Positions 1 to 64,000 of a stretch of DNA of 64,000 nucleotides are shown here, piece by piece. Within the stretch, counting starts at the first letter, position 1, and each line of letters starts with the position of its first letter. The stretch covers positions 9,519 through 73,518 of the forward strand of contig JASFHH010000002.1 of assembly GCA_050123335.1 (NCBI GenBank). The letters are read 5' to 3'. The notes under the pieces are model-generated. The model worked only from the letters and a program-made list of their open reading frames with translations, made no database searches and had not been told where the DNA came from. The translations under genes were made by a program, and so were the position numbers. The stretch comes from Gammaproteobacteria bacterium (GTDB lineage Bacteria > Pseudomonadota > Gammaproteobacteria > UBA12402).

Positions 1-223
1 GCGTAATGAGAGTGTTAGCAAACCGCCGCTAGTGACTAAAAAAATTACTATTTGAGCGTAAAATGGACAAAATTTTGTGAAATTTATATAGCATCTTATT
101 ATTTGGTTGATATACTAGGAACGGGGTGATTATATTAACTTTGTGTGATGAATAATAAAAAGACAGGCAAAAAAATATAGTTAAGAAAATTAAGATAAAT
201 GTTAATGATAGCGGAGGTGCGTC

Positions 224-583
224 ATGTCTTTTCAAATACTTATCGGAGTTTTTAAAAAACGTCAAATTGCTGATAAAGTACAAGAGGAAATTGAGCGCGG
301 CATAAAAACCGGGTTTACTAAAAAACATTTTTTTAATTATGACTTTAGTGATGATTTTAATATTAATTCTGACGATGAATTTGAGGGAAAAATAGAAGTG
401 TTAATTCGTAATGAAACTGAAGTAATACTCGAAGGCAAAGAAGAAAAGGTTAAAGATTTTTTTAATAAACATAAAAATTCAATATGTAAAATTGTAAAAG
501 ATTATCAACAAAAAAATGACAACAATGAATTTCAAAATGAAAACGATGAATATGAAACTGTAATTATACCACATTTTAAGTAA
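224..583 (+). CDS. hypothetical small acidic protein (119 aa)
   Basis: ORF with a GGAGGTG Shine-Dalgarno 6 nt upstream of the ATG. The protein is acidic and Lys/Glu/Asn-rich; no recognisable motif. Confidence 0.35.
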   Translation: MSFQILIGVFKKRQIADKVQEEIERGIKTGFTKKHFFNYDFSDDFNINSDDEFEGKIEVLIRNETEVILEGKEEKVKDFFNKHKNSICKIVKDYQQKNDNNEFQNENDEYETVIIPHFK

Positions 584-596
584 ACGTTAAGTTTTT

Positions 597-2594
597 ATGT
601 CTAAACAAACAATTCTGAAAATTGCGGTTCCAACACCATTGCGTCGGGTGTTTGATTATTTGTTGCCAAATAAAATCGATGCTACGAATTTGCAACCAGG
701 AATGCGAGTTAAGATTCCATTTGGCACGCGTGAGGTTGTTGGGATTTTATTAGGTATCGCAGATTCAAGTAAAATTCCTGCGGATAAATTAAAACCTATA
801 AAAGAAGTTTTGGATGTTGAGCCAGTTTTTTCAGATACAATGTTAAATTTATGTAAATGGGCAAGTGGTTATTATCATTATCCAATCGGTGAGGTTTTAT
901 CTGCGGCTTTGCCTAAGTTATTGCGTCAAGGTAAAAAAGTTGAATTAAAGCAAAATATTATTGCAAAAAATTCCTCATCAGAAAAATTAATTTTAAATTC
1001 AGCGCAGCAATTTGCAGTGGACAAAGTTTTAAAATATCAAGATAAGTTTCAAGCCTTTTTATTATATGGTGTTACTGGTAGTGGTAAAACAGAAGTATAT
1101 TTGCATGTTTTAGAAAAAATATTATCCCTTGGCAAGCAGGCGTTGATTTTGGTTCCAGAAATTGCATTAACTCCACAAACGGTGCGGCGTTTTACCGAGC
1201 GGTTTAATGTTCCAGTGGTTAGTTTGCATTCTAGCTTGAGTGATCGTAAGCGGTTAGATGCTTGGGTTTTAGCACGCACAGGTGTTGCTAAAATTGTTAT
1301 TGGCACACGTTCATCTGTTTTTACACAGTTTAATAATTTAGGTATTATTATTATCGATGAAGAACATGATTTATCTTTCAAGCAGCAAAAGGGGTTTCGT
1401 TATTCAGCCAGAGATTTGGCGGTGATTCGTGCAAATCAGCAAAAAATTCCGATAATTTTAGGTTCAGCTACACCATCATTGGAAACATTGCATAATGTAA
1501 ACATAAAACGTTATCAGCGTCTTGATTTACCGGAGCGAGCAGGTAGTGCAATTCATCCACGATATAAAATAATTGATCTAAGAGATCAGCGTTTATTGCA
1601 TGGCATGTCAAAAAAATTATTAGCAACGGTTCGTGAACATTTAGATAATGATAATCAGGTAATGATTTTTTTAAATCGCAGAGGATATGCGCCGATTTTA
1701 ATGTGTCATAAATGTGGTTGGATTGCAAAATGCAAAAATTGTGATGCAAATATGACATTACATTCACAACCAGTTTATTTGCATTGTCATCATTGTGATC
1801 GTAGACAGCCTATATTTCGTGAGTGTCCGGCGTGTGCTGGTAAATCATTATTTAATGTTGGTATTGGTACCGAACAATTGGAGTTAGTTTTAGGTAAATA
1901 TTTTTTTGATGTGGAAGTGGTGCGTATTGATCGTGATACCACGCGTAAAAAAGGTGAATTAAATAAAATTTTAAATAATGTCAGGAATGGCAAAAAACAG
2001 ATTTTAGTTGGTACGCAAATGATTGCTAAAGGACATCATTTTCCTAATGTAACTTTAGTTGGAATTATAAATGTGGATAACGGTTTTTTTAGCGCGGATT
2101 TTCGTACTACCGAACGCATTGGGCAATTATTAATTCAGGTGGCAGGCCGTGCTGGCAGAGCAGAAAAACCAGGTGAAGTATTGATTCAAACTCATCATCC
2201 GGAAAATCCTTTGTTATTTCAATTGATTAATGCTGGTTATCAAGGGTTTTCGCAAGCAGCATTGCAAGAGAGAAATGATAGTCAAATGCCACCGTATTCT
2301 TATTTTGTTTTGATTAGGGCGCAAGCTCTTCAGGAAGACATTATGATGCAGTTTTTAGATGTGGTTAAAGAAACTGCAAGCTCGTTTGTGACTGACAAAG
2401 TGATGTTGCTTGGTCCAATTCCATCTCCGATGTTGCGACGTAATAGATATTATCGTGGGCAATTGTTATTACAAGCTCTTGAGCGTAGCGATTTACAGCA
2501 AATCATGAATAAATTGACACCACAAATTGAACAATTAAAATTGGCAAATAAAGTGAGGTGGTCGGTTGATGTTGATCCGTTAGAGATGTTTTAA
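597..2594 (+). CDS. priA: primosomal protein N' (replication restart helicase PriA)
   Basis: Walker A motif GVTGSGKTEVY and DEEH helicase motif. Cys-rich zinc-binding cluster (CHKCGW...CKNCD...HCHHCD...CPACAG). Length 665 aa is typical of PriA. Confidence 0.9.
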   Translation: MSKQTILKIAVPTPLRRVFDYLLPNKIDATNLQPGMRVKIPFGTREVVGILLGIADSSKIPADKLKPIKEVLDVEPVFSDTMLNLCKWASGYYHYPIGEVLSAALPKLLRQGKKVELKQNIIAKNSSSEKLILNSAQQFAVDKVLKYQDKFQAFLLYGVTGSGKTEVYLHVLEKILSLGKQALILVPEIALTPQTVRRFTERFNVPVVSLHSSLSDRKRLDAWVLARTGVAKIVIGTRSSVFTQFNNLGIIIIDEEHDLSFKQQKGFRYSARDLAVIRANQQKIPIILGSATPSLETLHNVNIKRYQRLDLPERAGSAIHPRYKIIDLRDQRLLHGMSKKLLATVREHLDNDNQVMIFLNRRGYAPILMCHKCGWIAKCKNCDANMTLHSQPVYLHCHHCDRRQPIFRECPACAGKSLFNVGIGTEQLELVLGKYFFDVEVVRIDRDTTRKKGELNKILNNVRNGKKQILVGTQMIAKGHHFPNVTLVGIINVDNGFFSADFRTTERIGQLLIQVAGRAGRAEKPGEVLIQTHHPENPLLFQLINAGYQGFSQAALQERNDSQMPPYSYFVLIRAQALQEDIMMQFLDVVKETASSFVTDKVMLLGPIPSPMLRRNRYYRGQLLLQALERSDLQQIMNKLTPQIEQLKLANKVRWSVDVDPLEMF

Positions 2595-4630
2595 TGAACG
2601 TATTACTAAAAAAATACAAATTTCCGCCGTTTGATAAAATTAAATATAAAGACATTGAGCCGGCATTAGATAAAATTTTAACTGATAATCGCGCGCAATT
2701 AGCGGAACTTTTAGAAAGTAAAAAATTTACTTGGAAAAATTTGATTGTGCCTATAGAGGAAATGGGTGATTGTTTAAATAAGATGTGGTCGCCAATCAGT
2801 CATCTAAATAGTGTAATGGATTCAACAGAGTTGCGAGCAATTTATAATCGCTGCTTGCCGAAGTTAGTAAAATATCATACCGAGATTAGTCATAATACCA
2901 AACTATATAACGCGGTAAAATCAATTGCGAAAAGTAAATCTTTTAGAAAACTTAACAAAATTCAGCGCAGAATTATTAAACATGAAGTTCGTGATTTTAA
3001 GTTAGCAGGTGTGGCTTTAAATAAAAAAGATAAAGAAAAATTTGCTGTTTTGCAACAGCAATTAGCAAATTTGACTACTAAGTTTTCTGAAAATGTAATG
3101 GATGCAACCAGATCCTGGTATAGTCATGTTACCAATAAAAAACAGTTGTCTGGTTTGCCTCAGCGTATTATTACGGTAGCGAAAAATGAAGCGAAAAACA
3201 GGAAGGTGCAAGGCTGGGTGTTGACTTTGGATTTTCCTGTTTATTATGCAGTAATGACTTATGCAGATAATCGTGCGTTGCGTAAAAAAATGTATCATGC
3301 TTATGTTACACGCGCTTCAGATCAAAAACCTAGTAAGAAAAAATTTGATAATTCTAAAATCATGCAGGAAATTTTGCAAATTAGGCTGAAGCTTTCTGCG
3401 TTGCTTGGATTTAAAAATTTTGCGCAATATTCGATTGCGACCAAAATGGCAGAAAACACTAAACAAGTCATGGTTTTTTTAACTGAATTAGCAGAGCGCA
3501 CGTTTCCGTATGCAAGAAAAGAAATGCAGCAGCTAAAGAAATTTGCGCGTGATAAGTATAAAATCAAAAAACTGGAAGCTTGGGATATTTCTTATTATAG
3601 CGAAAAATTACGCAAACAAGATTACGCAATTACTCAGGAAGAGCTACGTCCATATTTTGTTGAAGAAAATGTATTGCAAGGTTTGTTTATTATCGTGGAA
3701 AAATTATTTAATTTTAAAATTAGATTACGTAAAAATAAAAATATTTGGCATAAAGATATTAAATATTATGAAATCGTTAACAATAATCAAACAATCGCAG
3801 GATTTTATGTGGATCTATATGTCAGAGCGCACAAACGTAGCGGTGCCTGGATGGATGAATGTCGAGTAAGAAGAAAATTATCAAATAAAAAAATTCAATT
3901 ACCAATAGCATATTTAACTTGCAATTTTAGTAAGCCTTCAAAAAACAAACCGTCGTTGCTTACTCATGATGAAGTTATAACTTTGTTTCATGAGTTTGGC
4001 CACTGTTTGCAGCATTTGTTAACTAAGATTGATTATCCGGAAGTTTCGGGAATTAATGGTGTTGAGTGGGATGCGGTAGAGCTTGCCAGTCAATTTATGG
4101 AAAATTTCGCTTGGCAAAAAGAGGGTTTAGACTTGATTGCTAAACATTATAAAACCCACAAGAAGTTGCCGCAAAAATTATATCAAAAATTAATTGCCAG
4201 CAAAAATTTTCATGCGGCGATGCAAATGGTGCGCCAATTAGAATTTGCTTTATTTGATTTTCGTCTTCATCAGGAATTTAATCCGAAAAAGAAAGATCAA
4301 ATCCAAACGATTTTAAATCAAGTTAGAAAAAAGATAAGTGTCATACCAACACCAGCATTTAACCGTTTTCAGCAGAGTTTTTCACATATTTTTGCTGGTG
4401 GTTATGCCGCAGGTTATTACAGCTATAAATGGGCGGAAGTTTTATCTGCTGATGCGTTTGCTAAATTCGAGGAAACGGGGGTTTTTAATCGCAAAACTGG
4501 ACGTGAATTTTTGACTTGTATTTTGGAAAGAGGCGGTTCAGAAGATGCTATGGAATTATTTAAGAAGTTTCGTGGCAGAAAACCAAAAATCGATGCTTTG
4601 TTGAAATCATGTGGTTTGATTCAAAATTAA
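2594..4630 (+). CDS. prlC: M3 family zinc metallopeptidase (oligopeptidase A / Dcp-like)
   Basis: HEFGHCLQH zinc-binding HExxH motif in a ~680-aa protein, the typical size for OpdA/Dcp. The ATG overlaps the priA stop (ATGA). Confidence 0.85.
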   Translation: MNVLLKKYKFPPFDKIKYKDIEPALDKILTDNRAQLAELLESKKFTWKNLIVPIEEMGDCLNKMWSPISHLNSVMDSTELRAIYNRCLPKLVKYHTEISHNTKLYNAVKSIAKSKSFRKLNKIQRRIIKHEVRDFKLAGVALNKKDKEKFAVLQQQLANLTTKFSENVMDATRSWYSHVTNKKQLSGLPQRIITVAKNEAKNRKVQGWVLTLDFPVYYAVMTYADNRALRKKMYHAYVTRASDQKPSKKKFDNSKIMQEILQIRLKLSALLGFKNFAQYSIATKMAENTKQVMVFLTELAERTFPYARKEMQQLKKFARDKYKIKKLEAWDISYYSEKLRKQDYAITQEELRPYFVEENVLQGLFIIVEKLFNFKIRLRKNKNIWHKDIKYYEIVNNNQTIAGFYVDLYVRAHKRSGAWMDECRVRRKLSNKKIQLPIAYLTCNFSKPSKNKPSLLTHDEVITLFHEFGHCLQHLLTKIDYPEVSGINGVEWDAVELASQFMENFAWQKEGLDLIAKHYKTHKKLPQKLYQKLIASKNFHAAMQMVRQLEFALFDFRLHQEFNPKKKDQIQTILNQVRKKISVIPTPAFNRFQQSFSHIFAGGYAAGYYSYKWAEVLSADAFAKFEETGVFNRKTGREFLTCILERGGSEDAMELFKKFRGRKPKIDALLKSCGLIQN

Positions 4631-4687
4631 CTAAAATTATAGAAAATACATCAATAAAAAAAGAATTTTATCAATTGCATTGCTGAT

Positions 4688-5932
4688 CTAAATTTTTGGG
4701 GTCATTATAGGTTTATCAGATGTTCGGATAATGATGTCGTTGAGTTTTTTTGTTTTAGTCAGCGAAAGCATTTTTTTTCGTGAGAGTATAGTTTCTTTTT
4801 GTGAAAACTCATGTATAAAATTAGTTATTTTTCTCATGTATATTTTATGTTTTTTATAACAACTAAAGTTATACATAGAGCCATCCTCGTATATAACAAT
4901 AATTTTTGGTGGATTTGTGATATTACACCCAACCATATGATAAGCATTTTGATATACAGCAATTTTTATAATTTTTTGGTCAGGAAATTTATTATTCTTG
5001 TTATTAGAATAATAGGTAATCTTTTTTAGTTTCTTATTTTTCTGTAAAGCAAAAAATTTTTTGTCACTAAATATGTAAATTGATTTACCAAAATAGTCCA
5101 TAAATAAGTATTCTACATTGATTTGATTATTAGGGATATTTTTTAAATATAGTTTGCCTTCTATTAATTCTAAAAAGTTTTTTAGATCCCATGGCCCAAT
5201 AACCGATTTTTTCCCTAGGTAAATCCAGCCATTTCTTAGAGTTTTAAAAAAAGTCATGTTACGATATTTGACAATATCTATTATTTTGTATTTACTTAAT
5301 TGTTCTAGTTCTTTAAATGACACTGTGCCTTTTTGGATGAATCTTATCATTTGATAAACTTTGGTTTTGTGACTATTTATTTCTTCAATAAAATACATAG
5401 AATTATGGGTTTTTATAACGTTATATGGGTTTTTAAAACATATTTTTGATTCAGTCTCGAACATAACCTTCACGAATTTGTGATTTTTTTTGATGTCACA
5501 AAAAACCATGCTTGTATTTTTAGCTTGCAGCACAATAAAGTTATTATTCGCCTTAATATTTGTGATTTTTATTTTTTTGCTTATGCCTTTTAGAAGTTCA
5601 GGGTTTGAGCATTCGTGTATATATTGATCACCAAAAGACCCTTCAGAATTAAAATAATCTGTACCTAAAGAACCCATGATATATATCTCATTTTTATCAG
5701 TTAGGAATAAACTGCCATAATGAGAGACAGTGGCAACGTCGATAATGTTAAATTTAGATAAGTTTGCTATCGGAATGGGTCTGCTTATTAATGTTTCTTT
5801 GCTAAAGCCCAGTAATGGCATATGGTTATTACTAAATTGTTCAGTAGATTTTGCCGTGTAATAAACTTTTCCATCAGTACCTAGAAATAAAGTATGAAAG
5901 TACCCAATACTAATTTTTTTGATTTTAAACAT
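4688..5932 (-). CDS. hypothetical Lys/Asn-rich protein, possibly beta-propeller (RCC1-like) repeat, effector-like
   Basis: Very AT-rich 414-aa ORF. Recurring G-[ST]-D-G-x-[VI]-Y / LGTDYF-like segments are weakly reminiscent of RCC1 blades. No catalytic motif recognised. Confidence 0.4.
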   Translation of the reverse strand: MFKIKKISIGYFHTLFLGTDGKVYYTAKSTEQFSNNHMPLLGFSKETLISRPIPIANLSKFNIIDVATVSHYGSLFLTDKNEIYIMGSLGTDYFNSEGSFGDQYIHECSNPELLKGISKKIKITNIKANNNFIVLQAKNTSMVFCDIKKNHKFVKVMFETESKICFKNPYNVIKTHNSMYFIEEINSHKTKVYQMIRFIQKGTVSFKELEQLSKYKIIDIVKYRNMTFFKTLRNGWIYLGKKSVIGPWDLKNFLELIEGKLYLKNIPNNQINVEYLFMDYFGKSIYIFSDKKFFALQKNKKLKKITYYSNNKNNKFPDQKIIKIAVYQNAYHMVGCNITNPPKIIVIYEDGSMYNFSCYKKHKIYMRKITNFIHEFSQKETILSRKKMLSLTKTKKLNDIIIRTSDKPIMTPKI

Positions 5933-6141
5933 TGTGTAAGTTTGCCAAATGTCACGACTAATTTTATTTGATATTCACCATTTATCAGAAAATATCACTA
6001 TTTATTACAAATAATAGTAGTTAAATCTTAAGGTTTTATTAACAAAAGCAAAAAAACGAAAGAATTTTTTTGCTTTAATAAAAGAATCGCCATTACTGTT
6101 AGTATCTTCTAACGATCCGCAATCATCCGTTATAGTCAAAA

Positions 6142-6669
6142 TCAAGGCAAAAAGTTGTTTTTTAACTCAACATAACAATCAGCGCTATAGCGCAGTAATT
6201 GTTTTTCCTGTTCGGTTAGTTTGCGAATTTGTTTTGCAGGCGAACCCAAATATAAATAACCACTTTCTAGAGTTTTGTTCGATGGTACAAAGCTTGCAGC
6301 GCCTAAAATGACTTCGTCTTCAATAATTGTTCCGTCAAGGATAGTAGATCCCATGCCGATTAAACATAAATTGCCGATGGTGCAGCCATGCAAAATTACG
6401 TTGTGTCCCACTGTAGTATTTTCGCCAATAATTAACGGTCGTCCTCCGGGGTAAAATTCACAATCAGGGCTTGTGTGTAAAGTTGAGTTATCTTGAATAT
6501 TAGTGCGCTTACCGATCGAAATATAGTTAACATCACCGCGAAGTACCGCCATCGGCCAGATAGAGACATCTTCAGCAATCTCAACTTGTCCAATCACTTT
6601 GGCCATAGAGTCAACAAATGCAGTTTTAGCTATTTTAGGTGTGTGTTTTTGGTATTTGCAAATGTTCAT
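6142..6669 (-). CDS. gamma-class carbonic anhydrase / hexapeptide-repeat (LbH) family protein (YrdA/PaaY-like)
   Basis: Left-handed beta-helix hexapeptide repeats. Conserved histidines in the pattern ...NIQDNSTLH... and ...GHNVILHGC..., typical of the gamma-CA family. 175 aa. Confidence 0.8.
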   Translation of the reverse strand: MNICKYQKHTPKIAKTAFVDSMAKVIGQVEIAEDVSIWPMAVLRGDVNYISIGKRTNIQDNSTLHTSPDCEFYPGGRPLIIGENTTVGHNVILHGCTIGNLCLIGMGSTILDGTIIEDEVILGAASFVPSNKTLESGYLYLGSPAKQIRKLTEQEKQLLRYSADCYVELKNNFLP

Positions 6670-6744
6670 AGGGTATTAATTTAACATAAATTAGGATACT
6701 TGCAACCATCAATTCAGCGTGCGTGCTAACTTATAGAAGTAAAT

Positions 6745-8823
6745 TTATGTCTTTTTCATTTTGTTGCCAATTTTAGTCAGGTTTTTGTGAGTTTCTTTTA
6801 GAATATTTATTTCAGTAATGTTGTCACAATTACTAAATAGCAAGGAAATATTTGTGGTATTATTGTTTTTAATTTTTTTAAAATATTTATTTCGGTTACT
6901 TTTTCCAGGAATAGTGTTCAGAACTGTCCAATAGAGAAATACTTTATTTTGCATAAAATCAGTAAATAATTTTGGGTTGTTTTCTGATAAGGCACAAAAA
7001 TTGGCAATCATACTAAATGCATTTTTCCAGATATGATTGTTTAATTTCTTAGCAAAAGACAAATTTTCATTAGAAATTAATTTTTCAAATAATTGTAACT
7101 TATCTTTTGCTTGTTTGTGGTTATTATTTAACAATTTTTTCTCATTTAATAGGGCAATAACTTGATTTTTGGTTAACATTTTTGTGTCTATGCAATTGCA
7201 TAAAAATTGTGAATTAATTAAATCAGGTCTCTTTTTCAAAAAACTAAATACTTGCTTATTTGTCCATAAGTTTAATTTATATAGCTTTGATAATGATTCT
7301 AATTTTATCAGATTAATTTTGTATTTTATAATATTTTGCGCAATGGGTTTATTTATTATCCCCAGCTTAAATAATAGCAATATGGTATTGAAGTTTTTTA
7401 CATGTTCTTTGTTTTTCATTAATTTAGATACATATTGCCGGTGTTTTGTAATAAACAAAAAATTTAAGCATTTTTTTGCTTCTTTACAAGATGTTGATGT
7501 TAATAATTTAGATAAATCTTCTTTTCGTGTCTGGTCAAAAATATTTATTATGGTGTTGATAAAATTTTCCATATGTCGCGGTTTAAAATCTTTTACTGAT
7601 TTTAAATCTTTATTACAAATCTTTAAAATTTCAAAAATGTGTAGCTTTTTGTTTACAAGTTTTATTTTGGGAAGATGTAGCAAAACCTGACAAGATGTAG
7701 AAACGTTATTGCTTTTGTTAAGCATTTTGTCTAAAGACAAATTTTTGATTAACATTTGATAAAAATTTTCATTTGCCAAGCATTTACAAATTATTTTTAT
7801 TTTTTCTTGCTCCGATTCTTTTGAGTTAATGTGTTTCAAAAAAATATCTAATAGAATTTTCTTAACATTTTGTAATTTTTTTATTTTTATGACTTTTAAA
7901 ACATCATCGAGAACACCATTGTGCAGCACTTTCTTTTTTTCTAATAATTTAGAAATTTCATTATGAGCTTTTAATTCCAGCAAAAATTCAATTTTACTAG
8001 CTAAATCCAGATTTTTATCATTTAAAATCTTTTGTTTAAAATCAACTTCACTGTATGCAACCGTTATTTCAGATGGTTTTTTGTGGTTTTTATTGTTAAT
8101 AGTTTGCTGCAAACATTTTATCATTTTACTGAAATAAGAATTTTTGTCCTGTTTGGCTTTTGTTATTATATTTGAAATATTTTTAATGTCTCCAAAACAG
8201 CATAAAGCCAACAATTTTTCAGCTTGTCCATAAGTTAATTCATCATTAGGATTACCAAAGATTTTTTGTGTCTCTTCTTTAGTAAAATTGGGCCATTTGT
8301 TTATTTGAACAGTTTTATAAAAAATTCCGTTTTTGATCTTAATGGTAAAAACAACATTAAAGTCGCTTTGGTCAAGCTTTTTCATTCCATCATCTTGTAA
8401 TTCTTTAAGTAAAATCTTTAGCCGCATCGTATGCGTTACACAATTATTTGATTGCTCAGATAAAAAATTCTGAATAGAGTGAGAATCAATATCAAAAAAT
8501 TCTAAATTAAATGCATTGAATTTTGTGCTCTTTTGGTTTAAAACTTTATTGATATTAATTATGAACTTTGTGATACCGCTATAATTCTTTTGTTGTAAAT
8601 GTGTTATAAAAAGACGGGCAAATTGCAATCCTAACTGATTTTCAAATACTTTATACTTTTCATAAAATGGCTTTTTTCTTGATAAAAGATAGCCGTTAAT
8701 AATATTTGTTGAGCGTAAAAGGTCTAATTGTACTTGTGAGAGTTTTGTATCTTTGTTTCCGTAGGAAGTATAGCTTATATAGAAATTCAGAAGTTCTTTT
8801 AAGGTTATGTATTTACTCAACAT
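6745..8823 (-). CDS. large hypothetical Lys/Asn/Leu-rich protein, effector-like
   Basis: 692-aa ORF with very low GC and no recognisable enzymatic motif. Composition resembles Legionellales translocated effectors. Confidence 0.45.
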   Translation of the reverse strand: MLSKYITLKELLNFYISYTSYGNKDTKLSQVQLDLLRSTNIINGYLLSRKKPFYEKYKVFENQLGLQFARLFITHLQQKNYSGITKFIININKVLNQKSTKFNAFNLEFFDIDSHSIQNFLSEQSNNCVTHTMRLKILLKELQDDGMKKLDQSDFNVVFTIKIKNGIFYKTVQINKWPNFTKEETQKIFGNPNDELTYGQAEKLLALCCFGDIKNISNIITKAKQDKNSYFSKMIKCLQQTINNKNHKKPSEITVAYSEVDFKQKILNDKNLDLASKIEFLLELKAHNEISKLLEKKKVLHNGVLDDVLKVIKIKKLQNVKKILLDIFLKHINSKESEQEKIKIICKCLANENFYQMLIKNLSLDKMLNKSNNVSTSCQVLLHLPKIKLVNKKLHIFEILKICNKDLKSVKDFKPRHMENFINTIINIFDQTRKEDLSKLLTSTSCKEAKKCLNFLFITKHRQYVSKLMKNKEHVKNFNTILLLFKLGIINKPIAQNIIKYKINLIKLESLSKLYKLNLWTNKQVFSFLKKRPDLINSQFLCNCIDTKMLTKNQVIALLNEKKLLNNNHKQAKDKLQLFEKLISNENLSFAKKLNNHIWKNAFSMIANFCALSENNPKLFTDFMQNKVFLYWTVLNTIPGKSNRNKYFKKIKNNNTTNISLLFSNCDNITEINILKETHKNLTKIGNKMKKT

Positions 8824-9107
8824 ATTTTTACCGCCTGATATTATTATTTACAGGTAGTATAGTACGCAAAAAGACATTTCGCTGATGATCAGGGCGCTTC
8901 GACTTTAACTATTTGATAAATTGTGTGTTTTACTGTTTGTGGCAGATTTTGATCAAGAATCGGGGCGAATTTTAAAGTTACAATTTCGTGCAAAAAAATG
9001 CATGTTTTATGTGATTTCCTATAGATTTTATAGTAAAATGCTTACATAAATGATCAGGTATGTCTTGTTGATCAGTTATACAAGAGAATAGAAGGGAGGG
9101 TATAATA

Positions 9108-9296
9108 ATGGCTACAATAACGAAAGAGACAAATTTGCGAATCGGATTGGTTGGTTGTGCCGCCTTTTTTCAACATCACCGCGAAGAAGCGGAGTTTTTA
9201 GTGTCTAATCCTAATCTTCAGAAAAAGCTTGATGCTAGTGAACCGTTAAAAGGGGATCAAGAGATAGATCTGAATGAGATTAATTATTTCAGGTAA
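9108..9296 (+). CDS. small hypothetical protein (62 aa)
   Basis: Strong RBS (GAAGGGAGGG) upstream of the ATG. No homology recognisable. Confidence 0.25.
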   Translation: MATITKETNLRIGLVGCAAFFQHHREEAEFLVSNPNLQKKLDASEPLKGDQEIDLNEINYFR

Positions 9297-9492
9297 GCTA
9301 TAATTTTTTTGCTACAGTTGCGGTACCAGTATCGTTTTTATCAATAAGGTTGAAAGGGCGTAAATGCGCTTTAAAAATAACCGCAAGAATTGCTAAAATC
9401 ACAAATACAAAAATCAATATTCCTAGTATAAATTTATTGCTTGTTTTCACATGAGTTCCTTAATAAAATTAACTCCCTATAAGGAACAGCAT

Positions 9493-10206
9493 ATGACAAA
9501 ACCAATATTATTTCAAGTTGGCACTATTGCTTCATTGTTGCAAGGAGTGCACATTGGTGAGGTAGATATTGCAACTTTAAAGCAATATGGTGATTTTGGT
9601 ATCGGAACTTTTCATGCGGTAGATGGTGAGTTAATTGTAATTGATGGTGATTTTTATCGTATTGCAGGTCACGGAGAAGTAACAAAAGTTGAGTTGACTA
9701 AAAAGACTCCATTTGCATTGGTTACTTCTTTTCAAGTAGAACAAACTTTTACGCTAACAGATATTGCAGATGTTACGAAGCTTGAAGACTCAATCAGCCA
9801 GCAGTTTGCAAGTAAAAATTATATTTATGCGGTTCGCATTGATGGTGAATTTTTTAATATGCAGGTACGTAGTCTAAAAGCGCAACCGCAACCGTTTCGT
9901 CCGTTAGCGGAAGTTTTACCAGAAATCCAAATGATATTTGATTTAGGAACTACACAAGGAACCATAGTGGATTTTTATTTTCCTGAGTATATGAGCGATA
10001 TTAATTTGACAGGTCATCATATGCATTATTTGAATGCGGAAAAAACTGCAGGAGGGCATGTATTTGCTGCAGGCGTGAAACAAGCTACAGTCAGCGTTTG
10101 TCGCATGCAAGAGTTTATATTGCATTTTCCTATGAATAAAGATTTTGCTGCGGCTGATTTGGCGGTGAAAAAAGCTGAGCTTGAGGAAGCTGAGAAGGCA
10201 AAATAG
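9493..10206 (+). CDS. budA: alpha-acetolactate decarboxylase
   Basis: N-terminal signature ...LFQVGTIASLLQGVHIGE...YGDFGIGTFHAVDGELIVIDGDFYRI... matches the ALDC family. The start is chosen at the ATG preceded by AAGGAACAG; the ORF track begins 42 nt earlier at 9451. Confidence 0.8.
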   Translation: MTKPILFQVGTIASLLQGVHIGEVDIATLKQYGDFGIGTFHAVDGELIVIDGDFYRIAGHGEVTKVELTKKTPFALVTSFQVEQTFTLTDIADVTKLEDSISQQFASKNYIYAVRIDGEFFNMQVRSLKAQPQPFRPLAEVLPEIQMIFDLGTTQGTIVDFYFPEYMSDINLTGHHMHYLNAEKTAGGHVFAAGVKQATVSVCRMQEFILHFPMNKDFAAADLAVKKAELEEAEKAK

Positions 10207-10329
10207 AGCTGCGGGTTTTTACTGGCGTAGAAAAATCTGTAGATCTTTTATAGGTTTTTTGCTACAGTGAACGTTCATTCATTTCAACACTTATTTTTCG
10301 AAAGTTAATCATTTTTTGAGGGTAATAAT

Positions 10330-11391
10330 ATGGCAAAAAGCAAACAAGAAGTAACTTCTGCAGATAGCAGCGGTAAAGATAAAGCATTATTAGCGGCATT
10401 AGGCCAAATTGAGCGGCAATTTGGTAAGGGAACAGTAATGCGTATGGGTGACACTAGTGTTGCGCATGATATTGATGTGGTCTCAACTGGCTCATTAGGG
10501 CTGGATATAGCTTTAGGTATTGGCGGTTTGCCGCGTGGACGCATAGTAGAAGTTTATGGTCCTGAATCATCCGGTAAAACAACTTTGACCTTACATTTAG
10601 TGGCTGAGTGTCAGAAAAATGGTGGCACGGCAGCTTTTGTGGATGCCGAAAATGCGTTGGATCCAGTTTATGCTGAGAAATTAGGAGTTAATGTAAACGA
10701 ACTATTAATTTCTCAACCAGACAATGGTGAACAGGCGTTGGAAATCACTGATATGTTGGTGCGTTCGGGCGCGGTTGATTTGATCGTAATTGACTCAGTT
10801 GCGGCTTTAACTCCAAAGGCAGAAATTGAAGGCGAAATGGGCGATTCCCATATGGGGTTACAAGCACGATTAATGTCACAAGCGTTGCGTAAATTAACGG
10901 CGAACATTAAGCGCTCAAATACTTTGGTAATTTTCATTAACCAAATTCGCATGAAGATTGGAGTGATGTTTGGCAATCCGGAAACAACAACTGGTGGTAA
11001 TGCATTGAAGTTTTATTCTTCGGTGCGTCTCGATATTCGTCGTACTGGTGCAATCAAGAAAGGCGACGAAGTGTTAGGTAACGAAACTCGTGTAAAAGTG
11101 GTCAAGAATAAAGTCGCACCTCCATTCAAGAAAGCTGAGTTTGATATTATTTATGGGCAAGGTATTTCACGTGAAGGAGAAATCATTGATTTGGGAGTGA
11201 AGCACGATTTTGTCGAAAAATCTGGAGCTTGGTATAGTTATAATGGCGAACGCATTGGGCAAGGTAAAGATAATGTACGTAACTTTTTACAAGCTAACTC
11301 TGAAATTGCGGCAGATATTGAAGGAAAAATACGCGCGAAATTAATGGATGTTGCAAAATCTTGCGTTTCTGAAACGGAGTCTGAGGAATAA
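10330..11391 (+). CDS. recA: recombinase RecA
   Basis: GPESSGKTT Walker A motif and canonical RecA sequence throughout. 353 aa. Confidence 0.95.
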
Positions 11392-11844
11392 ATGACCGAG
11401 CAAGAAGTTCGTAATGTTGCAATAAAATTATTGGCGCAACGTGAACATTCACGTTATGAATTACAAAGTAAATTATTAATTCGTAAATATGATCGCGCAG
11501 TCATTGAAAAAGTATTGGACGAATTAAGTCAGACAAATTTACAAAGTGATATTCGCTTTGCGCAAAGTTATACGCGGATGAAAATGGCGCGAGGTTTTGG
11601 TCCAATACGTATTCGCCAAGAACTGCACGATCGTGGGATTGCTGATGATTTAATTGAAGAATGTTTGGCGATAAGTTTAGATGCATGGATGCAGGAAATA
11701 ATTAAAGTGCGGAGTAAAAAGTTTGGCTCTGACGTACCGCACGATTATGAGGAGCGTGCTAAACAAATGCGTTTTTTGCAATATCGAGGTTTTACTACTG
11801 AACAAATAAAACGAGGAATGAGATCGATCGATGAAAACAGCTAA
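11392..11844 (+). CDS. recX: RecA regulator RecX
   Basis: Lies immediately downstream of recA. It is a 150-aa helical protein with the conserved RecX pattern (...LLAQREHSRYELQSKL...). The recA-recX-alaS synteny supports the call. Confidence 0.85.
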   Translation: MTEQEVRNVAIKLLAQREHSRYELQSKLLIRKYDRAVIEKVLDELSQTNLQSDIRFAQSYTRMKMARGFGPIRIRQELHDRGIADDLIEECLAISLDAWMQEIIKVRSKKFGSDVPHDYEERAKQMRFLQYRGFTTEQIKRGMRSIDENS

Positions 11845-14383
11845 ATTACGAAAAGTTTTTTTAGATTATTTTCAAAAAAAACAACATGAAATAGTTGCTA
11901 GCAGTTCTTTAGTGCCAGAAGATGATCCAAGTTTGTTTTTTGTTAATGCGGGCATGGTGCCATTTAAAAATGTATTTTTAGGTAGAGAAAAAAGACCTTA
12001 TGTTCGTGCGACTTCAGTGCAAAAATGTATGCGGGTTAGCGGAAAGCATAATGATTTAGAACAGGTTGGTTTTACTGCACGCCATCATACTTTCTTTGAA
12101 ATGCTAGGCAATTTTAGTTTTGGTGATTATTTTAAGCGTGAAGCGATTCAGTATGCGTGGGAATTTTTGACTGATGTTTTAAAAATTCCTGCAGAAAAAT
12201 TATGGATAACAGTTTATAAAGATGATCAGGAAGCTGCTGATATTTGGCTAAAAGAAATAAAAATTGATCCAAAACAATTTTCTAGATGTGGAGAAAAAGA
12301 TAATTTTTGGGCGATGGGTGATATTGGTCCTTGTGGCCCTTGCTCAGAAATTTTTTATGATCATGGTGATAAATTTTCTGGTGGTCCTCCGGGTTCTCCA
12401 GATGAAGATGGTGATCGGTATGTAGAAATTTGGAATTTAGTGTTCATGCAGTATAACCGCGATCATAATGGTAATTTAACTCCATTACCAAAACCATCAA
12501 TAGATACTGGTATGGGTTTGGAACGAGTTGCGGCGGTAATGCAAGGAGTGCATAGTAATTACGATATTGATTTATTTCAAGATTTACTTAAAGCTGTTGC
12601 TGATGTTGTTGGTGCAAAAGATTTTGATGATCCTGGATTAAAAGTCATTGCTGACCACATTCGTGCAAGTGTATTTTTAATTGCAGATGATGTGTTACCA
12701 TCCAATGAAGGCAGGGGTTATGTGTTGCGCCGTATTATTCGGCGTGCAATTAGGTATGGAAATAAATTAGGAATGAGTAGGCCATTTTTTTATAAATTGG
12801 TTGCACCATTGGTTAAAATCATGGGTGATGCTTACCCAGAAATTTCCACAGCACAGCATTTTATTGAAAAAACCATATTGCATGAAGAAGAACAATTTGC
12901 CAAAACTTTACATCTTGGTTTAAAGATTTTAGAAGAAGACATTGCACATTTAAAAACAAAAGTTATTCCGGGTGGGATAGTGTTTAAATTATATGATACT
13001 TATGGCTTTCCGGAAGATTTAACTGCAATTATTGCGCGTGAGCGTGGTTTAGAAATTGATATAAAAGGTTTTGAAAAAGAAATGCAACAACAGCGTAATC
13101 GTTCAAAAGCTTCCAGTCAGTTTAAAACTGATTATAATCTTGAATTGCCCGAGATGTCAGCTACTAAATTTATTGGTTATGATAATTTAACTTGCGATGG
13201 TAAAGTTTTAGCTTTGCTGCAAAATAATAAGTTGGTAGATGAATTAAATAATGGTGAGGGTGCAATTGTTTTAGACTGTACCCCGTTTTTTGCTGAAGCT
13301 GGTGGACAAATTGCCGATACAGGTGAAATTAAATTGGCTTCCGGCATTTTTGCGGTACATGATACGCAAAAAATCGGTAATGTGATTGTGCACTTTGGGA
13401 AAATGCAGCAAGGGAAATTACATACTGATGATAAAGTTACTGCTTGCGTTTCTCCTGATAATCGCCGCGCAGTTGCATTGAATCACACAGCAACACATTT
13501 GTTACATGCAGCGTTGCGTAAAGTTTTAGGTAAACATGTAAAACAAAAAGGTTCTTTGGTTGCAGCTGATCGGTTGCGTTTTGATTTTTCTCATCCTAAT
13601 CCGGTTACACCAAAAGAATTATATCAAGTTGAAGAATTGGTTTATGCACAAATTTTATCGAATTGTCCGGTAGAAACTAATATTATGGCACCGAATGATG
13701 CAATGAAAATGGGTGCTATGGCATTATTTGGTGAGAAATATGGTGAAAAAGTTCGTGTGTTAAGTATTGGCGATTTTTCATTAGAGCTTTGTGGTGGCAC
13801 ACATGTGCAACGCACTGGCGATTTAGGTTATTTTCGTATCATTAGCGAAACAGGTGTGGCTGCAGGAGTGCGTCGAATTGAAGCAGTAACAGGTTGGGGT
13901 GCTTCACAATTTGTTTTACAACAAGCAGAGCATAATCATGCAGAGCTTGCGCAATTACAATTACAAAAACGCGAATTGCAAAAGAGCATTGAACAACTTA
14001 AAAATAAATTGGCTGGAAGTTTTGTAAATGATTTAGCGAATGCCGCAAAAAAAATTAACGATATAAATGTTTTAACCGCAATAGTTTCTGATGTTGATGT
14101 AAAAGGTTTGCGCACATTATTAGATCAATTAAAAAATAAATTTGATGAAGCAGTGATTGTGTTAGCAACAACTAAAAATAATGTGGTTAATTTAGTTGCA
14201 GGTGTAACAAAAAGTTGCACAAATCGTTTTCATGCTGGTGAAATAGTAAACATTGTTGCTAAAAAAATAGGCGGAAAAGGTGGTGGTAGAAAAGATTTAG
14301 CACAAGGTGGTGGCAATAATTTAAACGAATTAAATAATGCATTAATTCTTGTTGAAAAGTATGTTAAAGAAGGTATAAAATAA
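11831..14383 (+). CDS. alaS: alanine--tRNA ligase
   Basis: Class II aaRS motifs of AlaS (FTARHHTFFEMLGNFSFGDY; editing domain HTATHLLH...CGGTH). The 5' end overlaps the recX 3' end by 14 nt. Confidence 0.95.
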   Translation: MKTAKLRKVFLDYFQKKQHEIVASSSLVPEDDPSLFFVNAGMVPFKNVFLGREKRPYVRATSVQKCMRVSGKHNDLEQVGFTARHHTFFEMLGNFSFGDYFKREAIQYAWEFLTDVLKIPAEKLWITVYKDDQEAADIWLKEIKIDPKQFSRCGEKDNFWAMGDIGPCGPCSEIFYDHGDKFSGGPPGSPDEDGDRYVEIWNLVFMQYNRDHNGNLTPLPKPSIDTGMGLERVAAVMQGVHSNYDIDLFQDLLKAVADVVGAKDFDDPGLKVIADHIRASVFLIADDVLPSNEGRGYVLRRIIRRAIRYGNKLGMSRPFFYKLVAPLVKIMGDAYPEISTAQHFIEKTILHEEEQFAKTLHLGLKILEEDIAHLKTKVIPGGIVFKLYDTYGFPEDLTAIIARERGLEIDIKGFEKEMQQQRNRSKASSQFKTDYNLELPEMSATKFIGYDNLTCDGKVLALLQNNKLVDELNNGEGAIVLDCTPFFAEAGGQIADTGEIKLASGIFAVHDTQKIGNVIVHFGKMQQGKLHTDDKVTACVSPDNRRAVALNHTATHLLHAALRKVLGKHVKQKGSLVAADRLRFDFSHPNPVTPKELYQVEELVYAQILSNCPVETNIMAPNDAMKMGAMALFGEKYGEKVRVLSIGDFSLELCGGTHVQRTGDLGYFRIISETGVAAGVRRIEAVTGWGASQFVLQQAEHNHAELAQLQLQKRELQKSIEQLKNKLAGSFVNDLANAAKKINDINVLTAIVSDVDVKGLRTLLDQLKNKFDEAVIVLATTKNNVVNLVAGVTKSCTNRFHAGEIVNIVAKKIGGKGGGRKDLAQGGGNNLNELNNALILVEKYVKEGIK

Positions 14384-14459
14384 AATTCCTGTTTGAAAAA
14401 AAACAGATGGAAAAAAATAATTCAAATCTTTTTTGGATTAAGTTTTTAAATTAAATGGA

Positions 14460-14700
14460 ATGGCAGGAGTGATTGCAAATTAATTGTAATAACTTCTGAA
14501 ATAAATCAAGTAAACTTGGCCCTGATTAGGGAGGAAAGAAGGGGGAGTTTAATCTTACGTATTAAACGCTCTTTTAATGTGCAAGTAGGTTAATGCAAAT
14601 TATTTTGCTTGCTGGGAGCATTAAGAATTGAGGAAAAGTGAGGGAATGTCGGCCAAGGATGGCTAGGCCTCTTTTAGTTACTTAGCTATAAGAAGGCTAT
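14460..14700 (+). ncRNA. candidate CsrA-titrating small RNA (RsmY/RsmZ/CsrB-like), GGA-motif rich
   Basis: About 8 GGA motifs fall within ~200 nt, including AAGGAUGG presented in the loop of a GGCC...GGCC hairpin (14651-14670). The region sits immediately upstream of csrA and is followed by hairpins with U-rich tails. No ORF is present. Confidence 0.25.
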
Positions 14701-14787
14701 ATGCCAATCCTACCTCAAGATGCGATTTTTGGTTTTCGCTTTTGCATTGTTCGCCAAAATTTCGCATCTTGAGGTAGGATTGGCATA
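14701..14787. repeat. 87-nt near-perfect inverted repeat (about 25-bp perfect stem) with U-rich 3' tail
   Basis: ATGCCAATCCTACCTCAAGATGCGA ... TCGCATCTTGAGGTAGGATTGGCAT was read directly from the sequence. It is followed by AGCTCTTTTCTTT. Confidence 0.6.
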
Positions 14788-15072
14788 GCTCTTTTCTTTA
14801 ATTACCGGATGATTTGTTCAAAAAATGAACAAAAGTGGTTGTTTTGGGGTATTTTTGTGATTTTTTCGCAAAAAAAAACCAAAAAATTTGAATCCTTAAG
14901 GTTTTTTTAAGGTTTATCTACTACAATAAGATCATCCTAGGTGTTTAATGTCTTCCGTTAAAGCTTGGGGAGTGGGTTTTGTTCAAAGTGTATATGTTGA
15001 GCAAAGATAAGTTGATACAAAGTATTAAATAGGGAATAAGTACTATAGTTACTATAAGGATATAAGGAGTTC

Positions 15073-15276
15073 GTGATGCTGATTTTAACAAGACGTACAG
15101 GAGAAAGTTTGATTATAGGGGATGATGTTACAGTAACTGTGCTTGGTATTAAAGGTAACCAAGTACGTATTGGAGTAAACGCTCCAAAGGAAGTTTCTGT
15201 TCATCGCGAAGAAATATATCAGCGTATTCAGGATGAGAAACAAGGAAAGGGAAGTAGCGACAGCGATAAGGAATAA
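15073..15276 (+). CDS. csrA: carbon storage regulator CsrA (RsmA)
   Basis: [48 protein letters not shown] is the canonical CsrA sequence. The leader has two GGA motifs, one of them in the SD. Confidence 0.95.
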
Positions 15277-15552
15277 TGTTTCTGACGACTGTTAGAAATA
15301 TCTTGATAAAGGAATGTTTGGTTCTTGTTTATGTAGTTGCGTGTAATCTGCGCGTATTTATATACCCATCACGATCGAATTTTTTCTAAACCAAAACATC
15401 TAATTCTAAACGCAATTCGGCGCATTACAAAACGGAAAGCCTGATCATAATAGGTATCGTATGTCATTTATTTTTACTGTAAAATCTGTGTAATTTTCTC
15501 AGCTTGCAACGGTCTAATTCTCAAGTTATACTCAGCCGTTTTAGAATACTTT

Positions 15553-15647
<95 letters not shown>

Positions 15648-15739
15648 TAATATGTAGATTTAGTATTAAGATAGAAAGAAGATTTAAAAAATTAGTTATA
15701 GCGGGGATGAGAACCCTCGCAATCGCAAAGCGATTGGAA

Positions 15740-15851
15740 GAGGGTTCGACAAAATCGGCAGGATAGCCGATTTTGAACGTCGAAGCGAAGCTTCGACGGC
15801 CCGAAGGGCGAGGACACAGGATGTGTCCGAGTAATCCCTCTCTCTCCGCCA
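15740..15851 (+). pseudogene. tRNA-Ser-like 3' fragment (T-arm + acceptor 3' strand + CCA) split in the T-loop by an ~85-nt structured insert
   Basis: GAGGGTTCGA | insert | ATCCCTC TCTCTCC G CCA. The insert contains the hairpins AATCGGCAGGATAGCCGATT and GAGGACACAGGATGTGTCCGAG. Confidence 0.5.
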
Positions 15852-15879
15852 TTTATATTACAGAGTAACATAAGCTTTT

Positions 15880-15953
15880 GCGCCCGTAGCTCAGCTGGAT
15901 AGAGTACCTGGCTACGAACCAGGCGGTCGGGAGTTCGAATCTCTCCGGGCGCG
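15880..15953 (+). tRNA. tRNA-Arg (anticodon ACG)
   Basis: 74-nt cloverleaf: acceptor GCGCCCG/CGGGCGC, anticodon loop CUACGAA, T-loop GGGAGTTCGAATCTCTC, discriminator G; CCA is not encoded. Confidence 0.9.
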
Positions 15954-15990
15954 CTTAGATTCAAAAAAAATCCACTTATAAGTGGTTTCG

Positions 15991-16845
15991 TTAGTTGCTT
16001 TTTTGTTGTTCTTCCTGTTGCTCGATTTGATTCAAATAATTTTTCTGTGATATGACTTGCTTCCCAGTTTCTTTTTCTAATTCCACGCGAGCATTGCCAG
16101 CAATTTTACCGCCTTTTTGCGCTGCATCTTTATTTGCATTAAAACCTTGTGCATTTTTGCTGCGAGTTATTTCTGTGGTTGATGCTTCACCAAGCATTGA
16201 AAAAATTAACTCTAGATCAGTCATGTGATCGCGCAAATTTTCTCGCTTGAGCTTTTTATGTTTTTTATATTCATTTGGTGTCATGCCAAAGGCAGCTTTG
16301 GAAATTTCTGCAGTTAAAATTGCGTATTCGCGTTGTTCTTTGACATCACGTTTTTTCCATTCCTCAGTTAATTCATCACGAATTGCAATACTGCGCATTC
16401 GTTTTTCAATCCAATCATCTGAGTAACCTTTGGCTTTGTAAATAGCGCGAGTACGTTTTGAGGCAAGCTCCGGATCCTCGATTTCCTGAATTCTCTCATA
16501 CCCAACTTTGGCTAACCATCTTTTGAACGGCTCAGCCTTGGGTGAGGGGATAGATTGAATTATGCGGAAAATTCCTTCGGTGTTGGCGGCGTTTAGCTTT
16601 TGTTTACCACCAGAAGTTTCAAAATAAAGGGGGGTGACAATTTGTCCCCACCCTTTGGTTAACTCGTTGTCTCTTATACGCATTTTTTTAATATAGTCAC
16701 TTGCATTAACTGAATCGGTTAATGCTTGTACAACATCGGCAATTACAAACCACCATTCCCCATTATGCATGGTTTTGCGTATATTTTTGCCTTTAAAGAC
16801 AGCAATTTTGGTTGATGACTCAATAGTTGTATTATTCTTGTTCAT
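15991..16845 (-). CDS. Bro-N domain (phage antirepressor-like) protein
   Basis: The N-terminus (...AVFKGKNIRKTMHNGEWWFVIADVVQALTDSVNASDYIKKM...) matches the Bro-N/KilA-N-type DNA-binding fold that is frequent on mobile elements. Immediately adjacent to tRNA-Arg. Confidence 0.6.
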   Translation of the reverse strand: MNKNNTTIESSTKIAVFKGKNIRKTMHNGEWWFVIADVVQALTDSVNASDYIKKMRIRDNELTKGWGQIVTPLYFETSGGKQKLNAANTEGIFRIIQSIPSPKAEPFKRWLAKVGYERIQEIEDPELASKRTRAIYKAKGYSDDWIEKRMRSIAIRDELTEEWKKRDVKEQREYAILTAEISKAAFGMTPNEYKKHKKLKRENLRDHMTDLELIFSMLGEASTTEITRSKNAQGFNANKDAAQKGGKIAGNARVELEKETGKQVISQKNYLNQIEQQEEQQKSN

Positions 16846-17080
16846 GATTGTACCTCCTTTTTGATTTTTTTATTTTGCATCTAAAAACCTCTATTTCATC
16901 CGTGAAATCTTGAATTGCCCAAATCATTTGATAAATTGTATCACGATCAAGTTCTAGCTCCCCTTCCTGAGTAGCTAGCAGACCACTTATGATCGCTTGT
17001 ATTTTGATGAATCTTTCATCTATTGCATCTTGCAAATCTAGTTCTGAAAGTGAAGGATTAAGCAGAAAAATATTATCCAT
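16832..17080 (-). CDS. small hypothetical protein (82 aa)
   Basis: ORF overlapping the start of the Bro-N gene by 14 nt (operon-like). No motif. Confidence 0.3.
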   Translation of the reverse strand: MDNIFLLNPSLSELDLQDAIDERFIKIQAIISGLLATQEGELELDRDTIYQMIWAIQDFTDEIEVFRCKIKKSKRRYNHEQE

Positions 17081-17395
17081 AAATCACCCGTTTTTATTTT
17101 GAATTAAATATGCATCAACAAAATTTATATTGATGTCCGGGATTTTACAGGTTAGCCTTCCTGCCGTGTGAGTGTTTCGAGCACCATTGTTACGATAAAT
17201 TTAATATGGGTGTTTGTCAATGATAAAAAACTTAAAAAAAGTTTTTTAATATAGTCAAATGTTTATTGGAAACAGAAAATTGCTTAAACTTTATTTAGAT
17301 TATAGGCTAAAATAAGCTGGATTGTAGCTGAAATAGCTATGTGTGAAAGATAAAGCAATGTAAATTGCAGCTATGTAACTGTAGGAGATGTAGCG

Positions 17396-18643
17396 ATGAA
17401 AATAGCTTTTTTGATAGAAGGGTATAAGTTAGATTATAAATGCCGAAGCATCCAATGGGCAATTAATTTAGCAAAAAAAAATTCTGCTTTAATATTTGAT
17501 ATTATTGAATCATGTTCGCCTATACATTTGAGCGAGGCACTTCGCTTGTTTCCTAAAAAAGAATGGGCTTTTTGCGTACTGGGATGGATTACTACTTTAG
17601 AAAATCATGGAAGAGATTTGAAAAACATTATAACTTTAATTAAGTGGTGTTTTGAAAATCTTATCAAAGAAGGTCATATAAAAAAAATACCAACTTACCT
17701 AGAAAACTTATATGATCAAAGCAAAAAATCAAAATTAAATTTTGAGAAAGCAAAGGTTATGTTAGATAAACACATTCCAAAAGAATATACATCATCAGAT
17801 AAAATTGAAAAATTCTCTCAAAAATTAAATAAAATAATGAATGAAACCAGTAATAAGTTGTCTAGAATAAATTTTCTAAAATGGCTAGAAAAAAACAAGG
17901 AAGTCCGGGAAATTTTTGTTTATGTTGGGGAGAATCATATTGATTTTTGTGATTCCATAGAAAAAGTAAAGATAATTAAAAAAAGTAATGATATGCGAAG
18001 ATTATGTGTAAATATATTTGGTAAAAATGTTTATATTAATATATTTAGAGTAACACATAGAGATGTCAAGTATTATGAGTCTGATGTCAAGCATTATGAG
18101 TCTATGGAGCAATTTGCAAAAGGGCGTGGTCTTATAATTCCAAAAAATACCTCACAAATAATTCAAGATACCTCACAAATAATTCAAGATACCTCACAAA
18201 TAATTCAAGAAGACCTCTTGCAGACAAATCGTGGTCTTGTGAATGATTTATTGCTTGCTTGGAGTTATGCTAATGATGCACTTAAAAAATTAATTGAACG
18301 TGGTGAAAAAAAACCAGTATTTTCCAGCAAGTTTCCAAAAAAACAGTTTTCAGAAAAAAAGTTTCCAAAAAAAGTCAAGTTTGATTTGCATAAATGCGTT
18401 CAAAAATTTGATTTTTGGATGAAGTATTATAATCATTTTAATACAACAGATACACAAGAGCTGTATGCTTGGTTACATGCAGATAGAGGTAGTAGGTTAG
18501 TGTCTGAATATAGTGATTTTTGTAAATTGGCTGAAGCTTTAAAGAAAAAGAAATATAATATTATATTCCCTCTTTCAGAATTTAAGTTTAAAGAGAATAT
18601 GAAGATAGCGCATTCTCGCGAAAAAGAATACTCTATGATTTAA
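17396..18643 (+). CDS. hypothetical protein with in-frame tandem repeats
   Basis: 415-aa Lys-rich ORF. It contains 3x TSQIIQD (21-nt units), 2x DVK[YH]YES and KFPKK repeats. Confidence 0.4.
   Translation: MKIAFLIEGYKLDYKCRSIQWAINLAKKNSALIFDIIESCSPIHLSEALRLFPKKEWAFCVLGWITTLENHGRDLKNIITLIKWCFENLIKEGHIKKIPTYLENLYDQSKKSKLNFEKAKVMLDKHIPKEYTSSDKIEKFSQKLNKIMNETSNKLSRINFLKWLEKNKEVREIFVYVGENHIDFCDSIEKVKIIKKSNDMRRLCVNIFGKNVYINIFRVTHRDVKYYESDVKHYESMEQFAKGRGLIIPKNTSQIIQDTSQIIQDTSQIIQEDLLQTNRGLVNDLLLAWSYANDALKKLIERGEKKPVFSSKFPKKQFSEKKFPKKVKFDLHKCVQKFDFWMKYYNHFNTTDTQELYAWLHADRGSRLVSEYSDFCKLAEALKKKKYNIIFPLSEFKFKENMKIAHSREKEYSMI
18149..18211 (+). repeat. 3 tandem copies of a 21-nt unit (ACCTCACAAATAATTCAAGAT) inside the CDS
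   Basis: Read directly from the sequence. The copies are in frame and encode TSQIIQD x3. Confidence 0.85.
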
Positions 18644-18652
18644 TTTTTTTAA

Positions 18653-18680
18653 CTGCGAACCAGGCGGTCGGAAGTTCGAA
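18653..18680 (+). repeat. partial tRNA-Arg 3'-half copy (CTGCGAACCAGGCGGTCGGAAGTTCGAA) followed by an AAAAAATTGCAGG motif
   Basis: Near-identical to the anticodon-stem-to-T-loop segment of the tRNA-Arg at 15880-15953. It is truncated within the T-loop. Confidence 0.55.
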
Positions 18681-18786
18681 AAAATTGCAGGGGCAGATTA
18701 TTTTTGATTTAGAACTAATTGAATAAGTCGAAATTAAAATAGTTTTTGCATCAAGTTACTATTGATGTAATAGCTTAGACTGTTTG

Positions 18787-19953
18787 CTAATGGTTTTGCA
18801 GTAATTTAATTAAGTCTTCAATATTGATAAAAGTAACCACAATGTCATCATATTGTTTTTGATAGCTTTCGTTGACGTCAAAGCCTACAACAAAATTTTC
18901 TCCTTTAGGGTAATGCTTGCGAAAAATATGTAAACTTTTGGAGTTAAATGTGTCGGCGCTCCATTTGCATTCAATAGCAATAGGTTCTTTTCGATTACGT
19001 TTTTTGAGATAAATAAAGTCTATTTCATGACGTCTTTTGTCTCTCCAATAGTAAATATTTCTGGTTTGCAAATTACCGTGTAATTCGTTTAATACACAAT
19101 GCTCCCACAACAAACCCATATCATCCGTTCTTAATTTGTGCCAACTTTTAGCATAACAAATCATTCCTGTATCAAAACCATAAACTTTAGGTGCAGAGAT
19201 AATTTCGGAAGGCAGGTGGGAATTAAAAGGTCTAACAATGTGTGCAACAAATGTCGCTTCTAAAACTGAAAGATAATTTGATATTGTTGTTCTGCTAACT
19301 TCACAAGGAGAAGTAAATCTAGTTGCTTCAAAAATATTGCCGCTTTGAGTAAATAATAATTCAACAAATTTTTGAAAAGAATGACGTCGTTCTAATCTAA
19401 ATAATTCTTGAATATCTTTAGCCCAATAGGAATCTATCCATTCGAGAAATTCTTTTTCAGGAAATTCTTTTGACATAAAAAATGGGGGTAAGCCACCATG
19501 CAATAATCGATGTTCAATTTTTTTATTTCCAAAGATTTTAGACTCAGATAATAACATTGGTGTTAACCACAGTTCTGTTTTGCGTCCTGTTAATGTGTCG
19601 CCAAATTTACTGGATGCGCCAAGTGTGGATGAGCCTGTTGCAATGATTTTAATATCCGAAAAATGATCTGCTGCGATTTTTAATAGTTCAGATGGATTGG
19701 TTAATCTATGAATTTCATCCAGTACCAGACGCCCGCCGTTTTTGCTTGTCAAAAATAATTCTGCGTTTTCCATTTGTTTGCGCACGCTAGGAAGCTCACA
19801 ATCGTAGTAATCGACATTATCCAAGCTTCTGCAGAGGCAAGTTTTGCCTACGCGCCTAACGCCAGATAGCCAGAGGATAGATTTTCTTTCCCAGGCTTGT
19901 TCAATTTTATTTTTCCAAAAAATACGTTCTTTCATGGTTTGCTCCAAATGCAA
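18787..19953 (-). CDS. AAA+ ATPase, DUF4143-type
   Basis: Walker A GVRRVGKT; architecture and length (388 aa) are typical of the ATPase/DUF4143 family common in islands. Confidence 0.7.
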   Translation of the reverse strand: MHLEQTMKERIFWKNKIEQAWERKSILWLSGVRRVGKTCLCRSLDNVDYYDCELPSVRKQMENAELFLTSKNGGRLVLDEIHRLTNPSELLKIAADHFSDIKIIATGSSTLGASSKFGDTLTGRKTELWLTPMLLSESKIFGNKKIEHRLLHGGLPPFFMSKEFPEKEFLEWIDSYWAKDIQELFRLERRHSFQKFVELLFTQSGNIFEATRFTSPCEVSRTTISNYLSVLEATFVAHIVRPFNSHLPSEIISAPKVYGFDTGMICYAKSWHKLRTDDMGLLWEHCVLNELHGNLQTRNIYYWRDKRRHEIDFIYLKKRNRKEPIAIECKWSADTFNSKSLHIFRKHYPKGENFVVGFDVNESYQKQYDDIVVTFINIEDLIKLLQNH

Positions 19954-20138
19954 CTATGATTGCATATAGTTTAACTATATGCAACTATAAATGCAAATAG
20001 TTTATCCACTTTTGTCTTAATCAATAACCTCGCGTGTGAGATTCGCGTGATTGGGTTCTCATAAGTTGGCATTTGTACGTGTTTGCAATGGGCATCCGCA
20101 TTTAAAAAATTATTAAAAATCAAAGTATTACGTTTAAA

Positions 20139-20360
20139 TGCGCGTGCTACGAACCAGGCGGTCGGGAGTTTGACAAATCGGCAGGATAGCCGATTTGCAC
20201 AACTTTGCATAGCAAAGTTGCCCGAAGGGCGAGGCACAAGGAAGTGCCGAGTGAAAAAATTGCAGGATTGCAATTTTCGACGTTTTATGCAGCAAAACGC
20301 CTGCAGGGTGATGCGCCATGGAAGGCGCATCATTAATCTCTCCGGGCGCGCTTAGATTCA
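20139..20360 (+). pseudogene. tRNA-Arg-derived pseudo-copy: 5' piece GCGCGTGCTACGAACCAGGCGGTCGGGAGTT + ~170-nt insert + 3' piece TCTCTCCGGGCGCGCTTAGATTCA
   Basis: Both pieces match tRNA-Arg(ACG) plus its immediate 3' flank. The insert shares the AATCGGCAGGATAGCCGATT and GCCCGAAGGGCGAGG-ACA-GGA-GTG-CCGAGT hairpins with the insert at 15750-15833. It also carries AAAAAATTGCAGGATTGCAATTTT. Confidence 0.55.
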
Positions 20361-20429
20361 GCAGATAAATCAAGCGGTTATAACGTTAGTCCTCAGCCGC
20401 TTTTTTTGTTTCCATGCAACAGGTGTTAA

Positions 20430-21032
20430 ATGAGCGATGCTAAACATTGGGATGCTAAATGGGCAACCCAAAATAAAAGCAAAAAAAATAATTTTGCAAA
20501 AAGAGCCTATGCTTTAATGAAGCAATATGGCCTAAGAACAATATTAGATATTGGTTGTGGAGATGGTAGAGACTCATTATATTTTGCCAACCAAGGTTTA
20601 CAAGTAACAGCCGTAGATTTTGCGGAGAATACAATTAGAAAATTAAAAGAGAACAATACACAAATAAGCTGGTTATCGCAAGATATCAGAGAAATTGCTT
20701 TTGACACTAATTCTTTTGATGCTGTTTATGCTCACTTAAGTATTCAATATTTCAATGATAAAATAACGGAGCACATTTTTAATGCTTTATACGATATTTT
20801 AAAAAAAGGCGGGTTGGTTTTTATTAAATGCAAATCGACAGATGATCCTTTATTTGGGAAGGGGGATAAAATGGGACAAAATATGTATATGACCACTCAT
20901 TTACGTCATTTTTTCTCGAAAAACTATATGGTGGAAAAATTGAAAAAATTTCATCTTCTTAACATACGCAAAACAACTTCAGTTTATGAGGGGAGAAAAT
21001 CATGTTTTATAGAGGCAGTAGCAATTAAGTAA
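20430..21032 (+). CDS. class I SAM-dependent methyltransferase
   Basis: LDIGCGDGRDSLYFANQG (motif I, GxGxG) and acidic motif II ...VTAVDFAE... 200 aa. Confidence 0.7.
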   Translation: MSDAKHWDAKWATQNKSKKNNFAKRAYALMKQYGLRTILDIGCGDGRDSLYFANQGLQVTAVDFAENTIRKLKENNTQISWLSQDIREIAFDTNSFDAVYAHLSIQYFNDKITEHIFNALYDILKKGGLVFIKCKSTDDPLFGKGDKMGQNMYMTTHLRHFFSKNYMVEKLKKFHLLNIRKTTSVYEGRKSCFIEAVAIK

Positions 21033-21165
21033 GGATTTTACCCTGCACACATGATGTGCGTGGTCGGGGGTTCAAAAAAATTGCAGGATTGAAAATTTTT
21101 AATGATTTCTTAAAAATCATGGGTAAAATTCTTAGTATATCAATATACCGTTTTGGGGGATTTAC

Positions 21166-21667
21166 TTTGATTATTCGTGCAGAGAAAGAATCGGATATAA
21201 CAAGAATATTTGAAATTACTAAGGAAGCTTTTAGAAATCATCCATATAGCCAGGGTACAGAACAATTTATTATAGATGCATTACGCAGAGATGGTGTGCT
21301 TACTATTTCCTTAGTTGCTGAGATTGATGGAAAAATAGTTGGACATATTGCTTTTTCTCCGGTGACTATTTCTGATGGCAGTAGCGATTGGTATGGACTT
21401 GGTCCTGTTTCTGTGCAGCCCGAATTTCAGCGGCAGGGTATTGGGAAAGCCCTTATTCTTGAAGGATTGTCTCAATTAGAGGCATTAGGCGCTCAAGGGT
21501 GTATTCTTGTAGGTGATCCAGCATACTATAATCGATTTGGATTTAAAAACTTTCCTAATTTAGCTATGAAGCATGTTCCTCAAGAATATGTTCTTGTTTT
21601 GCCTTTCTCTGAAAAGATAGCAAGTGGAGTGATTGAGCATCATCCTGATTTTTTTGTTAAAGGATAA
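21166..21667 (+). CDS. GNAT family N-acetyltransferase (YhbS-like)
   Basis: ...GHIAFSPVTISDG...QRQGIGKALILEGL...GDPAYYNRFGF resembles E. coli YhbS. The start is placed at TTG (LIIRAEKE). The longer track ORF (21056) would read through the upstream tRNA-like repeat, so a later start is more plausible. Confidence 0.65.
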
Positions 21668-21753
21668 GTGGTTTTATCTGTAGTTTTATTGTCATTTTTT
21701 TTACAAGCATGGTAGATTATAAATAGGATGTTAGCTTAAAGTGGTGGTTATAA

Positions 21754-24537
21754 ATGGAACAGAAATTTTATTGTAGGTTCTTTAATGTTCTTTTGCTGTT
21801 ATTTCTTTTATTGTTTAGTTTGGCTTGTTATGCCAATAAATTGAACAGCATAGCGTTTTATTATGGCAGCAATTTACCAGTTGATGAGTTACGAGCTTTT
21901 GATGTAACAGTTGTTGATCCTGAACAGCATAGTATTTCACCAGCGAAGTTTAATGCATCACATAGCCAAATGTTTGCTTATGTAAGTGTGGGTGAGGTCA
22001 ATCCAGCGCGCAGTTATTTTGCTAAAATATCCAGCAATTGGATCATAGGAGAGAACCCAACGTGGCAAGCCAAAGTTTTGGATCAAAGCAATCCCCAATG
22101 GCGGGATTTTTTTGTAAAGCGCATTATCAAGCCACTTTGGGACAAGGGTTATCGTGGATTTTTTCTGGATACATTAGATTCATATCAATTAGCAGCAAAG
22201 ACTCCGGAAGCTAGAGCCAAGCAAGAGGAAGGTTTAGTAAAATTAATAGAAGCAGTTAAAAAGGAATATCCACAGGCACAATTAATTTTTAATCGTGGAT
22301 TTGAAATTTTGCCTAAAGTGCATAAATTGGTTTATGCCGTCGCAGCAGAATCATTATTTGCTGGTTGGAATCAAGCAGAACGTAAATATGAGCCGGTATC
22401 AGCAGAAGATAGAGAGTGGTTGTTAACTAAGCTGCGGGAAGTTCAAGGGTATAATTTACCTATAGTAGTGATTGATTATGTGGCGCCGGCAAAACGAACA
22501 GAAGCCAGGGAAGTTGCACAAAAAATCATGAAATTGGGTTTTATTCCCTGGGTGGCAGATGCTGATTTGACTAGTTTGGGTATAGGTAGTGTTGAAGTTA
22601 TGCCGCGAAAGATATTGGTTCTTTATGATAGTAACATTACCAAAGATATTATGCAAACTAATGCTTTGATGTATGCAGCAATGCCATTGGAATATTACGG
22701 TTATGTGCCTCTATTTCATGATGTGCATAAGTGGGTGTTACCACAGAAAAGTTTAGCTGGTAGTTATGCAGGTATTTTGTTGTGGACGGGAACTGATTAT
22801 TTATCATTACATAAACAGTTGCAAGATTGGTTGGTTAAACAAAAACAGCAGAATATTCCCATTGTTATTCTGAATAGTTTGGGAGAAAAATTAAGCAAGA
22901 ATTTTACTAATAATTTTGGTTTGGTGATAAAGTCTAAAGCCCCTAGGCCAGCTTCTGTAAAAATAATCAAGAAATCTCCATTAATGGATTATGAAATGCA
23001 ATCTTTTCCTAATCCATATAGTTTTGTTCCCATTAAAAGTTTGCAGGGAACAGTTTTATTGCAATTACAAGATAATCGTGGCGATTTAGCAGATATGGCA
23101 GCGATAACCCCATGGGGAGGATATGTAATACAGCCATTTGTATTAGTTAATTTGCCGAATGAACAGGCCAGATGGATTGTGAACCCATTGCAATTTTTTA
23201 GACTTGCCTTTAAATTACAGCCGCAACCCGTTCCAGATGTAACTACTGAAAATGGTCAGCGTATCATGATAGTGCATGTAGATGGTGATGGTTTTGTTAG
23301 CCGTACTGAATGGAATCCAAAGTTGTTAGATGGTGCAGGGATGTTGCAGGAAATTTTTCAGCACTATGATGTTCCATCAACAGTTTCGATTATTCAGAGT
23401 GAAATAGGTAAAAAAGGTGTTTATCCTAAATTATCAGAAGAAGCAGAAGCGGTAGCAAGAAAAATTTTTCGTTTGCCTTGGATAGAAGTAGCTAGTCATT
23501 CTTTTTCACATCCTTATGTGTGGCAGCCTGAATTAGTAAAAAAATTGCCGAAATACTATAAAACATGGCACCTGCCAGTACCTAATTATAAATTTAATCT
23601 TCAAGACGAGATTACTGGGTCAGTTAAATATATTAATACTGAGTTAGCACCTGCAGGAAAACTTTGCAAAGTTTTTCTTTGGACGGGAAATTGTAATCCG
23701 GGGGCAGCAGCAGTTGCTTTGACATATAAAGACAATTTATTGAATATGAATGGTGGTGATACGGTTATTACTAATAATCAAAAGTCATTAACTAATATTG
23801 CGCCACTTGGAGTTTACAAGGGAAAATATTTTCAAGTATTTGCACCTAATCAAAATGAAAACATTTATACCAATGAGTGGCGTGGTCCATATTATGGTTA
23901 TCGGCGCGTTATTGAAACGTTTAAGCTAACAGATAAGCCATTACGATTTAAGCCGATTGATATTTACTACCATTTTTATAGTGCCTCCAAAACAGCTTCA
24001 TTAAAAGCATTAAAGACAGTTTATGATTGGGCTTTAAAGCAACCAGTAATAAATCTTTATGCTTCAGAGTATATCAATAAAGTGTTGGATTTTAATCATA
24101 TTGCGTTAGCCAAAAAAGATTCTGGTTGGTTGATTAATAGTAGAGGTGAATTGCGTGAATTACGTATTCCACAGTCATTGGGTTATCCAGATTTATTGCA
24201 TAGTACAAATGTAATTGGATTTAGTAGTTACGGTAAAGATTATTATGTGCATTTGGGCACTAAGCAACAGACTATATTACGATTGCAATCACAGGCGCCT
24301 AAAATATCTTATATAGCTGATGCTAATGGATTAATTAGTGATTTTGTTAGGAGTTCTGATGGATTTACTTTTAAGCTAAAAAGTTATACGCCGGCAAAAT
24401 TAAACCTGGCTAATATGCATAGTTGCAAATTATATCAAAACAATCGTTTAATTAGGCCACAAGAAACTGTTACAGGTATGCAAAGTTTTGTATTTAAGGA
24501 TAAAGGCTCATATGCATTTAAGGTTCGTTGTAAATAG
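21754..24537 (+). CDS. pelA: PelA: exported bifunctional Pel polysaccharide hydrolase / CE4 deacetylase
   Basis: N-terminal signal peptide. N-terminal hydrolase domain (...WDKGYRGFFLDTLDSY...). Central CE4 deacetylase motifs (HVDGDGF; ASHSFSHPY). 927 aa, comparable to PelA (~950 aa). Followed by pelB-G. Confidence 0.8.
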   Translation: MEQKFYCRFFNVLLLLFLLLFSLACYANKLNSIAFYYGSNLPVDELRAFDVTVVDPEQHSISPAKFNASHSQMFAYVSVGEVNPARSYFAKISSNWIIGENPTWQAKVLDQSNPQWRDFFVKRIIKPLWDKGYRGFFLDTLDSYQLAAKTPEARAKQEEGLVKLIEAVKKEYPQAQLIFNRGFEILPKVHKLVYAVAAESLFAGWNQAERKYEPVSAEDREWLLTKLREVQGYNLPIVVIDYVAPAKRTEAREVAQKIMKLGFIPWVADADLTSLGIGSVEVMPRKILVLYDSNITKDIMQTNALMYAAMPLEYYGYVPLFHDVHKWVLPQKSLAGSYAGILLWTGTDYLSLHKQLQDWLVKQKQQNIPIVILNSLGEKLSKNFTNNFGLVIKSKAPRPASVKIIKKSPLMDYEMQSFPNPYSFVPIKSLQGTVLLQLQDNRGDLADMAAITPWGGYVIQPFVLVNLPNEQARWIVNPLQFFRLAFKLQPQPVPDVTTENGQRIMIVHVDGDGFVSRTEWNPKLLDGAGMLQEIFQHYDVPSTVSIIQSEIGKKGVYPKLSEEAEAVARKIFRLPWIEVASHSFSHPYVWQPELVKKLPKYYKTWHLPVPNYKFNLQDEITGSVKYINTELAPAGKLCKVFLWTGNCNPGAAAVALTYKDNLLNMNGGDTVITNNQKSLTNIAPLGVYKGKYFQVFAPNQNENIYTNEWRGPYYGYRRVIETFKLTDKPLRFKPIDIYYHFYSASKTASLKALKTVYDWALKQPVINLYASEYINKVLDFNHIALAKKDSGWLINSRGELRELRIPQSLGYPDLLHSTNVIGFSSYGKDYYVHLGTKQQTILRLQSQAPKISYIADANGLISDFVRSSDGFTFKLKSYTPAKLNLANMHSCKLYQNNRLIRPQETVTGMQSFVFKDKGSYAFKVRCK

Positions 24538-24583
24538 TGTTTTTGATTTTAGAATGACTTTGATTTATTAGGAGGATAGAGTT

Positions 24584-25570
24584 TTGCAGGGAATACTGAT
24601 GAGGAATTTTGCGAGATTTGTTTTATTGTTTTGTTCATGGTTGTTTTGTGTTGTTTGTAATGCAAGTGAAGTACATAGTGTCGCATTCTGCTATAGTTAT
24701 AATCCGCCGATTGAAAGACTAAAACAGTTTCAAATTGTTGTGGTTGATCCGGATAGTAAATTAAATCCAAAAAAATTTAATTCTGATCATAGACAAGCTT
24801 TTGCATATGTTAACATTGGTGAGATACACCCAAGCAGGTGCTATTTTGCAAAATTACATCCAAAATTATGGTTATGGGGAAATCCTTACTGGGGGTCTAT
24901 GATTTTAGATCACAGTAATCACAAAACGCGTGCATTTATCATGAAGCATGTTATTGCACCAATATGGGATAAAGGTTATCGTGGATTTTTTCTTGATGGG
25001 TTAGATTCGTATAAAATTGTTCCTTATTTGCGTCAAGAAAGTAAAGTGCAGCATGAAGGAATATTAAGAATTATCTTAGCGATAAAGCATAAGTATCCAG
25101 AAGCTAAAATTATTTTGAACAGAGGTTTTGAGTTTTTGCCGAAAATCCATCATTTTGTTTATGCTGTTACAGCTGAATCTGTTTTTGCTGCCTGGAATCC
25201 CAAGGATAGAATTTATGAGAAAGTTCCTTTTTTTTATCGTCGGCTCACTGTTAGAAAATTAAAGCAAATAAAAGATAAATATAAATTACCAATTATAGTT
25301 ATTGATTATGTGTCACCTGAACAAGTTAATCGAAGCAATTTAATTGCTCACGAGATTCGTAAATTGGGTTTTATTCCATGGGTAACTGATTGGAAATTAT
25401 CTATGATTGGTGTTGGTAATAAGTATAATAATTTTATTACATCAAATTATACTCGAAAGTCAAAGAAAGGTTACATGTTGGAACGGTTTTATCCCTATTT
25501 TTATAGTAGCATCTTAAAAAAAATATATTTAAGATGGGGTACATTATTTTTTTATAAGATAAAAAATTAA
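24584..25570 (+). CDS. PelA N-terminal glycoside-hydrolase-domain paralog (stand-alone, 328 aa)
   Basis: Collinear similarity to residues ~30-300 of the upstream PelA (FAYVNIGE..., WDKGYRGFFLDGLDSY, LNRGFE, IDYV, LGFIPWV). Has a signal peptide but lacks the deacetylase half. Confidence 0.6.
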   Translation: MQGILMRNFARFVLLFCSWLFCVVCNASEVHSVAFCYSYNPPIERLKQFQIVVVDPDSKLNPKKFNSDHRQAFAYVNIGEIHPSRCYFAKLHPKLWLWGNPYWGSMILDHSNHKTRAFIMKHVIAPIWDKGYRGFFLDGLDSYKIVPYLRQESKVQHEGILRIILAIKHKYPEAKIILNRGFEFLPKIHHFVYAVTAESVFAAWNPKDRIYEKVPFFYRRLTVRKLKQIKDKYKLPIIVIDYVSPEQVNRSNLIAHEIRKLGFIPWVTDWKLSMIGVGNKYNNFITSNYTRKSKKGYMLERFYPYFYSSILKKIYLRWGTLFFYKIKN

Positions 25571-25609
25571 GCCATATTTCGAGTAACAGAAATGAGATAA
25601 AGGTCACGT

Positions 25610-26530
25610 ATGCGTTTATGGTTCGCTGCAAGAGATAGAGATAAACATTCGATTAAAGCTAAATTTGCTGCCTGGTGGCAAATTTTGGGGTTTATAGTGG
25701 TAGCTGTTATTTTATTACTATTTTTTTTTCCTAAAGAAGGTATTTTAGGTAACATTGCCCAACAAAGAGAAGCAGATAGATTAGCTAAGCTTTATTTGCA
25801 AAATTTAGTTGACTTATATCCTGGTAATAAGCAGTTCCATATATTGTTAGCTGAACAAAATGTCAGAGCAGGCGAGGTTGTTGAAGCAGTTAAACAGGTA
25901 CTCCCTTTTGTGGTTGTAGAACCAAAAACCAAGACTGATTGGCATGCTTTATTAATTTATTACAAGATTGTACGCATTGAGACTTATAGTAAACCGCGAC
26001 TGAGTTATGCGCGAACTAGAGGTATGCAAAAAATGCAACAGTTGCTGGAGGTTTTATTAAAAGGCAATTTTGCTGCATTAGATATGTTAATGTTGGCTCA
26101 AGATGCGGTAAAATTAAATCGAATTGACACTGCATTAGCGGCTTATAATAAAATAACTGCAGTGCCACCCGCTGCATGTGTTAGTCGTGATATGCAGATG
26201 TGTTTAGCGTTATCTGTAGATGGTGCAAAATTTATGTTATCACAAAGCAAATATAAAGCTGCTGCACAATTATATTTTCTAGCACAATTAAATAGTACAA
26301 GTTTAGCTGATAAACGGTTGTATTTTATTAATGGATTGAAGTGTTTGCAATCAGGTAATATGTTGGAAGATGCTATGCAAGCTGCTCAAAAGCATATTGG
26401 TAGTTTAGCGCATGATAAAAAAACATTAGTTTTTTTAACACGTCTAGCGTTAATGTCGAACGAGCCTAAATTAGCGCAACAATATATTCGGCGGGCTTTG
26501 CAATTAAAACAGCAGGTTACAAAGCCATAA
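25610..26530 (+). CDS. pelB: PelB N-terminal module (membrane-anchored TPR protein)
   Basis: An N-terminal TM helix is followed by TPR-like helical repeats. The stop overlaps the next ATG (TAATG). Confidence 0.55.
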   Translation: MRLWFAARDRDKHSIKAKFAAWWQILGFIVVAVILLLFFFPKEGILGNIAQQREADRLAKLYLQNLVDLYPGNKQFHILLAEQNVRAGEVVEAVKQVLPFVVVEPKTKTDWHALLIYYKIVRIETYSKPRLSYARTRGMQKMQQLLEVLLKGNFAALDMLMLAQDAVKLNRIDTALAAYNKITAVPPAACVSRDMQMCLALSVDGAKFMLSQSKYKAAAQLYFLAQLNSTSLADKRLYFINGLKCLQSGNMLEDAMQAAQKHIGSLAHDKKTLVFLTRLALMSNEPKLAQQYIRRALQLKQQVTKP

Positions 26531-29439
26531 TGAGTAACAATATATTAACAAATTTAATTTTTATTTTTTTATTTTTCTTAGTAGGTTTTTTTTGCTTACC
26601 TGGTTACGCGCAAAAAAATAATTCCTCAGCTTTGACAACTGTCAAAAGTGTTGATAATAAGTCACAAACCTTATTGATTAGTTATGATCCGCAAATTTAC
26701 TTATTGGCCTATCAAACTTTTTTGGCGAATAAAAATATTAAACATGCATACCTTATTGCTAAAGCGGCAGTTGCGCAACGGCCGGATGATGTTGATTGGC
26801 GAAGGCGCTTTGCTCAAGTGGCTTCCTGGTATGATAAACCTAAAGTTGCTTTACAGCAGTGGGTTTATCTAGCTGAGTATAAGAAAGATAGAGAAGCTTT
26901 TGATAAGGCAATTACAATTGCTCACATGCTGCATGACAATCAGCTTTTAGCAAAATTATATAATTTAAAAATAGAATATGGATATGGTTATCAGGATGCT
27001 TGGAAAGGATATATAACCGCGCAAGAATCTTTAGGGGAACCGGAGAAAGCAATTCAAAAGTTGAAAAAAATTATTGCTGAAAAACCAACTCTTTATAATC
27101 TTGAACAATTGGGAGCTCTTTATAATGCAACTGGTAATACTGCAGAAGAATTAAAAACTTTACAAACTATCAAAGAGAAATTTGGTATTTTGCCAAAAAA
27201 CGCATTGCGTCAAGCTGAAATTTTATATTCTCATGGTAAAGTTAAAGAAGCACATACAGTACTTATGACAGCAGCAAGTAAGGCTAAAGATGAGCACCAT
27301 GAGTTTTGGCAAGCTTTTGGGCAATTAGCATGGATGTTGCAAGATAAAAAGAATGCTAAATTAGCTTACACAAAATTACACGAAGCTGGAAAAATAGATC
27401 AGGGAGCTTTAATAAATTATATTCAATTAATGGAAGCTAGAGATAAGCAAGAAGCGTTTAAGCTGTCAATTCAAGGTTGGAATCAATATCATGATAATTA
27501 TTTTATTACCCAGGTAATTTCTTTAGCACCAGAATTGCAAGAATGGAATAGGCTAGCTACTATTCTCGGTGGTTTATCAACAGAAACTAAACAATATTTG
27601 GCGCAGCTGCCTTATTATTATGCAGTACAAGCACGACTTTTTGCACATAATGGTGAATCACAACAAGCATTTAATATTTATCGTCAGGCATTGAAAAAAT
27701 TTCCTGAAGATGTTGATTTGAAAATTGATTATTTGTGGTTTTTAATTGATTATCAATATAAAGCACAGTTACGTTTAACTTTGTATTTATGGCAATATCA
27801 GGCAATGAATGATATGAAATTTATTCCTGCATATGCAGCAGGTTATATTATGCTGCAACAACCACAAGATGCTTTGGTATTGTTGCAATTACAGTTTGCA
27901 CAGAAACAACAGGATTATAATTGGTTAATTAATGTGGCGGACACTTTAGATCAAGTTAATCGTCCTATTGATGCAACACGCATGCGACAATTAGCCTGGT
28001 ATTGGTTATTGGTTGCAAATACGCGTAAATTTGTGCCAGCTACCAGAAAGAATGTTGTTGATTTTGCCCGAGTTGCTATGTATCAAGCGCCTGGTAATAT
28101 TACTGCGCAAACTGTAGCACAACTTTCGCAATATGCTAGTAATCAAGAGGCAGATATTGTTTTGCTGACTTGGGCATTGCAATTGGATGAATATCAATTA
28201 GCTGATTATGCTTGGAACTATTACGGTATAAATCAAAAAATTTCGCCATGGATTCAGCAGACTATAGCATTACAAAATAATGATCGCTATCATTTAGCTC
28301 AATTATTGCAGGATGAGCTTGATAAATTGCCGTATCGTGATCGAGTTATCGCAGCTAAACGTATCGGACAAGATCGTTTAGCACAGAAATTGGCTTATCA
28401 AGGGTTACAGGAGCATCCTACTGATTCGGAAATGTATGATTTGATGACTACAACTCAACTAATTGCGGCTGACAAGATTCAAATTATTCCCGCATATCAA
28501 GAAATAGGCTCAATTCGTGGATTCAAGTCGCATTTATCTGGGAGATTTTTTGTTAATCCCAGAGTTAGTGTTATGCCATGGATAAATGCTTGGCGGACAA
28601 GAACTAATGATGCTAGCATTATTTTGCCTGCTACGAATGTTGATCGTGATGCTGGAATACAGATTAATCGGCGTTATAGTCATGGGCTTTTAAGCGCTAA
28701 TATAGGATATCGTGACGCATTAGCTGGTTTTATCAGCGCAGAATTGACAGGTTCTTATAGATTTACCAGCAAGTTGTTTACTATTATGACATTAGGCTAC
28801 AATCAGCGGGCAGATGAAAGTACAGCTTTATTAATTGCGGGCATGAAGGATGAGGCAAAACTAGAATTTAGTTATCAAATGCAACCGCGTGATTCATTGT
28901 ATGGAGCAGTTTCATATCAGAATTTTAAATCGCAGGATGATGTTTATTTAGGCAATGGTCATATGGCTGAAGTTAGATATACGCATAAACTTCAATTTGC
29001 TTATCCAGATTGGAATGTTAGTGTGTTTTCAGATATTCAGCGTTATCAGCATAATGGCAGGGTTAGTTCACGAGCTAGTAAAGTTATTCCGGAAGGTACA
29101 GCTGCTGAAGTATCTTTTTTTGTGCCGCTAAATTCTATTCGTTATGGTGCTAGTATAGGGTTTGGTCAGGGTTATTTTGAGCCTTATAGATATGATATTA
29201 AGAACTTGGATTTAGGACAAGAATATAGTGAGCCTTATACCCATGCCTGGCGGCCTTTTGGAGAAATAAACATATTTAATAATACTAGATTTGGTTTTGG
29301 TTCATATATAAATATTGGTATTGCAGGACATGTGTTTGGCCGTGATCACTTAGCGATATATTATGAGCGAGGTGTTAATGTGGAGGCTTCGAATCAAAAA
29401 GATTATATTATTGCTGCGAGTTATCAGTTATACTTTTAA
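26530..29439 (+). CDS. pelB: PelB C-terminal module (TPR repeats + C-terminal outer-membrane beta-barrel porin)
   Basis: Own signal peptide, a long TPR region, and a C-terminal beta-strand-rich region with alternating aromatic residues ending in ...SYQLYF (terminal Phe typical of OMPs). 969 aa. Confidence 0.7.
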   Translation: MSNNILTNLIFIFLFFLVGFFCLPGYAQKNNSSALTTVKSVDNKSQTLLISYDPQIYLLAYQTFLANKNIKHAYLIAKAAVAQRPDDVDWRRRFAQVASWYDKPKVALQQWVYLAEYKKDREAFDKAITIAHMLHDNQLLAKLYNLKIEYGYGYQDAWKGYITAQESLGEPEKAIQKLKKIIAEKPTLYNLEQLGALYNATGNTAEELKTLQTIKEKFGILPKNALRQAEILYSHGKVKEAHTVLMTAASKAKDEHHEFWQAFGQLAWMLQDKKNAKLAYTKLHEAGKIDQGALINYIQLMEARDKQEAFKLSIQGWNQYHDNYFITQVISLAPELQEWNRLATILGGLSTETKQYLAQLPYYYAVQARLFAHNGESQQAFNIYRQALKKFPEDVDLKIDYLWFLIDYQYKAQLRLTLYLWQYQAMNDMKFIPAYAAGYIMLQQPQDALVLLQLQFAQKQQDYNWLINVADTLDQVNRPIDATRMRQLAWYWLLVANTRKFVPATRKNVVDFARVAMYQAPGNITAQTVAQLSQYASNQEADIVLLTWALQLDEYQLADYAWNYYGINQKISPWIQQTIALQNNDRYHLAQLLQDELDKLPYRDRVIAAKRIGQDRLAQKLAYQGLQEHPTDSEMYDLMTTTQLIAADKIQIIPAYQEIGSIRGFKSHLSGRFFVNPRVSVMPWINAWRTRTNDASIILPATNVDRDAGIQINRRYSHGLLSANIGYRDALAGFISAELTGSYRFTSKLFTIMTLGYNQRADESTALLIAGMKDEAKLEFSYQMQPRDSLYGAVSYQNFKSQDDVYLGNGHMAEVRYTHKLQFAYPDWNVSVFSDIQRYQHNGRVSSRASKVIPEGTAAEVSFFVPLNSIRYGASIGFGQGYFEPYRYDIKNLDLGQEYSEPYTHAWRPFGEINIFNNTRFGFGSYINIGIAGHVFGRDHLAIYYERGVNVEASNQKDYIIAASYQLYF

Positions 29440-29481
29440 TAATTAGGAATGATTTGTATAGGCAAATTGGGGGTAAATGAA

Positions 29482-30033
29482 ATGAAAAAGCTAAGATATT
29501 TCTTGATTATGATGATATCAGTTTTATTGGTAAGTTGTGCAACCACTACCATTACTGGTTCTCAAAAAATACCGCTGGTGCATGTTGGAGTTAATTGGGG
29601 TGTAATTCCTATGGTTAATAATACTCAAACGCCACAGGCTGGCGAAAAAGCAGCTACAATTACGGCAGGCATATTACGTGCAACTAACATACGTAAAGTT
29701 ATTATTTATAAACAACGGGTATCATGTAGTAAAATTTTAGCTTGCCCACAACAACAACCGTCAATGTATAAAGTTAGAACGTGGGCAAGAATGAACCATA
29801 TTCGTTATGTTATGATGGGTACAGTTAATGAATGGCGTTATAAAGTTGGTTTAGATGGCGAGCCAGCTGTTAGTGTAGATTTAAATTTGATAGACATGCG
29901 TACAGGCAAAATAATTTGGAATGCTGTAGGTAGTAAAGTTGGAGGTAGTCGGGGTAGTTTGGGGGTTATTGCTCATCAGTTAATTGCGGAGATGTTGTAT
30001 AATTTGATTACAGTAAATAATTGCATTAATTAG
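29482..30033 (+). CDS. pelC: PelC lipoprotein
   Basis: Lipobox LLVSC after a signal peptide; ~180 aa; lies between pelB and pelD. The start is at the ATG after a GGGGG RBS; the track ORF begins 33 nt earlier. Confidence 0.7.
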   Translation: MKKLRYFLIMMISVLLVSCATTTITGSQKIPLVHVGVNWGVIPMVNNTQTPQAGEKAATITAGILRATNIRKVIIYKQRVSCSKILACPQQQPSMYKVRTWARMNHIRYVMMGTVNEWRYKVGLDGEPAVSVDLNLIDMRTGKIIWNAVGSKVGGSRGSLGVIAHQLIAEMLYNLITVNNCIN

Positions 30034-30141
30034 TAATAAGGATTGAGGGTGGAGGTTCCGGATAAATATTACGCATTTCTCGGGATGTGATTATTAAACA
30101 TGCGTTAAAGGATGTATTAGGATTAAGGGGTTATTTAAGGT

Positions 30142-31485
30142 GTGGTGAAGAAATTTAGCTATAGAGATAGATTATTATATAGGGCCAAAGGATTTTGGCC
30201 CTATGTTGAAGCAGTTGTGATTACTGTAATAATTCTTAGTATTTCTTATATTTTTAATCGGGAAGATCCTCTTTGTCTTCAAAGTTCTTTTCCATGGGTT
30301 TGGTTCGCACCAGTTTTGGTTGCATTGCGTTATGGTACCTTGGCAGGTGCATTTTCCATTATTATTGTGTTATTGGCTTTATTTCAATTAGAACCTAAGG
30401 GGGAGTTGCTAGAGATAGTACGTTATCGCTATTTCATGCTTGGGGGAGTATTACTAACAGTTTTGTGTGGCGAGTTTAATAATGCTTGGCTTAATTCGAT
30501 GAAACGTTTTGCGCAATTAAATCAATATGTGCACAAACGTTTAGATGGTTTGAATAGAGCATTTTATTTAATACGGTTATCGCATGATAGATTAGAGCAT
30601 AACTTAATTAGTAAAACAGTAACTTTGCGCAGTACCTTTAATGATTTGTTTCGTTTACTTGTTGCTGCCAAAGGTGAGCTAACAGTAGAAATCGCTGATC
30701 GTTTTATGCATCTATTGGATCAACATTGTGCTATGGAAGCTGCTGCATTATATCGTTATCAAGATGGGAAGTTTATTACTGAACCTATTGCACATATTTG
30801 GGCTGACAGGCCATTGCTAAATCCAGATGATATTATGGTACAACATTGTTTGCAGCATCACGGAGTTAGTTATTATGCGGCTAATCAGTTACAGAGAGAA
30901 CAGCAAAGTGATTACTTGGCAGCAATAGCAATGCGTACTAATGAAGATGAGTTAGTAGGTATATTAACTATTACAGATATGACGTTTTGGTCTTTAAATG
31001 AAGAAACTTTACGTGAATTAAGTGTATTGTTGTCTTATTTTGCTGATGGTATTTGGGCGATTAAAGTATCGCCAGAAGTATTGCAAGCTTATCCCGATTG
31101 TCCACCAGAATTAGCAGTAGAAATGCAGAAGCTTATTCGTTTGAAGCGTGATTATCGAGTTGACAGTGCGTTCGTGGCTTTTGTAATAGAACATAATGAT
31201 TTGCGTTATCGTAATATTGTTATGCAGTTGCAACATATGCGTCGTGGGGTGGATACTTGTTGGCATCATCAGGAGAAGCAGCGTGATATTTTATTTACTT
31301 TAATGCCTTTTTCACCACCCGTGGCTGTGGAAGGATATCGCGCGCGTTTTGCGCGTTATTTGCAGTCAGAATTTGGCATTAAAATCGATGAGCATAAGGG
31401 AGTTTATTTTAGATATTTGCAAATTTTTGCTGCAACGCCGTTACAGATTATTCAACAATTGATGGAATATGTGAATGCAAAATGA
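30142..31485 (+). CDS. pelD: PelD, c-di-GMP receptor (TM + GAF + degenerate GGDEF)
   Basis: N-terminal TM helices; 447 aa (PelD is ~455 aa). Position in the operon supports the call. GTG start. Confidence 0.7.
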   Translation: MVKKFSYRDRLLYRAKGFWPYVEAVVITVIILSISYIFNREDPLCLQSSFPWVWFAPVLVALRYGTLAGAFSIIIVLLALFQLEPKGELLEIVRYRYFMLGGVLLTVLCGEFNNAWLNSMKRFAQLNQYVHKRLDGLNRAFYLIRLSHDRLEHNLISKTVTLRSTFNDLFRLLVAAKGELTVEIADRFMHLLDQHCAMEAAALYRYQDGKFITEPIAHIWADRPLLNPDDIMVQHCLQHHGVSYYAANQLQREQQSDYLAAIAMRTNEDELVGILTITDMTFWSLNEETLRELSVLLSYFADGIWAIKVSPEVLQAYPDCPPELAVEMQKLIRLKRDYRVDSAFVAFVIEHNDLRYRNIVMQLQHMRRGVDTCWHHQEKQRDILFTLMPFSPPVAVEGYRARFARYLQSEFGIKIDEHKGVYFRYLQIFAATPLQIIQQLMEYVNAK

Positions 31486-32392
31486 TTTGTTATTTTTATC
31501 GATCAATGGTTTGATTAGTTTTATATTAGCTAATGTGTTATGGCTTGTATTGCCAAAAAATTTGCAACGTCCAAGATTGGCAATAATTCTTTTATTCTTT
31601 ATATTAAGTGCTTTTATACCTGTAATTGGCGCAATATTTCTGGTGTTATTGACGGTGTTATCTTATTGGTTTGTTAGAGAAAGGCCAGGAAGATTTATAA
31701 GTGTAATAGAACGGCCAATTTTTTTAAGGGAGAAAATTACTAAACCAATTGATTATGGTGAAGGTGGGGCTTGGATGCGAATGCGTTCTGATTCTGCTTT
31801 AACCTCTAACAGGTTGCAGGCTATGGTTGCAGTGAATTTTGCTAATGTGGCTTTAGTTAATCGATTGAATAGTGAAATGTTACATGAAAATAGTGATGAG
31901 TTACGTTTGTTTGCTTTTAGTTTGTTGAATGAACAGGCAGTTAAGTTAGATAAATGGATTAGTGAAAATCAAAAAGTGTTAAAGCAACAAGAATTATCCC
32001 AGTTAGAACGTGCGCAAACTGAAAAACGATTGGCATTTTTATACTGGGAATTGGTTTATCAGAATTTAGTGCAAGATGATTTATTAAATTATATGTTAAG
32101 CAAAGCGTTGCAGTATACTTTAAGTGCAATAGAACAATTGCGTGAAGATTTGGGGTTATGGGTTTTATTGGGGAAAATTTATTATCGTAATCGGGACGAA
32201 AAACAGGCGGTGGAAGCGTTTTCTATGGCGTTGCGGTTGAGAGCCCCTTATGAAAATGTGCTGCCTTATTTGGCGGCAATTAATTTTAAACATCGAGATT
32301 ACCCCCAACTTAAAGCAACCTTAAGTAAGGGCAAAACTTTAACAGATGTTCCTAGATTGTGGGAAGTAGTGCAATTTTGGGGTGGAACATGA
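31475..32392 (+). CDS. pelE: PelE (inner-membrane TPR protein)
   Basis: Two N-terminal TM helices followed by a TPR-like helical C-terminus; 305 aa. Position between pelD and pelF supports the call. Confidence 0.65.
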   Translation: MQNDLLFLSINGLISFILANVLWLVLPKNLQRPRLAIILLFFILSAFIPVIGAIFLVLLTVLSYWFVRERPGRFISVIERPIFLREKITKPIDYGEGGAWMRMRSDSALTSNRLQAMVAVNFANVALVNRLNSEMLHENSDELRLFAFSLLNEQAVKLDKWISENQKVLKQQELSQLERAQTEKRLAFLYWELVYQNLVQDDLLNYMLSKALQYTLSAIEQLREDLGLWVLLGKIYYRNRDEKQAVEAFSMALRLRAPYENVLPYLAAINFKHRDYPQLKATLSKGKTLTDVPRLWEVVQFWGGT

Positions 32393-33909
32393 TTGGTGAA
32401 AATTATCCACGGGCAAAAGAAGCAGATATTGCACTTTTAATGGAGGGTTCATATCCTTTTGTTGTTGGTGGTGTTTCACATTGGACGCACCAAATAATAA
32501 ATGCTTTTCCGCAATTTAAATTTGCGGTTATTTTCATTGGTTCTAGTCCAGAAGATTATAAAGAAGGAATGCGTTACCAATTACCTAAAAATGTAGTGCA
32601 TTTTGAAACCCATTATTTATATTCAACCCAAGAAGATTTCATTGATGTTAAAAAACTGCAAAATAAATCGTTAGTGTCGTTTAATTTATTGCAAGATTTT
32701 TTAGCTCAACATAATGGGCAGATTGCAGATAGATTTCACGGGTTGGATTTTCATATTGATGTCGATTCTCATGTTAAATATGAGCATTTCTTTTATTCCA
32801 AACCATCTTGGGATTTTATTGTAAATAATTACACTAAATATTGTACCGACCCATCATTTATTGATTATTTTTGGAATATTATGAATATTCAACGACCATT
32901 ATGGCAGATTGCCTCAATTGTTGAGGATTTTATTAAGGTCAAAATGGTGCATACTGTTTCTACTGGTTATGCTGGTTTTTTTGGGGCGTTGTTGAATTTT
33001 TATCATCATTATCCTTTGGTTTTGACGGAACATGGTATTTATACCAAAGAACGGCGCATTGAATTATTACAAACGAAATTAATTGGGGAAGATGATCAAA
33101 CTCAAAGATTTGCAACAGAAATGGGTTATATTCGCAATTTATGGATACGTTATTTTGATTTGTTAGCGCGTATTTGCTATGAAGTTGCAAATCCAATTAC
33201 TAGTTTATTTACTTTGGCAAGAGATAAGCAAATTGAAGAAGGCGCGCAACAGGAAAAAACGACAATTATTCCTAATGGAATAGATATTGCGAAATTTAGT
33301 AAATTGCGTGCATTGAGAGAAGAAAAAATTCCTTCGATATTATGTTTAATTGGTCGGGTAGTATCAATTAAGGATGTAAAAACGTTTATTCGGGCGATGA
33401 ATGTTGTAGTACAACATATACCAGAGGCACAAGGTTGGATAGCTGGTCCTGTGGACGAAGAGCCAGAATATTTTCAAGAATGTAAGAATTTAGTTACAGT
33501 TTTAGAATTGGAAGATCATGTCAAGTTTTTCCCTGGCAGACAGGATGTAACTAAAATATTTCCGCGGATTGGTTTAATGATGCTAAGTTCTATTAGTGAA
33601 GGAATGCCGTTAGTTCTCTTGGAAGGTTTTGCTTCGGGTGTGCCTGCAGTTGCTACTGATGTGGGTGCGTGTCGCGAATTAATTTTTGGTAGAGATGCGG
33701 AAGATAAAAAACTAGGCGCAGCAGGAGAGATAGTATATATCGCTAATCCACAAGCTTTAGCTGATGCTGCGGTAAGGTTGTTGCAAAATCCTAAGAGTTG
33801 GCAAAATGCACAACATGCAGCGATAGCTAGAGTAGAAAAGTATTTTGATCAACAACAGATGTTTGCAAAATTTAAATCAATATATGAAAAGGTTTTGCAG
33901 GGAGCCTAA
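32389..33909 (+). CDS. pelF: PelF, GT4 family glycosyltransferase
   Basis: GT4 motif EGFASGVPAVATDVGACRELI; ~506 aa. The ATG overlaps the pelE stop (ATGA). Confidence 0.85.
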   Translation: MIGENYPRAKEADIALLMEGSYPFVVGGVSHWTHQIINAFPQFKFAVIFIGSSPEDYKEGMRYQLPKNVVHFETHYLYSTQEDFIDVKKLQNKSLVSFNLLQDFLAQHNGQIADRFHGLDFHIDVDSHVKYEHFFYSKPSWDFIVNNYTKYCTDPSFIDYFWNIMNIQRPLWQIASIVEDFIKVKMVHTVSTGYAGFFGALLNFYHHYPLVLTEHGIYTKERRIELLQTKLIGEDDQTQRFATEMGYIRNLWIRYFDLLARICYEVANPITSLFTLARDKQIEEGAQQEKTTIIPNGIDIAKFSKLRALREEKIPSILCLIGRVVSIKDVKTFIRAMNVVVQHIPEAQGWIAGPVDEEPEYFQECKNLVTVLELEDHVKFFPGRQDVTKIFPRIGLMMLSSISEGMPLVLLEGFASGVPAVATDVGACRELIFGRDAEDKKLGAAGEIVYIANPQALADAAVRLLQNPKSWQNAQHAAIARVEKYFDQQQMFAKFKSIYEKVLQGA

Positions 33910-33912
33910 TTT

Positions 33913-35283
33913 ATGGCAGGTATTGGATTTGAATTACGTAAATTATTGCGTCGAGGCAGCTATTTAAATATCGCGCGTGCGTATGGTTATGCCGGAATTA
34001 TTAGTGCAGGTCCTTGGGTTATTTCTATTTGTGGTATTATTGCTTTAGATTTTTTAAAATATTTTGATATCACACAAGCGAGTATTATTCAACAGTTTCA
34101 GGTTTCTATTACTTATCTTATAGCTTTAAGTTTAATATTCAGCGGATTTACGCAACATAGTTTTACTAGATATGTTGCTGATCGTTTATTCGAAAAGAAG
34201 TTTGATTATGTAGTTCCTAATTTTAATGGGGTATTGTTAGTATTAACAGCTGTGAGTGGTTTATTTGGATTTATTTTAGCTAACGTATTTTTTTTGCAAC
34301 AGGATTTTTATTTTCGTTTATTTATGAGTGGTTCATTTGTTGTGCTATGTAATATTTGGTTTACTACTAATTTACTTTCTGGTTTGAAAAATTATCGTTC
34401 TATATTATTAGCTTTTTTTGTTGGTTATAGTATATCTGTGTATTTAGGTTATCTATTACGTTTTCATGGTTTAGATGGTTTGCTGGGCGGTTTTTTTGTC
34501 GGACAATTTGTTTTATTAGCAGGCATGTTAATAATTTTATATTATTACTATCCATCCAATCGAATCATTGATTTTGATTTTTTGCGTCCAGGAAGAGTTT
34601 TTTTTACTTTGGTTTTTACTAGTTTATTTTACAACTTGGGGATTTGGGTAGATAAATTTATTTTTTGGTATTCTCCTTTAACTAGTCATTCAGTTTTGGG
34701 TCCTTTACATATATCTGTTATTTATGATTTACCGATTTTTCTTGCGTATTTAGCAATTATTCCGGGGATGGCTATTTTTTTGTTCCGCGTAGAAACTAAT
34801 TTTGTAGAATATTATAATTATTATTATGATTCTGTTCGTAATGGCGATACTTTGTTTAATATTATTGGAGCTAGATATCAAATGGCTGATGCGGCACGTC
34901 AAGGTATATTTGATATTATACGAATTCAGGGGATAACTATTTTTACTATATTTATCTTGGGGCCAAAGTTGTTATCGTTTTTACATGTATCAAAACATTA
35001 TATATATTTGCTTAATATAGATATAGTTGGTACGAGTTTGTTAGTTATTTTTTTGGCTTTATTGAATTATATGTTTTATTTAGATCGGCGTGTAAGCGCA
35101 TTAGTTTTAAATGTGTTATTTTTTGTTTTTAATGCGATATTAACTTTGTGGACTATTCATCTTGGAGTTTTTTACTTTGGTTATGGTTTTGTATTAGCTT
35201 TGTTATTAGTTAATGTTATTGCAGTTTTAATATTAAATCATGATTTTGATAATTTAGAATATATTACTTTTATGCGGAAATAG
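33913..35283 (+). CDS. pelG: PelG, polytopic membrane exporter (MATE/PST-like)
   Basis: 456 aa (the same length as PelG), ~12 predicted TM helices. Last gene of the operon. Confidence 0.8.
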   Translation: MAGIGFELRKLLRRGSYLNIARAYGYAGIISAGPWVISICGIIALDFLKYFDITQASIIQQFQVSITYLIALSLIFSGFTQHSFTRYVADRLFEKKFDYVVPNFNGVLLVLTAVSGLFGFILANVFFLQQDFYFRLFMSGSFVVLCNIWFTTNLLSGLKNYRSILLAFFVGYSISVYLGYLLRFHGLDGLLGGFFVGQFVLLAGMLIILYYYYPSNRIIDFDFLRPGRVFFTLVFTSLFYNLGIWVDKFIFWYSPLTSHSVLGPLHISVIYDLPIFLAYLAIIPGMAIFLFRVETNFVEYYNYYYDSVRNGDTLFNIIGARYQMADAARQGIFDIIRIQGITIFTIFILGPKLLSFLHVSKHYIYLLNIDIVGTSLLVIFLALLNYMFYLDRRVSALVLNVLFFVFNAILTLWTIHLGVFYFGYGFVLALLLVNVIAVLILNHDFDNLEYITFMRK

Positions 35284-35425
35284 TTGTGTTTCATTAAGTT
35301 TATATTTGGCTTCAAGGTTTTGTCAAGAAGTACAAAAAAGTAATTGATCCTTCTAAACCTCTGTGCCATACTTACTTTAAATTTAATTAACAACAAGAGC
35401 AACAGCAAGGATTCTGTAATTGAAA

Positions 35426-35459
35426 GGCCTGAGAGGTGGATACTCAGGCCTTTTTTTTT
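35426..35459 (+). terminator. rho-independent terminator after pelG
   Basis: GGCCTGAG-N10-CTCAGGCC hairpin followed by T9. Confidence 0.7.
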
Positions 35460-35486
35460 ACTGTGAATCAATAGGAGAATAATAAT

Positions 35487-36506
35487 ATGGTAAAAAATAA
35501 ACCAATAGAGAAGCAGGATTGTTATCTACAAATCAAAAATGTTTTAGATGAGGCTAGATCTAAAATTTATAGGCAAATTAACTCGGTTATGGTTCAGGCT
35601 TATTGGAATATTGGAAGAATTATAGTTGAAGAAGAGCAGCAGGGTAAAGCGAAAGCTGGGTATGGTAGCAAATTGCTGGAAAATCTATCAGAAAGGTTAA
35701 CAAAGGATTTTGGTAGGGGGTTCAAGACTAGCAATTTGTGGGATATGCGTAAGTTGTATCTTACTTTTCCAATTCTCCAGGCACTGCCTGGAGAATTGAG
35801 CTGGACGCATTATCGTATCCTACTAAGGGTTGAAGAGGAAAATGCTAGAAATTTCTACCTTAATGAGTGTGCAGAATCTCGCTGGAGTACTAGGGAATTA
35901 GAGCGCCAGATCAATTCTATGCTATTTGAGCGATTGGCTGCAAGCAAAGATAAAGCCAAGGTCAAAGCTTTGGCTGAAAAAGGGCAGATTATTCAGATGC
36001 CAAGTGATGCTATCAAAGATCCGTATATTTTTGAATTTCTTGGTTGGCCAGAGCAGTATACTTTTTCAGAAAGCGATTTAGAAACTGCTTTGATAGATAA
36101 TTTAAAAGGATTTTTATTGGAGTTGGGTAAGGGGTTCAGCTTTGTAGCTAGACAACAGCGCATTACTTTGGAAAATGATCATTTTTATATTGATTTGGTT
36201 TTTTACAATCGGTTGTTGCGGAATTTCGTATTAATAGATTTGAAATTAGGTAAGCTAACACATCAAGATCTTGGTCAAATGCAAATGTATGTGAATTATT
36301 ATGACCGTATTGTTAAATCAAAAGATGAAGATTCTACGGTCGGTATAGTGCTATGCAAAGACAAAAACGAAACGGTAGCAAAATTTACTTTGCCAGAAGA
36401 TAATAAAAATATTTTTGCATCGAAATACAAGCCGTATTTGCCTACTGAAGAAGAATTGATGCGAGAAATTGAAGCAATTTCGGCGAGGTTGGAAACGAAA
36501 AAATAG
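35487..36506 (+). CDS. PDDEXK nuclease-fold protein, DUF1016/YhcG family
   Basis: The N-terminus is YhcG-like (...YWNIGRIIVEEEQQGK...). The C-terminus has a PD-(D/E)xK-like motif ...IDLVFYNRLLRNFVLIDLKLGK. 339 aa. Confidence 0.7.
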   Translation: MVKNKPIEKQDCYLQIKNVLDEARSKIYRQINSVMVQAYWNIGRIIVEEEQQGKAKAGYGSKLLENLSERLTKDFGRGFKTSNLWDMRKLYLTFPILQALPGELSWTHYRILLRVEEENARNFYLNECAESRWSTRELERQINSMLFERLAASKDKAKVKALAEKGQIIQMPSDAIKDPYIFEFLGWPEQYTFSESDLETALIDNLKGFLLELGKGFSFVARQQRITLENDHFYIDLVFYNRLLRNFVLIDLKLGKLTHQDLGQMQMYVNYYDRIVKSKDEDSTVGIVLCKDKNETVAKFTLPEDNKNIFASKYKPYLPTEEELMREIEAISARLETKK

Positions 36507-36661
36507 TAAGATTTATGTAGGATAGTAAATGAATTTTCCTATAAAAATAGATTTAGGAATTAAAACACTTTGTTCTAAATTGCAATTTCTTTTTAGAAGG
36601 TTTAAAATCTTAGTTTGCATGGTAAAAAGATATACTTTTAACGAGCAAAGGATTTTCTCAT

Positions 36662-37594
36662 ATGGCAAAGATAAGATTTCGTAAAGAGGCAACAAAAAAG
36701 ATCTTTTCACCAGAGCAGCTAGATCTATTAACTACAATTGCTCCCAGTCGTAATTGGCTGATATTGGTCACAATTGCTGTTTTACTTGTTTTTGTTGTTT
36801 TTTGGGGTTTTTTCGGAGCCATACCTACAACGGTAGATGTTAGAGGGATAGTTATCGATGCTGCTGTGAATGATGTTTATGCTCCTGTTACTGGTTATAA
36901 TCAGTCTTTGAATATAAAGCTTGGTGACCAGGTTCATGCAGGTGAGGAATTGTTGAGAATTATTCCGCCAGATTTATATATCAAATTAGTTGCAGTAAAA
37001 TCTCGCTTGGAAAAACAAAGGAATAACCAGAAATTGCAACAGGAGTTAATAAGTATAAATAAGCAAATTATGCAGCAGGCAATTTATGTTATATCTCCTT
37101 ATACCGGCAGGATAGTGGAATTAGACATACAATCTGGAGAATATGTTGATAAACACCAATTGTTATTACGCATCGAGCGTTTTCAGACAGATGCTGCTGG
37201 TTTGCATGCGATATTATTCGTTTCACCAATCGAAGGTAAACGTATAAAAACGGGAATGAAGGTGCAGCTGGCTCCTTCAACAGTACGTCCTGAGGAGTAT
37301 GGTTATCTTTTGGGAAAAGTCAGCTATGTTTCAAAGTATTCAGTAACATCATTTGATATAGTAAATATTTTGGGAAATAGAGATTTTACCAAAGCATTCT
37401 CAAGAGGTTTAATGCCTTTAGAGGTAAGGGTAAAGCTTATTCCTGATTCAAAAACGCAATCTGGTTACAAATGGTCTTCTTCTAAAGGACCACCGATTCG
37501 GATAGATTCGGGTACTTTTTGTATGGGTAAAGTTATTATTGGTCGAATCAGACCGATAAATCTCGTGCTTCCTGCTTTAAGGGGGGCGTTTTGA
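36662..37594 (+). CDS. HlyD-family membrane fusion protein of an NHLM-type bacteriocin export system
   Basis: N-terminal TM anchor, biotinyl/lipoyl-like beta-hairpin and coiled coil; 310 aa. Lies immediately upstream of two bacteriocin-type ABC transporters. Confidence 0.65.
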   Translation: MAKIRFRKEATKKIFSPEQLDLLTTIAPSRNWLILVTIAVLLVFVVFWGFFGAIPTTVDVRGIVIDAAVNDVYAPVTGYNQSLNIKLGDQVHAGEELLRIIPPDLYIKLVAVKSRLEKQRNNQKLQQELISINKQIMQQAIYVISPYTGRIVELDIQSGEYVDKHQLLLRIERFQTDAAGLHAILFVSPIEGKRIKTGMKVQLAPSTVRPEEYGYLLGKVSYVSKYSVTSFDIVNILGNRDFTKAFSRGLMPLEVRVKLIPDSKTQSGYKWSSSKGPPIRIDSGTFCMGKVIIGRIRPINLVLPALRGAF

Positions 37595-37598
37595 ACGA

Positions 37599-39743
37599 AT
37601 GAGAAGAGTTAAGACTCCAACTGTTCTTCAAATGGAAGCCGTTGAGTGCGGAGCGGCTGCATTAGGAATAATTTTAGCTTATTATGGTAATTTTGTTCCA
37701 TTAGAGAAGCTTAGAATTGAATGCGGGGTTTCAAGAGATGGCAGTAAGGCTTCCAATGTTGTTAAAGTTGCGCGCAAATATGGACTTGATGCCCAGGGAA
37801 TAAATGTAGATCTTGAAGGTTTGGCTAATCTTAAAATGCCAGTTATTCTTTTTTGGGGGTTTGCTCATTTTGTAGTTCTCGAAGGTATAAAAGGCAAAAA
37901 AGTTTATCTTAATGATCCGGCTGCTGGGCCTAGAACAGTTTCCTGGCAAGAATTGGGTGAATATTTTACCGGGATTGCGCTTACATTTGCGCCAACGGAC
38001 AGATTGCAAAAAACAGCAAAATCACGAACTTTATTCAAGGCGATTAAAAATAAATTAATTAATTGTAAACAGTTGTTGCTTTTTATTATTTTAACAGGAT
38101 TTTTTTTAGTGTTGCCTGGTTTGGTAATACCAGCTTATACTAAAATTTTTGTTGATAACATTGTAGTTGCAAAAATGAATAATTGGTTTGCAGCGCTTAT
38201 AGTGGCAATGATTCTTACAGTGTTTGTTTATGGTATTTTAACATGGTTGCAGCAATTTTATTTAACCAAGTTAGATTTAAAGTTAACTATTTCAAATACG
38301 GCTAAGTTTTTGCATCACATGTTGCATCTTCCAATTGAATTTTTTAGTCAAAGATTTGTTGGTGATCTTATTTATCGAATACAACTTAATAAAAATGTAG
38401 CACGACTTTTATCAGGAAATTTAGCTTCAAGTTTGGTTAGTTTAATGATGGTGATTTTCTTTGCGATGTTGATGTTTTATTACGATGTTGTTTTAACAAT
38501 AATTGGTATTGTGAGTACTGTGATAATTTTAATAGCGTTAAAAATAATATACAGAAAACAAATGGATCTTAATCGACGACAAAAAATAGAATTTGGTAAG
38601 ACCATAGGAATAACAATGCGCAGCTTGCAAATTATAGAGACTATAAAATCATCTGGTTTAGAGGGAGATATATTTTCACGTTTGTCAGGACAGATGGCAA
38701 AAATGACAAATGTTCAGCAAGAATCGGGCTCCATTAGTAACGTTTTAAATTCAATTTATCCGTTGGTAACAATGTTAACTACTACAACGGTGTTAATAGT
38801 AGGTGCGATGCGGGTTATCGAGGGTGATTTAAGTATTGGTACGTTAGTGGCTTTTCAATCTCTTATGCTATGTTTTTTAACGCCAGTAGTACGAATTGCG
38901 ACATTATTTCAGGATGTTCAACAGCTACATACCAGCATTGAAAGGTTAGATGACGTTTTTCACTATCCAGTTTGTGGTTGTTTTACTGCAAAAAAAAGCA
39001 AGAAATTTAAGAAAGCAAAATTATCCGGCAACCTTTTGGTTGATAATATAAGTTTTGGTTATAATCCTCTTGAAGAGCCTTTGATTAAAAATTTCAGTTG
39101 TGAATTATCTCCAGGGAAAAAAATAGCTTTAGTTGGAAAAACTGGTTCAGGCAAATCAACTATTAGCAAATTAATTGCTGGTTTATATCAGCCGTGGGAA
39201 GGAAAAATTCTTTTTGATGGAGAGCCGTGTTTTTCTATTCCTAGGAATATTTTTATTAGCTCTTTGGCCATGGTAGATCAGGAAGTGGTGCTTTTTGCTG
39301 GAACAGTGCGTGATAATATAACAATGTGGAATGAAACCATAAGTGATAATAGAATTATTCAAGCTGCAAAAGATGCATGTATACATGAGGATATCATAGC
39401 TAAATTCGGTGGTTATGAAGGGAAAGTTAATGAAAATGGTAATAATTTTAGTGGCGGTCAAAGACAGTTATTAGAAATTGCGCGTGCTTTAGTTGTTGAT
39501 CCTTCCATATTGATTTTAGATGAGGCCACCAGTGCTTTAGATGCTTATACAGAACAAAAGATTCAGGATAATTTAAATCGTGTAGGGTGTGCATGTTTGA
39601 TTGTTGCTCATAGGCTTAGTACTGTAAAATATTGTGATGAAATAATTGTGATTGATAATGGTGAAATCATACAACGTGGCACGCACGAACAATTAGAAAA
39701 TGAAAAAGAAGGGTTGTATTACCAATTAATAAGGATGTATTAA
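37599..39743 (+). CDS. bacteriocin/RiPP export ABC transporter with N-terminal C39 peptidase domain (LanT/SunT-like)
   Basis: N-terminal C39 papain-like domain with the catalytic Cys in ...VLQMEAVECGAAALGIIL... Six TM helices. C-terminal ABC ATPase (GKTGSGKST; LSGGQRQ; ILILDEATSALD). Confidence 0.85.
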   Translation: MRRVKTPTVLQMEAVECGAAALGIILAYYGNFVPLEKLRIECGVSRDGSKASNVVKVARKYGLDAQGINVDLEGLANLKMPVILFWGFAHFVVLEGIKGKKVYLNDPAAGPRTVSWQELGEYFTGIALTFAPTDRLQKTAKSRTLFKAIKNKLINCKQLLLFIILTGFFLVLPGLVIPAYTKIFVDNIVVAKMNNWFAALIVAMILTVFVYGILTWLQQFYLTKLDLKLTISNTAKFLHHMLHLPIEFFSQRFVGDLIYRIQLNKNVARLLSGNLASSLVSLMMVIFFAMLMFYYDVVLTIIGIVSTVIILIALKIIYRKQMDLNRRQKIEFGKTIGITMRSLQIIETIKSSGLEGDIFSRLSGQMAKMTNVQQESGSISNVLNSIYPLVTMLTTTTVLIVGAMRVIEGDLSIGTLVAFQSLMLCFLTPVVRIATLFQDVQQLHTSIERLDDVFHYPVCGCFTAKKSKKFKKAKLSGNLLVDNISFGYNPLEEPLIKNFSCELSPGKKIALVGKTGSGKSTISKLIAGLYQPWEGKILFDGEPCFSIPRNIFISSLAMVDQEVVLFAGTVRDNITMWNETISDNRIIQAAKDACIHEDIIAKFGGYEGKVNENGNNFSGGQRQLLEIARALVVDPSILILDEATSALDAYTEQKIQDNLNRVGCACLIVAHRLSTVKYCDEIIVIDNGEIIQRGTHEQLENEKEGLYYQLIRMY

Positions 39744-39748
39744 ATACG

Positions 39749-42640
39749 ATGAATTATTTGCGTAGCTTAATCAAACTTTGTCATTTATTAATTTTAAGAT
39801 CATACGCTGATATTGATATAAATTCTACAAACAAGTTTTGGTTGGTTCGATCAGGTGCCATAGATGTTTTTTTTATTCAGAAGAATGATCAAGATGAAAT
39901 AATATCAAGAAGGCACATTTTTCGCGCAAATTCTGGCGATGTAATTTTTAGTGGGACATTACAAACAGACAAATCAAATGTTTCATTAGTTGCTGCAGGA
40001 TTACCTGGAAGTAAGATTTGGGAATGTGATGTTGATGCTGTGCTGGAATTGGCGATTCATTATGATCAACAACATAAACTGGTTAAAATAATAAATCGGT
40101 GGTTAACAAAATTATTCGCTGGTGTTGAAAAAGAAAAAGAGCGGGGTGATTGTCAGATCATAGAAAAAAAACAAGGGAAATTAATGCCAGGAGCATATAT
40201 TTCTGCTGATAAAAAAGCTCCTGTTTGGTTACAACTTGATATAACGAATATTACTATTAAAGGGCTGAAAGTTGAAACAGATTCTTTGATACCGCTTGTA
40301 AATACTAATTGGATAGAAATAGAACAAGATTGTAATTTTACAACTTATACTACTCAAGAATTAATTTCACAAAATAAATTTAAAGTGATATTACAGAATT
40401 TTTATGGGTTATTGCTTGATAGTTTAACGCAAGAGAACAAAGAGAAAGAAAAAAATGATTTGGATATTTTGCACCAACAAGTATTTTTTAAAAAAACTAA
40501 TTTTTTACGATCTCTTGGTATACTAAAAAATGTTTTGTCATTTAGAGCAAAAGATAGAATGTTTATTGTTGATCAAGAATCTTCATTATATGCTGCTTGT
40601 TGTGTTGTGGCAAAATCACAGGGCATTGAGGTTATTAGGAATGAATTATATCAAAAACAAAAATCATCTGGTACGGTTGATGAGATTGGTAGGTTGTCTA
40701 ATTTTCCGGTGCGAAAGGTTAATTTAACTCCAGGATGGTCTAAAAAAGATATTGGTTCTTTGTTGGTGTTTGATAAGTTGGGACATCCGCTGGCTCTATT
40801 GCAATCATCTGCCACCAGTTATGAATTATATGACCCGGTTACTGGGTTGTCCCGCGTAGTTACAGCTGAAGTTGAGGAAGCTATTGATCAAACAGCATTT
40901 GTTTTTTATCAGCCATTGCCTTCAGAACAAATTGATGGAAAAAAAATATTGCGTTTTGGTTTCGCTGGTTTGGGTAAGAGTTTTATTTCTATTGCATTAT
41001 TGGGAATAGGTGGTGGCCTGATAAGTTTATTAACACCTTTAGCTACTCAGGTTGTTTTTGATAGCATTATTCCTTCCGCAACTTATAGTTGGCTAATTCA
41101 TCTTGGTATTATATTGTGTTTTGCAGTGTTAAATATCGCTGTCTTTAATTTTGTAAACAATCTTTCTTTGTTAAGAATAGAGGGGAAATTTAATGTAAAA
41201 ACTCAAACCGCATTATGGTATAGGCTTTTAAATTTACCTGTAAATTTCTGTCGTAAATTTACCGCTGGTAATTTAACAACAAGAGTTATGGCTATAAATT
41301 CAATACGGCAACAGCTTTCTGGTGTTAGTTCGAATATTATTATAGGAGCAATTTTTTCAAGCTTAAATTTTTTGTTATTGTTCTACTATAGTTCTTCTAT
41401 GGCTTTAATTGCCTTGTTAATCTCAGTTGTGTTAGTAATTTTTCAGATTGTTTTGGGATACGTATTATATAAATATAATTTTGTTATACAATCTATAGAG
41501 GGAAAAATTTTTGGTATTTTAAATCAATTTATTGGTGGCATTATAAAATTGCGCTTAACTAATACTGAAGATAAAGCTTTTGCTATATGGTCGGATAAAT
41601 TTAGTAATCAGCAGCGATTGTTTGGTTTATCTTTGTTGCTTAATAATTTTTTAAATACAATTTACGCAATTTTTCCTTTGTTAGCTGCGATAACGATTTT
41701 TTCCTGGTTTTTTTTCTTCAGTTATAAGCAATTAACTACTGGTGAATTTTTAGCTTTTAATGTTGCTTTTTTGAGTTTTCAGAACGCTATTCTGCGGGTT
41801 GGTTTGGTTCTTCCTGTTATTATTTCTGCTATACCTCTATTTAAACGTACCAAACCGATATTAGATAGTTTACCAGAGATTAATGCTAGCAGACATTTTC
41901 CAGGAAGTTTACGTGGGTCAATTGAAGTGAGAAACGTTAGTTTTCGTTATAATGCGAATGGACCTGATGCGTTGACAGATATTTCACTGACTATTCAACC
42001 TAAAGAATTTGTTGCGATTGTGGGAGAATCAGGCAGTGGTAAGTCAACTTTGTTAAGATTGTTGTTGGGGTTTGAGCGACCCAATTTAGGAGATATATAT
42101 TACGATAACAAAGAATTGGCGACTTTGAATTGTCGTGAGGTACGTCGCCAAATAGGAGTAGTATTACAGAATGGTCAATTAATGGCAGGAACTATCTTTG
42201 ATAATATTGCTGGGGCTGCAAATATTACTTTAGACGATGCAAAAGAGGCTATAAGTCTTGCAGGTCTTAAGGAAGATATTGAGCAAATGCCGATGGGCAT
42301 GCATACTTTTGTGGGGGTGGGAGGATCGTCTCTTTCTGCAGGTCAGCGGCAACGCTTATTGATTGCGCAAGCTTTAGCAAAAAAACCAAAAATTCTTATG
42401 TTTGACGAAGCTACCAGTGCTTTGGATAATAAAACTCAGGCGCAAATACATTCCACTTTAAAAGGTCTTGATGTAACCAGGATGGTTATTGCGCATCGTT
42501 TAAGTACTATTATTGATGCAGATCGTATTTACGTTTTGCATCAAGGCAGAATTGTTCAAGTTGGAACTTATCAGCAATTATCTCAAGCGGAAGGTTTTTT
42601 TAAAAAACTTATTACAAAACAACTTCTGCAAAACAACTGA
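39749..42640 (+). CDS. second ABC transporter (permease+ATPase) with a ~330-aa N-terminal extension (possible cNMP-binding-like domain)
   Basis: Walker A GESGSGKST; signature LSAGQRQ; Walker B LMFDEATSALD. TM domain. 963 aa. Paired with the C39 transporter, as in NHLM/prochlorosin-type export systems. Confidence 0.8.
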   Translation: MNYLRSLIKLCHLLILRSYADIDINSTNKFWLVRSGAIDVFFIQKNDQDEIISRRHIFRANSGDVIFSGTLQTDKSNVSLVAAGLPGSKIWECDVDAVLELAIHYDQQHKLVKIINRWLTKLFAGVEKEKERGDCQIIEKKQGKLMPGAYISADKKAPVWLQLDITNITIKGLKVETDSLIPLVNTNWIEIEQDCNFTTYTTQELISQNKFKVILQNFYGLLLDSLTQENKEKEKNDLDILHQQVFFKKTNFLRSLGILKNVLSFRAKDRMFIVDQESSLYAACCVVAKSQGIEVIRNELYQKQKSSGTVDEIGRLSNFPVRKVNLTPGWSKKDIGSLLVFDKLGHPLALLQSSATSYELYDPVTGLSRVVTAEVEEAIDQTAFVFYQPLPSEQIDGKKILRFGFAGLGKSFISIALLGIGGGLISLLTPLATQVVFDSIIPSATYSWLIHLGIILCFAVLNIAVFNFVNNLSLLRIEGKFNVKTQTALWYRLLNLPVNFCRKFTAGNLTTRVMAINSIRQQLSGVSSNIIIGAIFSSLNFLLLFYYSSSMALIALLISVVLVIFQIVLGYVLYKYNFVIQSIEGKIFGILNQFIGGIIKLRLTNTEDKAFAIWSDKFSNQQRLFGLSLLLNNFLNTIYAIFPLLAAITIFSWFFFFSYKQLTTGEFLAFNVAFLSFQNAILRVGLVLPVIISAIPLFKRTKPILDSLPEINASRHFPGSLRGSIEVRNVSFRYNANGPDALTDISLTIQPKEFVAIVGESGSGKSTLLRLLLGFERPNLGDIYYDNKELATLNCREVRRQIGVVLQNGQLMAGTIFDNIAGAANITLDDAKEAISLAGLKEDIEQMPMGMHTFVGVGGSSLSAGQRQRLLIAQALAKKPKILMFDEATSALDNKTQAQIHSTLKGLDVTRMVIAHRLSTIIDADRIYVLHQGRIVQVGTYQQLSQAEGFFKKLITKQLLQNN

Positions 42641-42691
42641 AATTGTATTAAATTTGTCCGCAGAAGTTATCTTGTAAAAAATTAAGTTATA

Positions 42692-43003
42692 CTAGCATCC
42701 ATAGCATGTCAAAGTGAATTGAAGGTTACCAGCGGCAAGCATAGCTAATTCCTCATCACTTAATTTTTCAACCTTTGCTCGTTTTTCAGTAGGGATATGT
42801 GGAAGAACTATGGTTATTTCATCTTTTTTTTCATCGATTACATTGATTCTCATGTTTTGTAAATGTTCTAATTTATCCTTATCGAGGGTTTCTTTTGCTA
42901 TAGCTAATATAGCTTCTTTTGGATTGTTATGTAATTGTTTTTTAAATTCTGGGTCACGTAAACATTTGATGATTATTTTATCTTTAAGGTTTATATTGGT
43001 CAT
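42692..43003 (-). CDS. lanthipeptide precursor with NHLP (nitrile-hydratase-leader-peptide) type leader; predicted core NLQFTLTCYGC
   Basis: The leader (...LSDEELAMLAAG) is ~70% identical to the neighbouring precursor, and the C-terminal core is short, Cys/Thr-containing and divergent. The start is taken at the ATG (MTNINL) preceded by GGAGG; the track ORF begins 5 codons earlier. Confidence 0.7.
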   Translation of the reverse strand: MTNINLKDKIIIKCLRDPEFKKQLHNNPKEAILAIAKETLDKDKLEHLQNMRINVIDEKKDEITIVLPHIPTEKRAKVEKLSDEELAMLAAGNLQFTLTCYGC

Positions 43004-43138
43004 GCTATCTTCCTCCATTAAATGATATTTAAGATGTCCAAATTAATAGTACCATTATTTCAATATAAAATGCAATTACTTAAACAAAAGCAAGGATAAT
43101 GATAAAATTTATTATAAAAATATTTTTTATAGTAGTAA

Positions 43139-43471
43139 CTAACAATTGCAGGTTTGCGTGATTGTTGAACATATACCGCAAGTGATTATTGTGTTTGCGC
43201 CTGCAATGACAGCTAATTCATCATCGCTTAATTTTTGAATTTTTGCTTGTTGTTCATCAGGAATGTACGGAAGAACTATTGTCATTTCATTTCGTTTTTC
43301 ATGGATTATGTTGAAGTTCATATTTTGTATACGTTCTAGTTCATTCTTGTCGAGTTCTGCTTTTGCTAAAGACAATATAGCTTTTTTGGGGTTTTCTTGT
43401 AATTGTTTGTTGAATTCTGGATCACGGATGCTTTTGATGATGATTTGTTCTCTAAGATTTATATCAGACAT
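43139..43471 (-). CDS. lanthipeptide precursor with NHLP type leader; predicted core NTIITCGICSTITQTCNC
   Basis: The leader ends ...LSDDELAVIAGA. The 18-aa core has 4 Cys and 7 Ser/Thr. The start is taken at the ATG (MSDINL) preceded by GGAGG. Confidence 0.7.
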   Translation of the reverse strand: MSDINLREQIIIKSIRDPEFNKQLQENPKKAILSLAKAELDKNELERIQNMNFNIIHEKRNEMTIVLPYIPDEQQAKIQKLSDDELAVIAGANTIITCGICSTITQTCNC

Positions 43472-43540
43472 ATTGTTTTCCTCCATACAGTTTTATAAAA
43501 ACACCTATTAATAATACCACTTATCTAATGGGATACGCAA

Positions 43541-46500
43541 TTACTCAAATAGAAGTATTGAAGGTAAGTTATCAGGAGAAGTCATTCGTAGAAGTTCATA
43601 TCCTACCCCGGTAATGCCTCTAAATAATCCCAGTATTGGAGTATCGGTTGGAAAATTATGGATAAAGCTGAAACCGCCTTTATGTTTTGCTTTGGTTATT
43701 ATGGATAGAGCATAACGCGTGGCTTCATTATGTAAGTCATCTATTCCTAATCTATGTGTGGCTTCAGAAATGAAATTAATACGGCCAAAATTACCACAGC
43801 ATAAGTGATCTAAGATGCGATTATTATGTTGCAAAGTTGCATTTAGTGCGTGGTCGATATCTTTTCTAATGCTTATTGTGTCATAGATAGGCAACCCTCC
43901 CAAACGACCCAAGCCGATACCTACAGCGCCATGGCACCAGGCATTTTGGTATTGTGGGGTTTTGCATGATGTTCTTAAGTCAGGCCAGTTATTTGCGTCA
44001 TGATGAAATATACTGGTTTCGTACATGATTCCTTCTTTGGCTGCTTGTAGATATTCATTTTTTTGCGTTGCCTCAAATAATTTTAATAATGCATAAGCAA
44101 TACCAGCCGCGCCATGTCCAAATCCAGCCAATGGTCTGTGGCTATTTATAGTGATCCATGTTTTATGTCCGTTTTTGGTAATTTTATTTTTTAGTAAATG
44201 TTCACCACACGCAATTGCTTTTTGTAAAAATTTTTGTTCACTCGTTATTTTGTATAAATTTAACAAGCTAAGAATAGCTCCAGCTGAACCAGCTATAATA
44301 TCCAAAATTTGATCTTTGTTGATTAAATCATCATTAATCAACGATGCAACTATTTTTGCATCTTCTAATAAACTTGGTTCTTTGATTAAATTATTTATAC
44401 AGACTAACGCATATATAATGGAGCCTAATCCTGTTGTTCCGCCTATTCCCCAGGTTGATCCTAAAAATTTAAATTCATCTGTTTTTAAAAAAGTTCTTAA
44501 CGGTTGTAATCCGGCCAAAGCAAGTTTACGATAGTTATCATTGCAAAATATTTTACTTGCTGCAGCTAGAAATAAAGCAATGCCGGTTGCTCCATTATAA
44601 AGGTTGAAATCAGCTTGTTGTAAATAATAATCTTCTCTCATTGGGTCAAAATCAATTTGTAACCATGTAGCTGAATTATCGTGGTATATTGCATGCATGG
44701 TAATAATTTCGGTAATTTTAAGTACTTCATTTTTGATGATATCAGAAGCTTTTTTGGTGCCAAATATTTTTGGTAAGCTGGAAGATTTTTTTGGTTGCTG
44801 TGTGCTTAACTCTTTAGCATATCGTGCACACAGAGAATATTTAATAAGCTTTGATTGAAAATCGAGATCTTCTTTAGACAAATGTTGGATTTTATTTGTT
44901 ACATTGTTGTAACCAAGGCGCGTAAAAAAATCTGGTTTTTTATTGCTGGTGCTAAAAGTAAATTTAGGAATATCTAAAATATCCATCGCTTTATGCTCAG
45001 GCAAAATTAATTGCCAAACAAGAGGTTTTTTGTTGTTATACAATAATGGTTTAGTTAATATGTCTAAAGCGATATTTCGTTTAATCCCATTTTGCAAAAA
45101 TTCTGCTTGTTGGGAAAATTGTAATAATAAGGCATATATTTTGGTTGATCTGACCACCCAACGAATTTCCTGATTTAAAAATAGTTTAAATGGGCTGTTT
45201 GCGCTTAACAATAATTTTTTATTTTTTAAGAAGAAATCATACATCGTTGTAAAGCCATTTATTATTTGAGTAATGTAATTTTGTGGGGTTTGTATTTGCT
45301 TGGCTAATTTTGGAAAATTTGATTGTAAAACATGAGACTTATTTATCGTTATATATTTGTAAGACATGTCGTCACAGTTAATTCGTGTCCATCTATAGTT
45401 TTTAATGGTGGTATTAAATAATATGTCGCCAGCCAAACCGCTAACATCCAAGCCATATTTTTCAAAGTTATTATTACCAAAAGGTAATAAGCCTAAGCGT
45501 AATACTGATTTATCGACAATGGTTTGGGATGTTGAAGTTGACGAGGCATCAAATGGTTTTACAGTTGGTTGCAGCAAGGTTTCTAAATCAACAATTACCG
45601 GAAAACTGGCGTTTGCGATGATATTTTCAAAATGAAAATCTGTTCCTTCTAACAAATATAACACACAAATAAGTTTACCTACCCGGTTGTAATAATCTTT
45701 TATGCCTTTGGTGTTTTTACATTCCAAATATTCTACAAACTCAACCCATCCATAATCGCTTTTATTGATTATTTTAAGAGTTTTAAAAGATTGCATAAAT
45801 TTTTCTTGCTGGTTAATCCATTTTAAAAAGTCAAAATATGCAGCATCAATTCCCAGATTTCTTGGTTTATATACAACTTTGGTGCCGCAAGCGAATTCAA
45901 CAATGATAATTTTTTTTCCTTTGTTGTGAGCATCGGAAATGTCTGTTTTAATGTTTTTGATTTTGAAAGAGTTTTTATTTATTCCAAAAACTTTGATTAA
46001 TTCACGCTTATCTTTTTCGACACGCTGCAAAAATTCTTTTATATTATCTAACCAAAACGTTGTAGTTGTTCCGATTAGTTTTGCTAAAACCGCATAGTCT
46101 TCTAAAAAACTTGTCAATTGATTTGTTAACATTGTATTAACAAATTCATGGTATTGTTTATTCGTGCATTTTTTTTCTAAAAGTGAGGTAAAAGGATCTC
46201 GTGACCAGTTTATGTAACGAAAAACCAAAAATTCTTTATGCAAAGCAAAAACTGAAATAAAGCATAATTTATTAAGCAGCGATCGTATTAATTTGTGAGC
46301 AGCTCTTTTATGCAGCAATTTCATTTGTTCTGGAGCTTCTTTGTACAGCCTGTCTGAAGCAATTTGAACAAAAGGTAATAAAATGTCCTCAAAGGGCAGT
46401 GGTGATTTTTTTTTAATCCAGGGATATTTATATTTAGTATTTTCAGTTGCAAATAGTTCTGCGATTTGGACTCCATTTTGTAATAGTTTCATCCATGGGT

Positions 46501-46759
46501 GAATGTTGTCATTATACGTTTGCGATGTTGCAGTTGTTAATGCAGCGTTTACTTGTTTTAGACTAAAGCCATCCCAACTGAATCTTTTTATTAATGTATC
46601 CGGATCATTATTGGCAACGGTTTTTTGCCATTGTTGAAAGAACCTGTTTTTTGATAAATCATCATGTGTTTGTTTGGTATTATTACAATTCTCTATTTTA
46701 TCGTAGAAAGAACGGGATTTTGACGAGATTTTTTGCAATGTTTCGTTTGATAATTTCAT
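43541..46759 (-). CDS. lanM: class II lanthipeptide synthetase LanM (bifunctional dehydratase/cyclase)
   Basis: 1072 aa. The C-terminal LanC-like cyclase motifs are all present: GFGHGAAGIAYAL, NAWCHGAVGIGL, HLCCGNFG. A large N-terminal dehydratase domain precedes them. Lies adjacent to the precursors. Confidence 0.85.
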   Translation of the reverse strand: MKLSNETLQKISSKSRSFYDKIENCNNTKQTHDDLSKNRFFQQWQKTVANNDPDTLIKRFSWDGFSLKQVNAALTTATSQTYNDNIHPWMKLLQNGVQIAELFATENTKYKYPWIKKKSPLPFEDILLPFVQIASDRLYKEAPEQMKLLHKRAAHKLIRSLLNKLCFISVFALHKEFLVFRYINWSRDPFTSLLEKKCTNKQYHEFVNTMLTNQLTSFLEDYAVLAKLIGTTTTFWLDNIKEFLQRVEKDKRELIKVFGINKNSFKIKNIKTDISDAHNKGKKIIIVEFACGTKVVYKPRNLGIDAAYFDFLKWINQQEKFMQSFKTLKIINKSDYGWVEFVEYLECKNTKGIKDYYNRVGKLICVLYLLEGTDFHFENIIANASFPVIVDLETLLQPTVKPFDASSTSTSQTIVDKSVLRLGLLPFGNNNFEKYGLDVSGLAGDILFNTTIKNYRWTRINCDDMSYKYITINKSHVLQSNFPKLAKQIQTPQNYITQIINGFTTMYDFFLKNKKLLLSANSPFKLFLNQEIRWVVRSTKIYALLLQFSQQAEFLQNGIKRNIALDILTKPLLYNNKKPLVWQLILPEHKAMDILDIPKFTFSTSNKKPDFFTRLGYNNVTNKIQHLSKEDLDFQSKLIKYSLCARYAKELSTQQPKKSSSLPKIFGTKKASDIIKNEVLKITEIITMHAIYHDNSATWLQIDFDPMREDYYLQQADFNLYNGATGIALFLAAASKIFCNDNYRKLALAGLQPLRTFLKTDEFKFLGSTWGIGGTTGLGSIIYALVCINNLIKEPSLLEDAKIVASLINDDLINKDQILDIIAGSAGAILSLLNLYKITSEQKFLQKAIACGEHLLKNKITKNGHKTWITINSHRPLAGFGHGAAGIAYALLKLFEATQKNEYLQAAKEGIMYETSIFHHDANNWPDLRTSCKTPQYQNAWCHGAVGIGLGRLGGLPIYDTISIRKDIDHALNATLQHNNRILDHLCCGNFGRINFISEATHRLGIDDLHNEATRYALSIITKAKHKGGFSFIHNFPTDTPILGLFRGITGVGYELLRMTSPDNLPSILLFE

Positions 46760-46973
46760 TTTAAAATATTATAAGTTTAGATAATAAAATAGGCATAGTG
46801 TAACTAAATTATTTCAGAAGTAAAATATATTATTTTTTTGGTATATATTGCATATTGTATGATTTTTTGGATTATAGCAAACAAGGGTCAAATTTTATTC
46901 AAACCTTAATGTTGTTAAAGAGGGCAGCAAATGGTATCTTATATAATTTTATCTATTACGGAGGGAGAGAAAA

Positions 46974-47711
46974 ATGGACAATATAAAAGAACTATATTCA
47001 AAGTTTGATGGAAATTTTGCAGCAATTCCGTCGGATAAAAATCGTGGCAAACCAAAACCTGCAATACAAAAGCCTTATCCTGATAATGCACAGTTAATTG
47101 ATTTGCCACAAGATGATTTTGCCACTCACAATGTTTCTTTGTTTGATGCGATTAAAAATCGTAAAACTCATCGAAAATTTAGTGAAGCATCTTTAACTAT
47201 AAATGAATTATCATTTTTACTTTGGGCTACACAAGGTATTCGCAGCGAAAAAAATCCACAATACCGTAGTGTTGCTTCAGCTGGCGCGTGTCATCCTTTT
47301 GAAACTTATCTAGCAATTTATCATATTACGGATTTGTCAGCGGGTTTGTATCGATATTTGCCTATCGAACATAAGCTTTATTTTATTTCATCAGATGATG
47401 AAATCGTTAATAAAATTAAATTAGTTATTCCTAGCGAAAATCCAGTATACAAAGGCATCGATACAAGTGCAGTTACTTTTTTGTGGACAGCGTTGCCATA
47501 TCGTGCTATTTGGAAATATCCTGGTATGGTGGTGAAACTGATCGCACAAGACTCTGGTCATTTGTGCCAAAATTTATATTTAGCTGCGGAGGCAATTAAT
47601 TCTGGAGTTTGTGCTGTAGATGCCTATTTGCAGGATAAAGCAGATGGTTTTTTGCAAATAGATAGCAAGGAGGAGTTTGTGGTTTATATGTCGGTGGTTG
47701 GAAAGCTTTAG
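46974..47711 (+). CDS. SagB-type dehydrogenase / nitroreductase-family protein
   Basis: Nitroreductase fold signature (...RKTHRKF...LSFLLWATQGIR...ASAGACHPFETYL...). 245 aa. Divergent from lanM. Confidence 0.55.
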   Translation: MDNIKELYSKFDGNFAAIPSDKNRGKPKPAIQKPYPDNAQLIDLPQDDFATHNVSLFDAIKNRKTHRKFSEASLTINELSFLLWATQGIRSEKNPQYRSVASAGACHPFETYLAIYHITDLSAGLYRYLPIEHKLYFISSDDEIVNKIKLVIPSENPVYKGIDTSAVTFLWTALPYRAIWKYPGMVVKLIAQDSGHLCQNLYLAAEAINSGVCAVDAYLQDKADGFLQIDSKEEFVVYMSVVGKL

Positions 47712-47722
47712 GGTTTAATCAT

Positions 47723-48916
47723 ATGAAGGACAGTAGTAAAATTGATTACAAACTATTTTTTTTGGTGCTTTTGACATTTTTTACATTAGGTCAAGTGGCA
47801 TCTGATATTTATGTGCCGTCATTACCTGCTATTACGCTTTGGTTTCATTCTACAAGCGCAATGATTCAGTGGTCAGTGGCGACTTATATGTTGGGTTTTA
47901 GTTTGTCGCAATTATTTTATGGTCCTATTTCTGATTTTTATGGAAGACGAATTGTAATTTTTTGCGGCTTAACAATTAGTATAATAGGCACATTGTTTTG
48001 TGTGTTTTCTAACAATCCTTTAATGCTAATTATTGGTCGATTAATTCAAGGGCTGGGGATGGGGGTTACATCCGTTCTTGGTCGTGCAATATTGCGTGAT
48101 TGTTTCAGTGGAGAAGAGTTAGCTAGATTCGGTTCGTTCTTAGGAGTTGGTACAACATTAACTGTTGGTAGTGCGCCGATTATTGGTGGTTATTTTCAGT
48201 ATTATTTAAATTGGCAAAGTGTGTTCATTTTTTTATTTGTATATAGTCTTGCTATTTTTGTATTGGTTTATTTATATTTGCCGGAAACAAGCCCAGAGCA
48301 TAAAAATAAATTTAACTTATTGTTAGTGGGTAAAAATTATTGGTCGATTATTTCTAGTCGAATATTTTTAGGTTATACATTTTGTGCTTTATTTGCTTAT
48401 GCTGGTAGTTTGGCTTTTTTTGCGATGAGCCCCTTTTTATTGCAAGATAAAGTTGGTTTATCGGTAGTAGAATATGGTTGGTCAACAGCTATTATTACCG
48501 CTTCATTTTTAATTAGTGGCATGGTTAATGCAAAATTTGTTGTAAAATTTGGTATTAATCGTATGTTAAAAATTGGCTCAATGCTTGCGATTGTTGCTGG
48601 TGTTTTAATGTTGTTGCCTGTATTAATGAGTACGATTAATGCATTTGTGATTCTTTTGCCGGCTGCATTATTTGGAGTGGCAGCAATTATTTTACTATGT
48701 AACGCATTTCCTGGAGCTTTTACCCCCTTTAAAAATATTGCCGGAGCTGCTGGCGCAGTTTACGGTTGTTTGCAAATTGCTGGTGGATTTGTATCAACGT
48801 CACTTATTGCTACATTGCATTTTAAAGATCAAGAGCCGTTAGCTCTTATATATATTGCAGTAGGAGTATTTTCTTTTTTGGCTTTAACGCGGTTAGCATT
48901 AAAAAGAAATAATTAA
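47723..48916 (+). CDS. MFS transporter (Bcr/CflA-like drug efflux)
   Basis: 12 TM helices; MFS motif A-like GRRIVIFCGL. 397 aa. Confidence 0.8.
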   Translation: MKDSSKIDYKLFFLVLLTFFTLGQVASDIYVPSLPAITLWFHSTSAMIQWSVATYMLGFSLSQLFYGPISDFYGRRIVIFCGLTISIIGTLFCVFSNNPLMLIIGRLIQGLGMGVTSVLGRAILRDCFSGEELARFGSFLGVGTTLTVGSAPIIGGYFQYYLNWQSVFIFLFVYSLAIFVLVYLYLPETSPEHKNKFNLLLVGKNYWSIISSRIFLGYTFCALFAYAGSLAFFAMSPFLLQDKVGLSVVEYGWSTAIITASFLISGMVNAKFVVKFGINRMLKIGSMLAIVAGVLMLLPVLMSTINAFVILLPAALFGVAAIILLCNAFPGAFTPFKNIAGAAGAVYGCLQIAGGFVSTSLIATLHFKDQEPLALIYIAVGVFSFLALTRLALKRNN

Positions 48917-48947
48917 TGATTTAGTTGGCAGTAACTTGCTGTTCTAA

Positions 48948-49538
48948 TTATTGTATGCTTAAATGCGGTTTTGGTTTGTTAATTAATTTATCAATATTTA
49001 ACTGAGTTAGAACGTCAGTGCAGTCTTTTGGAGATATTGGTTTTTTGAGAAACTTATTGAATCCGGCTTTTAAGGCAGGTGTTTCATATTCAGGACAACT
49101 TGAAATGGCGATAGTTGGTGGGAGAGTCAAGTTTTCAGATTTATAATACTCTTTGACTTTTTTAACAAAATCAAATCCAGACTCATTTGATAATTCTATA
49201 TCCGAGATGATTAAATCAATATGATTTGAAGATTTGATATATCTCAATGCTTCAGCAATAGAGCCAACACATTCCGCACTTATGCCTGATTTTGTTAATT
49301 CTTGTGACAAAAAATACCGTTGCAATGGGCAATCATCGAGTATTAGAGTCAGTGTTTGGCCTTTTATAAAAGATTTTTCTGATGCAGTAGTAAAAAAATT
49401 ACTTTTGCAGTTGATCATTTCTTCCTCGCATTTGTTGCGAGAACATTGGCCAAAATTCCGTTTTTCTTTATTACTATAATTATTGAGGCTTTGTCCTCTG
49501 CTATATTCATAGAGATCATTTAAAAAATTCAAAAGCAC
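48948..49538 (-). CDS. response-regulator receiver (CheY-like) domain protein
   Basis: The receiver fold is in the C-terminal ~120 aa (LILDDC...IISDIELSNESGFDFVKKV...). The N-terminal extension is uncertain and the true start may be internal. Confidence 0.5.
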   Translation of the reverse strand: MLLNFLNDLYEYSRGQSLNNYSNKEKRNFGQCSRNKCEEEMINCKSNFFTTASEKSFIKGQTLTLILDDCPLQRYFLSQELTKSGISAECVGSIAEALRYIKSSNHIDLIISDIELSNESGFDFVKKVKEYYKSENLTLPPTIAISSCPEYETPALKAGFNKFLKKPISPKDCTDVLTQLNIDKLINKPKPHLSIQ

Positions 49539-49848
49539 AATTTACGCTTTTGTTAAGGTGTTGTCAATGTTAATTAAAAACAATATTTGTTGGTGAAAAT
49601 TACAAGTTTGAGAAGTATAGAAATTAGATGAAAGCAATGGCTTGTTTATGTGTTTGGCAGATTTGTTCATAATTAGAGCAATGCAATCGTCTCAGTTCAA
49701 GTTTTGATCAGAGGTAAGAGCAAATCCTTGTGGTTGGCATCATGGTGTATTCTTACATGTCTTTTGTGAGTTAATAGTTGTTTTTATGTTATTTGCATAA
49801 TAATTGTGCTAGCATAAAATTTAATATGGCAATAAAAGGAATTGATTT

Positions 49849-50652
49849 ATGCGCTGTGAATCGTTTTGTGTAACAGGATCTTATGATTTGCAGGCTATAG
49901 CAGATTCTTTTGCTAATAAAGGTTACGCTATCAATCAACACGGTAAAAAAGTTTTACATTTATCGAAAATTGCAAATCAGAAATGTGATATTTTTATTTT
50001 TTCTCATGGATCATTAGTTACTTGGGGGGTCGACGAAGCTGAAAGTTATAAAGTTATTGCAGAACTTAAGCCTTTTGCTAATAATCCATTAACGCATATC
50101 GAAACTGGAAGTTTTGAATTTCGATATGGAGATGAAACCAAATTTTTTGTTGACAAAAAGCTTAATCAGGATGTTATTATTTTGGAGTCCTCAGATCCGT
50201 CTATTAAACTTGCTGTTTCATACGGTTTGGCTCAATCAATTAAGCTTGAGTCGTTTGAGCAAACAGTAGAGAATGCAGTAAATAAAAATGTGTATTTGGC
50301 TCATGAATTATCAAGTCGTGGCAAAATACCGTTAACCAGACGGGAAATTTCCAAATGTATAGGCGAGATTTTTAAAGTAAAAAGTTTGGTTAACCTTAAT
50401 AGTGAATATTTAGATATACCAGAATATTTTTGGGAAAGGTCGGCGCTTGAAAACTATTATATTATTACAATTAAATTTTTGGATTTAAATAAGCGTGTTG
50501 CTGCGTTAAACCAAAGGCTTAATGTTTTGCAAGACTTATTTGATGTTTTGAACAATCAGTTACAGCATTCGCATTCAACTACTTTAGAATGGACAATTAT
50601 CATTTTGATTTTTATCGAAATTATAATTATGTTGATATATTACACTGTTTAA
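49849..50652 (+). CDS. RMD1/YagE family (DUF155) protein
   Basis: Overall pattern and the C-terminal hydrophobic helix (EWTIIILIFIEIIIMLI) are typical of DUF155. 267 aa. Confidence 0.5.
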   Translation: MRCESFCVTGSYDLQAIADSFANKGYAINQHGKKVLHLSKIANQKCDIFIFSHGSLVTWGVDEAESYKVIAELKPFANNPLTHIETGSFEFRYGDETKFFVDKKLNQDVIILESSDPSIKLAVSYGLAQSIKLESFEQTVENAVNKNVYLAHELSSRGKIPLTRREISKCIGEIFKVKSLVNLNSEYLDIPEYFWERSALENYYIITIKFLDLNKRVAALNQRLNVLQDLFDVLNNQLQHSHSTTLEWTIIILIFIEIIIMLIYYTV

Positions 50653-50665
50653 TAAGGATTTTTTT

Positions 50666-51634
50666 ATGAGTACCACTGACCAAGTAACATTTGCATGTGA
50701 TTTTGACAATAATGGTGGTGCGTCTGTTGTTGATTTAGATGCAAAACAAAAGGATGCGCAAACAAGGTGGGTTCATGTTAGTCTTTTAGATGATACAGGC
50801 AAAGCATGGTTGAAGGATAAAAGTGGGCTTAATGTGTTGGTTTGCGAGGCTATGTTAGCAAAAGAGACGCGGCCAAGATTGATGGTGTCCAATGGTGGTG
50901 TATTGATTATTTTGAGAAGTATTAATTTTCATCCGGGTGATGAGCCTGATGATATGTTATCAGTTAGAATTTGGATCGAAAAAAACAGGATAATTACTGC
51001 TTCAAGAAAAACTTTGTTATCTATTCGTGAAATTAAAGAAGCTTTAGAAAATAAGACTGGACCAATATCATCAATGGCTTTTTTAGATGATATTACTGGG
51101 CAAATTACCGATAAAATAGGTTTATATATTGATAAAATTGATGTGGCAATTTTCTCTTTGGAGAAAGAATCCGTTTTACTGCCAACTAAAGAAACTAGAA
51201 ATAAATTGGCTGAAGTTAGAAGTCAAATTGTTGCAATTCGCCGATATATTTCGCCACAAAGAGATGCTTTATCAAGATTAACACAACTTGATCGTTTTCC
51301 TTGGTTAACCGAAACTGATCGTTTTCATTTTATGGAAACATCTGATAGAACTATAAGGTGTTTGGAAGACTTGGATGAGGCTCGTGATCGTGCGACGATT
51401 ATTCGGGAAACTATTTCAAATTTAATTTCTGAGCGAGTTGAACAGCGAATGTATATTTTATCATTAGTGGCAGCTATTTTTTTGCCGCTGACTTTTCTTA
51501 CTGGGCTTTTAGGAATTAATGTTGCTGGAATTCCTGGAGCAAATGCAAAATCAGCATTTGCTCTGGTTACATTTGTTATGATTATTATTGCTGTTATCGA
51601 GTATATTTTATTTAAAAAGAAGCGGTGGTTATGA
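50666..51634 (+). CDS. CorA-family divalent-cation transporter (ZntB-like)
   Basis: Two C-terminal TM helices with ...FLPLTFLTGLLGINVAGIPG (GxN motif). 322 aa. Confidence 0.75.
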   Translation: MSTTDQVTFACDFDNNGGASVVDLDAKQKDAQTRWVHVSLLDDTGKAWLKDKSGLNVLVCEAMLAKETRPRLMVSNGGVLIILRSINFHPGDEPDDMLSVRIWIEKNRIITASRKTLLSIREIKEALENKTGPISSMAFLDDITGQITDKIGLYIDKIDVAIFSLEKESVLLPTKETRNKLAEVRSQIVAIRRYISPQRDALSRLTQLDRFPWLTETDRFHFMETSDRTIRCLEDLDEARDRATIIRETISNLISERVEQRMYILSLVAAIFLPLTFLTGLLGINVAGIPGANAKSAFALVTFVMIIIAVIEYILFKKKRWL

Positions 51635-51637
51635 TGT

Positions 51638-52999
51638 CTATAGTTCAACCGTATATCCATATTTCGGCACAATACATGTCCAGCCAAATTTATTTTCGAT
51701 TTTTTCCTTAGCTGATAATGATGCATGTAATTCACCATGAGTTATAAAGATGCGTTTTGGCGTGTTTTCAATTCCTTCGAGCCAATGTAAAATATCTTCA
51801 TAATCAGCATGTGCAGATAAATTATCAATGTCTGCAATTTGTGCTTTAACCGGGATAAACCTCCCATGAATTTTAATCGATTTTTCTCCATTAAGCAGTC
51901 GTGCACCGCGAGTGCCGGCTGCTTGAAAGCTGGTAAAAACAACGGAATTTTTTTCATACTCAATAAAGCGTTTTAAATGATGTAAAACTCTGCCACCAGT
52001 TGCCATTCCGCTGGCGGAAATTATAATTTTTGGAAAGGAATATTTGTCAATTTCCATTGATTCTTCGGGGGTTTTAACATATTCAATGCTGTTACAGATA
52101 GCATTAATACTGTCTTTCGATAATTTATGCAGATTACTATAATCGCAATATAGTTGGCTGACATTAGTAGCCATCGGACTGTCCAAATAAATAGGTATAT
52201 TCGGGATTAGTTCAGCTTGTTTTAGCTGATAAAGATAATACATAATTAATTGTGATCTACCAACTGCAAAGGCTGGGATAATGATTACTCCGCTTCTTTT
52301 GCTTGTTTCATTAATTATTTTAGCTAATAATTTTTTTGGATCAGCATCGCTATGCAGACGATCACCATAAGTAGATTCTACAACTAAATAATCAGCATGT
52401 TCTATTGCAGCGGGCGCTTTTATTATTGGGTCATCAAAACGTCCGACATCTCCGGAAAAAGCCAACGATTTATGGTTGTATTTTATTGTAACGTAATTTG
52501 CTCCCAGAATATGTCCCACAGGAGTTAATTGTATTCTAAAATCAGTTGCAAGGGTGTATTCTTTATCCCAATCAATTATTTCCAGATATTTAAAAACATT
52601 TTTCGCGTCATTTTCAGTGTAAAGTGGCAATGCTGGTTTATGCTTGGAAAACCCTTTTCTATTGGCGAATCGTGCATCTTCTTCATGTAATCTACCGCTA
52701 TCTGGTAGTAAAATACGACATAAAGCATTTGTGGCAGCAGAACATAATATTTTGCCTTTGAAACCATTTTTAACCAGTAACGGTAAATAGCCACTATGAT
52801 CGATATGCGCATGAGTTAAGATAACATAGTCTATGGTTTTTGGATCGACAGGTAAGGGCTCCCAATTTCTTAAACGTAATTCTTTTAACCCCTGAAATAA
52901 ACCGCAATCAACTAATATTTTAAGGTTATCTGCTTCAATTAAATATTTTGACCCAGTAACTGTTTGAGTGGCTCCTAAAAATGTGAGGCGCATAAACAC
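51638..52999 (-). CDS. MBL-fold beta-CASP family RNA-processing metallo-hydrolase
   Basis: HAHIDHSGYLP metallo-beta-lactamase motif near the N-terminus plus the beta-CASP arrangement. 453 aa. Confidence 0.8.
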   Translation of the reverse strand: MFMRLTFLGATQTVTGSKYLIEADNLKILVDCGLFQGLKELRLRNWEPLPVDPKTIDYVILTHAHIDHSGYLPLLVKNGFKGKILCSAATNALCRILLPDSGRLHEEDARFANRKGFSKHKPALPLYTENDAKNVFKYLEIIDWDKEYTLATDFRIQLTPVGHILGANYVTIKYNHKSLAFSGDVGRFDDPIIKAPAAIEHADYLVVESTYGDRLHSDADPKKLLAKIINETSKRSGVIIIPAFAVGRSQLIMYYLYQLKQAELIPNIPIYLDSPMATNVSQLYCDYSNLHKLSKDSINAICNSIEYVKTPEESMEIDKYSFPKIIISASGMATGGRVLHHLKRFIEYEKNSVVFTSFQAAGTRGARLLNGEKSIKIHGRFIPVKAQIADIDNLSAHADYEDILHWLEGIENTPKRIFITHGELHASLSAKEKIENKFGWTCIVPKYGYTVEL

Positions 53000-53133
53000 T
53001 CCTATCGAAAATGTTAAGTTTATACCTGGTGTCCTTCTTGGTCAATGAGAAGAGGATGAGTTTGCATGGTTTTGTAAAAATCGTTAATTCTAAATTGCTG
53101 AGGGTTTTATTCCACTTTGCTTTAATTTGTCGA

Positions 53134-56100
53134 TTAATGTTGATACATATTACGTTTCTGGCCATTATTGGTTTTTTTGGGGTCATTATTATTTTTATTA
53201 TCTTTGCTAAAGAACTTTAATCCCTTAGAATTTTTTTGTGCCTTTTTTATGTTGATATAAATATTTTGAGGGGTTAAACCATCTTTGTTTTGCTGTGTAT
53301 TTAATCCAGAGAATTTTTTTGCCAATTCCAAGTAATACTTACTACTAACCTTTGCTAAAACATGTAATATATTATTATCTGAAGAATTTTTCCATTTCGG
53401 GTCTGCATATTTTATGCAAAGTGTCACCAAATCCCAACGGGAATTTTTAATCATAGATTCGAGCAAAGAATCACTACTATTTGGCGAAACGCTATTTAAT
53501 GCTTCAATAATAAATTTTTTTTCTACCTTTTTGAACAAGTCATCAAGCGCTGTTACTATGTTTTTTTGTTTTTGCAAAACAAAAATCATCCAAATAAGTG
53601 AAATAATATCATTATTATCCTGCATTTTTGTGAGTCTATTGTTAATAAGCTCATCTTTTAACATAATGGCTATTTCAGATTTAGGTTCAAAAGCTATTTT
53701 TTTAAACACGATCATGCCTGTATTGTAGTTTGACCAAAAATCGATATAAGGCAACATAAGTTCAAGAAAATTATTTTTTAAAGTGGGCGGTATATTTTCA
53801 TCATTACCAGTAAGCAACATCATTAAAGGAGTCATAGCTAGATTAAACTTTTTGGCGTCATCTTCTTTTTTGTTTTCTGTCGGAATTTTGATCTCAGAAA
53901 TACCCTGATTGATATAATGAAATAGTTGATCTTTTGGAACATTTTTCAGCAAACATTCAAACAAAGCAAGATTACCACGATAAATTACTTTATGAAATAT
54001 ACTATAGCCTTTTAAATCCGTATCAAATAACTCATTCAATGGTATATTTTTGCATGCAAATTTAATAATATCTTCAACCTCATTATTCCAAGGTTTATTA
54101 ATAAGGTGTGTAAAAACATTTCCATAATCATATTGAATTAAACAAATCTTCCCTAAGCAATTGTATATAATTTTAGCCGCAGCAAAATTGTTCATTAACA
54201 AAGCTTTTTCAAAAATATTAACCTGCATATTATTTGGTTGCTCAAAGTTGAAAAAATCCTCAAGCAATTTGCTTTTTTCGTGTTTTTTTACATTTTCCAA
54301 TAATAACTTGAGCTTATTATTCAATTTAGGACGTTCTATACAAAAATCAATTATTTGCATAAGATCATATGAAATAATCTGGTCTTGAAACTTGTTTGCT
54401 TTAAATAAATCAATAATGTGGTCAAGATGAAGGTTGATCATTTTTTGTGTGGCATTAGGGTGAAATGCATACTGATAAGCCTTCAACCCAAGCATATTGA
54501 TTGTATATTTAAGCTTATGCTCATCAAACAGTTTTTTAACAAAAGAAACATTCCCATCCATTGTAGCAAGATATAGACCTGTTGCATTTATCGGCCATTC
54601 TTTGTTCTTTTTATCTTTATTTTTGCTTTTTCGTTTCTTTGAATCTATGATTTTTTTCTCTTTTTTCTTTTTGAATTTTTTGTTGTTTGGTTTAAAAATC
54701 ATCTGTTGCAGTTTTGAGTTATTTGCAAGTATTTTTTTAAGCTTGTTAACGAAATTCTCAAGATGTGTTGGGAAAAGCAAAAGACCCCTAACTAAGCATT
54801 CAGAATTCTTATATCCAAAGATATCAAATTTACTTTCATGAGGTAATTCTTTCTGGAATATTTTTTTAACTTCCTTATTTTTATATAGATAGAAACAAAT
54901 TTTTGTAAGAGAATGCTCGTTAAAACCATATTTTTTTAAAATTTGTTTTGACTTGTTAATTGACTCTCCTCGTGACAATATTTTTATTTCAGGTGGACGA
55001 ATAATTTTGGGTTTGTTATTGAAAGTCTTGGCGCTTTCTTCTAATTTTGCACGTTTTATTTTTTCAAGCAATTGCTTTTTTAGCAGCCTTTTTTTTAAAG
55101 AAAATTGTTTTTTCTTCTTTTTCCTTTTGGATTTTTTAGATTTCTTGTTGATTTTAATCTCTTGTATAAGATTTAATTCTTTTATTAAAGTTTTAACATC
55201 GTTTTTTATTGCATCTGTCTGTATAGATTTAAGCTCAAAAAGTATTTCTTTTGTGTTATTATCTAATTTCTTAAGATGAGCACATAGGTTTTCTATGTAG
55301 ATATTTTGAATAGTCCTTTTAGATAATGATTGTAGGGTTTCTTTTGCTTTTTTGAAATCTTTTAAAGCAATATAATGATATATTTTATACGGATGGTTGT
55401 GCGTGAACAAGTTTTTGTCGTGCAAAACTTTAATGACTAATTTGCTTGCTCTATATTGAAATGCTCTGTTTATTATTTTTTTTATATGAGAATGTGTGGT
55501 TAAGTGTTTGTGGTGTATTAATAATGTCTTTAACAATTTATAATTGTCCACTTTGAATGCAATATCTAAGAGATTATTTTTCATTGAAGTTGTGCTGAAC
55601 AATTTCAGCGGTAAACGATAAGTTACTTTATCAATAGTGCGTTTATTATCAATTTGCAAACAAATTTCTTTTGATGATGTTAATTTCACATCGATTTTCA
55701 TATCATGAGTTTTAAATAGATAATGTGATTTACCATATGCAAGATGTCCAATTGAAGCAATAATAAATTGTATGGATTTGTTTTTAGGTTGGATTTCTCT
55801 AAGGGTTTGCAAAAAATCTGATGTGGGTAAGGTTGAGCCATTACCTAAAAGATTGATGGCAGTATTGGTTTGGCTGTAAAGCAATGCATAATGTAACGGT
55901 GTATCACATGTTATAGAAAATTTGTTTATTTTGTATGTTTTTTTTAATTTTTCGCAAATTGTATCTGGATGTAGACTAATGACTTCAGCGATGTTTTCTG
56001 ATAACTTGAAATGGATGGAGTTAATTAGGGGTGTGCACTTTTGTTTTGATGAGTTTGTTTTGTTAATATTATACAATTTTTTGATATAATTATAGTTTAT

Positions 56101-58308
56101 ATTGTCTTTGTTTGCTAAATTTTCATCAAGAATATATCTGATAATGTTAGAGCAGTTTTTGGATGCAAGAATGCCTGCACCCAGAGCGTAATTTATTACA
56201 TGCATCTTGTTTAAGCAATTGGTCATATATAATTTAGAGCCGTTTTTTAATAGATACTTAAAGATTTCATGGTCTTTTGCGATAATAGAAACATTAAGAG
56301 GGGTTTGGTTATATATATTAGGTTGTTCGAGGCCAAATAATTTTGAGTCGATGAGTTTTTTTGTCATTTTAGCTTGGCCATGTATTATTGAATATGTGAG
56401 TATTGTTTCTCCATAATGGTGTTTATTTTTAAAGTCTTTATGGTTTTGTGTGTTCTTTATGTAATCATCGACTTTTCTAAAATCAGCGTTTCTAATGATT
56501 TGAAAAATATTTTGTGGTTTTGGGTTTGTTTTGAATTTTTTTAAATATTTATTAAGTATGGGCTGGTATAAGCTATTTTGCTTTTCGTTTTGAATGGTTG
56601 TTATGACTTCATTGGTAATTTTGGCTCCATTCTGAATTAATTTTTCAAAGCTTTTTATATCTAGGCTATGTGTTATGGCATCATATAGGATGTATTTGAT
56701 TTTGTTAAAGTTAATTTTTTTCGTTAAAAGATGCTTTATTATTTGTGGATTTATATTTTTCTTTTCTATAGCGTTTGTAACTTCATGTTCATATGTATAG
56801 TCATGCTTGTCTAATTCTGTAGTGAATATTTTAAGCATTTTAAAATCATTCTTTTCGATGGAATATTGCAGCATGCTGCATAAGCTCGATATTGATATTT
56901 TAGTATAATTCAAAAAGTCTTTGACAATGTTATATTTGGTTAATTCAACAGCTAGCTCAAACGCAGTTCTTGCTGAATAGGAATGGTTCTTACAGAACAA
57001 AGGCATGTTGATATTATCAGAATGTTTTTCTATTATGTTTGTAATTAACTTCTTTTTTCCAAGTATAATCGCAATTGCCAAGATTGAATAGCCGCATGGA
57101 ATGCCCTGATATTCTTTTGATGACACAGTTTGGTACATGTATGATGGTATTTTATTGTCTTTTATTAGTTGTATTAATTTTCTTGGATTTTTTAATAATT
57201 TATTTGCATATTTTTCACATTTTTCCTTATTTTTATTGTCAGCTAGATAATGATTTAATAATTTTTCGTTATATTGTTTTATTAGTGGAGAGTAATTTTT
57301 GATTTTGTGTTCAAATTCTGATAGATATTTTTTTAGATAATAACATAAAGCATCTAAAGATTTAGGGTTGTTGTTCTTGCAGAGATAGTCTATTGGGGTA
57401 TCTCCTTTTTGGTTTTTTTTATCCCATCCAAATCTTTCATAAAGAATCATGCCAAATTTTATATTTGTTACTATTTTTTTGCTTTTACTTTCACAAAATT
57501 TATGTAGCTGATAATGATTGTTAATGTATTTGATTGTTGCATCAGCTTTGAATTTTTTCAGTCTAAAACATAACCAAAGTTTTCCTGGAAGTTCATTTTT
57601 ATACGGTTGTAAAAGTTTATCCAATTCTTTTGTTCCCATAGATTTGTTTAATTCATCGTAAATTTTAATAGCAAAATCACACTCTGTTATTAAACAGGGA
57701 TAGAAGGTTAAAAATGTGTGTAATGCGCACAAGTAACTTTCATTTCTTGCGTCTTCGTCGTCTATAAAGTTGCTTAGTATTTTACAAATTTGAAAAATAT
57801 CTGCATCATTGGTTTGTTTTTCTTTGCATGTTTTGATTACTTTTTTGTAAGCATCACTAATTATTGTGTTATTTGGCAGACTTTTTTTGATTTTGAGTAT
57901 CAATTTTTTTAATGATTTATTTTCAGCAAGAATTTCACAGTAATGAATTATAAAGTTGCTGCATATTTTGCTGAGAATTGTTTGTGCCGCAATTTTATTA
58001 GGATATGTCTTTTCATCCAATATGCGTGATAAAGTTTCTATTATTTTTTTAGTAATAGTTAAGGTTTGTGTATTGTCATCGGGTCTTAAGTTTACTATAT
58101 CAAATAAATTAAAGTTTTCTTTTAAATGTTTTTCGAAGGCTTGCAAATATAATATATATTTATGGTATATTTTTTTGTTTAATAACGTTTCACAGCATGT
58201 TATTAATTCGGATAGTAGGTTTTTGTATATGCTTGATGTTGTGTCATGTATATTATTATACCATTTTATTTGAGAAAAATAATCTTCAAATTCTTCAAGA
58301 GTTTTCAT
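53134..58308 (-). CDS. giant (1724 aa) ankyrin-repeat-containing Lys/Asn-rich protein, effector-like
   Basis: Multiple ANK-like units (e.g. CDTPLHYALLYSQTNTAINLLGNGSTL; GETILTYSIIHGQAKMTKKLIDS; QTPLNVSIIAKDHEIFKYLLKNGSKL). Poly-Lys tracts (KKSKKSKRKKKKKQ; KKFKKKKEKKIIDSKKRKSKNKDKKNKE). GC is very low. Confidence 0.55.
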   Translation of the reverse strand: MKTLEEFEDYFSQIKWYNNIHDTTSSIYKNLLSELITCCETLLNKKIYHKYILYLQAFEKHLKENFNLFDIVNLRPDDNTQTLTITKKIIETLSRILDEKTYPNKIAAQTILSKICSNFIIHYCEILAENKSLKKLILKIKKSLPNNTIISDAYKKVIKTCKEKQTNDADIFQICKILSNFIDDEDARNESYLCALHTFLTFYPCLITECDFAIKIYDELNKSMGTKELDKLLQPYKNELPGKLWLCFRLKKFKADATIKYINNHYQLHKFCESKSKKIVTNIKFGMILYERFGWDKKNQKGDTPIDYLCKNNNPKSLDALCYYLKKYLSEFEHKIKNYSPLIKQYNEKLLNHYLADNKNKEKCEKYANKLLKNPRKLIQLIKDNKIPSYMYQTVSSKEYQGIPCGYSILAIAIILGKKKLITNIIEKHSDNINMPLFCKNHSYSARTAFELAVELTKYNIVKDFLNYTKISISSLCSMLQYSIEKNDFKMLKIFTTELDKHDYTYEHEVTNAIEKKNINPQIIKHLLTKKINFNKIKYILYDAITHSLDIKSFEKLIQNGAKITNEVITTIQNEKQNSLYQPILNKYLKKFKTNPKPQNIFQIIRNADFRKVDDYIKNTQNHKDFKNKHHYGETILTYSIIHGQAKMTKKLIDSKLFGLEQPNIYNQTPLNVSIIAKDHEIFKYLLKNGSKLYMTNCLNKMHVINYALGAGILASKNCSNIIRYILDENLANKDNINYNYIKKLYNINKTNSSKQKCTPLINSIHFKLSENIAEVISLHPDTICEKLKKTYKINKFSITCDTPLHYALLYSQTNTAINLLGNGSTLPTSDFLQTLREIQPKNKSIQFIIASIGHLAYGKSHYLFKTHDMKIDVKLTSSKEICLQIDNKRTIDKVTYRLPLKLFSTTSMKNNLLDIAFKVDNYKLLKTLLIHHKHLTTHSHIKKIINRAFQYRASKLVIKVLHDKNLFTHNHPYKIYHYIALKDFKKAKETLQSLSKRTIQNIYIENLCAHLKKLDNNTKEILFELKSIQTDAIKNDVKTLIKELNLIQEIKINKKSKKSKRKKKKKQFSLKKRLLKKQLLEKIKRAKLEESAKTFNNKPKIIRPPEIKILSRGESINKSKQILKKYGFNEHSLTKICFYLYKNKEVKKIFQKELPHESKFDIFGYKNSECLVRGLLLFPTHLENFVNKLKKILANNSKLQQMIFKPNNKKFKKKKEKKIIDSKKRKSKNKDKKNKEWPINATGLYLATMDGNVSFVKKLFDEHKLKYTINMLGLKAYQYAFHPNATQKMINLHLDHIIDLFKANKFQDQIISYDLMQIIDFCIERPKLNNKLKLLLENVKKHEKSKLLEDFFNFEQPNNMQVNIFEKALLMNNFAAAKIIYNCLGKICLIQYDYGNVFTHLINKPWNNEVEDIIKFACKNIPLNELFDTDLKGYSIFHKVIYRGNLALFECLLKNVPKDQLFHYINQGISEIKIPTENKKEDDAKKFNLAMTPLMMLLTGNDENIPPTLKNNFLELMLPYIDFWSNYNTGMIVFKKIAFEPKSEIAIMLKDELINNRLTKMQDNNDIISLIWMIFVLQKQKNIVTALDDLFKKVEKKFIIEALNSVSPNSSDSLLESMIKNSRWDLVTLCIKYADPKWKNSSDNNILHVLAKVSSKYYLELAKKFSGLNTQQNKDGLTPQNIYINIKKAQKNSKGLKFFSKDNKNNNDPKKTNNGQKRNMYQH

Positions 58309-58452
58309 TGTTATTTCTTCCTATATTGTCCGAAAAGTGTAAATATTTTAATCTGATATTTCCCATTTGGCCGATAGGTATCATTACTTCGTTTTGATTA
58401 TAGCAGTTATTTCTTAAGGCAAGCTTAAGAGATCAAAAGATAAGGGCTTTTT

Positions 58453-60303
58453 TTAATTTGGGGGAACTAAGCAGTTTTTTTTATGGCCGATTAAATCATT
58501 ACGTCCAAGTTGTTTTAAAGCCTGGCGAAGCAACGGCCAGTTTTTTGGTTCATGGTAGCGTAAAAAAGCTTTATGCAATCGACGTTGTTTAGCGCCTTTA
58601 GGAATATATACTTTTGAACTGGAAGATATTGTATCTTTTAACGGGTTGAAACCAGTGTGATACATGGTGGTAGCTAAAGTAAGCGGAGTTGGTAAAAAAT
58701 TTTGTACTTTCTCCAAGCGAAAGTTATTTGTTTTAAGCCAAAGAGCTAATTCTAACATGTCTTCATCGCGTGTGCCGGGGTGAGCGGCAATAAAGTATGG
58801 AATAAGGTATTGTTCTTTGTTAGCAGCACAGGAATATTTAGTAAATAATTTTGAAAATTCAGTATAAATGTCGATGCCTGGTTTGCACATAATTTCTAAA
58901 ACATTATCTGTAATATGTTCGGGTGCAATCTTTAAATAACCTCCGACATGATGACTGATGAGCTCTTTAATGTAAGGAGGAGATTTAAGTGCCAAGTCAT
59001 AACGCACACCGGAGGCGATTAAAACTTTTTTAATTCCCGGGATATTGCGGGCTTTTTTATAAATCTGAATCAGCGCGTTATGATTAGTTTTTAGATTGGG
59101 ACAGATTTTAGGATGTAAGCATGATAGCTTACGGCATTTAGTTGTACATGGCGGAAGCTTGCAGTTCAGGTTGTACATGTTGGCGCTTGGTCCGCCAAGA
59201 TCGGAAATGATTCCTGTAAAGCCAGGGACGTTATCTCTGATAAGTTCGATTTCTGTTAAAATTGAACGCTCGCTGCGGTTTTGAATGATGCGGCCTTCAT
59301 GGGCGGTAATTGCACAAAAACTACAGCCGCCAAAACATCCGCGAACAATAGTTACTGAAGTTTTAATCATTTCATAGGCTGGAATTTTAGCTGTTCCGTA
59401 AGACGGGTGAGGTAAGCGCGAATAAGGTAATTCATAAATTTTATCAAGTTCTTTAGTTGTTAGCGGAATAGCAGGTGGATTAATAACAACGAAACGATCA
59501 TTGTGCTTTTGCGCAAGAGGTTTAGCTATAAACGGGTTTGATTCCAAATAAAAGGTTCTGACCGCTTGTGCGTATAAAAGAGGTGAGTTTTTTACCTTGA
59601 TAAATGAAGGTAATTTTATGGCTTCATTAGGAGGCTTGTTTGCAACAATACAACTGCCGCGTAGATTATTGATATCTTTTATATTGGTTCCTTTGGCGAG
59701 CTGGTGAGCTAGCTCGACAATTGCTCTTTCAGCGTTGCCATAAAGTAAGATATCTGCTTTGGAATCCATTAATAATGAGTGTCGCACTTTGTCTGACCAA
59801 TAATCATAATGAGCAATTCTGCGTAATGATGCTTCAATTCCTCCGACGATTATTGGCACGTCATGGTAGGCTTCGCGGCAACGTTGTGCATAGACAATAG
59901 TAGCTCGGTCCGGGCGTTTGTTTGATGCGGCATTTGGGGTATAAGCATCATCGGAACGTATTTTTCGGTCAGCAGTATAGCGGTTAACCATCGAATCCAT
60001 ATTGCCGGAAGTGATCCCAAAAAATAGGTTGGGTTTTCCTAGTCGCATGAAGTCAACGCAGCTATGCCAATCTGGCTGGCTAATGATGCCAACTCTAAAA
60101 CCTTGCGCTTCTAATAATCTGCTAATTAACGCCATGCCAAAGCTGGCGTGGTCAACATATGCATCACCAGTGACAATAATAATATCGCAGCTATCCCAGC
60201 CGAGTTGTTGCATTTCTATCCGTGACATCGGTAATACTGGCGCAATACCAAAACGTTTAGCCCAATATTTGCGATAGGAAAAGATGTTAGTTGGTTTGGT
60301 CAT
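58453..60303 (-). CDS. ygiQ: YgiQ family radical SAM protein (UPF0313)
   Basis: N-terminal YgiQ signature (...[21 protein letters not shown]...) and radical SAM cysteine cluster [10 protein letters not shown]. 616 aa. Confidence 0.8.
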
Positions 60304-60428
60304 CGCGGTATTATATATGAGTTTTGTTAGTAAAATAAATGTTTGCTTTTGCTAAAAATAAGCGTAGCATCATTTGCTTTTTTGTAGATTTGGTCTATAT
60401 CAAGTTAAATTACTTCAAGAATATTTGT

Positions 60429-61745
60429 ATGAAATTGGCAAAACTTAGGGACATCGCCGTAAGTGTTTTACTTATAATCCTTCCTATCAGCAGTTCTCTT
60501 TGCATTGATATGTATTTGCCTGCTTATTCGAGTATGGCAACAACCTTTGGAGTTGGTGAAGGAGAAATTAACTTGTCGATGAGTATTTACTTATTTGGGC
60601 TAGCTGTTGGGCAGTTGGTTTATGGGTCGTTGGCAGACAGATTTGGCAGAAAAATTGTATTGGTGTTGGGACTGTTATTATTTTCGATAGCAAGCTTTGC
60701 ATGTATTGTATCAGTCAATCTAGATATGTTTTTATGGTCGCGTTTATTTCAGGCATTAGGAGCTTGTAGTAGTATTGTGCTTTGTCGTACCATTGTTACC
60801 GATAGCTATCATCCAGAAAAGCGAACCACTATTTTGGCATTAATTTCAGCTGCGAATATTTTTTCTCCAGCTATAGCGCCTTTATTGGGTGGGGTGGTCA
60901 CTAGTCTCTTTAGTTGGCGATTTATTTTTGTGATTATAATGATTTTTGGGTTAATTATGTTTTTTGGTACAGTCTTTTTATTGCGCGAAACTTTAGTTGT
61001 CCCGGATCAAGAAGCGTTGAAGTTATTTAAAATTATTGCCAATTTAAAAAGTTTATTAGCAAATCGTATATATATTGGGTATGTGTTTTGTTTGGGCGCG
61101 CTGTATTCTTTGGTTTTTGTTTGGGTGACTTTTTCACCTACGATTTTAATCGATCATTTTGGGGTTAAATCTGATTATTTTGGATTGTATTTTTTAATGC
61201 CTGCTATAGGCAGTACTTTAGGTGCGATTTTTACCGCGCAATTTGGCCATAAGTTTCGTAAAAGAACGCTTATTCGGTTTGGACTATTTGCTATTTTTGT
61301 TGCAATTTGTGGTTTGAGCATTATTGAATATATGCATTGGGATCATTCGCCTTTTAGTGTTATGGTTTGTGTTATGTTAACCTTTTTTGCTACGGGTATG
61401 ACTGGTCCTTTGCTTACATCCAGCTCTTTAGCTCAATTTGTTAATATAGGTGGGTTTGCATCCGGAATGTTGGGTTTTGTGCAAATAATTTCTGGTTCCT
61501 CTATGGGGGCAATCACTAGCTTATTTTATGCTGATAGTGAGCATAAGCTACCAGTTTTAATGGCTGGTGCTTTGGGTGTTTCAATAATATGGTTTTTGTT
61601 TGCTACTTTTCACCGAAAAACCACTGCTATTGCATTAGTAAAGAGCCGAAAGATGCTGATGCTTTTTCCTGGGGCAAGAAAGTTGAATTTGCGTTTTTCT
61701 ATGTTGCAAAGAAAGAGAAAAAGTCAAGTAAAAAAGATTGAATAG
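60429..61745 (+). CDS. MFS transporter (Bcr/CflA subfamily)
   Basis: 12 TM helices; motif GRKIVLVLGL. The start is taken at the internal ATG (MKLAKL), because the upstream 30 codons overlap the ygiQ start region. Confidence 0.75.
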   Translation: MKLAKLRDIAVSVLLIILPISSSLCIDMYLPAYSSMATTFGVGEGEINLSMSIYLFGLAVGQLVYGSLADRFGRKIVLVLGLLLFSIASFACIVSVNLDMFLWSRLFQALGACSSIVLCRTIVTDSYHPEKRTTILALISAANIFSPAIAPLLGGVVTSLFSWRFIFVIIMIFGLIMFFGTVFLLRETLVVPDQEALKLFKIIANLKSLLANRIYIGYVFCLGALYSLVFVWVTFSPTILIDHFGVKSDYFGLYFLMPAIGSTLGAIFTAQFGHKFRKRTLIRFGLFAIFVAICGLSIIEYMHWDHSPFSVMVCVMLTFFATGMTGPLLTSSSLAQFVNIGGFASGMLGFVQIISGSSMGAITSLFYADSEHKLPVLMAGALGVSIIWFLFATFHRKTTAIALVKSRKMLMLFPGARKLNLRFSMLQRKRKSQVKKIE

Positions 61746-61864
61746 AGATTAAATTTTCTTTTTCTTTTATAGAAAATTGGGATATAAATTATATATCGGG
61801 CTTGATAATTTGCCCGGTTCAGGTGCCGCTATTGGCAAAAATCAATTTTTGGAGATTTTTAATT

Positions 61865-62155
61865 ATGATAAAGAAAGGTGTTTTGTTAACGGTTATGGTT
61901 GGTAGTCTTATGTTGGTTGGGAGTATGGCAAAAGCTATGCCTGCCAATTCTGTGTTTGCTGCAAATAACTATCAGGTTATTTTGGCTGCTGAAGACAATG
62001 GTACAGCACAAGATGATCAATCGGTTCCTACAGATGATCAGACTGGTACTCAAGATGATCAGAGTGTGACTTCAGATGATGGTCAGAATCAGGGAGATCA
62101 GCCTGCGGATCAAAATGATCAATCATCAGATGATACCAGTGGTGATGATTATTGA
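61865..62155 (+). CDS. secreted acidic repeat protein (signal peptide + Q/D-rich DDQ repeats)
   Basis: Signal peptide MIKKGVLLTVMVGSLMLVGSMAKA, then repeated DDQS/DDQT units. A GGAG RBS precedes the ATG. Confidence 0.4.
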   Translation: MIKKGVLLTVMVGSLMLVGSMAKAMPANSVFAANNYQVILAAEDNGTAQDDQSVPTDDQTGTQDDQSVTSDDGQNQGDQPADQNDQSSDDTSGDDY

Positions 62156-62219
62156 TAATTTTAGGTATATTTTTGTTAAAAATGGTCATATTTTATAAAT
62201 TTTATTTGGAGATATTGGT

Positions 62220-62408
62220 ATGAATTCTATTAAAAAATTATTGGTTTTGTTTTCAGTGTGTTGTTTTGTTTTTGTAGCATCTTGTGCAGAGAAGAAAGTC
62301 GCTCCACCACCTGCTAAAAAGTGTAAAACTGTGAGAACCGTTAAAAAGTCCAAGACCAGAAGAGTTAGAGCTTCAGCACATAAAAAAATTACCAAACAAA
62401 AAAGTTAA
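62220..62408 (+). CDS. small basic lipoprotein (62 aa)
   Basis: Lipobox FVASC, then a Lys/Arg-rich tail. Confidence 0.35.
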   Translation: MNSIKKLLVLFSVCCFVFVASCAEKKVAPPPAKKCKTVRTVKKSKTRRVRASAHKKITKQKS

Positions 62409-62444
62409 AAGTTAATTGAAAATATATGATATTTGGAGGCATTT

Positions 62445-62582
62445 ATGTCAGATGATGATATTTTTTCAAATATTGATGATGATTCTTTTGGGAATGTTGG
62501 TACGGACGACTATGAGGGTGGTGGTTATGATGATTATGAGGAGGATTTAAGAGGTCGTTATACTAATGACGATTGGGATTAG
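62445..62582 (+). CDS. small acidic protein (45 aa, Asp/Gly/Tyr-rich)
   Basis: ATG 7 nt downstream of GGAGG; ends at TAG just before a terminator hairpin. Not in the ORF track (<60 aa). Confidence 0.25.
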   Translation: MSDDDIFSNIDDDSFGNVGTDDYEGGGYDDYEEDLRGRYTNDDWD

Positions 62583-62620
62583 CAATCTAAATTTGATAAT
62601 GTAAAGTTATCATTATAATA

Positions 62621-62650
62621 CCCCAGCAGTTTTTAACTGCTGGGGTTTTT
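62621..62650. terminator. bidirectional rho-independent terminator between convergent genes
   Basis: CCCCAGCAGTT-TTT-AACTGCTGGGG hairpin followed by T5; the complementary strand has an A/T-rich tail. Confidence 0.65.
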
Positions 62651-62674
62651 GCAAGAGTGTTCGTCCGCAAAACA

Positions 62675-63940
62675 TCAGTTATTTTTATAAGAAAATAGAT
62701 TAAATTCTTCTTGCCCTTGGTTTTGCAATAATTTTTCCTTGAGTCTTTCTATTTCTATCTTTTGCTTTAAAATTTCAGATTGTAATTCGGAATTTTGCTG
62801 CTTAAGTTTTTGATGGTTTTCCTTAAGAGCAAATATTTTTTTTGTCAAATCATGAAGGTTTTTCGATTTTTCAAATTTATTGTCATTAAATATGCCGGTG
62901 ACCTCAGTTTTTAGCTGAATACATTTTTTGATTTCGGGTGAGGTTATATTTTTATATTCTTTTATGTTTAATTTGAAATCTCTAATTTGTTGCTTAATCA
63001 TTCCTACTTTTTGTTTTAATTTATCATAACCATGGTTTTTTAATTTTATTTCTTCTTCTTTTAATTTTATAATCTTCTTTTGATTTTCAATGATCTGATT
63101 GTTTTTGTTAATTTTTAATTCTTGATTAAAAAGAACAGATGAGTTTTTTTCAATGGTGTTTTTTACATACTGTTTTGCTCTTTGCATTTCTTTGTGCAAT
63201 TTATCCTTTATCTTGTTTAAATCACGTTGGTAAACATATGGTATTAAATCACCAAATCCAAAAAGCATCTTGCGTTGTTGATCGCTTAATGATTTAAGTT
63301 TTTTTGCGCGTTTTTTATAAAACATTATAATATAAGAAAAATATGATTTTGTATTTTTGCGGATATCATTAATTGTATAATCCGTGTCGAAATATTTTTT
63401 GTCTATCAGATATTTGATAACATTAGAGCATCCTTTCATGGTTAAAATCCATACCAAATCATTTCCCAAAAAATTCTTATTGTTAAAACTTTCATAAGAT
63501 TTATCTTTTAACAAAGAAATAATAAATTTTTCATCGTGATGATGTGCAGCACATTTTAAAATCCCCTGGTAAATTTTTTGATTCGAAATTTTATGCACTT
63601 GCAATAATCGTTTTATTATTTTTAGATCCTTATGTTTGATCATTATTTCAAATAAGAAATTTATGTTTTCTATATTAGTAATATTAATACCTTGATTAAT
63701 AATAAATTGTATATTCCTAAAATTTTCACCTTTCATTGCCAGCTTTAAATGTCTTTGCTTAAGACATAGTTGTTTTTGTTTGATATATGATAAAATGTTT
63801 TCAAATACTAATTCTTCCCCTTTAAGAAGTTTTTGCGAAAAAAGATTTTCTATTTCTTCTTTTTTTTGCTGCTTTATTTCGTTAATTTGCTGCTTAATAA
63901 GTCGCCAAGTCTCGTTTTTAATTTTTTTAAAAAATGACAT
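62675..63940 (-). CDS. hypothetical coiled-coil protein with N-terminal ankyrin-like repeats, effector-like
   Basis: Lys-rich 421 aa. ANK-like segments (ILKCAAHHHDEKFIISLLKDK). Long C-terminal heptad-like coiled coil. Confidence 0.45.
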   Translation of the reverse strand: MSFFKKIKNETWRLIKQQINEIKQQKKEEIENLFSQKLLKGEELVFENILSYIKQKQLCLKQRHLKLAMKGENFRNIQFIINQGINITNIENINFLFEIMIKHKDLKIIKRLLQVHKISNQKIYQGILKCAAHHHDEKFIISLLKDKSYESFNNKNFLGNDLVWILTMKGCSNVIKYLIDKKYFDTDYTINDIRKNTKSYFSYIIMFYKKRAKKLKSLSDQQRKMLFGFGDLIPYVYQRDLNKIKDKLHKEMQRAKQYVKNTIEKNSSVLFNQELKINKNNQIIENQKKIIKLKEEEIKLKNHGYDKLKQKVGMIKQQIRDFKLNIKEYKNITSPEIKKCIQLKTEVTGIFNDNKFEKSKNLHDLTKKIFALKENHQKLKQQNSELQSEILKQKIEIERLKEKLLQNQGQEEFNLFSYKNN

Positions 63941-64000
63941 ACAATTTCTCCGGTTGATTTTTTACCATTTGTAAAATTATGAGTTCAATTTATGCCAGAG

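Follow-up and report, generated by a model that had tools for sequence, protein, structure and literature searches.

RNAs that antagonize CsrA are known as free-standing genes under the control of GacA/UvrY/LetA-type regulators, and sRNAs derived from 3' UTRs, such as CpxQ and SroC, use the terminator of the upstream mRNA. The SELEX consensus for CsrA is RUACARGGAUGU, with an ANGGAN hexaloop; a single CsrA dimer can bridge sites 10–63 nt apart, and CsrB presents 22 GGA motifs in about 369 nt (PMC7652899). The csrA gene of E. coli is itself served by five promoters and has four CsrA sites in its leader, one of them over the Shine-Dalgarno sequence (PMC7652899). CLIP-seq in E. coli and Salmonella has revealed further CsrA-binding sRNAs, McaS and GadY among them, according to a review (PMC7652899), and Coxiella CbsR12 has four CsrA sites according to a preprint (bioRxiv 10.1101/679134).

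In the window, that is, the whole 64,000-nt stretch of DNA analysed here, the alaS coding region runs to 14383 and that of csrA begins at 15076 (ATG) or 15073 (GTG). The resulting spacer of 689 nt is unusually long, as an earlier note had remarked (~690 bp), because directly adjacent alaS/csrA pairs in other gammaproteobacteria are separated by 59–338 nt (234 nt in E. coli K-12). It is also ORF-free as that note described, with no ORF of at least 30 aa within 14440–14800 and no conserved ORF among the window and the orthologous spacers compared. Three candidate reading frames were rejected: the small ORF ATGGAATGGCAGGAGTGA encodes just 5 aa, a 33-aa ORF at 14809–14910 has no ATG in L166, and any frame through hairpin H2 is disrupted by loop indels (1–4 nt), which argue against coding. 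In many relatives lysC is located between alaS and csrA. A lysC pseudogene remnant was rejected as the origin of the spacer, with aspartokinase tblastn searches against four spacers returning noise (E > 4).

Nine distinct orthologous spacers, all from one low-GC clade of uncultured gammaproteobacteria, were compared, and the comparison supports the presence, on the + strand, of a conserved, structured, ORF-free element with a canonical CsrA-type hairpin and fixed GGA motifs. Its parts and a candidate start upstream are as follows.

14352–14381, + strand: promoter-like TTGAAA-18-TAAAAT over the last alaS codons and stop; candidate start, with a TSS near 14388.
14389–14406, + strand: weak A/U-rich hairpin CUGUUU-GAAAAA-AAACAG directly 3' of the alaS stop; no U tract, not a terminator.
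14453–14460, + strand: AAAUGGAA motif with GGA 14457; AAAUGGA[A/U] in all nine orthologous spacers.
14464–14498, + strand: H0 hairpin CAGGAGU...ACUUCUG, upstream of the core; GGA 14466 in its 5' arm.
14505–14575, + strand: core block A, comprising AUCAAGUAAACUU, H1, an A-rich linker and H2; GGA 14530, 14533 and 14544.
14520–14523 and 14528–14531, + strand: H1 within block A, CCCU opposite AGGG.
14541–14573, + strand: H2 within block A, GGGGGAGUUUAAU...AUUAAACGCUCU.
14581–14612, + strand: H3 hairpin, in the window subclade only.
14613–14650, + strand: purine-rich run, predicted to be mostly single-stranded; GGA 14615, 14632 and 14643.
14651–14664, + strand: H4 hairpin GGCC-AAGGAU-GGCU with GGA 14657 in the loop; canonical CsrA-type site.
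14667–14697, + strand: H5a hairpin GCCUCUUUUAG...AGCUAUAAGAAGGC; lies between H4 and the U tract and is ancestral.
14698–14789, + strand: very stable hairpin (arms 14700–14730 and 14757–14787) that directly abuts the U tract and buries GGA 14777.
14790–14801, + strand: UCUUUUCUUUAA, a U-rich tract that probably forms the tail of an intrinsic terminator and the 3' end of the RNA; UCUUUUCUUU at 14790–14799.

The reading favored here, still tentatively, is that of a CsrA-binding RNA which would either be made as the 3' UTR of alaS or start at a promoter over the stop codon of that gene, end at 14790–14801 and act as a cis-encoded CsrA decoy. With about five fixed GGA sites, one of them in a textbook CsrA-binding hairpin, the RNA element probably binds the CsrA encoded just downstream. 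The sequences themselves show the motifs with their conservation and strand, an end that resembles a terminator, and no terminator behind alaS; transcription, CsrA binding and titration are deduced from them.

The conservation of the element is pronounced within the clade. An nhmmer profile of block A finds every member of the clade, with E-values from 1e-14 to 1e-23, but has no match among about 160 other alaS loci (AlaS identity <=64%), so that the element is clade-restricted. The motifs AAAUGGAW, UAGGGA, GGGGAGUUU and GCCA-N-GGAU are fixed in nine of the nine spacers, a fifth GGA (just before H4) is kept in eight, and GGGGAGUUUAAUC is fixed in sequence across lineages in which the surrounding spacer cannot be aligned; the remainder of the spacer is largely unalignable between subclades. 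The arms CUGUUUU...AAAACAG next to the alaS stop are kept in all orthologs, with lineage-specific sequence between them. Substitutions in H0, H2, H3 and the terminator stem are mostly interchanges of G.U, A-U and G-C, and the structure is assigned to the + strand because G.U-compatible substitutions work only there. H0, which is RNAalifold helix 1 in the window subclade, consists of 15 pairs, six of which vary one-sidedly yet stay paired through G.U, A-U and G-C interchange; H3 (helix 5) has 13 pairs, four with one-sided changes and one with a double change, and a single H2 pair passes from A-U to G.U to G-C across the orthologs. The L167/L171 lineages have another hairpin at the H3 position. 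Covariation is not significant (25–71 of 500 shuffles reach the observed score), and the folding z-scores, taken without the hairpin inserted in the window, lie at a modest −1.3 to −2.4, with little difference between the strands. A scan of viral contigs with AGGGGAGTTTRATCTW gave 25 seed matches, none of which extends under the profile or carries csrA.

A possible, if doubtful, alternative is that the element is a 3' UTR of alaS unrelated to CsrA, i.e., a structured tail or terminator that serves as a landing pad for small mobile insertions, in which H4 is one conserved stem-loop and the GGA excess is a product of purine-rich composition. Consistent with this, the spacer has no match to a known RNA family, covariation falls short of significance and insertions or deletions have occurred at least three times independently in or beside the element: the window hairpin, a 170-nt MITE within the element of L001 accompanied by loss of the H5 hairpin (which suggests tolerance or decay), and the MITEs of L167/L171. 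The most eye-catching hairpin of the spacer (14700–14787) is, judging by the comparison, a lineage-specific insertion and not an ancestral part; its 31-nt arms are 94% complementary, it occurs once in the window, and ~82 nt of 14698–14789 are specific to the window and absent from L166, L168, L001 and the other subclades.

Base composition bears on the same alternative. On the + strand, GGA occurs at 14457, 14466, 14530, 14533, 14544, 14615, 14632, 14643 and 14657, and also at 14777, such that 14450–14680 (231 nt) holds nine GGA and no TCC; the − strand has no GGA in that interval and one (14708) in 14440–14800. The opposite strand is thus free of enrichment, which speaks against the compositional artefact that the earlier note had asked to be checked. 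Compared with the window-wide mean of 2.35 GGA per 230 nt, the excess is ~3.8-fold and strand-specific. A scan of the 64 kb reaches its peak of 10 per 230 nt in the spacer; no other sequence equals this value except + strand coding sequence and the leader of csrA with its 5' coding region. The spacer holds the densest GGA cluster among intergenic stretches of at least 120 nt. Local base composition is rich in G (22%) and poor in C (13%), and from the alaS stop to the U tract the 12 GGA compare with 7.7 expected from dinucleotide-preserving shuffles (P ~0.03), while the same test in eight orthologs gives P of 0.05–0.64. The cluster itself is therefore real, but the roughly four-fold excess first claimed for it holds against the genome average and not against local composition, over which it shrinks to ~1.5-fold (range ~1.3–1.6). 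This weak local excess favors the CsrA-unrelated account. Ordinary alaS-csrA spacers of other bacteria are also GGA-rich (17–45 per kb), and that of E. coli (234 nt) holds four GGA and no TCC; here the density is 29–40 per kb, with eight GGA in 14505–14801 and 12 over the longer interval that begins at the alaS stop and reaches the U tract.

What a CsrA-unrelated tail leaves unaccounted for is the fixation of sequence. Terminator stems normally keep structure only, but GCCA-N-GGAU, GGGGAGUUUAAUC and AAAUGGAW are invariant in letters, the sole variable base of the H4 loop is the degenerate position of the CsrA motif, and the element, the top non-coding GGA peak, adjoins csrA. The CsrA-like site CCAAGGAUGG is at 14653–14662. 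Here GCCA-N-GGAU is found in nine of nine orthologous spacers with N (A, C or U) as the only base that varies, and the predicted fold places the GGA in a hairpin loop in all nine. H4 agrees with CARGGAUG of the SELEX consensus RUACARGGAUGU and with the ANGGAN hexaloop (PMC7652899). The earlier note had placed this near-consensus site in the loop of a GGCC/GGCC hairpin. A pairing of GGCC (14651–14654) with GGCC (14666–14669) can be drawn, whereas folding and comparison favor a stem of GCC(A)/(U)GGC, extended slightly on its flanks, around an AAGGAU/AGGA loop, and the second GGCC is not conserved and is part of the next hairpin. Directly 5' of H4, GUGAGGGAA (CU[U/G]AGGAU) is kept in eight of nine orthologs. 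GGA 14615, 14632 and 14643 lie in the purine run (predicted unpaired probability 0.6–0.95) at successive spacings of 17, 11 and 14 nt up to H4, and these spacings of 11–17 nt fall inside the 10–63 nt bridging range of a CsrA dimer (PMC7652899). Roughly half of the GGA motifs (about five) are predicted to be unpaired, which answers the concern that they might be buried in stems; two of the fixed sites (UAGGGA and GGGGAGUUU) are predicted to be mostly base-paired.

The decoy reading must also be set against one in which the element is a distal leader or attenuator of csrA, where long transcripts begun at or upstream of the alaS stop would run into csrA, CsrA at H4 and neighbouring sites would modulate termination at 14790–14801 or transcript stability, and the sites would serve autoregulation in cis and not titration in trans. 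We consider this unlikely. Weighing it requires the features between the U tract and the csrA coding region.

14895–14927, + strand: proximal promoter region of csrA, in which CTTAAGGTTT is repeated in tandem every 11 nt; invariant in nine of nine spacers.
14934–15075, + strand: inferred csrA 5' leader with GGA 14969, 15033, 15058 and 15066, the last within the Shine-Dalgarno sequence AAGGAG.
15076–15276, + strand: csrA, 66 aa (PF02599), with L4 and R44 present.

The tandem CTTAAGGTTT repeats presumably resemble the PmrA box of Legionella/Coxiella, and a TACAAT (14922–14927) lies 6 nt 3' of them; this promoter region marks the downstream limit of the GGA-rich element. The proximal leader lies outside that element and shows the E. 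coli-type pattern of GGA sites, one of them over the Shine-Dalgarno sequence. In it, AAGGA[U/A]AUAAGGAG is kept in eight of nine spacers (GGAUAUUAAGGAG in L162), and GGA 15058 and 15066 are part of the conserved AAGGAUAUAAGGAG. That CsrA here retains L4 and R44, residues whose roles are described in PMC7652899, counts in favor of the decoy reading.

The case for a distal leader draws on the E. coli csrA precedent, with its five promoters and four leader sites (PMC7652899), on the GGA-rich alaS-csrA spacers of E. coli and other gammaproteobacteria with the same strand bias, and on the promoter-like site over the alaS stop, present in all orthologs too. The likeness to the E. coli leader (Yakhnin et al. 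2011, as summarised in PMC7652899) extends to the same locus and strand and to GGA sites upstream of csrA, one of which covers the Shine-Dalgarno sequence; a promoter near the end of alaS may be a further shared trait. Unlike E. coli, this locus has an extra module 280–560 nt further upstream, beyond a terminator-like hairpin/U tract and a conserved promoter, while the proximal leader (about 14934–15075) already supplies the autoregulatory arrangement, and the spacer is three times longer (689 versus 234 nt).

Much then depends on the 3' end, and the comparison supports an element that ends in a terminator-like hairpin and U tract upstream of the csrA promoter. The hairpins with a U-rich tail that the earlier note had pointed out are present (14667–14697 and 14700–14787, followed by UCUUUUCUUU), and a hairpin followed by the U tract, U[C/U]UUUUCUUUAA, recurs in eight of nine orthologs, L162 being the one in which it was not found. 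Csr/Rsm sRNAs have a Rho-independent terminator of this kind, here with a 31-bp-arm hairpin in the window. H5a (helix 7) is common to the window, L166 and L168, and the L081 subclade has a different hairpin in its position, abutting the U tract. The hairpin falls outside the loop and stem limits of a simple terminator scanner, which therefore missed the site at 14790. Termination may be partial in some lineages, since the strong hairpin of L166 and L168 stands 13–16 nt away from the U tract and L162 is without the tract, and partial termination would suit an attenuator. In the window, however, the 31-bp-arm hairpin with UCUUUUCUUU should terminate efficiently, no competing antiterminator pairing was found by eye, and csrA has, further downstream, a separate conserved promoter (tandem boxes and TACAAT) and 140 nt of leader in which GGA sites recur. 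The one antiterminator candidate considered, the H5a 3' arm with the U-rich tail in L166 and L168, is far weaker than H5a and was rejected.

Where the RNA of the decoy reading would begin is suggested by the upstream side of the element. The promoter-like site at 14352–14381 matches at 10 of 12 positions and recurs at the same site in L081, L166 and L162, a conservation confounded by that of the AlaS C-terminus and a match number not above shuffle expectation. No terminator-like site was found between the alaS stop (14384) and 14790 (scanner with fixed loop/stem limits, 14300–15150), and conserved paired hairpins begin upstream of the core, toward the alaS stop. A 3' UTR or read-through RNA is likelier than a free-standing gene on account of these upstream hairpins and the lack of an intervening terminator. 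As in functional 3' UTRs, the element is apparently continuous with the transcript of the upstream ORF and shares its terminator. Like CpxQ and SroC, it has no terminator after the stop codon, structure that starts right there and a common 3' hairpin and U tract; unlike them, its proposed function is protein titration and not base-pairing.

The original proposal of a Csr/Rsm-type sRNA, i.e., a free-standing RNA of roughly 150–300 nt with its own GacA/LetA/UvrY-driven promoter that titrates CsrA, survives in part. A conserved, GGA-studded element with a terminator-like end is present; the family match, the GacA box and the dedicated promoter were not found. Multiple GGA, one in a canonical hairpin, together with the terminator-like 3' end and a TAAACU/TGAACU 7 nt before H1 (possibly a weak -10) would fit such a gene. 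This -10 candidate has no -35 and is without A2 in three orthologs and was not supported for block A, conserved pairing extends upstream of the putative start, and no conserved sigma-70-like promoter was found before block A in the window or the orthologs. A sigma-54-like TGGCAG-N5-ATTGCA (14461–14477) was set aside, its GG/GC spacing being off by one and its TTGC unconserved in L166, L168 and L001. The suggested search with the Rfam CsrB, CsrC, RsmX, RsmY and RsmZ models returned no match at E <= 10 in 13500–16500, none at the gathering threshold in the 64 kb and none at E <= 5 in five orthologous loci. The Rfam matches obtained were two tRNAs and chance miRNA-like matches on the long hairpin only. 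The upstream LetA/GacA-type box fared no better: no TGTAAG-N6-CTTACA with up to three mismatches lies near the element, the nearest (14160–14177, three mismatches) is inside alaS, and the 22 matches in the window are fewer than the 37.6 expected from shuffles. Overall, a free-standing gene is quite improbable.

The resemblance to CsrB, CsrC, RsmX, RsmY and RsmZ (RF00018, RF00084, RF02144, RF00195 and RF00166) is therefore one of features. All are putative or known non-coding RNAs in which GGA/A(N)GGA is repeated, several of the copies being unpaired in loops or single strands; a terminator-like hairpin with a U tract forms the end, and the bacterium, a gammaproteobacterium here, has a canonical CsrA. 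A good share of the GGA here likewise falls in loops or single strands, with a modest density (about half that of CsrB) and a modest local excess. Unlike those sRNAs, the element is linked to csrA, seems to run on from the alaS transcript and is confined to a single uncultured clade, without a GacA/UvrY/LetA box or recognisable promoter, and without a match in sequence or structure to any of these models. That the 3' UTR gives rise to an sRNA acting by base-pairing (dependent on Hfq or ProQ, with incidental GGA motifs) is very improbable: the terminator hairpin, U-rich tail and an invariant 15-nt block (GGGGAGUUUAAUCUU) as possible seed would suit it, but that block is predicted to lie inside a stem and the canonical CsrA hairpin is left unexplained.

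Under the decoy reading, the + strand from about 14388 to 14801 would be transcribed as one RNA, either because the alaS mRNA continues untranslated beyond its stop codon or from a promoter that overlaps this codon, with its 3' end at the conserved hairpin and U tract (14790–14801), upstream of csrA's own promoter. Such an RNA would present the putatively high-affinity H4 and another four to seven GGA sites, spaced so that one CsrA dimer could bridge them, and on this basis several dimers may be bound, making it a cis-encoded decoy or feedback element for the CsrA encoded 280 nt downstream, its supply tied to alaS transcription. The likeness to McaS, GadY and CbsR12 lies in few GGA sites (2–5), few high-affinity hairpins and an RNA that may have another primary role; the loci of those RNAs are unrelated, and their transcripts and their binding to CsrA have been demonstrated, whereas both are deduced here. 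More doubtful is the broader proposal of a clade-specific CsrA decoy hard-wired between alaS and csrA as the tail of the alaS mRNA, Gac-independent and unrelated to CsrB/RsmXYZ.

Should CsrA not be bound, the element would still be a clade-specific conserved 3' UTR element, of modest interest. Should CsrA be bound, it would be an antagonist or feedback RNA coupled physically to csrA and supplied by alaS transcription, and would link the free CsrA pool to the expression of a translation-related gene (an aminoacyl-tRNA synthetase) in a lineage whose available sequence shows no Rfam Csr/Rsm RNA. It would also be a new CsrA-binding RNA family missed by current covariance models, which matters for the annotation of Csr circuits in uncultured, low-GC, possibly host-associated gammaproteobacteria. 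If the broader proposal is true, free CsrA would be buffered by a housekeeping, growth-coupled transcript in cis to csrA, a regulator-antagonist cassette that would allow Csr control without BarA/UvrY-type input.

The spacer between alaS and csrA carries a cluster of GGA motifs that is real, strand-specific, and non-coding. On the + strand, GGA averages 2.35 per 230 nt across the window and reaches its maximum of 10 at this element (about 14388–14801; GGA at 14457, 14466, 14530, 14533, 14544, 14615, 14632, 14643, 14657, and 14777), the densest cluster among the window's intergenic stretches. Elsewhere on the + strand, counts of 9–10 GGA per 230 nt are confined to the csrA leader/5′ coding region and to coding sequence on that strand, in which GGA encodes glycine. 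Opposite-strand enrichment, which the earlier note had proposed checking, is absent (one TCC in 14440–14800), and the interval is indeed free of ORFs of at least 30 aa. The clustering on one strand stands, but the 'four-fold' excess claimed for it holds only against the genome average (33% G + C), because dinucleotide-preserving shuffles of this locally G-rich, C-poor stretch expect 7.7 GGA from the alaS stop to the U tract versus 12 observed (P about 0.03). The excess in the orthologs, by the same shuffles, is 1.0–1.6-fold (P 0.05 to 0.64).

Features of the alaS–csrA locus (window positions)
10330–11391, +, recA
11392–11844, +, recX
11831–14383, +, alaS
14389–14406, +, weak A/U hairpin directly after the alaS stop, no U tract
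14453–14460, +, AAAUGGAA motif
14464–14498, +, hairpin H0
14505–14575, +, block A, the conserved core, with AUCAAGUAAACUU, H1 (CCCU/AGGG), and H2 (arms GGGGGAGUUUAAU...AUUAAACGCUCU)
14581–14612, +, hairpin H3
14615, 14632, 14643, +, GGA of a mostly unpaired purine run
14651–14664, +, H4, CsrA-type hairpin (GGCC-AAGGAU-GGCU)
14667–14697, +, hairpin H5a
14700–14787, +, hairpin with 31-bp arms
14790–14799, +, U tract UCUUUUCUUU
14895–14915, +, two tandem CTTAAGGTTT repeats, 11-nt period
14922–14927, +, TACAAT, 6 nt downstream of the repeats
after TACAAT, +, csrA leader of ~140 nt, GGA at 14969, 15033, 15058, and 15066 (the last within the Shine-Dalgarno sequence)
15076–15276, +, csrA
15553–15642, +, tRNA-Ser
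15880–15953, +, tRNA-Arg

By AlaS identity, the nearest genome is L001 (94%), a MAG of an uncultured 'Gammaproteobacteria bacterium'; all other species representatives share ≤59% AlaS identity. Searches with AlaS and CsrA yielded nine distinct spacer versions (the window and the relatives' loci L001, L166, L168, L081, L175, L167, L171, and L162), identical copies being counted once (L173 and L174 with L081, L163–L165 with L162). A conserved-core profile matches all clade versions (E 1e-14 to 1e-23) and none of ~160 alaS loci of more distant bacteria. Because alaS and csrA lie 59–338 nt apart elsewhere, or are split by lysC, the gene-free spacer of 460–780 nt is, judging by these sequences, specific to the clade. 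At 689 nt the window's spacer is unusually long, as the earlier note had remarked; that of E. coli K-12 has 234 nt, 4 GGA, and 0 TCC. An origin of the spacer as a decayed lysC was rejected.

The spacer is largely unalignable between subclades. AAAUGGAW, UAGGGA, GGGGAGUUU, and GCCA-N-GGAU each occur in 9/9 spacers, while a GGA immediately 5′ of H4 and the U tract are each present in 8/9. The near-consensus CsrA site noticed earlier is indeed predicted to be loop-borne: in all nine versions the H4 GGA folds into a hairpin loop, in which the sole varying base is the N (A, C, or U) of A-N-GGA. This loop and its variation fit both the RUACARGGAUGU consensus from SELEX and the ANGGAN hexaloop bound by CsrA/RsmE (PMC7652899). 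Neighbouring GGA sites are spaced 11–17 nt apart, inside the 10–63 nt that a CsrA dimer bridges (PMC7652899), and the window's CsrA retains L4 and R44. The sequences show the motifs, their conservation, the strand, and the architecture. Tentatively, we favor a CsrA-binding RNA, for which we infer both transcription and CsrA binding: a + strand RNA would arise either as the 3′ UTR of alaS or from a promoter located at its stop codon, end near 14800, bind CsrA, and serve as a cis-encoded decoy.

Substitutions in H0, H2, H3, and the terminator stem are mostly G·U/A-U/G-C interchanges (one H2 pair is A-U in six sequences, G·U in two, and G-C in one), which keep pairing on the + strand only. The predicted structure is plausible rather than established, because covariation is not significant in shuffle controls (observed score reached in 25–71 of 500), an RNAalifold alternative pairing UAAACUU with GAGUUUA is compatible with the invariant columns, and folding z-scores are modest once the inserted hairpin is removed (−1.3 to −2.4, with little difference between the strands). 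The element's z-score of −8.7 is due to the long hairpin (14698–14789), which occurs once in the window and is missing in L166, L168, L001, and every other ortholog. L001 carries a ~170-nt MITE within the element (inverted ends GACTTACG.../...CGTGTAAGTC) and no longer has a hairpin between H4 and the U tract, its loss apparently the result of recombination of GGAUGGC with GGAUUGGC. In L167 and L171, a MITE of the same family lies directly 3′ of the stop codon of alaS; insertion points of this MITE-like family (inverted ends CAGGACTTACGCGAAAAG...CTTTTCGCATAAGTCCTG; copies at L001 ~6785–6950, L167 1104–1225, and L171 830–900) in the spacer differ by lineage.

The element tolerates insertions between modules, which fits a modular protein-binding RNA and relaxed constraint equally. 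A 3′ UTR unrelated to CsrA is an unlikely reading that still carries weight. No terminator-like site was found between the alaS stop and 14790. The RNA most likely ends at the hairpin and U tract, and the U-rich-tailed hairpins described earlier are present as H5a and the 31-bp-arm hairpin, followed by UCUUUUCUUU. The window and the L081 subclade carry this signal in strong form; it is weaker in L166 and L168 (stem–tract gap 13–16 nt), and no U tract was found in L162. An A/T-rich stretch follows 3′ of the tract, before the csrA promoter boxes; at this point L081/L173 have a GC-rich insert (CCCGACCCCCGTAGGGGCACGGCGAGACACGTACCCG..., ~3160–3225, between the terminator-like tract and the promoter) that is missing from L175 and the remaining orthologs. 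A distal csrA leader or attenuator is improbable. A free-standing Gac-type sRNA is more doubtful still, as no conserved sigma-70-like promoter was found 5′ of the core and a search for a GacA-type box, along the lines suggested earlier, found none near the element. Just one promoter-like site recurs, TTGAAA-18-TAAAAT across the alaS stop; its conservation is confounded by alaS coding constraint, and conserved pairing upstream of the core is H0 in the window subclade and a different hairpin in the L081 subclade. A base-pairing sRNA is very improbable.

Several features of the neighbourhood should be recorded. The tRNA-Ser/Arg cluster 3′ of csrA resembles an integration hot spot: next to tRNA-Arg the window has a Bro-N domain protein (15991–16845, − strand), and L001 has a phage integrase after its tRNA genes (L001/L161 3205–4353). 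L081 has a degenerate partial tRNA-Ser copy (3891–3965), ~280 nt of GC-rich sequence, and an intact tRNA-Ser (4248–4337), an arrangement suggestive of an att-site duplication that an integrated element left behind. In L172, a CsrA homologue (3001–3195; P0019, 86% identical) is surrounded by many small ORFs with weak YopX matches. In this apparently phage-like setting, the homologue may be encoded by a phage. The window also holds a Pel-type exopolysaccharide cluster (21754–35283; two GH114/PelA-like proteins, PelB with TPR and beta-barrel, PelD, a PelF-like glycosyltransferase, and PelG); Pel in Pseudomonas is under Gac/Rsm control. An ORF with RCC1 repeats (4688–5932, − strand), a eukaryote-like domain frequent in amoeba-associated bacteria, hints at a host-associated lifestyle.

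All nine spacers keep the CTTAAGGTTT boxes, TACAAT, and the SD-proximal GGA pair; the repeats look similar to the PmrA box of Legionella/Coxiella (cTTAATatT-N2-cTTAATatT). In L. pneumophila, csrA is reported to be under PmrA control (PMC12239595, PMC5338858), and CsrA binds its own mRNA (PMC5338858). Autoregulation of E. coli csrA works through four sites in the leader together with five promoters (PMC7652899), and CsrB has 22 GGA (PMC7652899), about twice the density of the element, whose own density is similar to that of ordinary csrA leaders. The Csr/Rsm membership proposed in the earlier note is not upheld: neither the window nor the orthologs gave a hit to any Rfam Csr/Rsm model, and the element lies outside these families. 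As the proximal csrA leader already furnishes the E. coli-type arrangement in the clade, the element is an extra upstream module, one that may work like the Csr/Rsm RNAs.

Follow-up and report, generated by a model that had tools for sequence, protein, structure and literature searches.

How does one and the same structured sequence come to lie at the same point of the T-loop in the remnants of two different tRNA genes, and what may it do there? The question is raised by a stretch of 64,000 nucleotides (the window) from an uncultured gammaproteobacterium, whose RecA is 100% identical to that of an unclassified gammaproteobacterial MAG and whose nearest named relatives by RecA, at 83-85%, are Thioalkalispiraceae and Ca. 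Tenderia, not the Legionellales to which a preliminary description of the sequence had pointed.

Two tRNA gene copies interrupted in the T-loop

Copy A (15697-15851, + strand) is a partial copy of tRNA-Ser(GCU) whose T-loop is split after TTCGA by a structured insert, and copy B (20140-20360, + strand) is a partial copy of tRNA-Arg(ACG) split after TTTGA (Table 1). Alignment confirms that these are pseudo-copies of the tRNA 3' part, as had been proposed for both sites: the retained pieces match tRNA-Ser(GCU) at 10/10 and 26/27 positions and tRNA-Arg(ACG) at 27/28 and 26/26. Two motifs said to be shared by the inserts, AATCGGCAGGATAGCCGATT and GCCCGAAGGGCGAGG, are exact in both copies; each is present twice in the window, where shuffling would give 0.00 and 0.02 matches, respectively. 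The insert lengths, first estimated at ~85 nt for copy A and ~170 nt for copy B, needed a small correction to 83 and 161 nt. In both copies the 3' trailer of the tRNA is repeated as well, thus indicating that they are copies of the gene and not of the mature tRNA.

Table 1. Coordinates of the two interrupted tRNA copies and neighbouring features in the window
Feature	Position	Strand	Basis or remark
csrA	15073-15276	+	Pfam CsrA; directly 5' of the tRNA operon; context, outside the repeat
Two overlapping sigma-70-like promoter matches	15504-15547	+	TTGCAA-17-TATACT, TTCTCA-18-TAGAAT; consensus matches only, just 5' of tRNA-Ser
tRNA-Ser(GCU), intact	15553-15645	+	ARAGORN; Rfam tRNA 59.2 bits; donor of copy A tRNA parts
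Copy A 5' arm	15697-15739	+	GCGGGGA, ATGAGAACC motif, CCCTC, small hairpin GCAATCGC-AAA-GCGATTG
Copy A left tRNA piece, GAGGGTTCGA	15740-15749	+	tRNA-Ser T-stem 5' strand + TTCGA, 10/10 identity
Copy A module (single)	15747-15833	+	model R1 63.9 bits, E 7.9e-15
Copy A insert	15750-15832	+	83 nt between tRNA pieces
Copy A H1	15750-15775	+	loop AGGATA; coordinates read from sequence
Copy A H2	15780-15796	+	coordinates read from sequence
Copy A H3 = GCCCGAAGGGC	15799-15809	+	coordinates read from sequence
Copy A H4	15812-15828	+	loop CAGGATG; GAGT then at 15829-15832
Copy A right tRNA piece	15833-15858	+	AATCC...CCGCCA + trailer, 26/27 vs tRNA-Ser and trailer
tRNA-Arg(ACG), intact	15880-15954	+	ARAGORN; Rfam tRNA 64.3 bits; donor of copy B tRNA parts
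tRNA-Arg trailer TTAGATTCA	within 15880-15963 (tRNA + trailer)	+	alignment
4.2 kb low-GC segment	15991-20138	.	separates tRNA-Arg from copy B; ORFs, Pfam, GC
Possible inverted 5'-arm remnant	20020-20075	-	ATGAGAACCC, hairpin, then AGGTTAT; read from sequence
Copy B left tRNA piece	20140-20173	+	GCGCGTG joined directly to tRNA-Arg from anticodon loop through TTTGA
Copy B module 1	20171-20253	+	model R1 81.9 bits, E 1.4e-19
Copy B insert	20174-20334	+	161 nt
Copy B module 2, diverged, tandem	20255-20334	+	model R1 26.9 bits, E 4.8e-5 over 20255-20328
Copy B right tRNA piece, AATCTCTCCGGGCGCG + trailer CTTAGATTCA	20335-20360	+	26/26 vs tRNA-Arg
Possible weak terminator 3' of copy B	20372-20407	+	AAGCGG, 19 nt loop, CCGCTT, TTTTTT; read from sequence

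A gap of ~50 nt separates tRNA-Ser from copy A, and one of 28 nt separates copy A from tRNA-Arg; all three are on the same strand, and the terminator scan found no terminator between them. Its 5' arm, including GGAUGAGAA, aligns to the 5' part of the Rfam family RtT, and a motif (G/A)TGAGAACC or ATTCGAACC recurs at the 5'-arm place in copies of other genomes. Within the window, ATGAGAACC is present only twice, in copy A and at 20054-20062 on the minus strand. The MFE fold of copy A contains all four hairpins of the insert; in addition, it closes a stem between GCGGGGA and UCUCCGC, the latter in the 3' tail, and another between GAACCCUC and GAGGGUUC (folding against shuffled sequence, z = -8.1). 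The right tRNA piece is composed of AATCCCTCTCTCTCCGCCA, that is the last 19 nt of tRNA-Ser with one C>T change, and 7 nt of the 3' trailer.

The tRNA part of copy B is longer. Positions 20146-20173 correspond to tRNA-Arg from the anticodon loop to the T-loop TTCGA, with the D arm and the 5' strand of the anticodon stem missing, and the preceding GCGCGTG resembles an acceptor 5' strand, 6/7 of which can pair with the 3' strand and which pairs with the 3' tail in the fold (z = -4.8 against shuffled sequence). Beyond the insert, the T-stem is completed at positions 20335-20360, which continue through the 3' side of the acceptor stem into 10 nt of trailer. The insert comprises two tandem modules, which explains its difference in size from that of copy A. 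In module 1, H1 is identical to that of copy A (loop AGGATA) and H3 is GCCCGAAGGGC; compared with copy A, H2 (AACTTTGC-ATA-GCAAAGTT) differs in sequence yet folds as a hairpin, and the changes in H4 (GGCAC-AAGGAAG-TGCC) preserve the pairs. Module 2 (20255-20328) is an addition to the preliminary description and is built of H1 (AAAATTGC-AGGA-TTGCAATTTT), an H2-like hairpin, an H3-like CCTGCAGGG and H4 (GATGCGCC-ATGGAA-GGCGCATC). Rfam reports weak TwoAYGGAY and sX7 matches on its last hairpin, and the locus L113 bears an H1 near-identical to that of this module.

The segment that separates copy B from tRNA-Arg has a GC content of 28-35%, against ~35-41% in the flanks, and encodes a Bro-N protein (284 aa), an 82 aa ORF, a 415 aa ORF without family and an AAA_14/DUF4143 ATPase; no integrase or excisionase was found there in the ORF list or by Pfam. 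The promoter scan detected none for copy B. The possible terminator 3' of copy B went unreported by the terminator scan because its loop exceeds 8 nt.

A covarying RNA module and its family

The unit shared by the inserts is a module of ~75-85 nt with four hairpins, namely H1 (AGGAUA loop), H2, H3 (GCCCGAAGGGC) and H4 (CA(N)GGA loop). Its secondary structure is conserved and covarying: across 137 independent matches, 96.1% of cells are paired, and changes on both sides of a pair amount to 255 cells, whereas shuffling gives 64 and the slid controls no more than 57. Compensatory changes are also detected by RNAalifold in 10/16 pairs. The module is very widespread, as two collection scans place it in at least hundreds of contexts without islands. 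The preliminary observation of the same insert at the equivalent T-loop position of two different tRNA remnants holds generally in the copies of other genomes. Of 46 non-redundant tRNA-linked copies from other genomes, 39 keep the downstream junction, (N)AATCC followed by the upstream tRNA 3' end, to within 2 mismatches over 12 nt, and 28 keep the upstream one, where the 5' side of the T-stem and TTCGA precede the module, to within 2 mismatches over 10 nt. Metagenome contigs also carry the module in arrays with many GGA hairpins; an Rfam scan of 20 such multi-GGA loci at gathering thresholds returned one tRNA only.

The insert had not been recognized as a described repeat family. By sequence and model comparison, both copies belong to the tRNA-linked repeats (TLRs), the family of the RtT RNA and of RrA, RrB and RrF of E. 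coli. The E. coli TLRs, among them RtT from the tyrT operon, were reportedly described by Egan and Landy in 1978 and by Rudd in 1999. In the Rfam scan of the insert, copy A matches RtT (RF00391) end to end with 27 bits (E 0.0017; gathering score 45) and AaHKsRNA22 (RF02902) over the whole 101-position model, H1-H4, with 30.2 bits (E 0.00039; gathering score 39.8), both below the gathering thresholds. The RF00391 model is centred on Tyr units, and the score of copy A is comparable to those of the non-Tyr TLRs of E. coli, whose own Arg repeats reach 31, 29.2 and 22.8 bits. For copy B the Rfam scan gave no RtT match, and its homology is seen through model R1, a covariance model built in this analysis with a seed that includes RrB (50.3 bits). 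Model R1 recognizes the Tyr RtT units of E. coli at 21.7-27.2 bits and the Arg repeats at 18.9-29.6 bits, with E-values from 7e-7 to 5e-4, none of them being in the seed. The shared module is evident both from these model matches and from the rrnB T1-T2 spacer of E. coli (GGACAAATCCGCCGGGAGCGGATTTGAACGTTGCGAAGCAACGGCCCGGAGGGTGGCGGGCAGGACGCCCGCC), in which the four hairpins recur one by one and in unchanged order. When copy A was compared by blastn with all complete E. coli genomes, nothing matched, because the shared segments are too short and interrupted, and only covariance models detect the homology.

By definition, a TLR ends in 18-19 nt that exactly reproduce the 3' terminus of the preceding tRNA or 5S rRNA (PMC8144298). 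The corresponding identity is 18/19 nt over AATCCCTCTCTCTCCGCCA in copy A and 16/16 nt in copy B, and it runs on into the trailer; copy A also has the position within the operon, and copy B lies on the same strand as tRNA-Arg, 4.2 kb downstream. As in the TLRs and RtT of E. coli, the setting is inside or after a tRNA operon and the last 18-19 nt are those of the upstream tRNA 3' end. Further shared traits are the 5' motif GGATGAGAA, the half T-arm GGTTCGA, tandem multiplication and a core made of H2, GCCCGAAGGGC, GA(G/A)G, H4 and GAGTAATCC. The differences concern the host, which is an AT-rich gammaproteobacterial MAG and not one of the Enterobacterales, the H1 and H4 loops, which have GGA in the window and lack it in the tRNA-linked repeats of E. 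coli, and copy B, which keeps far more of the tRNA, has two modules per T-loop and lies 4.2 kb from its tRNA. RrA, RrB and RrF likewise show the four hairpins in this order, followed by 3'-terminal sequence of the stable RNA that precedes them, and the H1 and H4 loops of RrB contain GGA (CCGGGAG and CAGGACG) as do those of the window copies; however, they are linked to 5S rRNA rather than to tRNA, lie between the terminators T1 and T2 (rrnA, rrnB, rrnD) and are expressed by read-through. Their conservation has been reported only within Enterobacterales (PMC8144298). The Rfam family AaHKsRNA22 is evidently the same module in Pasteurellaceae. It is said to be an Aggregatibacter sRNA detected by RNA-seq.

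Origin of the interruption

The presence of one junction across tRNA-Ser, Arg, Lys, Gln, Pro and Thr, together with the at least hundreds of contexts in which the module resides, could point to a small non-autonomous mobile element, extant or former, or to the cargo of one, which an enzyme would place after TYGA in 7-nt hairpin loops (T-loops and tRNA-Ser(NGA) anticodon loops); the flanking tRNA would then be its disrupted target. In line with this, near-complete tRNA genes elsewhere (Photorhabdus tRNA-Lys units, L231 tRNA-Arg, L154 tRNA-Ser) are cut exactly after TTCGA. Insertion in the anticodon loop is also seen, only in tRNA-Ser(UGA/CGA) pseudo-copies, whose loop CTYGA/AAAC mimics the T-loop TTCGA/AATCC (the slash marks the junction), and some sequence-directed placement is thus plausible. 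Moreover, in one Thiohalobacterales MAG the module is internal cargo of a dispersed MITE-like element found on at least 10 contigs, with terminal inverted repeats of ~17-25 bp. The T-loop target specificity first suggested for the insert is plausible as regards placement; neither target-site duplications nor terminal inverted repeats, nor any transposase or recombinase gene, are seen at the window inserts or the tRNA-linked copies. In addition, the consensus start of the module, (N)GAC, overlaps the GA of TTCGA, and microhomology recombination fits this equally well; the strand is always that of the tRNA, as would suit an RNA-level role, and no pair of empty and filled sites was found. Distantly related Gammaproteobacteria have the tRNA-Ser(GCU) repeat at one and the same locus, as expected of old copies passed on by vertical descent. 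On balance, a mobile element is an unlikely reading of the module. A link to IS200/IS605-type elements, omega-RNA or bridge-RNA was also considered and dropped, no transposase-like ORF adjoining the window copies and the Thiohalobacterales element having only ~220 nt between its terminal repeats.

The other proposal of the preliminary description, arm sites of related integrative elements, would make both regions attR-type tRNA halves and the shared insert a conserved integrase arm sequence. Integrases with an anticodon-loop crossover leave an attR repeat that begins at the anticodon loop and passes the tRNA 3' end, and the identity of copy B has this form; copy B also bounds, on the side away from tRNA-Arg, the 4.2 kb low-GC segment, which begins just behind tRNA-Arg and carries phage-like genes. 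The tRNA 3' half is repeated beyond an acquired segment, and the involvement of T-loop and anticodon loop is likewise common to tRNA att sites. Nevertheless, 15991-20138 lacks an integrase or excisionase, direct repeats exist only for copy B, and there the module splits the tRNA half rather than flanking it. Copy A lies between two intact tRNA genes without an island, the identical module is found in the E. coli rrnB spacer and in island-free tRNA operons of many genomes, and its hairpins covary as RNA structure. As a reading of the module, arm DNA is largely refuted, and an attR origin of both regions is highly improbable; an additional role as att repeat is conceivable only for the tRNA-Arg half of copy B. 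A removable, intron-like intervening sequence, which would leave the interrupted tRNA copies functional, deserves even less credence. Some copies elsewhere do retain an almost full-length tRNA around the insert, and insertion after A58 spares the five-nucleotide T-loop motif; yet both window copies are without a D arm, copy A also without an anticodon arm, and an intact copy of the same tRNA stands beside both of them and beside each pseudo-copy for which the flanking tRNA was recovered. No group I, group II or ribozyme match was obtained from Rfam at E up to 10, and we know of no bacterial mechanism for T-loop splicing. For the window, this reading is contradicted. A ribozyme or intron had been raised by a GAUGAG-like motif and by the loop position, and was dropped for want of Rfam support.

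Probable CsrA binding and the proposed fate of the repeat

The E. coli RrB RNA binds CsrA in vitro with a KD of ~100 nM in dependence on its GGA motifs, Hfq being the other protein for which binding was shown, and RrA/B/F have modest, equivocal phenotypes in that species (PMC8144298). The modules of the window probably bind the regulator protein CsrA as well. Copy A displays two GGA loops (AGGAUA, CAGGAUG) and copy B four (AGGAUA, AAGGAAG, AGGA, AUGGAA). In the 137 matches, GGA is found in the H4 loop of 127, mostly as CA(N)GGAUG, without being part of the search pattern at that place, and it is enriched there (63 observed; shuffles, mean 31.6 and maximum 44). The sequence CAGGAUG is the repeat motif of CsrB, reportedly defined by Liu and colleagues in 1997. 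Loop GGA is shared with CsrB, CsrC, RsmY and RsmZ, including the H4 loop CAGGAUG; these differ from the window copies, which have no Csr/Rsm match in Rfam except the weak TwoAYGGAY (16.7 bits) on one hairpin, offer only 2-4 sites per RNA, are embedded in tRNA remnants and have no dedicated promoter under GacA, BarA or LetA. GGA is absent from H4 in all enterobacterial copies (0/22) and from the H4 loop of the repeats of four other genomes with csrA beside the same tRNA-Ser locus, so that CsrA binding cannot be the function of the whole family. The gene order csrA, tRNA-Ser(GCU), tRNA-Arg(ACG) is common to the window, E. coli and several other Gammaproteobacteria, and the position of the repeat beside csrA is probably a matter of conserved gene order; a functional meaning of this adjacency was dropped, since csrA is adjacent in four other lineages whose repeats have a GGA-less H4.

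Among the explanations considered, we regard as likely that the copies are decayed duplicates of tRNA genes with the module in the T-loop, possibly of recombination origin, which are cotranscribed, excised and used as a CsrA decoy. Each repeat is what remains of a partial duplication of the adjacent tRNA gene together with its trailer, with one module (copy A) or two (copy B) in the T-loop after A58. The module may have entered tRNA genes through short-homology recombination or template switching at the near-universal GGTTCGA/AATCC, with tandem duplication and the erosion of 5' tRNA sequence as later steps. In the organism, the module most likely shares a transcript with the tRNAs, is released by tRNA-processing enzymes and acts as a minor CsrA decoy. 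In particular, copy A would be transcribed from the tRNA-Ser promoter within a precursor of tRNA-Ser, repeat and tRNA-Arg, and tRNA-processing enzymes would excise it from there, as we infer because it has retained the exact tRNA 3' end, the trailer and an acceptor-like closing stem. Its tRNA-like ends may serve as a natural counterpart of the engineered 'tRNA scaffold', in which, reportedly from work by Ponchon and Dardel in 2007, the cell processes and protects an RNA embedded in a tRNA. In both cases structured RNA is enclosed by acceptor and T-arm parts and has tRNA-like ends; the analogy is one of principle only, as the natural insert lies in the T-loop or in the tRNA-Ser anticodon loop and the tRNA body is mostly decayed. 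The released copy A RNA would expose two GGA sites in hairpin loops (H1 AGGAUA, H4 CAGGAUG) to the CsrA dimer, thus forming a small decoy whose level would track transcription of the tRNA operon. A role as CsrA decoy has been proposed for the homologous E. coli RrB (PMC8144298). Copy B, with four GGA loops, would once have been the equivalent repeat of tRNA-Arg and may now be silent, since the acquired 4.2 kb segment separates it from the promoter. A long closing stem of 5' arm and 3' tail reaches significance in no more than 6/46 tRNA-linked copies, so that processing through a minihelix is not general, and the idea of a 12-bp 'minihelix' closing every tRNA-linked copy was dropped.

A broader possibility, which we entertain with considerable doubt, is that the module is an ancient unit present across several phyla that binds CsrA/RsmA or another protein and spreads, through recombination or insertion guided by sequence, into TYGA/A loops of spare tRNA copies, namely T-loops and the anticodon loops of tRNA-Ser(NGA), with the tRNA as a processing scaffold, and that it also exists as free-standing multi-GGA sponge RNAs and as MITE cargo. 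If this were true, the enterobacterial TLRs would be decayed, GGA-less relics of that system.

Taken alone, the locus is unremarkable, a long-known repeat family met here in an uncultured gammaproteobacterium. Comparison with other copies shows that the TLR core is one conserved, covarying RNA module that is not confined to enterobacteria and that is the same module as in the CsrA-binding RrB RNA of the rrnB T1-T2 spacer. The junctions with the tRNA are precise, being TTCGA-module-AATCC or, in tRNA-Ser, CTYGA-module-AAAC. Thus, the comparison makes the nature and origin of TLRs testable through CsrA binding, tRNA-type processing and filled versus empty sites.

A known repeat family in two tRNA remnants

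The two interrupted tRNA remnants, copy A from tRNA-Ser(GCU) and copy B from tRNA-Arg(ACG), are members of the long-described family of tRNA-linked repeats (TLRs) that comprises RtT and RrB, and not a new kind of element. E. coli K-12 has 22 TLR copies at ten loci, their defining feature being that the last 18-19 bp coincide exactly with the 3' end of the upstream tRNA or 5S rRNA, and no function is known beyond the three 5S-linked copies RrA, RrB and RrF (PMC8144298). Copies A and B both share their 3' end with the upstream tRNA in this way. In a local Rfam search, copy A aligns end to end, at 27 bits and E 0.0017, with RF00391, the RtT model from the E. coli tyrT operon, the common blocks being GGAUGAGAA, GGUUCGA, AACGUCG..CGACG, GCCCGAAGGGCGAGG and CGAGUAAUCC..CCA; it also matches RF02902 (AaHKsRNA22) at 30.2 bits. 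Both scores are under the curated thresholds. RF00391 is centred on the Tyr units (133-138 bits), and the E. coli repeats between argV, argY, argZ and argQ score just 31, 29.2 and 22.8 bits on it.

The insert is a module of four hairpins (H1-H4). In RrB, located in the E. coli rrnB T1-T2 spacer, it reads GGAC-AAATCCGC-CGGGA-GCGGATTT-GAACG-TTGC-GAA-GCAA-CG in its first half and GCCC-GGA-GGGT-G-GCGGGC-AGGA-CGCCCGC-CATAA, followed by the final 5S rRNA bases, in its second. The copy A module reads CGAC-AAAATCGGC-AGGATA-GCCGATTTT-GAACG-TCGAAGC-GAA-GCTTCGA-CG and then GCCC-GAA-GGGC-GA-GGACA-CAGGATG-TGTCC-GAGTA, followed by the final tRNA-Ser bases, so that hairpins, linkers and their order are alike. 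The family assignment holds in both directions, since R1, a covariance model derived from an alignment (A1) of 35 modules of diverse sources, detects E. coli units that lie outside its seed, at 21.7-27.2 bits for Tyr RtT and 18.9-29.6 bits for the Arg TLRs. The Rfam alignments, the shared 3' ends and the correspondence with RrB thus supersede the preliminary view that no described family applies; that description had also looked to the Legionellales, a placement that was not borne out for this unclassified gammaproteobacterium.

The structure of the module is strongly supported by the 137 R1 matches among the metagenome loci listed. Indeed, standard pairs fill 96.1% of cells in these matches versus 81.2% in shuffles, and changes on both sides of a pair occur in 255 cells versus 64 in shuffles and at most 57 in slid controls, counts that lean somewhat towards R1 because the alignment was fitted to that model. 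On A1 itself, RNAalifold recovers H1, H3 and H4, with compensatory changes at 10 of 16 pairs.

The two copies and their surroundings

Copy A lies between tRNA-Ser(GCU) and tRNA-Arg(ACG), a pair found directly 3' of recA, recX, alaS and csrA, and the order csrA, serV, argV is identical in E. coli. The first bases of copy B, GCGCGTG, resemble an acceptor 5' strand and are directly abutted by the left tRNA piece. Both copies repeat the 3' trailer and are therefore duplicates of tRNA genes, not of mature tRNAs. The tRNA alignments and folding relative to shuffled sequence (z = -8.1 for copy A, -4.8 for copy B) confirm the split remnants as first described, and the two motifs reported as shared are exact in both copies (shuffles give only 0.00 and 0.02 matches). 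The approximately 170 nt taken as a single insert in copy B proved to be two tandem modules, as R1 finds a second, diverged one; beyond these three modules, R1 gives no match above noise in the window.

Coordinates of the tRNA locus, the two copies and neighbouring features in the window
Feature	Position	Strand	Remarks
alaS	11831-14383
Hairpin, alaS-csrA interval	14699-14788
csrA	15073-15276
Promoter-like sites	15504-15547
tRNA-Ser(GCU)	15553-15645	+	ARAGORN, Rfam
Copy A	15697-15851
Copy A left tRNA piece	15740-15749		GAGGGTTCGA; tRNA-Ser T-stem 5' strand and first five T-loop bases, 10/10
Copy A module	15747-15833		R1 63.9 bits
Copy A insert	15750-15832		83 nt
Copy A right tRNA piece	15833-15858		AATCC..CCGCCA and 7 nt of tRNA-Ser 3' trailer, 26/27
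tRNA-Arg(ACG)	15880-15954	+	ARAGORN, Rfam
Palindrome	19960-19984
Arm-like fragment	20020-20075	-
Copy B	20140-20360
Copy B left tRNA piece	20146-20173		tRNA-Arg anticodon loop to TTTGA, 27/28
Copy B insert			161 nt, after TTTGA
Copy B module 1	20171-20253		R1 81.9 bits
Copy B module 2	20255-20328		R1 26.9 bits, E 4.8e-5
Copy B right tRNA piece	20335-20360		remainder of tRNA-Arg and 10 nt of trailer, 26/26

Copy A should belong to the tRNA precursor, as promoter-like sites lie upstream and no terminator was found between tRNA-Ser, copy A and tRNA-Arg. For copy B no promoter was detected, and 3' of it there is only a weak possible terminator. The 4.2 kb segment from tRNA-Arg to copy B (28-35% GC) holds four ORFs, for a Bro-N protein, two proteins without family and an AAA_14/DUF4143 ATPase; no integrase was found among them with Pfam, which, together with the TLR identity, removes the earlier reading of the inserts as integrase arm sites. 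The presence of an Arg(ACG) repeat directly behind the tRNA and its terminator in relatives (locus L134 of our scans) favours a segment that landed between tRNA-Arg and a pre-existing repeat; possibly, the tRNA-Arg half of copy B is instead an old attR repeat that gained its modules later.

Three further structures were observed. On the minus strand, some 65 nt to the left of copy B, ATGAGAACCC, a hairpin and AGGTTAT resemble the 5' arm of copy A, and the 9-mer ATGAGAACC has its only two window sites here and in that arm; possibly, an inverted piece of a repeat was left here when the right end of the 4.2 kb segment was rearranged. The divergent ATPase gene (minus strand, start 19953) is directly preceded by a 25-nt perfect palindrome, TTGCATATAGTTTAACTATATGCAA, which is surrounded by TGCAACTATRA-related repeats, resembles an operator and is the source of weak microRNA-family Rfam matches on both strands. 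The near-perfect hairpin of about 90 nt between alaS and csrA, with spurious MIR9408 and mir-5470 matches on both strands, could have a regulatory or terminator role, or represent a short palindromic repeat.

Genomic contexts of the module

A scan of one genome per species with the pattern GCCCGAAGGGCGAGG-N(5-20)-CCGAGT recovered at least 120 loci, the matches listed including Enterobacterales, Xanthomonadales, Alteromonadales, Ectothiorhodospiraceae and Thiohalobacterales, as well as Desulfovibrio, Desulfobacterales, Holophagaceae/Geothrix, Verrucomicrobia and others. With the 20-nt H1 sequence as query, at least 120 contigs were recovered from metagenomes. Among the matches listed, 46 non-redundant modules are tRNA-linked, behind tRNA-Ser, Arg, Lys, Gln and Pro genes, to which metagenome loci add tRNA-Thr. 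From 5' to 3', these loci comprise the tRNA, in many cases a terminator hairpin, a 5' arm, NNGGTTCGA, the module, and (N)AATCC with the tRNA 3' end. Of these 46 copies, 39 have a 12-nt tail that differs from the upstream tRNA at two positions at most; for the 10-nt left piece this holds in 28, the best match to that piece in shuffles averaging 3.65 mismatches. Nearly full pseudo-tRNAs split exactly after TTCGA occur in Photorhabdus tRNA-Lys tandem units, L231 (tRNA-Arg) and L154 (tRNA-Ser), and one T-loop in L112 holds three modules. In Photorhabdus (L014 and L027), the module start supplies the T-arm of a "tRNA-Lys" called by ARAGORN; interrupted pseudo-tRNAs can therefore be misannotated as tRNA genes.

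The anticodon loop is a second site, used in pseudo-copies of tRNA-Ser(UGA/CGA) as ..GGTCTCGA/module/AAAACCG.. or ..GTCTTG(A)/module/AAACTGCC.., these being the anticodon loops whose sequence imitates TTCGA/AATCC. Such copies, with the module right behind the anticodon, were seen in Xanthomonadales (L015, L029, L072, L092) and at L234; they are often tandem and adjoin an intact copy of that tRNA. At L134, L227 and several other loci the terminator hairpin behind the tRNA recurs behind the repeat, so that the duplicated unit takes in the tRNA 3' end and its terminator, an arrangement much like T1, RrB and T2 of E. coli rrnB. In rrnB (L243 270-363), CTCCTGAGTAGGAC, 5' of the RrB module, resembles GCGAGAGTAGGGAAC of 5S rRNA; thus 5S-linked repeats also look like split 5S 3'-end copies, beyond the 18-nt tail.

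The module, in a form without GGA in its H4 loop, is also the internal cargo of a dispersed element that is about 220 nt long, is bounded by terminal inverted repeats (GGAACCTCTGATTAATT...AATTAATCAGAGGTTCC) and frequently lies at the end of a contig. One Thiohalobacterales MAG has this element on at least 10 contigs; the loci are L036, L040, L042, L071, L073, L076, L091, L099 and L116 in the Thiohalobacterales MAG JTS-AC272, and L004, L018, L045 and L096 in MAG OS_PC_MetaG.mb.114. Only 11 of the 116 metagenome matches listed have a tRNA within 250 nt, and in most the module is one unit within longer runs of GGA-loop hairpins; at gathering thresholds, an Rfam scan of 20 such loci gave no family over these runs. 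The runs (L131, L165, L199, L204, L205, L125, L129, L151 and many other metagenome loci; also L056 and L113), with up to five R1 matches per locus and no tRNA nearby, may be unannotated sponge RNAs of the Csr/Rsm type.

CsrA and the route into tRNA loops

The canonical CsrA site is a GGA in a hairpin loop, and the CsrB repeats carry the motif CAGGAUG. In the metagenome set, whose search fixed H1 only, 127 of the 137 R1 matches listed carry GGA in the H4 loop, mostly as CA(N)GGAUG. The genome search left this loop free, and GGA is found there in 58 of 105 distinct non-enteric cores listed versus 0 of 22 enteric ones, or, counting every non-enteric match listed, in 63 of 110 (shuffle mean 31.6, maximum 44). 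The family therefore has a GGA-carrying and a GGA-less type; copies A and B, displaying two GGA hairpin loops about 55 nt apart and four, respectively, are of the former type, as is RrB. In particular, E. coli RrB co-purifies with CsrA and binds it in vitro (KD about 100 nM), binding is abolished by changing three GGA motifs to UUU, and CsrB competes RrB off (PMC8144298). By homology and loop motif, we infer that the window RNAs may likewise bind CsrA. The adjacency of csrA adds no support, as it also lies directly 5' of the tRNA-Ser(GCU) repeats L047, L085, L104 and L122, where the loop of H4, the hairpin read, lacks GGA.

Two routes of the module into T-loops are conceivable. The target specificity first proposed is reasonable in that the junctions are precise and sequence-dependent; an enzyme with TYGA/A specificity would fit them, and equally so would short-homology recombination or template switching at the near-invariant GGTTCGA/AATCC, where the consensus module start, (N)GAC, overlaps the GA of the T-loop. 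That the module is itself a mobile element is unlikely, because no terminal repeats, target duplication or associated enzyme were seen at copies A and B or at the tRNA-linked copies.

The best-supported account has four steps. The module would sit in the T-loop of a spare, partial tRNA gene copy, and remnant and module would be cotranscribed with tRNAs. The ends would be set by tRNA-processing enzymes, guided by the trailer and 3' end kept from the tRNA and, in copy A, by a closing stem that resembles an acceptor; the freed RNA would then present GGA hairpins able to titrate CsrA. In the 46 tRNA-linked copies listed, the 3' tail is much better conserved than the 5' parts, which suggests selection or continuing gene conversion on the 3' end; just six of them have a significant long closing helix, which is therefore no general feature.

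The wider pattern is of more interest than the instance in the window: one covarying module across phyla, with two tRNA loops as sites, GGA and GGA-less types, a MITE carrier and unannotated multi-GGA arrays.

Follow-up and report, generated by a model that had tools for sequence, protein, structure and literature searches.

A probable integration hotspot at a gammaproteobacterial tRNA-Arg(ACG) gene, with an RtT-like structured element superimposed

Results

The window analyzed here is a 64-kb stretch of gammaproteobacterial DNA in which csrA (15076-15276) lies upstream of a tRNA operon. A promoter scan placed a promoter-like site at 15504-15532, and the first gene of the operon is tRNA-Ser(GCT) (15553-15645, plus strand; ARAGORN; Rfam tRNA, 59 bits), followed by an intact tRNA-Arg(ACG) (15880-15954, plus strand; ARAGORN and Rfam). 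The 3' half of the latter and its flank (15912-15963) form the left, attL-like copy of a direct repeat. Block 1 (15964-18652) opens with a terminator-like hairpin, CCACTTATAAGTGG, that the terminator scan found on both strands (15972-15985), and holds a gene for a Bro-N protein (15991-16845, minus strand; Pfam, PHROG anti-repressor families), an 82-aa ORF (16832-17080, minus) and an unassigned repeat protein of 415 aa (17396-18643, plus) with three 21-nt tandem repeats and 24-30% GC. Block 2 is an AAA_14 and DUF4143 ATPase gene (18787-19935, minus) with paired palindromic repeats upstream of it (19948-20004), block 3 encodes a SAM-dependent methyltransferase (20430-21032, plus) and block 4 a GNAT acetyltransferase (21119-21667, plus), all three recognized by Pfam. 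The gene calls of the initial annotation (Bro-N, repeat protein, DUF4143, SAM methyltransferase, GNAT) were correct by Pfam. Its description of the cargo as low-GC applies to the 415-aa block and not to the others, which have 31-41% GC compared to 33-39% in the flanks. This confinement of atypical composition to one block counts against the explanation preferred below.

The initial annotation closed the mosaic region at 21120, but variable DNA probably reaches far further. A probable continuation (21754-46759; Pfam) comprises a pel polysaccharide operon, from the start of pelA at 21754 to the end of pelG at 35283, in which PelB, PelD and a glycosyltransferase were also recognized by Pfam; a YhcG/DUF1016 nuclease gene (35487-36506; Pfam); and a lanthipeptide cluster with C39-ABC (37599-39743), ABC (39749-42640) and LanM-like (43541-46759, minus) genes. 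The Bro-N (PDC-S13, E=2.8e-114), DUF4143 (PDC-S01, E=4e-58) and YhcG (PDC-S02) proteins belong to PADLOC defence-island candidate families. PelA of the window is only 58-60% identical to PelA of relatives, whose pelA genes lie elsewhere in the genome; in the MAG of the closest relative (locus L001; AlaS 94%), PelA has 58% identity and is encoded on a different contig, next to uvrA.

Partial copies of the tRNA-Arg(ACG) 3' half do occur downstream of the intact gene, as had been claimed, all on the plus strand. Remnant B (18653-18786) has a tRNA part (18653-18679) running from the anticodon loop to TTCGA, of which 18657-18679 is identical to the tRNA-Arg 3' half at 22 of 23 bases. It is followed by a degenerate hairpin 1 of the structured element described below (AAAAATTGC AGGG GCAGATTATTTTT), and the remainder of B may, tentatively, be a fully decayed unit with the end TAAT..GCTTAGACT. 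In unit C (20139-20360; repeats, model R1, RNA fold z=-5.3) the tRNA-Arg 3' half as far as the T-loop (20147-20173; 22/23 bases over 20151-20173) precedes two element cores and then the remaining tRNA, an exact 26-nt copy (20335-20360) of 15938-15963 that includes 9 nt beyond the tRNA. No match such as those of B and of the left part of C was expected in 100 shuffles. B and C start at the identical base in the anticodon loop (CTA/GCGAACC). Remnant D (21058-21114; repeats) is weak as a tRNA copy (tRNA part about 21058-21075) and consists of a degenerate tRNA-Arg T-arm 5' strand (GTGGTCGGGGGTTCA), hairpin 1 (AAAAATTGCAGGATTGAAAATTTT) and TAATGATTT. No further tRNA remnants were found elsewhere in the 64-kb window.

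Three separate integrations, as originally proposed, are not demonstrable from these pieces. Only one right-hand tRNA end exists (20335-20360) compared to three left-hand pieces, and B and D share a stretch of ~45 nt that runs past the tRNA part (GGTCGGrrGTTCrAAAAAATTGCAGG and about 15 further bases). B and D represent one single junction in truncated form, and may be duplicates of it rather than scars of separate integrations. It is hardly credible that the copies reflect chance similarity or a chimeric metagenome contig joined at tRNA-like repeats. The window does come from a metagenome assembly, and several relatives' contigs end at or near the tRNAs, showing that assemblers have difficulty with this locus. 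However, exact 24-26-nt matches of which none were expected in shuffles argue against an artefact, as do JGI gene calls on the source contig, which give the same gene order over the whole region, and an identical PelA protein in an NCBI MAG. In addition, B, C and D differ mutually by mutations and are therefore not collapsed repeats.

The motif AAAAAATTGCAGG follows each partial copy (B, C and D), in agreement with the initial annotation, and its exact occurrences in the 64 kb are three (18679, 20254 and 21075). Its count by itself is only mildly unusual: with one mismatch allowed there are four matches, compared to an average of 0.82 in shuffles, of which 3 in 100 likewise gave four. Its weight therefore lies in the co-location of three exact copies with tRNA remnants. 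The proposal that it is the cargo-side junction of an integrase was rejected, as the L001 island that bears the integrase lacks the motif, which makes up the 5' strand and the loop in hairpin 1 of a degenerate element copy in the T-loop of a tRNA remnant.

The element itself is ~80 nt long, strongly structured and RNA-like, with four hairpins, and is widespread and abundant in metagenomes. In each remnant it sits at TTCGA^A of the tRNA T-loop. Model R1, trained exclusively on 54 metagenome copies, recognized an intact core 1 in unit C (20169-20255; 83 bits, E=1e-20) and a decayed core 2 beginning with AAAAATTGCAGG (20256-20332; 12.7 bits, E=0.2), both with all four hairpins in register. These two tandem cores within the T-loop split the halves of C and were missed by the initial annotation. 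B and D keep hairpin 1 as the sole part of the element, D scoring 9 bits on that hairpin. Over the 64 kb the model had no credible match beyond 20169-20255, 15745-15835 and 20256-20332. Base pairing is backed by covariation: 94% of cells are paired compared to 73% in shuffles, with a covariation score of 0.47 compared to 0.13 in shuffles, a value reached by none of 500 (slid controls, 0.02-0.07). The closing helix xAC/GUx covaries from G:C to C:G. GGA loops are present in hairpin 1 of 57 and hairpin 4 of 69 of 119 cores. No Rfam 15 family matched the element cores among the copies scanned. Elsewhere, the element occupies T-loops (GGTTCGA^ATCC) and D-loops (GGTCGA^AAGCGC or GGTTGA^A) of tRNA-Ser pseudo-copies (L111, L137, L193, L089), is also tandem in L154 and L172, and occurs at many non-tRNA sites.

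A fifth element-bearing unit, overlooked by the initial annotation, follows tRNA-Ser. Unit A (15646-15855, plus strand; repeat; RNA fold z=-8.7) is of the RtT type, that is, a tRNA-linked repeat unit, and comprises a 5' arm GCGGGGA, GATGAGAA, a hairpin ending in GAGGGTTCGA, a core (15745-15835; model R1, 54 bits, E=1e-12) and AATCCCTCTCTCTCCGCCATTTA (15833-15855), which repeats the 3' end of tRNA-Ser over 23 nt. Its Rfam scores, 27 bits for RtT and 30 bits for AaHKsRNA22, are under the respective gathering scores. Unit A is absent from all relatives, and tRNA-Ser and tRNA-Arg are separated by 234 nt in the window compared to 20-35 nt in L001 and L084-L086.

These features raise the possibility of a transposon, which we consider unlikely. 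The ~80-nt element would be the end-pair of a non-autonomous transposable element inserting at TCGA^A, with cargo between hairpin 1 and hairpins 2-4; B and D would be left ends of cargo copies (DUF4143; GNAT and onward), core 2 in C an empty copy, and tRNA remnants merely preferred targets. The identical junction, hairpin and post-hairpin TTTTTnnTGATTT of B and D would fit, as would the range of T-loop, D-loop, tandem and non-tRNA sites, the gain of unit A relative to all relatives, and the variation of RtT copies between Erwinia strains (PMC7542023). However, no matching right ends lie downstream of the B or D cargo, and no transposase was evident in a non-exhaustive look. The element interior (hairpins 2-4, GCCCGAAGGGCGAGG, CCGAGU) is conserved and covarying across very different genomes, which transposon ends alone would not need, and 2.9 million viral contigs contained only one copy. 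Unit A, moreover, brought a whole RtT-type unit with its 23-nt tRNA-end duplication, not a bare core.

Comparison with relatives, a test that the initial annotation had itself named, found the region absent from them. In L001 (AlaS 93-94%), 34 nt separate tRNA-Ser from tRNA-Arg, which is immediately followed by a homologue of window 20346-20406 (plus strand; 87% over 61 nt), a flank with a terminator-like hairpin (AAGCGG...CCGCTTTTTTT) that was identified by eye and is unlisted by the terminator scan. Because tRNA-Arg of L001 runs straight into the sequence after C, the window has an insertion compared to this closest relative that spans 15955-20334 or more. These 4.4 kb are flanked by direct repeats of the 3' half of tRNA-Arg, beginning in the anticodon loop, and the alignment places the right edge of the demonstrable insertion in the 20346-20406 region. 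The L001 flank to which the sequence after C is homologous could belong either to the ancestral chromosome or, as its left end, to an L001-type island. In L084, a nitroreductase-family gene follows tRNA-Arg by about 80 nt; its orthologue in the window (46974-47711, plus strand; Pfam; 78% aa identity over 223 aa by tblastx), on the same strand, is probably the ancestral right flank and now lies 31 kb away. About 31 kb, including the cargo genes, pel operon and lanthipeptide cluster, may thus be hotspot DNA. No tRNA-Arg remnant or other marking repeat was found at the far end near 46.9 kb, so the 31-kb figure depends on synteny with a single relative (AlaS 84%), and the displacement could be due to rearrangement instead.

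No integrase, excisionase or other recombinase was found in the 64-kb window (for the integrase, by tblastn with the L001 protein and by the family HMM against ORFs of at least 70 aa), as the initial annotation had stated. L001 has a 382-aa PF00589 tyrosine integrase gene beside tRNA-Arg, ending about 35 nt after the tRNA, and an 81-aa ORF after tRNA-Arg that is putatively excisionase-like (similarity judged by eye). Homologues with about 70% identity lie in three of three further contigs (L212, L213, L215) at recA-recX-alaS-csrA-tRNA-Ser-tRNA-Arg, so that all four family members examined adjoin this tRNA-Arg. In L212 and L213, where tRNAs were mapped, 15 and 42 nt lie between the end of the integrase gene and the tRNA 3' end. 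L212 carries TraI_2 and TraG and is therefore ICE-like. The contigs end before the attR of the L001-type island.

Discussion

In the conserved csrA-tRNA-Ser-tRNA-Arg locus, the tRNA-Arg(ACG) gene is, on balance, best regarded as an integration hotspot that holds strain-specific DNA and has lost its recombinase, with an RtT-like element superimposed. The repeated integration originally proposed is partly supported: comparison with relatives and their integrase backs an insertion at this tRNA, whereas the motif as an att signature and three separate events are not supported, and the region limit probably lies further out.

A competing account for the tRNA pieces is that they are decayed ancestral tRNA-Arg genes with RtT-type spacers, the cargo having come by unrelated events and no site-specific integration being involved. 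In E. coli K-12, serV is followed by four tRNA-Arg(ACG) genes, with RtT-type units after argV, argZ and argQ that each end in the last 19 nt of tRNA-Arg, and L173 has one RtT-type unit directly 3' of its single tRNA-Arg; in both, tRNA-Arg-linked units thus exist without any island. RtT-type units also differ among Erwinia strains (PMC7542023). However, such an array would require repeated loss, since a single tRNA-Arg without units is found in all three of the closest lineages (L001; L084-L087), L084-L087 (AlaS 84%) being without every unit. Moreover, B and C lack any tRNA 5' half and share their anticodon-loop start base; the GATGAGAA motif and the 5' arm that characterize RtT-type units are missing from C; and relatives possess integrases of a family specialized on exactly this tRNA-Arg. 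We therefore give a decayed array a low probability.

Under the hotspot explanation, DNA would have entered via tyrosine integrases of the family that occupies precisely this tRNA in other Gammaproteobacteria, whether related or not, and the start of B and C would be the start of att identity for the L001-type integrase family. Later deletion of the integrase and of parts of the att sites would have left a CIME-like remnant. A second phenomenon comes on top of this: all displaced tRNA-Arg remnants, as well as the tRNA-Ser remnant upstream, have the ~80-nt element at TTCGA^A of the T-loop. It corresponds to the core of E. coli RtT RNA and of the serV-argVYZQ spacers, to both of which it is homologous, and it is most likely a structured RNA module made within tRNA-operon transcripts.

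The region resembles CIME-type and other tRNA genomic islands in its tRNA 3'-end site, tRNA 3'-half direct repeats, absence from relatives, accessory and defence-candidate cargo, and a relative's integrase at the same tRNA. Unlike those, it retains no recombinase in the window, its distal att-like copies are each split in the T-loop by the element, and it has one complete right-hand repeat and an outer boundary (about 46.9 kb) devoid of a repeat.

Among small RNAs, the Aggregatibacter AaHKsRNA22 (RF02902) is the best Rfam match for the unit A core and has the same order ACAAAA-hairpin-UUUUGAACGU-hairpin-ACGGCCCnAAGGGCGAG-hairpin-CGAGU, although the core reaches 30.2 bits compared to a gathering score of 39.8. 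Hairpin loops with CAGGAU, AAGGAA or AUGGAA, candidate sites of the CsrA type (two in A, four in C), are reminiscent of CsrB/CsrC/RsmX-Z, and csrA is the next gene upstream of the window units. However, the units match no Csr or Rsm family in Rfam, and GGA loops occur in only about half of the element family. The link of the element to csrA is not above expectation from its link to tRNA-Ser.

RtT RNA (RF00391), with the 178-bp repeats in the tyrT operon of E. coli (Bösl and Kersten 1991), is a further counterpart. The window copies differ from it in score (27 bits; Rfam gathering threshold, 45) and in their long GGA-loop hairpins, which the E. coli RNA lacks, and unit C in being built on the tRNA-Arg 3' half from the anticodon loop, with two cores and no RtT 5' arm. 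Both share a unit 3' of a tRNA gene in the same orientation, its end repeating the final ~19 nt of the tRNA from T-loop AATCC onward, and an alignment places GATGAGAA, GGTTCGA, GCCCGAAGGGCGAGG and CGAGUAAUCC in both; enterobacterial tyrT copies (L141, L146, L096) were recovered with the same pattern scan. Finally, the units of the E. coli serV-argV-argY-argZ-argQ spacers lie between intact tandem tRNA genes that have no protein-coding cargo between them, and lack the tRNA anticodon and variable region, unlike those described here. Nevertheless, that locus is orthologous (alaS-csrA-tRNA-Ser(GCU)-tRNA-Arg(ACG)), its post-tRNA-Arg units end in the 3' 19 nt of tRNA-Arg, and its three arg spacers score 28, 23 and 17 bits with model R1 and 29-31 bits with Rfam RtT.

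The tRNA-Arg Locus and Its Displaced Copies

The DNA studied here comes from an uncultured low-GC gammaproteobacterium of a JGI metagenome. recA-recX-alaS (11831-14383), csrA (15076-15276), tRNA-Ser(GCT) (15553-15645) and an intact tRNA-Arg(ACG) (15880-15954; 64 bits) are arranged in the same order as in E. coli. Foreign DNA begins at 15964, and the tRNA gene at whose 3' part it was inserted has stayed intact, as in genomic islands.

The partial tRNA-Arg 3' copies that the initial annotation placed downstream of this gene are present, one of them poorly preserved. Copy B (18657-18679) and the left part of copy C (20151-20173) each agree with tRNA-Arg at 22 of 23 bases, with 0 such matches expected in shuffled sequence, and they start at one identical anticodon-loop base. 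The right part of C (20335-20360) is an exact 26-nt duplicate of 15938-15963, including 9 bases past the tRNA end. Together they form tRNA-derived direct repeats of the attL/attR kind, 15912-15963 against 20147-20173 plus 20335-20360 (25 and 26 nt exact), the distal copy (C) being split by 161 nt. Copy D (~21058-21075) resembles the tRNA poorly and shares with B one junction sequence of ~45 nt. When examined as possible traces of multiple integration, B and D were found to hold the left part of the repeat only, and no right-hand tRNA-Arg end other than that of C was found in the window. To judge from their common sequence, B and D are probably copies of one truncated junction; B may also represent a whole decayed unit extending to 18786. 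A 36-nt similarity between 15978-16013 and 21664-21699 (72%) was rejected as an outer repeat, being at chance level.

The motif AAAAAATTGCAGG has three exact occurrences in the 64 kb, one behind each tRNA-Arg copy. With up to one mismatch allowed, 4 sites matched; shuffled sequence averaged 0.82, and four were likewise reached in 3 of 100 shuffles.

Comparison with Related Strains

A search of genome contigs with the C-terminal half of AlaS returned one close relative (L001), one distant locus (L037) and 78 irrelevant loci. In L001, the closest relative with an AlaS identity of 93-94%, tRNA-Ser, a 34-nt spacer and tRNA-Arg are followed directly by sequence 87% identical to 20346-20406, which in the window is the sequence after the right half of C. 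Therefore, 15955-20334 is an insertion between direct repeats of the tRNA-Arg 3' half, and at least 4.4 kb has been inserted with tRNA-derived direct repeats. A second lineage, L084-L087, whose AlaS identity is 84%, has tRNA-Ser, a 20-35-nt spacer and tRNA-Arg without repeat units (L087 stops just past tRNA-Ser). In L084, a nitroreductase-family gene lies ~80 nt 3' of tRNA-Arg; its orthologue in the window is the gene at 46974-47711 (78% amino acid identity, same strand). The comparison of relatives proposed initially thus yielded empty sites, in L001 for 15955-20334 and in L084 for 15955 to ~46900. An assembly artefact, by which the displaced copies would be spurious, is conceivable for a metagenome contig and is considered very improbable.

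By the gene order in L084, variable DNA probably extends well past the part that the initial annotation delimited. No repeat was found in the window at the far end of this 31-kb region, so its extent is deduced from synteny, and the presence of 31 kb of strain-specific DNA at tRNA-Arg is probable. Upstream of recA, the segments 4626-6132 and 6710-9072, which include a 692-aa ORF and an RCC1/WD40-like ORF (JGI gene calls), are without counterpart in the contig of the 94% relative (L082).

An Integrase Family at tRNA-Arg

No integrase of the L001 family, or remnant of one, was detected in the window by tblastn or by a family HMM run on all ORFs of at least 70 aa, in agreement with the view that no integrase survives there. 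The search for tyrosine integrases beside tRNA-Arg was positive in relatives. In L001, a 382-aa tyrosine integrase immediately follows, together with a putative 81-aa excisionase-like ORF (likeness judged by eye); thousands of proteins are homologous to this integrase, at about 70% identity. In all three further contexts that could be read (L212, L213 and L215), recA-recX-alaS-csrA-tRNA-Ser-tRNA-Arg(ACG) adjoins the integrase. The tRNAs were mapped in L212 and L213, whose integrase genes end 15 and 42 nt from the tRNA 3' end. An integrase next to the attachment site, as expected of genomic islands, is missing from the window and found at tRNA-Arg in L001, L212, L213 and L215, a neighborhood that marks tRNA-Arg as a dedicated attachment site. 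It appears that a conserved integrase family is dedicated to tRNA-Arg(ACG) beside csrA across Gammaproteobacteria.

The search for attR covered 10 kb in L212 and in L213 and gave none; an 18-nt stretch at L212:4151-4168 matched at 89%, which is not significant. If B and C are att remnants of the L001-type family, attR would run from CTACGAACC to the tRNA end. At the same tRNA-Arg, the island of L212 (1-9491) has conjugation genes, for the relaxase TraI_2 and the coupling protein TraG, and in L213 (9602-9787) a second CsrA paralogue accompanies the integrase.

Cargo of the Variable Region

The 31 kb between tRNA-Arg and the gene at 46974-47711 comprise cargo genes, a pel polysaccharide operon (pelA to pelG), a lanthipeptide cluster and, between these two, the gene of a YhcG nuclease. 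The gene identities assigned initially to the blocks next to tRNA-Arg (Bro-N, repeat protein, DUF4143 ATPase, methyltransferase and GNAT) are correct. Their description as low-GC holds for the block of the 415-aa repeat protein, which is clearly below its surroundings and has the lowest GC of the region (24-30%), and does not extend to the other blocks. This protein (ORF 17396-18643) has three tandem 21-nt repeats at 18144-18210, encoding TSQIIQD x3, and matched nothing in Pfam, PHROG or PADLOC. Directly upstream of the gene for the DUF4143 ATPase, at 19948-20004, two mutually palindromic 26-nt direct repeats (ATGCAACTAT.ATTGCA.ATAGTTTA) look like an operator.

Three proteins matched PADLOC "defence candidate" families: Bro-N (PDC-S13), the DUF4143 ATPase (PDC-S01) and the YhcG/DUF1016 PDDEXK nuclease at 35487-36506 (PDC-S02, E=1e-145). 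These matches lend the region a defence-island flavour. The pel operon (21754-35283) was compared with those of L208 and L210. PelA is 58-60% identical to the proteins of two relatives despite AlaS identities of 84-94%, and in relatives the pel genes sit at a different locus; the operon may have come into the tRNA-Arg hotspot by acquisition or by relocation. It has an additional GH114 paralogue in the window (24584-25570). Between the pel operon and the probable ancestral flank is a class II lanthipeptide-type cluster (36662-46759), made up of a LanM-like gene on the minus strand (43541-46759; DUF4135 and LANC_like), an ABC exporter of the C39-peptidase type and another ABC protein.

RtT-Type Units Between and Behind the tRNAs

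Folding of the 161 nt that separate the halves of C gives a series of hairpins (z = -5.3). Homologous to this stretch is unit A (15646-15855, 206 nt), located between tRNA-Ser and tRNA-Arg, with a fold (z = -8.7) of six hairpins in addition to an acceptor-like closing stem. In unit A, ~85 nt separate GAGGGTTCGA from a terminal 23-nt stretch that repeats the tRNA-Ser 3' end. It sits between two co-oriented tRNAs and is therefore very probably transcribed; unit C is now 4.4 kb away from the operon promoter. Unit A is found neither in L001 nor in L084-L087. Missing from all three related lineages, it would have been gained in the lineage of the window or lost at least twice.

Unit A aligned to RtT RNA (Rfam RF00391) over model positions 1-130, the whole model, at 27 bits (gathering score 45), and to AaHKsRNA22 at 30 bits (gathering score 39.8); unit C had no RtT match in Rfam. 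The RtT gathering score is also not reached by the E. coli arg spacers (29-31 bits). Like RtT, both units lie downstream of a tRNA and end in its last ~19 nt: the end of A (15833-15851) agrees with that of tRNA-Ser at 22 of 23 positions, flank included, and the end of C (20335-20351) with that of tRNA-Arg exactly. RtT linker sequences and hairpin order are likewise recognizable in a consensus alignment and through a covariance model, R1, that joins the window, E. coli and metagenome copies. RtT copies have been reported to vary between Erwinia strains (PMC7542023).

At the orthologous serV-argVYZQ locus of E. coli K-12, similar units stand behind argV, argZ and argQ, and the last 19 nt of tRNA-Arg form the end of each. 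As the origin of B, C and D, a tandem array of tRNA-Arg genes like that of E. coli, since decayed, could be imagined on this model. We regard it as unlikely. Insertion at tRNA-Arg, with RtT-type units in the displaced remnants, is the reading we retain.

Architecture of the Structured Core

The units contain a structured core of ~80 nt. Metagenomes and viral contigs were scanned with the pattern GCCCGAAGGGCGAGG N8-30 CCGAGT, which matched at least 120 metagenome stretches and 1 of 2.9 million viral contigs (IMG/VR); given that single match, a phage-borne origin was rejected. Aligned, 54 metagenome copies adopt one architecture, consisting of hairpin 1, its loop often CAGGAnA, and a closing helix xAC/GUx enclosing hairpin 2, the invariant GCCC-GAA-GGGC and hairpin 4, its loop often A(N)GGAUG. 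The core carries invariant GCCCGAAGGGCGAGG...CCGAGU, and the predicted fold is four-way-junction-like. Covariation in these 54 copies was strong: 94% of cells were paired against 73% in shuffles, and the covariation score was 0.47 against 0.13, a value reached by 0 of 500 shuffles; slid controls gave 0.02-0.07. Several base pairs occur as three or four pair types.

R1 was built from the metagenome copies alone. In the window it matched at 20169-20255 (83 bits, E = 1e-20), at 15745-15835 (54 bits) and at 20256-20332 (12.7 bits, all four hairpins in register); at D it found hairpin 1 only, and there were no further credible matches in the 64 kb. It also matched the three E. coli arg spacers and 128 sites in 100 metagenome loci. 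Weak R1 matches with hairpin 1 and the GGAU loop of hairpin 4 preserved (E=0.002 to 0.01) were located in the 84% relatives upstream of tRNA-Ser (L085, 4062-4125; L087, 4065-4128) and in L001 at an unrelated site (1517-1574); they may be old decayed cores.

The sequence AAAAAATTGCAGG belongs to hairpin 1 in the second, decayed core of C, of which it makes up the loop and the 5' strand, and B and D keep hairpin 1 alone, directly behind the TTCGA of the tRNA T-loop. The initial reading of this motif as the cargo-side mark of an integration junction is not supported; an RtT-type unit explains it better than an att arm. The bare core had no Rfam 15 family when 17 metagenome loci and the C region were scanned, weak sub-threshold RtT and AaHKsRNA22 matches being limited to tRNA-flanked copies. 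Weak likenesses of single hairpins to sX7 and TwoAYGGAY were rejected as chance or partial. The core sequence was not found in a literature search.

Genomic Distribution of the Core

The core is strongly associated with tRNA-Ser genes, which make up 26 of the 48 tRNA genes in core-bearing metagenome loci among the matches listed. Many cores lie between GGTTCGA and the AATCC...CCA of a tRNA-Ser 3' remnant. Others occupy a D-loop (GGTCGA^AAGCGC / GGTTGA^A), as in L111 (303-378), L137 (6400-6483), L193 and L089 (1671-1875), or stand in tandem (L154 and L172). tRNA-Ser pseudo-copies with a core in the T-loop (GGTTCGA^ATCC) or D-loop usually adjoin an intact tRNA-Ser(GCT) downstream of csrA. L173 (570-740) has a near-complete pseudo-copy of this kind, with a core in its T-loop, beside the intact gene, and a further unit after tRNA-Arg that ends in aatctctccgggcgcgcca. 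The inserts were rejected as tRNA introns since the copies bearing them are truncated or beside intact genes (L173, L137 and L178). The majority of core copies are without a neighboring tRNA.

In T-loops and D-loops alike, cores are joined at TCGA^A, a recurrent junction that suggests site-specific placement and was examined as a feature of IS200/IS605-type or MITE-like transposons. A non-autonomous transposon targeting the T-loop, and carrying the cargo with it, would account for such recurrence. No filled/empty site pair was found for the bare core, and no transposase was identified. We think such a transposon improbable. Entry of the cargo at tRNA-Arg, separate from the placement of the core, remains our preferred reading.

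GGA Loops and CsrA

GGA motifs stand in hairpin loops, as in CsrB/Rsm RNAs, in unit A (GGCAGGAUAGCC and ACACAGGAUGUGU) and in four loops of unit C. Across cores, GGA is found in the loop of hairpin 1 in 48% and of hairpin 4 in 58%, far above the ~6% expected by chance (a rough estimate). We take these loops to resemble known CsrA sites. The units gave no Csr/Rsm family match in Rfam at E<=1 to 10, and the literature offered no link between rttR and CsrA beyond co-mention. Nine of the core-bearing metagenome loci among the matches listed are csrA-tRNA-Ser(GCT) loci. A special link between core and csrA was set aside: csrA accompanies 9 of 120 core loci among the matches listed, as the association with tRNA-Ser(GCU) alone would give, and the csrA neighborhood follows from the tRNA-Ser link.

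Discussion

Two phenomena are superimposed at this locus: a tRNA-Arg integration hotspot, and RtT-type units in the T-loop of every displaced tRNA remnant. The DNA would have entered through the integrase family found at tRNA-Arg in relatives, and the recombinase would have been lost after integration. The interpretation first proposed is supported in part: integration followed by decay is reasonable for the region as a whole. B, C and D may record three integrations or fewer; there is one right-hand tRNA end, B and D share a truncated junction, and tRNA-Arg-linked units also exist without islands. For annotation, the lesson is that tRNA fragments with a common motif need not be att sites.

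To our knowledge, no function has been known for RtT RNA since 1991. It is a speculative possibility, to which we give little weight, that the core is an undescribed and very widespread RNA module that inserts into the T- or D-loop of tRNAs or tRNA-like sequences, chiefly tRNA-Ser, with TCGA^A as its site, and makes RtT-type pseudo-tRNA RNAs cut from tRNA-operon transcripts, with its two GGA-loop hairpins binding a CsrA-family dimer. If this were true, E. coli RtT would be a degenerate member of a large protein-titrating RNA family linked to tRNA operons. Should the core be a functional or mobile RNA, the R1 model and its alignment allow tests of RtT-type function.

Compared with known systems, the island itself is ordinary, a decayed integrase-less mosaic at a tRNA hotspot, and what it adds is a conserved integrase family apparently devoted to tRNA-Arg(ACG) beside csrA. 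The T-loop element is of the RtT kind, more widespread than expected and clearly conserved in structure; its core joins the E. coli RtT RNA and the serV-argVYZQ spacers to a much larger family.
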